Source of the DNA: Aliivibrio fischeri ES114
GTDB lineage: Bacteria > Pseudomonadota > Gammaproteobacteria > Enterobacterales > Vibrionaceae
Direction: 5' to 3' (one strand)
NCBI RefSeq assembly: GCF_000011805.1
Contig: NC_006840.2
Length of the DNA: 32,000 nt
Within the stretch, counting starts at the first letter, position 1. Each line of letters opens with the position of its first letter. A model generated the notes under the pieces. That model was not told the DNA's origin. It saw nothing but the letters and a program-made list of their open reading frames with translations, and ran no database searches. A program made the translations under genes and the position numbers. Below are positions 1 through 32,000 of the stretch, piece by piece.

Positions 1-1643
1 CAACAATCGATAACGGTTTCTACTACGATATCGATATGGAGCACTCTTTAACGCAAGAAGATCTTGATAAGATTGAAAAGCGTATGAAGGATCTTGCTAA
101 GACCAAGTACCAAGTAATTAAGAAGAACGTAAGCTGGCAAGAAGCGCGTGATACTTTTGAAGCACGCGGTGAAACTTACAAGATTGAAATCCTTGACGAA
201 AACGTATCTAAAGACGATCGTCCAGGTTTATATCACCACGAAGAATACATTGATATGTGTCGTGGTCCTCACGTTCCTAACATGAGCTTCTGTCAGAACT
301 TTAAGATTCTGAACGTTGCTGGTGCATACTGGCGTGGTAACAGTGACAACAAAATGCTGCAACGTGTCTACGGCACTGCATTCCAAGATAAGAAATTGCT
401 TAAAGCACACCTTATCCGCCTAGAAGAAGCAGCAAAGCGTGATCACCGTAAAATTGGTAAGCAACTTGATCTGTTCCATATGCAGCAAGAAGCTCCAGGT
501 ATGGTGTTCTGGCACCACAACGGTTGGACTATCTTCCGTGAACTAGAAGTATTTGTTCGTGAAAAACTAACTCAGTACGATTACCAAGAAGTAAAAGGCC
601 CATTAATGATGGACCGCGTACTTTGGGAACGTTCTGGTCACTGGGACAAATACGCTGAAGCGATGTTCACAACAAGTTCTGAGAACCGTGAATACGCAAT
701 TAAACCAATGAACTGTCCAGGTCACGTTCAAATCTTTAACCAAGGTCTGAAATCATACCGTGATTTACCATTACGTATGGCTGAGTTTGGCTCATGTCAC
801 CGTAATGAACCATCTGGTGCTCTACACGGCATTATGCGTGTTCGTGGCTTCACTCAAGATGATGCACACGTATTCTGTACAGAAGCACAAGTTCAACAAG
901 AAGTTAAATCTTGTATTGAAATGGTTTACGATACATATCAAACATTTGGTTTTGATAATATCGTAGTTAAGCTGTCTACACGTCCAGAACAACGCGTTGG
1001 TTCTGATGAAATGTGGGACCGTGCTGAGTCAGATTTAAAACTTGCTCTAGAGTCAATGGAGATTCCATACGAGATTCAAGAGGGTGAGGGTGCGTTCTAC
1101 GGACCGAAAATTGAATTTACTTTGCATGATTGTCTGGACCGTGCGTGGCAATGTGGTACAGTACAGCTTGATTTTGCATTACCAGAGCGTTTAGGTGCAA
1201 CTTACGTTGGTGAAGATAACGAACGTCACACACCAGTGATGATTCACCGCGCGATTTTAGGTTCACTAGAGCGTTTCATTGGTATCTTAATCGAAGACTA
1301 TGCAGGCTTTTTCCCAACGTGGTTAGCTCCTGAACAAGCGATTGTTATGGGAATTACGGACAAACAAGCTGATTACGTACAAGAAATTGCAAAAAAACTG
1401 CAAAAAAATGGATTTAGAGTGAAAGCGGACTTGAGAAATGAGAAGATTGGCTTTAAAATCCGTGAACATACTTTGAAGCGTGTACCGTATATGCTTGTTT
1501 GTGGCGACCAGGAGATGGAAGCTGGAGAAATTGCAGTACGTACTCGTAAAGGTAAAGATTTGGGTAAATTCAAAATTGATGATTTTGTTGCATTCCTGCA
1601 GCAAGAAGTTAGTGCCCGAACGCTCAATACTGTGGAGGAATAA
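1..1643 (+). CDS. thrS: Threonine--tRNA ligase (ThrRS), 5'-truncated by the window edge
   Basis: The reading frame is open from the window edge (..[14 protein letters not shown]..) to TAA at 1641-1643. The translation carries class II ThrRS hallmarks ([23 protein letters not shown]-terminal anticodon-binding region). infC follows immediately, as in the enterobacterial thrS-infC-rpmI-rplT cluster. Confidence 0.95.
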
Positions 1644-1646
1644 GGT

Positions 1647-2198
1647 ATTAAAGGCGGAAAAAGAGCCCAACAGCCGGCTAAACAAAATGCTCATCGTCTA
1701 AACGGTGAAATTCGTGGCGTTAAAGAAGTGCGCCTAACAGGCCTAGATGGTGAATCAGTAGGCATCGTTTCTTTAAACGAAGCTCTGGATGCAGCACTTG
1801 AAGCTGGTGTTGACTTAGTTGAAATCAGCCCAAATGCCGAGCCACCAGTTGGTCGTGTGATGGACTATGGCAAATTCCTCTTCGAAAAGGCGAAGGCTGC
1901 TAAAGAACAGAAGAAAAAGCAAAAACAGGTTCAGATCAAGGAAATTAAATTCCGACCTGGAACTGATGTAGGAGACTATCAGGTAAAACTACGCAACCTG
2001 ACTGGTTTCCTAGAAGACGGCAACAAAGTGAAGGTAACAATTCGCTTCCGTGGCCGCGAAATGGCTCACCAAAACATCGGTGTTGACGTTCTTAATCGTT
2101 TGAAAGCGGATACTGAAGAATTTGCAGTAGTCGAATCTTTCCCAACGAGAATTGAAGGTCGCCAGATGATTATGGTGTTGGCCCCTAAGAAGAAGTAA
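1647..2198 (+). CDS. infC: Translation initiation factor IF-3, starting at a non-canonical ATT codon
   Basis: The ORF track starts at an internal ATG (1728). The in-frame sequence from ATT 1647 encodes [32 protein letters not shown], which matches the conserved IF3 N-terminus (E. coli MKGGKR..INGEIR..EVRLTG). GGAGG lies at 1634-1638, 8 nt upstream. The rest of the protein is clearly IF3 ([47 protein letters not shown]). Confidence 0.9.
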
Positions 2199-2221
2199 TT
2201 TAGTGCATTCAAGTAATACAG

Positions 2222-2254
2222 CAGGGTAGCTGTTCGCAGTTACCCTGTTTTATT
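2222..2254 (+). terminator. Strong hairpin with a UUCG tetraloop plus U-tract between infC and rpmI (intrinsic terminator or attenuator-like)
   Basis: cagggtagctg (2222-2232), ttcg loop, cagttaccctg (2237-2247). This gives an 11-bp stem with one G-U pair, followed by ttttatt. Confidence 0.55.
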
Positions 2255-2305
2255 CGCCTAATTACTGTATGTTTAATCACGCAACAATGCGGAGTTATAT
2301 TCATC

Positions 2306-2500
2306 ATGCCTAAGATGAAATCAAACAAAGGTGCTTCTAAGCGTTTCAAGAAAACTGCTGGTGGTATCAAATTTAAGCACGCTACAAAACGTCACATCCT
2401 GACTAAACGTACTACTAAGAACAAGCGTCAGCTTCGTCCTAACTCTCTACTTCCAAAATGTGAAGTAGCAGCAGTTGCTCGTATGCTTCCATACGCATAA
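2306..2500 (+). CDS. rpmI: 50S ribosomal protein L35
   Basis: A 64-aa highly basic protein, [37 protein letters not shown], typical of L35. It sits between infC and rplT. Confidence 0.95.
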
Positions 2501-2541
2501 TTTTTAGTATTTATTTATAATTTTAGTTTAGGAGAGACATA

Positions 2542-2895
2542 ATGCCTCGCGTAAAACGTGGTGTACAAGCTCGTGCACGTCATAAGAAAGTTCTGAAACA
2601 AGCTAAAGGTTACTACGGTGCACGTTCACGTGTTTATCGTGTAGCTTTCCAGGCGGTAACTAAAGCAGGTCAATATGCTTACCGTGACCGTCGTAACAAA
2701 AAGCGTGTTTTCCGTCAACTTTGGATCGCTCGTATCAATGCTGCAGCTCGTCAAAACGAGATGTCTTACAGCCGTTTCATCAACGGTCTTAAGAAAGCAT
2801 CTATTGAAATCGATCGTAAGATCCTAGCTGACATCGCTGTATTCGACAAAGTAGCATTCGCTGCTCTAGTTGAAAAAGCGAAAGCTGCTCTTTAA
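2542..2895 (+). CDS. rplT: 50S ribosomal protein L20
   Basis: A 117-aa protein, [48 protein letters not shown], the canonical L20 sequence. A GGAGAG Shine-Dalgarno lies upstream. Confidence 0.96.
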
Positions 2896-2925
2896 TTAGA
2901 ACAGTTTCAAGGCTTTAAGACTAAG

Positions 2926-2953
2926 AAAGGAGAGCACTAGCTCTCCTTTTTTT
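2926..2953 (+). terminator. Rho-independent terminator after rplT
   Basis: aaaggagagc (2926-2935), acta loop, gctctccttt (2940-2949), followed by a T-run to 2953. Confidence 0.8.
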
Positions 2954-3099
2954 ATGCCTGCAATTCATATATTAAGCATTAACCTCCTAATTCCCTTTCT
3001 ATCTGTCAGTTTCTGTAAAGCTTATACAACTAACGTAAAGTTACTTTTGATTTAAAAACAAAAGCCTATTATTTACTCAATTGATTCATTTAATGAGTA

Positions 3100-4425
3100 T
3101 TGAAAATGCGTAAATTTACTATTCTGTTGCTTTTGCTATGGCTGCCATCTTTTGTTTCATCACTCACTGAATTTGATAGTGTGATGGATTTACGTAAACA
3201 ATTAATCGTCTTAACTGGTTGGCTTGGTTTTGCTTATATGGGCGCAGCTATTGTTCTTTCAGCTCGTTTTAAATGGACGGAACGATTAGTAAAAGGGCTA
3301 GATAAGGCTTATGGTTTACATAAAAAATTAGGGATTTCAGCTTTTATTGCTCTGCTCTTGCACTGGTTAGTGATTAAAGCTGCGCATTGGGCTGTGCAAC
3401 TAGGTTGGCTTGTACGTCCAACGCATGCAGGAAAAGAGAGAGTTATCACAGGTGTTGATTGGATTTCTCTTGCGGAGAAAGTGGGTGATATATCGTTTAA
3501 GGTTTTTATACTTTTTACCATCATTAGCTTGGTTGAAAGAATCAGTTATAAAAAATTTAAAGGGATCCACAAAATTGGTGGAGCATTAATGTTAGCTGGT
3601 GTGTTTCATACGCTGTTTTTGATCAAATGGGATCTTTCATTAATCCCAATGAATATAGCTATTATACTTATCTCTGCTATCTCAGTTTGGTGTGCAATAC
3701 TTTCACTAACGGGCTCTATTGGTAAGAAAAATAAAATAGGTGGTCAAGTAGTTCTGGTTGATAAATTTAAAGATGATTCTGAATTTACTGTGGTGGCTCG
3801 TCTTCAAATTAAACTTGAGAGTAAATTGCGATATAAAGAGGGACAGTTTGCTTATATCAATTTTCATGACGGTGAAGCGCCACATCCATTTTCTATTCTA
3901 AATTATAACGAAAAGACAAGGTTGGTTGAGTTTGGGATTAAAGATCTTGGGGATTATACGCATCAATTAGTTAATCAAATTGCAGTAGGAAAAAAAGCAA
4001 CAGTGGAAGGCGGTTATGGTTACTTCCAAGTCCCATCTGATATGAACCAAGTATGGGTAGGGGCCGGAATTGGTATCGTACCATTATTATCTCGATTGTA
4101 TTGGTTACAAAAGAGCACCGACAAAACCACAAAAAGGATTGAAAAAATTCACCTTTTTTATTGTGTAAATAATGAGAAGGAAGCCTTTTTTAGTACTGAA
4201 ATAAAAGCTATTTTACGTAAGATGGATTTTATTGAATTACACCTTATTGAATCAGATAAGGGTTATAGATTAACCTCTGAGTATATTCTAAATAAAATTG
4301 ATAATGAGTCATTTTCTGTTAGCTTTTGCGGACCTGAAGGATTTGGAATGAGTCTAAAGCAAGGTTTGATGGCAAACGGTCTTCCTGAGGCATCATTTCA
4401 TAAAGAAATATTTAAAATGCGCTGA
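3100..4425 (+). CDS. NOX/FRE-family transmembrane flavocytochrome (ferric-reductase domain plus FAD- and NAD(P)H-binding domains)
   Basis: The N-terminal half is hydrophobic with about six TM segments. It carries two His pairs with the NOX/FRE bis-heme spacing: H74/H88 (14 apart) and H157/H170 (13 apart). HPFS is at aa 262-265 (FAD-binding motif), GAGIGIVP matches the NAD(P)H-binding glycine motif, and FCGPEGF lies near the C-terminus. The track start is TTG 3100. ATG 3106 is the more likely start. Confidence 0.75.
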   Translation: MKMRKFTILLLLLWLPSFVSSLTEFDSVMDLRKQLIVLTGWLGFAYMGAAIVLSARFKWTERLVKGLDKAYGLHKKLGISAFIALLLHWLVIKAAHWAVQLGWLVRPTHAGKERVITGVDWISLAEKVGDISFKVFILFTIISLVERISYKKFKGIHKIGGALMLAGVFHTLFLIKWDLSLIPMNIAIILISAISVWCAILSLTGSIGKKNKIGGQVVLVDKFKDDSEFTVVARLQIKLESKLRYKEGQFAYINFHDGEAPHPFSILNYNEKTRLVEFGIKDLGDYTHQLVNQIAVGKKATVEGGYGYFQVPSDMNQVWVGAGIGIVPLLSRLYWLQKSTDKTTKRIEKIHLFYCVNNEKEAFFSTEIKAILRKMDFIELHLIESDKGYRLTSEYILNKIDNESFSVSFCGPEGFGMSLKQGLMANGLPEASFHKEIFKMR

Positions 4426-4452
4426 CCATTACCCTTATTGAACCTAGATACT

Positions 4453-4486
4453 AAAGAGCCAACCTAAATTTGTCGGCTCTTTTTTA
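4453..4486 (+). terminator. Rho-independent terminator after the NOX-like gene
   Basis: agagccaac (4455-4463) pairs with gtcggctct (4472-4480) with one mismatch, then ttttt. The U-tract is good only for the plus-strand transcript. Confidence 0.6.
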
Positions 4487-4504
4487 TTGAAAAACTTGTG
4501 AATG

Positions 4505-5284
4505 CTACGCCGCAAACACTACAGGGAAATTCAACGTAGGGTGAGCTTGCACTAAGGTTTTGTGTCCATAAACATTCTCTATCATTTTTGATGTTATCGC
4601 CTCCCATGGTGCTCCGTCTGCTTGCAGCTTTCCATCTTGAAGAACAATGACTCGATCAGAGTATTGTGCCGCCAAATTTAAATCATGCAGTACCACAATA
4701 ACCGCAGCACCTTCGCTCGCTAACTCTCTTGCTAATTTTAATGTATTGTGTTGATGCGAAAGATCTAACGCAGATGTTGGTTCATCTAACATCACGATCT
4801 TCTGCTGATGTTGGCTTACTTGGGTCAGCACTCGCGCTAAATGAACACGTTGCTTTTCACCACCAGATAGAGAGGGGTAGGCTCTTTCTGCTAAATGCTT
4901 TATTACCGTTTTTTGCATCATGTTCGATGTAATTTCTCGTAATGCTTGATTGGATAACGATAATGGCAACCCTCCAAGTTCTACCACTTCATTTACATTA
5001 AAAGCAAAAGAGAGGGTACTGTGCTGAGGGAGAACCCCAAGTCGTTTTGCTAGTTCGTTACCATCCCATTGATCTTTTGCTTTTCCAAAATAACGAATGT
5101 CATTAAAAGAGGTGATTTCATCACATAACAATTTTAGTAATGTACTTTTTCCGGCACCATTTGGCCCAAGTAATGTGGTCACTTCACCACAACGAAGTTC
5201 TAAGTTAATGTCATCTAAAATTATTTTAGAACCAATGCGATAAGAAATGTTGTTGGCTGAGATAGCTAATGAAGAAAGGCTCAT
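4505..5284 (-). CDS. hutD: Heme ABC transporter ATP-binding protein
   Basis: Walker A GPNGAGKST, ABC signature LSGGEKQRV, Walker B IVMLDEPTSALD. It is the last gene of a tonB-exbBD-hutBCD-type operon and shares 1 nt with the upstream permease gene. Confidence 0.88.
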   Translation of the reverse strand: MSLSSLAISANNISYRIGSKIILDDINLELRCGEVTTLLGPNGAGKSTLLKLLCDEITSFNDIRYFGKAKDQWDGNELAKRLGVLPQHSTLSFAFNVNEVVELGGLPLSLSNQALREITSNMMQKTVIKHLAERAYPSLSGGEKQRVHLARVLTQVSQHQQKIVMLDEPTSALDLSHQHNTLKLARELASEGAAVIVVLHDLNLAAQYSDRVIVLQDGKLQADGAPWEAITSKMIENVYGHKTLVQAHPTLNFPVVFAA

Positions 5285-6330
5285 TAAATTTTACCTCGCT
5301 GGGTAAAGAGTAAATACAAAAAGAAAGGCGCGCCAATAATAGCCGTCACGATACCAACAGGCAGTTCAGCAGGGCTAACGGCAACACGGGCAAACATATC
5401 TGCTGCAGTTAATAAAAGACCACCAAGTAATGCTGAAAGTGGTAATAAGGTTTTATGGTTTGGTCCAGATAGCATACGACCAAGGTGAGGGATGATTAAT
5501 CCAATAAACCCAATCATTCCAGATAAGCTAACGGTAATACCAACGCCTACAGCACTTAATATGATCATACGTTTCTTTAATGATTGAACATTAATGCCTA
5601 AATGTTTTGCTTCTGCTTCACCAAGAAGTAGGGCGTTAAGTCCTGACGCATTTTTCATAAATAAAACAAGCAAGGTGATAAGACCAATACCTGCAAGTAG
5701 CAAGTCATTCCATTTTGCACCCGCTAGCGATCCCATAGACCATAACGAGAGATCTCGAAGCATTTGATCATCGGCAATGAAATTCAAATAGCCAATTCCA
5801 GCACCAGATAAAGCGCTAATAGCAACACCAGCGAGTAGCATAACAGTAATTGAGGTACCAAATTTACTGGTACCTAATCGATAGACAATGAGTGTGGTTA
5901 TTGCGCCACCAAGAAAAGCAAAAATAGGAACAGCAGCAAAATTCATAAAAATAGGAAATTGCTGAGCAACGGATGAAAATACTACGATTGCCATTGCAGC
6001 ACCAAGTGCGGCCCCAGCAGATACACCAATGATCCCAGGTTCAGCAAGAGGATTTCGAAATAACCCCTGCATGACAACACCAGAAATAGCCAATATGGCA
6101 CCAACAAGCATACAAAGGATGGTTCTTGGCAGGCGAACTTGATGAATGATCAAATTAATGTGTGCCGGAATTTCAGCGGTTGACCAAGGAATAAGGCTAT
6201 TAAAACTATCACTTAGCGTAATGTTCATTGGTCCTGTCGCAATGGAGCTTACTGCGATAATTAGCAGAGAAAAGCCACTTAACCACAGTAATTTTGAATA
6301 AGAGATGTATTTTAACAACATAATAATCAC
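5284..6330 (-). CDS. hutC: Heme ABC transporter permease (FecCD/BtuC family)
   Basis: A 348-aa polytopic membrane protein with FecCD-type features (..RLPRTL...GAALG..). It lies between the periplasmic binding protein gene and the ATPase gene. Confidence 0.88.
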   Translation of the reverse strand: MIIMLLKYISYSKLLWLSGFSLLIIAVSSIATGPMNITLSDSFNSLIPWSTAEIPAHINLIIHQVRLPRTILCMLVGAILAISGVVMQGLFRNPLAEPGIIGVSAGAALGAAMAIVVFSSVAQQFPIFMNFAAVPIFAFLGGAITTLIVYRLGTSKFGTSITVMLLAGVAISALSGAGIGYLNFIADDQMLRDLSLWSMGSLAGAKWNDLLLAGIGLITLLVLFMKNASGLNALLLGEAEAKHLGINVQSLKKRMIILSAVGVGITVSLSGMIGFIGLIIPHLGRMLSGPNHKTLLPLSALLGGLLLTAADMFARVAVSPAELPVGIVTAIIGAPFFLYLLFTQRGKI

Positions 6331-7179
6331 TTAAGGGTAAAGAAGGGTATTCAAACGAGCAGCCTCATCAAGTGTTGCTAAGCCAAGGCCACCGACGAGT
6401 GCTGAGCCATCAATACCAATAATTTGTTTATTAATACCAGCAGGTGTGGAGGCTAAGGTTGGAATCGATTCGATAATTTTATCAATGCCTTTTAACTTCT
6501 TGATACTACGGTTGCTGACTAAAACAACGTCAGGTTGCATTGAGATCATGGCTTCCATTGAAATAGGTTTAAACGATGATATAGATGAGCTTGCAGGGTT
6601 ATTTGCTCCTGCTAAATGGATCAATTCATCCATTGTTGTATCACTGCCAGCCACATAAGGGGCTCTGCCTTCATGTAATAAAAGGTAAATGACTTTTTTT
6701 TGCTTCGCTTTACTTGGAATACTACTGTTTAGTAATGCGACCTTTTTATTTACTTGATCCTTGATCGCTTCTGCTTGCGATTGATGCTGAGTAATAGAGG
6801 CAATTTCGTCAATACGATTTAATAAACCTTGAACTGTTGGTGTGGTGTTTACGATATTCACTTTTACATTCGATTGAGAAAGCAAATCTAGTGTACTTTG
6901 AGGTCCCATTTCGTTGGAACCAATAATTTGTGTTGGTTGTAAGGCTAATAACCCTTCTGTCGATAATTGACGGTGATAACCAATTTTAGGTAAAGACTGT
7001 GTCTGCGGCATTTTGCTCGTTACATCAACGGCAACAAGAGAGTCTTCTGCACCTAGTGCATAAATTAACTCCGTAACGGCACTTCCAGCACTAATAATAC
7101 GCTCTTGTGCTGTACTAATGGATGAGAATGAAAGCAATGCTATAGCAAAGAAAGAGGAGGTAAGTTTAGAATTAATCAT
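6331..7179 (-). CDS. hutB: Periplasmic hemin-binding protein of the ABC transporter
   Basis: It has a signal peptide (..LLSFSSISTAQE). The fold type looks like a cluster-A periplasmic binding protein (RIISAGSAVTELIYALGA). Its start overlaps the exbD stop as ATGA. Confidence 0.85.
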   Translation of the reverse strand: MINSKLTSSFFAIALLSFSSISTAQERIISAGSAVTELIYALGAEDSLVAVDVTSKMPQTQSLPKIGYHRQLSTEGLLALQPTQIIGSNEMGPQSTLDLLSQSNVKVNIVNTTPTVQGLLNRIDEIASITQHQSQAEAIKDQVNKKVALLNSSIPSKAKQKKVIYLLLHEGRAPYVAGSDTTMDELIHLAGANNPASSSISSFKPISMEAMISMQPDVVLVSNRSIKKLKGIDKIIESIPTLASTPAGINKQIIGIDGSALVGGLGLATLDEAARLNTLLYP

Positions 7180-7595
7180 GATTTATTTTCGTCCATTAAA
7201 ATTTGAGTTGCTTTAATATTGTTATCTTGTAAAAAGGCCAATAATTTCACCATATGCTGAATTTCAGCGGTTTTATCTGAGGCAATAACCACTTGAAAAT
7301 CAGGTTTACTTTTTACTTTTTGTAGTAATGCGTTAGTAAAAGAAGGCCAAGTAGAATAAGAATGACCATCCAAACCCCAATATGGCGGTTGTTCTAATAT
7401 ATTGATGGTAAAAGACTTACTGTCTACGTCACTTACCGATTCGGTATCCGCTGTCGGTAAGCTCACTTCTAAAGATTGAAGTTTCACGGTAGCGGTGAGT
7501 AATAAAAAAACCATTACGATGAAAATAATATCGAGTAAAGGGGTCAGATCAGGCTGAATGGACTCTTCAGAAGTGAAAGAAGGTGACTTAATCAT
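7176..7595 (-). CDS. exbD: Biopolymer transport protein ExbD
   Basis: A 139-aa protein with an N-terminal DLTPLLDIIFIVMVFLL membrane anchor typical of the ExbD/TolR family. Its 4-nt overlaps with exbB and hutB suggest translational coupling. Confidence 0.88.
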   Translation of the reverse strand: MIKSPSFTSEESIQPDLTPLLDIIFIVMVFLLLTATVKLQSLEVSLPTADTESVSDVDSKSFTINILEQPPYWGLDGHSYSTWPSFTNALLQKVKSKPDFQVVIASDKTAEIQHMVKLLAFLQDNNIKATQILMDENKS

Positions 7596-8275
7596 GCATT
7601 CACCTTGATGATTTTATGTTGGATGTTCTCACTCATTGAATCATTTGAGCTAAATACACCTTCAATCCACAAATTAGTGTAATTTAATGAATGCTCTAAA
7701 CGTGACAAGATACGATCAGCCCATAAGCCTAGAAGTTGTGAGCTTGCGATAGCAGGTAAGGCAATGATCAAACCAATTGCCGTTGTACGCATTGCTAACC
7801 CTAAACCATCAGCCAGAATATTTGGTGTGATAGAACCCGTTGTTGCTGCTACATCTTTAAACATATCTATTAAGCCAAGAACCGTACCTAATAAGCCGAG
7901 TAATGGGCTGATCATGCCAATAAGAGCTAAAAGACGTAATCCAGAACGCAATTGATGGCGCTTTTCTTGAAGCCATAACCCTGCAACATCTTCTCGTAAT
8001 CCTTTTTCAAAATCACGATGAGCAAGTAGCATGGCATTGCCTTTTGCAGAGAGAGCACGGCGTTTTTTCAATTCTTGAATAAAGGAGTGAATACCTTGTG
8101 TATCGTCTTTTTCTAATTGATTTAGCGTCGACTGTATTTTTTTATGAGAACAGCCAGAAAAAAGTAAAAGCTGAATGGTTCGTTCTAATAACAAGGCAAG
8201 AGTGAGTAATGAGCAGCCTAATAGCGGTAGAGCCATAATGCCAAGTTGCGAATATAAGTGTGAAAAGTTAAGCAT
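7592..8275 (-). CDS. exbB: MotA/TolQ/ExbB proton-channel protein ExbB
   Basis: A 227-aa protein with three TM segments and the conserved LLGLLGTVLGLIDMF segment. It lies between tonB and exbD. Confidence 0.88.
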   Translation of the reverse strand: MLNFSHLYSQLGIMALPLLGCSLLTLALLLERTIQLLLFSGCSHKKIQSTLNQLEKDDTQGIHSFIQELKKRRALSAKGNAMLLAHRDFEKGLREDVAGLWLQEKRHQLRSGLRLLALIGMISPLLGLLGTVLGLIDMFKDVAATTGSITPNILADGLGLAMRTTAIGLIIALPAIASSQLLGLWADRILSRLEHSLNYTNLWIEGVFSSNDSMSENIQHKIIKVNA

Positions 8276-8296
8276 AGTTAAATCCGGTATAACTGA

Positions 8297-9061
8297 TTAA
8301 TTTAGTGAAAATCTGACAGGGATCTGCACTCGGTGTGCAATCGCTTGGCCATTGATAACTTGAGGTGAAAATTGCCAATCACGAATCGCATTAAGAGCGG
8401 CTTCATCGAGAACTTGTGCGCCAGATGAGGTGATTAACTCTTGTTTAATTTGTTTTCCGTTTTCATTTAGCCAAATTTCATATAGCGCAGTACCTTCAAT
8501 GCCTTTACGTTGCGCGATGCGAGGGTAACGTGGTGCATTAGGACGCTTTAAGAAATTCGGTTTTTGGACTAATTGTGGTTTTTCTGTTGCCCCTGATTTA
8601 GAAGCAACAGGTTTTGCTGTTGACTCTTTTTCTACAGGTTTGTCTGTTTTCTTAGCCGTTTTAGTTGTTGGCTTAGTTTCTGCCTTTTCTTTAAGAATCT
8701 TTTTTTCTGGTTCAATTGGCTTTGAAATCGTTGGTTTTTTTACCATTTTCTTTTTTGGTTTAGGCTTTTGCTTAGATTGTACGGGTTTCTTTTTCACCAC
8801 TTGTTTTTGAACTGTTTTTTCAACTGTGGTTTGTTGCTTTGGTTGTTCTTTCGGTTTTGTTACCTCATTTTTTTTCGTTTGTACTGACTGAGGAGTAGGA
8901 ACACTTGGTGCGACAAACTGGATGTTTACTTGTGATGAAGTACTACCGGTAGGCATAGCAAAGGCTTTTTTTTCAGGAACAGACCAAATAAGCGCGGTAT
9001 GAATAGCTAATGAAATACCAGCTGCAGCTAGATAACGAAAGTTCAGCACGAATGTCTCCAT
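8297..9061 (-). CDS. tonB: Energy transducer TonB
   Basis: It has an N-terminal anchor with the S-x3-H motif (SLAIH), a long Pro/Lys-rich spacer (KPKEQPKQQ..KPKPKKK..), and a C-terminal TonB_C-like domain (YPRIAQRKGIEGTALYEIWL). Confidence 0.9.
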   Translation of the reverse strand: METFVLNFRYLAAAGISLAIHTALIWSVPEKKAFAMPTGSTSSQVNIQFVAPSVPTPQSVQTKKNEVTKPKEQPKQQTTVEKTVQKQVVKKKPVQSKQKPKPKKKMVKKPTISKPIEPEKKILKEKAETKPTTKTAKKTDKPVEKESTAKPVASKSGATEKPQLVQKPNFLKRPNAPRYPRIAQRKGIEGTALYEIWLNENGKQIKQELITSSGAQVLDEAALNAIRDWQFSPQVINGQAIAHRVQIPVRFSLN

Positions 9062-9089
9062 TTAATTCAGTACTTTTTAAGATGACAAC

Positions 9090-9154
9090 ATTATAAACAA
9101 AACGATAATGAGATCAATTATCAATTGCATTCTCATTAAAAAATACTTTATGAT
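9090..9154. promoter_or_regulatory. Divergent tonB / hutW promoter region with a Fur box
   Basis: GATAATGAGATCAATTATC at 9104-9122 matches the 19-bp Fur consensus GATAATGATAATCATTATC at 15 of 19 positions. On the minus strand, -35 TTGATC (9112-9117), a 16-nt spacer and a perfect -10 TATAAT (9090-9095) serve tonB, and the Fur box overlaps the -35. On the plus strand, TTGCAT (9125-9130), an 18-nt spacer and TATGAT (9149-9154) serve hutW. Confidence 0.7.
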
Positions 9155-9205
9155 GTAAAAAGAAGCAAAACTCTTTGAAGTAACGAGTTAAAAAGAATTG
9201 AAATC

Positions 9206-10582
9206 ATGAGAACAGAAATTGACTTAAATCAGCTACCTATTTCACTTGTCGGTGAAAGTACACCAGAGCCATTGCTGTATGCTTTTCAAAGAAAAGCATC
9301 CGCTCATGCTGGGGGAGGCGCAATACCAATCTCGGCGGATTTGTTTAATGAGCGCTTTTCTTCCGTTTCATCGGAAACCACACAGCTCAGTAAACATCGT
9401 TGCCTTTACGTTCATATCCCTTTTTGTCGTGTGCGATGCACTTACTGTAATTTCTTTCAGCACGCTTCAAGCAAGCAACTAGTACAAGAATATTTTGATG
9501 CCTTATTAGTTGAGTTGAAATGGAAAGCACAGCTCGCTTGGACTCAAGCTGCGCCATTTCATGCGGTATATATTGGTGGTGGAACGCCTACGGATCTTAC
9601 TGCAGATCAAATTGAACAATTGGGCAAAGCCATTCGCTCTCAGTTCCCATTAACCCCTGATTGTGAAATTACGCTAGAAGGGCGAATTAACCGTTTTGAT
9701 GAAGAGATGTTTGATAAGTCATTAGAAGGTGGCTTTAATCGTTTTTCATTTGGCGTACAGAGTTTTAATACAAAAGTAAGACGCTCAGCCAAGAGGCTTG
9801 ATGATAAAGAGTATGTATTACGTCGTATTCAAGAGTTAAGTGATTCAGAGCAAGCGCCCATTGTGGTTGATTTACTTTATGGCCTTCCTTATCAAACCTC
9901 CGAGATCTGGCAACAAGATCTCAACGATTTTTTAGAGACAAACGCACATGGTGTTGATCTTTATCAGCTGATCGAAATGGGCGGAACTCCTATGAAAGGC
10001 GTGATTGATAAAGGCAAATTGCCACAACCCGCATCAACCGAAGAAAAAGCCTATATGTATAAATATGGTGTGGAGTTCATGAACAAACATCACCTTAATC
10101 GCTTGAGCGTTAATCACTGGGCGCGAAGTAATCGGGAAAGAAGCATCTACAACAGTTTAGCTAAAACCACCGCAGAGGTATTGCCAGTGGGGTGTGGTGC
10201 TGGTGGTAACCTTGGCGGTGTAGGCATTATGCAACATCGCACGTTAGACGCCTATATTCAGTCAATTAAAGCTCAACAAATGCCGATTGCAATGATGACA
10301 CAATCCGCTTCTTCAGCAGGGTTATTCTCAATGATTAAAGCAGGGTTTGATCGTGGTGTTCTATCAAGAAAATCACTATTGCAGCAGACGTCAGAGGATG
10401 TCTATCAATACTTAATGCCACTATTTAAACAGTGGCAAAACAATGGATTAGTTAAGGTTAATGCCGATTATTTAAGTTTAACGTTAGCGGGTGAATTTTG
10501 GGCAGTGACTTTAGCACAAAGTGTGATATCCGCTTTATCAATGACGAACAAACAGCCTGTTTTTAATGAACATGCCGCATAA
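9206..10582 (+). CDS. hutW: Radical SAM heme-utilisation protein (HutW/ChuW family, HemN-like)
   Basis: It carries the CxxxCxxC radical-SAM motif (CRVRCTYCNF) and HemN-like downstream segments (YIGGGTPT). It is divergent from tonB and followed by hutX and hutZ. Confidence 0.85.
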   Translation: MRTEIDLNQLPISLVGESTPEPLLYAFQRKASAHAGGGAIPISADLFNERFSSVSSETTQLSKHRCLYVHIPFCRVRCTYCNFFQHASSKQLVQEYFDALLVELKWKAQLAWTQAAPFHAVYIGGGTPTDLTADQIEQLGKAIRSQFPLTPDCEITLEGRINRFDEEMFDKSLEGGFNRFSFGVQSFNTKVRRSAKRLDDKEYVLRRIQELSDSEQAPIVVDLLYGLPYQTSEIWQQDLNDFLETNAHGVDLYQLIEMGGTPMKGVIDKGKLPQPASTEEKAYMYKYGVEFMNKHHLNRLSVNHWARSNRERSIYNSLAKTTAEVLPVGCGAGGNLGGVGIMQHRTLDAYIQSIKAQQMPIAMMTQSASSAGLFSMIKAGFDRGVLSRKSLLQQTSEDVYQYLMPLFKQWQNNGLVKVNADYLSLTLAGEFWAVTLAQSVISALSMTNKQPVFNEHAA

Positions 10583-11102
10583 ATTTAATCAATATAATAA
10601 GAGTATTCCAGTGAATAAACACGTTATCGAATTATTAGAAAATGACCCATCATTATTACCAAGTGATATAGCTAAGCAACTGTCTATTAGTGAAGTCGAA
10701 GTGGTTAAATCATTACCTAAAGAGATGGTGACTATGGTTTCTGGCCTGAAAACCCAAGAGATTTTAGAAGGGCTAGTAGGTTTTGGTGATGTAACAACCA
10801 TCGTACATTCATTTGGTTCTATCTTTGAAGTTAAAGCTCCATTTCCAAAAGGGAAAATAGCGCATGGTTATTATAATCTTATGGGGCGAGAGGGGCAGTT
10901 ACACGGTCACTTAAAATTAGATTTAATTCAAGATATCGCATTAATTAGCAAACCGTTCAGAGGAACTGAAAGTCATTACTTTGGCTTCTTTAATCATGAC
11001 GGGCATTCCGTATTTAAGATCTATTTAGGTCGAGATAAAAAGCGCCAACTTATTCCTGAACAAGTTGAAGCGTTTAATGTCTTAAAACAAGAATATAAAT
11101 AA
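10566..11102 (+). CDS. hutX: Heme utilisation cytosolic carrier protein (HutX/ChuX family)
   Basis: A 178-aa protein positioned between hutW and hutZ, overlapping the hutW 3' end by 17 nt. The call rests mainly on conserved gene order. The exact start (10566 or 10572) is uncertain. Confidence 0.7.
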   Translation: MNMPHKFNQYNKSIPVNKHVIELLENDPSLLPSDIAKQLSISEVEVVKSLPKEMVTMVSGLKTQEILEGLVGFGDVTTIVHSFGSIFEVKAPFPKGKIAHGYYNLMGREGQLHGHLKLDLIQDIALISKPFRGTESHYFGFFNHDGHSVFKIYLGRDKKRQLIPEQVEAFNVLKQEYK

Positions 11103-11154
11103 AAAATAGTCAGCTCAGCATACAACTCAGCACCAAATTTAAAAGGAAAGAAAA

Positions 11155-11682
11155 ATGAACTCAAATGTTAAGCAGGAAAGATTACAAAATCGTCTTGGCC
11201 CTGAAATTCAAGAGTTTCGTGATTCACGTAAAACCCTTCAATTAGCAACAGTAGATTGCGAAGGAAAGCCAAACGTAAGTTACGCCCCTTTTGTTTTATT
11301 AGAAGATGGTTACTATGTCTTGATCTCAGAGATTGCACGCCATGCAAGAAACCTGTTACAAAACCCTGATGTATCGTTAATGCTTGTCGAAGATGAAGAT
11401 TCATCGAAACAATTATTCGCTCGTAAAAGATTAACGTTTGATGCGACGGCGATTTTAATTGATAGAGAAGAAGCCAATTGGCAGCTGGCGGTTGATGAAA
11501 TGAAACAACGCTTTGGCGATATTATCGACGGCTTGAGTTCGTTGGAAGACTTTAAAATGTTCCGTTTAAAACCCATTCAAGGATTGTTTGTAAAAGGATT
11601 TGGTCAAGCGTTTCAAGTAAGTGGTGATGATCTTGTCGACTTTGTTCACCTAGATGAAGGGCACAAGAAAAGAACTGCTTAA
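11155..11682 (+). CDS. hutZ: Heme utilisation/degradation protein HutZ (pyridoxamine-5'-phosphate-oxidase-like split-barrel family)
   Basis: A 175-aa protein with a PNPOx-like N-terminus (LQLATVDCEGKPNVSYAPFV). It is the last gene of the hutWXZ unit, and an AAGGAAAG Shine-Dalgarno lies upstream. Confidence 0.8.
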   Translation: MNSNVKQERLQNRLGPEIQEFRDSRKTLQLATVDCEGKPNVSYAPFVLLEDGYYVLISEIARHARNLLQNPDVSLMLVEDEDSSKQLFARKRLTFDATAILIDREEANWQLAVDEMKQRFGDIIDGLSSLEDFKMFRLKPIQGLFVKGFGQAFQVSGDDLVDFVHLDEGHKKRTA

Positions 11683-11716
11683 TTCCAGCTACATAACATC
11701 AATAGAATTTAAGACT

Positions 11717-11742
11717 AAAGCTCAATATTTTGGGCTTTTTTT
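11717..11742 (+). terminator. Probable terminator after hutZ
   Basis: aaagctca pairs with tgggcttt (one mismatch) around a 6-nt loop, followed by a T-run ending at 11742. Confidence 0.5.
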
Positions 11743-12063
11743 GTATCTGGAATACCATATTAATTGTAGTAAATTACGGGGCACTCTAACTTGTTAAAAT
11801 GCTTGAAAACTTCGTTAGCATTTTTGATTATAAAATTGCAGAACATGTATTTATTGTGATTGGTATCATATCTCACTCGAAAAAGTAGCAAACAGAATAA
11901 GTGACCAATAATTTTGGCATGAATTTTAGTTTGATTGATTTTCAAGCGTGGAAGTGCCGTTGATCGCATATTTTTTCACCAAATTAGGAACTAAATATTA
12001 ACTTGATATCATTCAGTGTGAATTTTACTAAGTAACTGATTAATCTATTAATTAAGGGCTGAG

Positions 12064-14127
12064 TTGACCATGCAGGATGCTAATCAATCAAAGTTTGAGT
12101 TGGATGTAACCACGGTAGATATACCGCTTCAAGTCTATGAATTTACTGGTGAAGAAAAAATAGGTGAAAGCTATCAGTTTGAAATCACCTTCATTTGCGA
12201 AGACCCAGATCTTATTTTAGAACAGTGGCTACAACTGCCTGCTCGATTAAGTATCTGTGGGGATAATGTAAATAGCGATTCTAATACTCGGTTTGTTCAT
12301 GGTGTTATTCAGTCTATGGAACAAATGAGTACATCATTTAGATTCAGCACGTATCGACTGTCATTAGTTCCAGTATTTTCTCTGTTATCACTTCGTCATA
12401 ATTATCAGATGTTTCAGCAAAAGCCAGTGCATGAGATCATTTCAGAGGTTTATTCTCAAGCTGGTATTTTAAATCATCATTATGATATAGAACTTCATCA
12501 TACTCATGAGAATCGAGATTATTGTGTGCAATATGGTGAAACCGATGCGCAATTTGTGCAACGTTTAATGTCAGAAGAAGGATTAATTTCCTACTTTGAA
12601 CATACAGAGTCGCAATCTAAATTAATTATTTCAGATGGTAAAGAAACACACACTAATCTCCCTGAACTTGAATTTATACCTGAAAATGGCATGGTTCAGG
12701 AAAGTGATGTTATTTATTCTTTGGCTAAAGAACAGAACATTCAAACCGGTAAATATGCAATAAAAGATTATGTTTTTCAGCAACCAAAGCAAATGATTAA
12801 CGCTGAAAAGAGTACAGAGAAAGTAGAAGATACTGCGAGTGAAGAGGCGTTAGAGTGTTACGATTATCAAGCATTAAATCAAGCCAACCTTTATCTTGAA
12901 AGAAAACGCACCAATCAAATCGTATTACGTGGAGAGAGCGACAGTCCACAATTAACACCAGGCTATTTTCAGCCTATATCAAACCATCCGATAGAAGAGT
13001 GGAATACTAATTGGTTAATTACTTCAGTGAATTATGAAGGGAGACAACCGCAAGTGCTAGAAGAACTGGCAGAAGGAACCTCTCATTTTGAATCTCGCTT
13101 TCATTGTATTCCTTGGTCAGTTCCTTATCGTTTAGCAAAAATAGAGAAACCGCGCATTCATAATATTGATACTGCAATAGTAACGGGTCCTGAGAATGAA
13201 GAGATCTATTGTGATGAATATGGGCGAGTAAAAGTGCAATTTCATTGGGATAGAAATGGCCAAGCGGATGAGAAAACAAGTTGTTGGCTTCGTACCTCAC
13301 AAGGCTGGGCTGGTAATCAATACGGTCAGTTTGTATTGCCAAGAATAGGACACGAGGTGATCGTTAGTTTCATTCAGGGTGATCCCGATAAACCCATCAT
13401 CACCGGTTCACTGTATAACGGGGATAATAAACCGCCGTATCCATTGCCAGAGCATAAAACACGAAGCACATTTAAAACATCAAGCTCTATTGGTGCAGAT
13501 AATTTTAATGAATTACGTTTTGATGATAAAAATGCGTCAGAGCAGATCTATATTCATGCAGCGAAAGACATGGATAGTCAAATTCAAAACAACCGTACTA
13601 ATGAGATATTTAATGATGATCACTCTGTTGTGCATCATGATCAATTTCATCAAGTAACCAAAGATAATTACCTGACTGTGCAATCAGATAATTTAAGCTC
13701 AATTAAAGGTGACGCACACCAGCAAGTATCAGGCTCTGTTCAACAAAAGATCCAAGGCAGTCGGCTTGAACAAATAGGCACAGAGTTACACATTAAGGTG
13801 GGTAATAAAGCGGTCCTTGATGCTGGCAGTGAACTGACCATCACTACAGGCAGTAGCACAATGAAGTTAGATTCTGGTGGTATTCATTTACTTGGAGCGG
13901 CCATTGACTTAAATAAGGGCGGCAGTCCTGGAAGCGGTAGTGGATATGCAGGTATTACAGCTACACAACCTATTATGAAGCAGAGTGAAACGGCAGGCAG
14001 CGCGGCTGAAATCGCAACGGCCTCTGAGTACACAAGAAGTAAAATTAATGCTGCTCATCAGATAGAAGCACTAAAGACATCGGATCCTGTTTGTGAAGAA
14101 TGTGAACAAGAGCAGGAACAAGAATAA
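12064..14127 (+). CDS. vgrG: Type VI secretion spike protein VgrG
   Basis: It has a gp27-like N-terminal half and a gp5 OB-fold with beta-helix (VKVQFHWDRNG...SCWLRTSQGWAGNQYGQFVLPRIGHEVIVSFIQGDPDKPIITGSLYNG..NFNELRFDDK). The C-terminal region ends in a Gly/Ser linker and an acidic Cys-containing tail. The likely start is ATG 12070, since the track starts at TTG 12064. Confidence 0.92.
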   Translation: MTMQDANQSKFELDVTTVDIPLQVYEFTGEEKIGESYQFEITFICEDPDLILEQWLQLPARLSICGDNVNSDSNTRFVHGVIQSMEQMSTSFRFSTYRLSLVPVFSLLSLRHNYQMFQQKPVHEIISEVYSQAGILNHHYDIELHHTHENRDYCVQYGETDAQFVQRLMSEEGLISYFEHTESQSKLIISDGKETHTNLPELEFIPENGMVQESDVIYSLAKEQNIQTGKYAIKDYVFQQPKQMINAEKSTEKVEDTASEEALECYDYQALNQANLYLERKRTNQIVLRGESDSPQLTPGYFQPISNHPIEEWNTNWLITSVNYEGRQPQVLEELAEGTSHFESRFHCIPWSVPYRLAKIEKPRIHNIDTAIVTGPENEEIYCDEYGRVKVQFHWDRNGQADEKTSCWLRTSQGWAGNQYGQFVLPRIGHEVIVSFIQGDPDKPIITGSLYNGDNKPPYPLPEHKTRSTFKTSSSIGADNFNELRFDDKNASEQIYIHAAKDMDSQIQNNRTNEIFNDDHSVVHHDQFHQVTKDNYLTVQSDNLSSIKGDAHQQVSGSVQQKIQGSRLEQIGTELHIKVGNKAVLDAGSELTITTGSSTMKLDSGGIHLLGAAIDLNKGGSPGSGSGYAGITATQPIMKQSETAGSAAEIATASEYTRSKINAAHQIEALKTSDPVCEECEQEQEQE

Positions 14128-14981
14128 TGGAAATGCAGTGTTTTGATTCTTTGGTTATTGATGATTTTTCCTCTTTCTACTTGATGCTAGATACCTGTCA
14201 GAGTGTTGATGTATTAAAACAATTATATCAATTAGATACGGTGATTGAGCAAGAGCCTCTTTATTTGTATGAGCCTTGGGATGATATGATATCTGTTTCT
14301 CCTTATTTGGTAAAAGCAACGCTTGTTATTGCGCAATGGTTTGAAAGTCAACGTGGTCAGCTAGACGGTTTCTTATTCAGTTCGGCGTTAGATCTAGAAA
14401 GCCTTGCAGAGCATTTAAGAAGTGTGATTAAGGTTCAGTCGCCTTACGGTTCATCCATCATATTGAAATCTGCGCATTCAGGGTGTGCCAATGTTTTATT
14501 CTCGACAGGAACTGATTGGTATTGGCAACACATTGATGAAGTTTGGCTTCCATATAAAAAGGGATGGGCGCATTACTTATCGCCTTGCTCTGAGATGAAA
14601 AGTGTCAAACCTTATCGTTTAACGGACGAACAATGGGAAGCGTTAGGAGAGTTAGCGACTGAAAATGCCTATGCCTATGTGCTTAATCATGTAGAGCACT
14701 TCTTCCCACATTGTTTAGAAAACGTAACAGATAAACAAAAATGGATTCAGTATTGGTTTGAGGCCGCTTATAGCAGAGGGTTTCAAAATGAATCTGACGT
14801 CTGTCTATTTATGAATGTGATGGGCTATTTGGGAAAAGAAGCGATCACAACCGATAAATATCCAAAAATCACAGAATTGATTTATCAAACATCACAGCAA
14901 ACCCCATCACAAAGAATTAAACAAGCGGCTGATTTGGCCTATCAATATCGTCAATCTATGCAAAAGGATTTACAAGAATGA
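14127..14981 (+). CDS. DUF4123-type T6SS effector adaptor/chaperone (Tap-1/Tec/VasW-like)
   Basis: A 284-aa protein. Its pattern fits my recollection of DUF4123 (FYLMLD..PLY..VSPYLV..GFLFSS..LAEHLRSVIKV). It shares TAATG with the vgrG stop and ATGA with the effector start, the classic vgrG-adaptor-effector order. The domain assignment comes from motif recollection, not a search. Confidence 0.7.
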   Translation: MEMQCFDSLVIDDFSSFYLMLDTCQSVDVLKQLYQLDTVIEQEPLYLYEPWDDMISVSPYLVKATLVIAQWFESQRGQLDGFLFSSALDLESLAEHLRSVIKVQSPYGSSIILKSAHSGCANVLFSTGTDWYWQHIDEVWLPYKKGWAHYLSPCSEMKSVKPYRLTDEQWEALGELATENAYAYVLNHVEHFFPHCLENVTDKQKWIQYWFEAAYSRGFQNESDVCLFMNVMGYLGKEAITTDKYPKITELIYQTSQQTPSQRIKQAADLAYQYRQSMQKDLQE

Positions 14982-17900
14982 GCGAAGAAAACAATGCAGC
15001 CAAGTGTGGCAATAAAAAAGACGCAAAAAACCCAGCGGGGTCTTGCCCTGTAAAGTTTGGCGTTATTGACATTGTTCCAGTTCGTTATGCGATTGATGAT
15101 ATGGATGATGAAGAGAAAGAGCAGAAAAACCCATTACTTGATACCCATAAAGGTTACGGCTTTTTTGATGTTGCTCATTCAAAATATACATTAAGACAAT
15201 TAAGAGACGGTTGGCTTTACGTTTATAGTAATAAAGATAACACCTTTCATGAATATCAGGTGAAAGGCTCTCAATTCATTAAAATGGATTGGGGTTCAAA
15301 TGAAGCCGATAAAGCACCAGAAGAGAGAGGGAAAGCAGGAGAGGCTAAAAGCTGTTTGTCTTACTCTAAGAATGACACATTAACCATATCATTTTCTCAC
15401 CAACGTTGGACATGGCGCTTATGTGAACACATGCGTTCAAATACCCAGTGCCGAAACGAATGGATGCGGACGGTCGACTTAAAAACCTATTCAAACACGT
15501 TAGAGATAGAGCACGGTGGTAGCATGCGTGATTTTGTCCATGCCGTTGCTGATATTGGTACGCCAAAGCCCTCCGGTATCTTGTTTGAAAAAACATGTTC
15601 ACCATTAAAAGACGATGATTCTTCTGATGATGAGTTTCATCTCGCTACCCATAAGAAACCCGTATTAGAAACCGATTATCAATGCGATTTATTAGAAAAG
15701 AACAGCGCTTTGTATATCGCACTGGATGATCAGTTGGCTGATATAACGGATCTGTTTTTGAAGTTGTCTGAAACATACGTGCGTATTGTTGAACTACAAG
15801 GAACAGAGGAGGATGAATACAAAGCTCAAATGGCTGAATTAACACGATCTTTAGCAAGGGTAACATTTAGTGATGATCAACTTCCTGAACATATTAAATC
15901 AGATCCAATTGAACGGTTAAAACTAGAAATAGAGATAAATGAGTATTTATACCAAGAGCAAAATGTCCAACAATCTTCAGCATCTTATGAATATCATGTC
16001 GGTGAAGGGGTAGAAAATACCTCATGGTATAAGGCGTTAGAAGCGAAAAAACAAGCAATAAAAGAGCGGTTTAATTTTGAAATTAAAAAGGAACATACTT
16101 CTCAGTGGAAAAGGCAATATCGAAATTTTGATGAAATTCGCTGGAATGAGTTAAATGAATACCTATTTGAACAATACGATAAATTATCAGAAGTAGAAAC
16201 ATTAAATAGTAAGTTAGTTTATCAACATAAAGAGGTAACCGATGCCATTGAACAGATGGGTATCGATCCTATGTATTTCGGAATTGATAACCAAACAGAG
16301 GTTGGTCAACATTATTTATCCGAACTATTTTCACCAATAACCGTTGAGCTTGTTCAATCGGGCTTTAATGTTCCTGAGATTAAGCATTACCTAGAAAAAA
16401 TGTTAGATCTGAGCAAACCAAATAATTTATTAGCATTAGCCCCGTTTGCTTACTCAAAAGAAGTGGTGGATGAGTTAACCACTTACTCAGAGGGTGGCGC
16501 TGCACTTAATATGAGCAGTCCAAGCGACATGATCGCACTGCATACTCGATTATCAGAATTCGATACATTAACAGGTGACGTAAGAATTCAAGATTCTGAT
16601 TGGTACAAGCTGCTTCATATCGATATTAAAGCCGTGTTTGCTGCATTTATTGCCAGTAATAAAGCCAATCCGATACTGCAATTTCGACCTTCGATGGAGA
16701 TGCTCAACGCAATCCAACCTCGAACTAATCAATTCAGTGCACTTAGTTTTATGACTCGCTTCAGAGTTCTCATCATGGAAAATCTAGCAGATAGCAGTTT
16801 TATTGTTTCTGTAAATCCTAATTACCCTAAAGAACTGGCGGCATTTAATAAAAAATATGATCAGTTTTTATTATCTAACAGTAAAACAATGGCTGCGATT
16901 ATTCGGAAAGAACAATTTGCTGCCGTGTTAGTACAAAAAACGTCTGAATTTATTTCAGAGAACATGCCTCAAATGCTTAAGGTTTCACAAAACGGCTCAA
17001 TGTTAAATATAAAAGGAGCAATCAGCAAAGGCGTGGCAGAGAGTTGGGCTGCTTATAAAAATACAAAAGCAGATCTTGTTAGTTTTTCTGAAAGGAAGTG
17101 GAAAGGTTCAGCAAGTTGGAATGGGGTTGTTGCAGCATTAAATATTTGGAATTCAATAACCGTTTTTTCAAATTTACTTCAAAGAAACCAAGAGAGTAAG
17201 ACGACAGAGGAATATAAATCAGTCGCCGCAGAGGTTGTTTATACGGCTTCTTGGACAGTAAATGCGTGCGCCTTGGTATCAAGAGACGCTGCATGGGCTG
17301 AAGTGATGAAAGATAAAGATTTATTGAAAAAATTTAAAAAAGAAGCTATCGGAATAAGACCTGAGTTAGTCAATAAGTTTATTAACCTAACTAAGCTCGT
17401 TGCTGTTACTGGGTTAATCGCCAGTGTGTCTGAAATTTATTATGTCTATAAACGGTTAGATAGTCCTCTTTTATCAAAAGAAGAAAGGATGGCAGAGATT
17501 CTAAAATCAGGTTCATTAGTAGGCCAAGCATTTATTTATTCTACTCAATTAATATCATGTTTTATGAATGGAGCCATTGGTGCTATTTTTGCTCCTTGGA
17601 TGGTTATAGGTTTGGTTATTTTTGGTGTAATTTATATTGCTGCAACGGTATTCATTAATATGTTTAAACGAACTGATATGGAGTTGTGGTTAGTGCAATC
17701 CATATGGGGAGTAAAGATGGCTAAGTGGTCACCAGAAATTGAATTAGTTAACTTGCAAAATATATTAAATAAACCAGTAGTCCAGATAAACACTGGAATA
17801 GTTAGAACGTATCAGTCAATTTCTGATTCAGACAAACAATGGACATTAACAATTGAGTTACCTGATTACTTATCTGATAAATGGTTTGGAATTAAAGTGA

Positions 17901-18238
17901 TTAAAAGCACATCTAAAAAAGCAATAAAACATTATAATTTCATTGGAAATAAAGAAGTGAGTCAATCAGAAGTTGAAGTCAACTTCACTAAAGTAAACAA
18001 TGATAATAATTGTTATCAAATGAAGATTGAACGGAACCATTCAGAAGATATTTCTAATATAACTATTTATTTAGATGTTTTAGCCAATAGAACACCTCAT
18101 GTGATTTCTTATTCCGGCTTTCAAGGTGGTAGTGGAGATATAAAGCTAAATGTAAATAAGGTCACTTCATTTAATGATTATTCAAAAAAAGAAAATTTAG
18201 ATATGGAGATTGTGAGGTTAAATAATGCTAACTCATAA
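14978..18238 (+). CDS. VasX-family T6SS membrane-targeting effector (1086 aa)
   Basis: The N-terminus carries the VasX_N-type signature (C..CPVKFGVIDIVPVRYAIDD, then YTLRQLRDGWLYVY and ISFSHQRWTW). Strongly hydrophobic helices run from about aa 714 to 896 (WNGVVAALNIWNSITVF.., KLVAVTGLIASVSEIYYVY, GAIGAIFAPWMVIGLVIFGVIYIAATVFINMF). Its size is almost the same as V. cholerae VasX (1085 aa). It lies directly downstream of vgrG and a DUF4123 gene. Confidence 0.75.
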   Translation: MSEENNAAKCGNKKDAKNPAGSCPVKFGVIDIVPVRYAIDDMDDEEKEQKNPLLDTHKGYGFFDVAHSKYTLRQLRDGWLYVYSNKDNTFHEYQVKGSQFIKMDWGSNEADKAPEERGKAGEAKSCLSYSKNDTLTISFSHQRWTWRLCEHMRSNTQCRNEWMRTVDLKTYSNTLEIEHGGSMRDFVHAVADIGTPKPSGILFEKTCSPLKDDDSSDDEFHLATHKKPVLETDYQCDLLEKNSALYIALDDQLADITDLFLKLSETYVRIVELQGTEEDEYKAQMAELTRSLARVTFSDDQLPEHIKSDPIERLKLEIEINEYLYQEQNVQQSSASYEYHVGEGVENTSWYKALEAKKQAIKERFNFEIKKEHTSQWKRQYRNFDEIRWNELNEYLFEQYDKLSEVETLNSKLVYQHKEVTDAIEQMGIDPMYFGIDNQTEVGQHYLSELFSPITVELVQSGFNVPEIKHYLEKMLDLSKPNNLLALAPFAYSKEVVDELTTYSEGGAALNMSSPSDMIALHTRLSEFDTLTGDVRIQDSDWYKLLHIDIKAVFAAFIASNKANPILQFRPSMEMLNAIQPRTNQFSALSFMTRFRVLIMENLADSSFIVSVNPNYPKELAAFNKKYDQFLLSNSKTMAAIIRKEQFAAVLVQKTSEFISENMPQMLKVSQNGSMLNIKGAISKGVAESWAAYKNTKADLVSFSERKWKGSASWNGVVAALNIWNSITVFSNLLQRNQESKTTEEYKSVAAEVVYTASWTVNACALVSRDAAWAEVMKDKDLLKKFKKEAIGIRPELVNKFINLTKLVAVTGLIASVSEIYYVYKRLDSPLLSKEERMAEILKSGSLVGQAFIYSTQLISCFMNGAIGAIFAPWMVIGLVIFGVIYIAATVFINMFKRTDMELWLVQSIWGVKMAKWSPEIELVNLQNILNKPVVQINTGIVRTYQSISDSDKQWTLTIELPDYLSDKWFGIKVIKSTSKKAIKHYNFIGNKEVSQSEVEVNFTKVNNDNNCYQMKIERNHSEDISNITIYLDVLANRTPHVISYSGFQGGSGDIKLNVNKVTSFNDYSKKENLDMEIVRLNNANS

Positions 18239-18956
18239 AGATATAGATAATACAAACAAAATAGAAACCATGAGAATGGCCTTATATAACGAAGAAGTGC
18301 TTTATGAATATGAAACCATCGAGCATCAATATTTGGGATATTTTGCTGGTGTTGGTTTTTTTAGTGTTATGAGTTGGATGTTATATGACTTTAGTCAAGA
18401 TATGCTAGATACAGGTGGTGTGGTGGCATTTAGTTTACTTACCATTTTCATGACATTGTTTTTTATCTTTTTTGGTTCTGCAGACATAAAGCGGATTTAC
18501 AAGTTTACCAAAAACGGAATATTAACCGAGCAGGCAGATGTGGTACCAGAGTACGCTTATCAATGCATACGAATGATAGGTCGAGTGGGTGTTGTTGTAT
18601 GTTTAGTTGCCGTTGTTTTTGTTGGCCCTATGGCGTTCGTTGGGGCAGGGGCCAGTGCATTACTCTCATTCAAACTGGTTAACTTTAGGCTGAAACCTAT
18701 GATGTTTGAAACTTTGTATTTTGAGGAGTCTGTGATAATAAAGTCTTCAAAAGCAAATTATGTATCAATACTTCCTAATGCAGATTTATTAGTTTCAGGG
18801 AATGGTTTTATCAGTAATGGTAAAAACATTAATGAAATTTTCAATACATTAAGGGAATTCTATCCAAATGGTTATTTTTATGAGGTAGAGGAAGAAGATG
18901 ATATATATTCCCATTATAAATATAAAGAGTTCTTACATCCAGCAGGTCAGGATTGA
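18225..18956 (+). CDS. Putative polytopic membrane immunity protein 1 for the VasX-like effector
   Basis: It overlaps the effector 3' end by 14 nt and has a GAGG Shine-Dalgarno 8 nt upstream. It has 3-4 predicted TM helices (YLGYFAGVGFFSVMSWMLY, VVAFSLLTIFMTLFFIFFG, VGVVVCLVAVVFVGPMAFVGAGASALLSF). The immunity role is inferred from position. Confidence 0.6.
   Translation: MLTHKDIDNTNKIETMRMALYNEEVLYEYETIEHQYLGYFAGVGFFSVMSWMLYDFSQDMLDTGGVVAFSLLTIFMTLFFIFFGSADIKRIYKFTKNGILTEQADVVPEYAYQCIRMIGRVGVVVCLVAVVFVGPMAFVGAGASALLSFKLVNFRLKPMMFETLYFEESVIIKSSKANYVSILPNADLLVSGNGFISNGKNINEIFNTLREFYPNGYFYEVEEEDDIYSHYKYKEFLHPAGQD

Positions 18957-32000: not shown

Follow-up and report, generated by a model that had tools for sequence, protein, structure and literature searches.

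At one locus of the squid symbiont Aliivibrio fischeri ES114, within the 32,000 nucleotides of DNA analyzed here (the window), an ORF of 1086 aa running from ATG to stop encodes VF_1231, a protein that joins an N-terminal signature of the effector VasX to a C-terminal cluster of hydrophobic segments. Is this protein a distinct variant among membrane-active toxins, as an earlier note on the sequence had considered, or an effector of a known kind, and upon what would it act? RefSeq names it "T6SS effector BTH_I2691 family protein", and a literature search for VF_1229 to VF_1233 found no paper. What was established directly is the family to which it belongs, how its domains are laid out, the order of the genes and the structure of the alleles; the features of the locus are collected in Table 1.

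Table 1. Features of the VF_1231 locus, in window coordinates
Feature	Position	Strand	Evidence
Terminator-like hairpin and T-run behind hutZ	11717..11738	+	
vgrG (VF_1229 by position), T6SS spike protein	12064..14127	+	Pfam, NCBIfam
DUF4123 (Tap/VasW-type) adaptor	14127..14981	+	Pfam DUF4123 2.9e-22, 79.6 bits vs cutoff 25.8
VF_1231, VasX/BTH_I2691-family T6SS effector, 1086 aa	14978..18238	+	ORF, Pfam, NCBIfam, VasX alignment, AF2, Foldseek
N-terminal MIX (VasX_N) domain, aa 1-260	14978..15757	+	Pfam VasX_N at aa 23-170
Allele-replacement junction, ~codon 264	15758..15775	+	blastn vs ES401 allele
Alpha-helical 'scaffold' region, aa 261-710	15758..17107	+	all-helical in AF2; BLASTP to homologues
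Putative membrane-inserting domain, aa 711-930	17108..17767	+	hydrophobicity, AF2, conservation, HMMER
Mosaic variable segment, aa 776-900 (patches 781-806, 837-856, 866-886)	17303..17677	+	dS, Mantel, patch alignment
Strongest hydrophobic stretch, aa 861-897 (37 aa), candidate helical hairpin	17558..17668	+	Kyte-Doolittle vs shuffles
C-terminal beta-rich domain, aa 931-1086	17768..18235	+	both AF2 models show beta strands
VF_1232, TsiV2-family membrane protein, type I	18225..18956	+	PF27447 TsiV2, V. cholerae TsiV2 identity
VF_1233, TsiV2-family membrane protein, type II	18986..19699	+	identity to TsiV2 and class-B immunity gene
GC-rich hairpin and T-run between convergent VF_1233 and TonB-dependent receptor gene	19716..19737	-	

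VF_1231 and the VasX family

VF_1231 is an ordinary, previously annotated relative of V. cholerae VasX and represents a known kind of effector. The homology to VasX_N claimed in the earlier note was recovered by Pfam (E=2.4e-29; 102.8 bits, cutoff 27), and the NCBIfam model BTH_I2691_fam matches at near full length, pairing aa 31-928 with profile positions 12-855 of 858 (172 bits, cutoff 150). From aa 1 to 982 the protein can be aligned collinearly with VasX of V. cholerae (33% identity, E=1e-175), and many of the 460 homologues retrieved are labelled VasX or BTH_I2691. Together with the structural matches to Ptx2 and Tke5 and the gene order described below, these two scores above curated cutoffs and the 982-residue alignment uphold the family assignment.

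V. cholerae VasX (VCA0020), which is encoded with VasW and TsiV2 in auxiliary cluster 2, has the same length (1086 aa, representative P0034), belongs to the same Pfam and NCBIfam families, and likewise carries a hydrophobic C-terminal cluster. Its locus follows the same order of vgrG, DUF4123 gene, effector and TsiV2-family gene, with the DUF4123 gene (295 aa) at the position of the VF_1231 adaptor. Unlike auxiliary cluster 2, however, the VF_1231 cluster starts without hcp, has two immunity paralogues rather than one, and sits on chromosome I inside an island for haem uptake. The last ~100 residues of the two effectors have no detectable similarity, and the host strain ES114 is without the T6SS island active in lethal strains.

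Domain layout of the effector

The AF2 model of VF_1231 (pLDDT 75) begins with a MIX domain rich in beta structure, continues as an all-helical body and ends in a C-terminus that is again beta-rich; pLDDT is below 50 at aa 672-716 and in parts of the C-terminal domain. A Foldseek search of the PDB gave just two significant matches, both of them VasX-family toxins aligned at full length: P. aeruginosa Ptx2 (9qpv, 6e-14) and P. putida Tke5, solved as Tke5-Tap3 (9r8g_A, 3.6e-13). All three proteins share the three MIX motifs and the order of MIX domain, helical scaffold, hydrophobic TMD and beta-rich C-terminus, although structurally aligned identity is ~12%, with sequence similarity mostly in the MIX domain. 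Superposed globally on the cryo-EM structures, the model reaches TM-scores of just 0.32-0.37 (rmsd ~29 A); low values would be expected if what AF2 predicts is the extended state.

The N-terminus has no Sec signal peptide. The three N-terminal strings quoted in the earlier note were found at aa 23-41 (CPVKFGVIDIVPVRYAIDD), aa 75-83 (LRDGWLYVY) and aa 138-146 (SFSHQRWTW), and in an alignment of 76 family sequences they fall on columns with little or no variation (C23, P34-A38, D40, T71-Y81, R143, W144 and R147). The strings match all three published MIX motifs, shhPhR, hRxGhhYhh and hhF/YSxxxWS/T (PMC12909789), as DIVPVR (31-36), LRDGWLYVY and ISFSHQRWT (137-145). The model of this domain is mostly confident (pLDDT 85-94 over most of aa 31-210).

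The middle region had been described as acidic, helical and unassignable. It is helical in the AF2 model, but its acidity is mild (64 D/E versus 50 K/R in aa 261-710; 19 versus 7 in aa 171-260), and it can in fact be assigned, its counterpart being the domain published as the 'scaffold' or alpha-helical domain; if Ptx2 and Tke5 are a guide, the sensor or flexible region would also fall within it. Nor is similarity to VasX confined to the N-terminus, where alone the earlier note recognized it: VasX aligns across aa 1-982, and aa 261-710 and aa 711-930 each match 120 of 120 collected family members by BLASTP at E <1e-3. The best matches outside the protein's own allele class reach ~1e-50 for the body and 1e-28 to 1e-36 for the hydrophobic region, with identities of at most 30-35%. 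The suggestion that the membrane-active part may be a distinct variant is contradicted by this homology of aa 711-930 to all 120 members.

The C-terminal hydrophobic cluster itself was confirmed. Five hydrophobic or amphipathic segments lie in aa 711-930, with 19-residue Kyte-Doolittle windows of at least 1.0 at aa 716-735, 748-768, 796-825, 845-863 and 851-899, and long helices are predicted at aa 743-777, 795-827, 834-862 and 873-896. The conversion of aa 714-896 to nt 17117-17665 was correct; the stretch of ~45 residues quoted there as GAIGAIF...INMF comprises 32 (865-896), and a length of ~45 fits only the looser segment 851-899. Only aa 861-897 is strongly hydrophobic, with a 19-residue maximum of 2.71 against 1.69 +/- 0.29 in shuffles of the same protein and a 37-residue score of 1.97 against 1.0 +/- 0.23. 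Conserved polar positions in the domain are N722/N725, G812/A815/E819 and K843/Q850/Q857, the last three at heptad spacing inside one predicted TMD helix; W910 and G911 are invariant, and W904 is conserved at 99%. The last hydrophobic segment is followed by a W..L...WG motif, and the two together match residues 779-827 of Tke5 and 949-996 of Ptx2; HMMER pairs aa 869-913 with that Tke5 stretch, in which the fifth TM segment predicted for Tke5 lies (781-803).

Only aa 931-1086 lack detectable sequence relatives beyond the protein's own allele class, class A, outside which no significant sequence match was found. Foldseek with this domain returned weak matches alone, nearly all of them Ig-fold proteins, which did not confirm an Ig-like fold; the domain probably corresponds to the family's Ig-like 'receptor-binding' region.

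Operon, immunity genes and allelic exchange

The vgrG product, which gene callers start at ATG 12070, matches Pfam Phage_GPD (1.1e-70), Gp5_trimer_C and Phage_base_V and NCBIfam TIGR03361 (TssI/VgrG, 588 bits), and has no C-terminal toxin extension. The adaptor ORF directly adjoins the vgrG stop codon (14127), and its last 4 nt are also the first of the effector ORF. The effector is followed by two TsiV2-family immunity genes, in line with the immunity test proposed in the earlier note. The hairpin behind hutZ suggests that the operon has a promoter of its own in the 380-nt spacer before vgrG, where neither a sigma-54 consensus within 2 mismatches nor a Fur-box match of at least 13/19 was found; the downstream hairpin likely marks the operon end.

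The two downstream genes are probably not equivalent. VF_1232, whose start overlaps the effector 3' end by 14 nt, is 31% identical to V. cholerae TsiV2 (E=8.5e-15) and has hydrophobic segments at 60-89 and 112-149; a precomputed Pfam PF27447 TsiV2 match exists for the gene at the same position in other assemblies with an identical effector. A type-I gene stands first behind every class-A effector examined, and the immunity gene cognate to VF_1231 appears to be VF_1232. VF_1233 is 39% identical to V. cholerae TsiV2 (E=5e-38), 66% identical to the immunity gene that comes first behind the class-B allele of ES401 and 31% identical to VF_1232, and looks like an orphan immunity gene. The immunity partners are thus of TsiV2 type; TsiV2 is unmentioned in the structure papers on Ptx2 and Tke5.

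Comparison with the same-locus ES401 allele revealed 98.6% nucleotide identity up to window nt 15768, where high identity stops. At the protein level, each 50-aa block is 92-100% identical as far as aa 250; the figure drops to 56% for aa 251-300 and to 10-40% for later blocks. On the evidence of these alignments, the toxin body is exchanged between strains past codon ~264, at the border of the MIX domain. Within class A, variation is finer: dS is 0.58-0.97 in sub-windows of aa 776-900 versus 0.10-0.21 elsewhere, and short mosaic patches there vary in step with how far the first immunity gene has diverged (Mantel r=0.70, p=1/720, n=6 class-A strains).

This arrangement resembles effector-module exchange in V. 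cholerae as summarized in PMC6130350 (citing Unterweger 2014 and Kirchberger 2017), in which vgrG, the adaptor and the effector N-terminus are conserved, toxin body and immunity gene are swapped at one chromosomal locus, and displaced immunity genes, some of them pseudogenes, pile up downstream. It differs in that both alleles are VasX-type, the two pore-formers being 10-40% identical per 50-aa block, and in the finer mosaic within the TMD. The literature searched held no description of the allele junction or immunity arrays at this locus; according to Speare et al. (2018), 'auxiliary toxin 1' exists as two alleles, and the VF_1231 locus may be the one they described (PMC6130350).

Proposed mechanism and competing readings

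The membrane-active toxin role predicted in the earlier note is supported by all the tests run. [quoted passage not shown] By analogy with these proteins we infer the secretion of VF_1231, its depolarizing activity and the gene that confers immunity. The MIX domain would be bound by the DUF4123 adaptor encoded directly upstream, which would load VF_1231 onto the VgrG spike from the operon head, and a T6SS would fire the loaded spike into a neighboring Gram-negative cell. Once in the periplasm of the target, the helical body would free its buried hydrophobic helices (aa ~711-930, chiefly the 861-897 hairpin) and VF_1231 would puncture the inner membrane of rival bacteria, probably aided in membrane or receptor binding by the C-terminal beta domain. 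VF_1232, translationally coupled to the effector, would be the cognate membrane-embedded immunity protein, and VF_1233 an orphan, either a remnant of or a guard against another effector allele. We hold it highly likely that VF_1231 is a family cargo effector acting in this way, with these roles for VF_1232 and VF_1233.

Whether ES114 deploys the toxin is a separate matter. The T6SS2 island responsible for killing in lethal V. fischeri strains is absent from ES114 (PMC6130350), and T6SS1, which is without hcp and vgrG, has no known activity (PMC9972734); VF_1231 may therefore never be delivered in this strain. The locus might then be kept mainly as an immunity island, its selected function being the protection that VF_1232 and VF_1233 give against VasX-type toxins of T6SS2-positive light-organ neighbors, with the intact effector an undeployed passenger. 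Immunity does not require a functional T6SS, and ES114 retains two of three auxiliary clusters (Speare et al., PMC6130350); arrays at the locus reach up to five immunity genes in other strains, and genes of the VF_1233 type in ES114 and strain GNP61 show 97% conservation. We nevertheless regard this reading as somewhat unlikely. None of the effector, adaptor and VgrG ORFs is disrupted, and dN/dS is 0.06-0.09 over aa 1-750, most of the effector's length (ES114 versus one other strain), indicating strong purifying selection, whereas disused genes at the locus do decay, as in ES401, where two immunity genes are frameshifted. Lethal strains still kill ES114 (PMC6130350), and protection is thus incomplete. 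In any case, this reading concerns use in one strain and not the nature of the protein.

Two further readings would alter the toxin's fold or its target. VasX was earlier described as having 'homology to colicins', with a phenotype like that of pore-forming colicins (PMC3857813), and the hydrophobic region could on that basis be a colicin-type domain fused to a VasX_N delivery domain. This is extremely improbable: no colicin appeared among Pfam domains at E<=0.01, PDB sequence matches at E<=1 or the best 50 Foldseek matches, and the cryo-EM papers call the scaffold and TMD folds unlike known proteins. An action mainly on eukaryotic cells, squid host cells or grazing protists, is suggested by the animal host of A. 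fischeri and by V. cholerae VasX, whose action on Dictyostelium was the first to be described and which, as cited in PMC3857813 and PMC6267618, is needed to kill D. discoideum and binds eukaryotic lipids. A dual role is conceivable, but we consider a mainly eukaryotic target improbable, since membrane immunity genes lie behind VF_1231 and diversify in number and sequence with the toxin, a signature of bacterium-versus-bacterium conflict, and the recently characterized members Ptx2, Tke5 and Bte2 are all antibacterial.

Family membership and domain architecture of VF_1231

An exact-sequence look-up identifies the 1086-residue protein as VF_1231 of Aliivibrio fischeri ES114 (WP_011261847.1) and the two ORFs downstream of it as VF_1232 and VF_1233. 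It is entered in RefSeq as a "T6SS effector BTH_I2691 family protein" and in UniRef as a "Toxin VasX N-terminal region domain-containing protein". The earlier note had recognised a VasX-family protein, and profile searches bear this out: the Pfam profile VasX_N (PF20249) matches aa 23-170 over positions 1-153 of 156 (102.8 bits, cutoff 27), and the NCBIfam profile BTH_I2691 (NF041559) matches aa 31-928 over positions 12-855 of 858 (172 bits, cutoff 150). The N-terminal strings quoted in that note are all in place in the translation, which contains three MIX motifs, DIVPVR (31-36), LRDGWLYVY (75-83) and ISFSHQRWT (137-145), whose residues are invariant or nearly so in an alignment of 76 homologues; the motifs are defined as shhPhR, hRxGhhYhh and hhF/YSxxxWS/T (PMC12909789). 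The N-terminus, MSEENNAAKCGNKKDAKNPAGS, is hydrophilic (mean KD of -1.48 over aa 1-22), with no hydrophobic core ahead of the MIX strand; VF_1231 appears to lack a Sec signal peptide, as in cytoplasmic loading onto the T6SS.

Features of the effector operon
Feature	Start	End	Strand	Remark
vgrG	12064	14127	+	directly upstream of the DUF4123 gene, abutting
DUF4123 (Tap) adaptor gene	14127	14981	+	overlaps the start of VF_1231 by 4 nt
VF_1231 (effector)	14978	18238	+	ATG to stop without interruption, 1086 codons
VF_1232	18225		+	overlaps the 3' end of VF_1231 by 14 nt
VF_1233		19699	+	follows VF_1232 after a 29-nt gap

The likeness to VasX extends far beyond the MIX domain (aa 1-260). A single collinear BLASTP alignment with the V. 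cholerae VasX representative covers aa 1-982 at 33% identity (E=1e-175). When VF_1231 was split into four parts and each was run by BLASTP against the best 120 homologues, the MIX domain matched 120 of 120 at E<1e-3, and so did the helical body (aa 261-710) and the hydrophobic region (aa 711-930), a putative membrane-inserting domain (TMD); the worry that only the N-terminus resembles VasX therefore falls. The best matches of the helical body and the hydrophobic region outside their own allele class are 29-35% identical, and among these homologues none from another class is a convincing relative of the last 156 residues. The earlier suggestion that the membrane-active part might be a distinct variant is thereby reversed: judged by sequence, this part is an ordinary member of the VasX family, and it is the C-terminal beta domain that is idiosyncratic.

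The AlphaFold2 model, computed with 76 homologues (mean pLDDT 75, pTM 0.64), has a beta-rich N-terminal domain whose strands fall within aa 29-249, a wholly helical region (252-930) that includes four long helices (743-777, 795-827, 834-862 and 873-896), and a beta-rich C-terminus (934-1079). The middle region, noted earlier as acidic and helical, is helical in this model and mildly acidic in composition. Foldseek against the PDB returned two significant matches only, the solved VasX-family toxins Ptx2 of P. aeruginosa (9qpv, 6e-14) and Tke5 of P. putida (9r8g_A, 3.6e-13), each with an alignment that spans the full length, a probability of 1.00 and a low TM-score (0.32-0.37); the next match stands at 8e-3. 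The domain order of the model is that of both toxins. In Ptx2 the MIX domain is followed by a scaffold that includes a sensor region, then by a TMD and an Ig-like domain at the C-terminus (Ptx2 structure paper); in Tke5 it is followed by an alpha-helical region, for which five TM segments are predicted, and by an Ig-like region rich in beta structure (Tke5 structure paper). For Ptx2, AlphaFold gave an extended TMD, unlike the buried state seen by cryo-EM, and the long helices of the VF_1231 model may likewise reflect an extended state. Nine to ten beta strands are predicted for the C-terminal domain; modelled on its own it reaches a pLDDT of 65 and a best Foldseek E of 0.011, and its weak matches are almost all Ig folds. 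VF_1231 has every testable defining feature of the VasX/BTH_I2691 family other than the Ig-like fold of the C-terminus, which may be present and which some members lack.

Below the two family matches, Foldseek hits with E between 0.008 and 0.1 are mostly Kir potassium channels; STATs are also among them, as are further proteins with an Ig-like beta-sandwich. In both Kir channels and STATs an Ig-like beta domain accompanies long helices, and their likeness to the TMD and C-terminal domain of VF_1231 is probably only a topological resemblance.

The cluster of hydrophobic helices reported earlier is confirmed at aa 716-899, in five segments (716-735, 748-768, 796-825, 845-863 and 861-897) that compare with the five TMHMM segments reported for Tke5; strong hydrophobicity is confined to aa 861-897, 37 residues rather than the approximately 45 first noted. 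Hydrophobicity was judged by the maximum window score, since window counts against shuffles proved a poor statistic and were dropped. For aa 861-897 the 19-residue KD maximum is 2.71, against 1.69 +/- 0.29 in 1000 shuffles (approximately 3.5 sd), and as a 37-residue window this segment scores 1.97, against 1.0 +/- 0.23. In the family alignment, conserved polar positions lie on the predicted TMD helices (N722/N725, G812/A815/E819 and, with heptad spacing, K843/Q850/Q857), and we regard them as candidates for a pore-lining face. A colicin-like pore domain, also raised in the earlier note, was not found: for a channel domain of the A/E1/Ia type there was no Pfam colicin family at E<=0.01, no colicin among the PDB sequence matches at E<=1 and none among the best 50 Foldseek matches.

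Because the family, its mechanism and two structures have been published, auxiliary clusters and toxin alleles of A. fischeri were reported in 2018 (PMC6130350), and the databases name the protein correctly, the assignment of VF_1231 is already known; the family label adds nothing new to RefSeq and UniProt, which already have a BTH_I2691 or VasX_N protein.

Predicted mode of action and deployment in ES114

By homology, the adaptor would bind the MIX domain and load VF_1231 on VgrG. [quoted passage not shown] What is known of T6SS-dependent secretion, periplasm-specific toxicity and depolarisation comes only from homologues, namely VasX, Ptx2 and Tke5. VasX is toxic from the periplasm only and collapses the membrane potential, and it is neutralised by TsiV2 (PMC3857813). 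Ptx2 is reported to disrupt delta-psi, and mutations in its TMD lower toxicity. [quoted passage not shown]

VF_1231 is a well-supported candidate T6SS effector in a squid-symbiosis model. A 2023 review lists no T6SS effector of this species as functionally characterised (PMC9972734), and a literature search for VF_1229 to VF_1233 returned no paper and no experiment. ES114 lacks the T6SS2 island, the one used for killing (PMC6130350), and T6SS1 has no demonstrated activity (PMC9972734). In ES114 itself VF_1231 may not be deployed at all, despite an intact ORF under purifying selection.

Exchange of the toxin body and proposed recognition by immunity proteins

VF_1232 and VF_1233 are paralogues (31% identity) with two to three strongly hydrophobic segments each. 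Both align by BLASTP with the V. cholerae gene downstream of vasX (VF_1233, 39%, 5e-38; VF_1232, 31%, 8.5e-15), and in assemblies that have the identical effector the genes in these two positions (243 aa and 237 aa) carry precomputed matches to PF27447 (TsiV2). A Pfam/NCBIfam search gave no match for either protein (Pfam E<=0.01), using a Pfam set apparently without PF27447. Their sequences, and their place right behind a VasX-type effector gene, put both genes in the TsiV2 immunity family.

Strain ES401 (L006) shares the vgrG and adaptor gene of this locus but has another effector there (class B, as distinct from the VF_1231-like class A). Through vgrG, the adaptor gene and the MIX domain its DNA is 98.6% identical to the window; at nt 15768, approximately codon 264, this identity collapses, and past the junction the two proteins are 10-40% identical per 50-residue block, as low as the identity to V. 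cholerae VasX. The junction lies where the MIX domain gives way to the helical region (the MIX limits are 36-258 in Ptx2 and 17-238 in Tke5), and the toxin body and immunity gene are exchanged there as a module, exactly at this border.

The immunity genes at the locus are of two types, I (VF_1232-like) and II (VF_1233-like), only approximately 26-30% identical to each other. Type I comes first after the class-A effector in all six strains examined. In ES401 the class-B effector is followed by a type-II gene, 66% identical to VF_1233, and then by frameshifted remnants of a type-I gene and of a VF_1233-like gene. Across the six loci compared (L001, L006 and L012-L015) the arrays range from the one intact and two frameshifted genes of ES401 to five genes in MJ11, the order being I-II in ES114, I-I-II in GNP61 and at locus L013, I-II-I-II at L014, and I-II-I-I-II in MJ11. 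One MJ11 gene, MJ11_i2, shares 82% identity with the cognate gene of ES401. These arrays match the "sequential displacement" described for V. cholerae in work cited by PMC6130350. This match and the structure of the arrays argue for VF_1232 as the predicted cognate immunity gene of VF_1231; VF_1233, whose type stands first after the class-B effector, looks like an orphan. Indirect support from co-variation favours VF_1232 alone, since its divergence follows that of effector aa 776-900. At the A. sifiae locus (L015), 1.9 kb without a called gene (9667-11528) breaks the array. Some A. fischeri strains (L010 and L011, 8001-12710) have one more VasX-type effector, P0049 (33% identical), at an unrelated locus, where TsiV2-family genes accompany it and no vgrG or DUF4123 gene adjoins it.

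Variation within class A points to the part of the toxin that immunity proteins may read. In the six class-A strains, the effectors are 97-99% identical over aa 261-775 and only 73-95% identical over aa 776-900 (window 17303-17677), a segment that was picked after its variation had been seen. The differences cluster in three patches, namely a charged connector (781-806), an amphipathic helix (837-856) and a hydrophobic hairpin (866-886), which one strain combines as a mosaic. Positive selection was considered as the cause of this variation and rejected: between ES114 and GNP61, dS is 0.58-0.97 in sub-windows of aa 776-900, against 0.10-0.21 elsewhere, and since dS is just as elevated as dN (dN/dS of 0.11-0.43), the segment is better read as a recombinational mosaic of imported divergence. 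In pairwise comparison, the more alike two strains are in this segment, the more alike are their first immunity genes (r=0.70; exact Mantel p=1/720, from the 720 permutations of only six strains). Four other effector regions give an r of -0.25 to 0.21, not significant, although less variance in these regions also means less power of the Mantel test. Physical linkage could account for part of the correlation, though the intervening aa 901-1050 does not correlate.

These observations suggest that TsiV2-type immunity reads the membrane-inserting domain. A different site was proposed for Ptx2 and its immunity protein Pti2, where AlphaFold3 modelling suggested the 'sensor region' (Ptx2 paper); the equivalent of this region in VF_1231, aa ~310-410, is near-invariant among class-A strains, whose immunity genes differ by up to 28%. 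That the natural chimeras map TsiV2-VasX recognition, with specificity lying in patches 781-806, 837-856 and 866-886 and not in the 'sensor region', is a proposal we put forward tentatively and consider somewhat unlikely to hold. If it is correct, immunity proteins would recognise the TMD within the membrane, during or after its insertion, and, as a corollary, the MIX domain could be joined to bodies of only 10-40% identity and still function, although in the Tke5 structure the MIX motifs pack against the body. The literature searched holds no account of the MIX-border junction, of the structure of the immunity arrays or of co-variation between TMD patch and immunity gene. The natural effector/immunity chimeras at this locus offer material on the specificity of immunity to VasX-type toxins, a question that the structure papers left open.

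Genome setting and regulation of the operon

The gene order of the cluster is that of the V. cholerae vasX locus, except that the latter has hcp in front and the window cluster does not. GC content is 33-36% over window positions 16000-20000, which hold the immunity genes and the exchanged section of VF_1231, against approximately 39-44% in the flanks. The T6SS cluster lies within a haem-uptake region (hutBCD/exbBD/tonB, hutWXZ and a TonB-dependent receptor) located between rplT and pheS. In the window, positions 3100-22000 are occupied by a ferric-reductase-like gene, the haem-uptake genes, the T6SS cluster and the TonB-dependent receptor, with rplT at 2542-2895 and pheS beginning at 22272. 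In E. coli, thrS-infC-rpmI-rplT-pheST-ihfA form a single contiguous block, and by this comparison the ~19-kb haem/T6SS stretch looks like an insertion between rplT and pheS.

Co-regulation of the vgrG operon with haem uptake is unsupported, since the spacer upstream of vgrG contains no Fur box of at least 13/19 and a terminator-like hairpin follows hutZ; a second hairpin closes the operon. The best Fur-box matches in the window are at 22026 (16/19), in the haem receptor promoter, and at 9104 (15/19), in the tonB/hutW spacer. A search for the sigma-54 motif TGGCAC-N5-TTGC with at most two mismatches found no site in the hutZ-vgrG spacer and 25 in the whole window, against 27.4 in shuffles; TGGCAT-N5-TTAG at ~11915 has three mismatches and was not counted. 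A sigma-70 scan was uninformative, with fewer sites (26) than in shuffles (40.5). Overlapping Fur-box-like matches (14/19) lie at 17996-18020, in the 3' end of VF_1231 and approximately 225 nt upstream of VF_1232, and may be due to chance, the window holding six matches of at least 14/19 against 2.3 in shuffles. In V. cholerae, an internal promoter for tsiV2 lies inside vasX (Miyata 2013).
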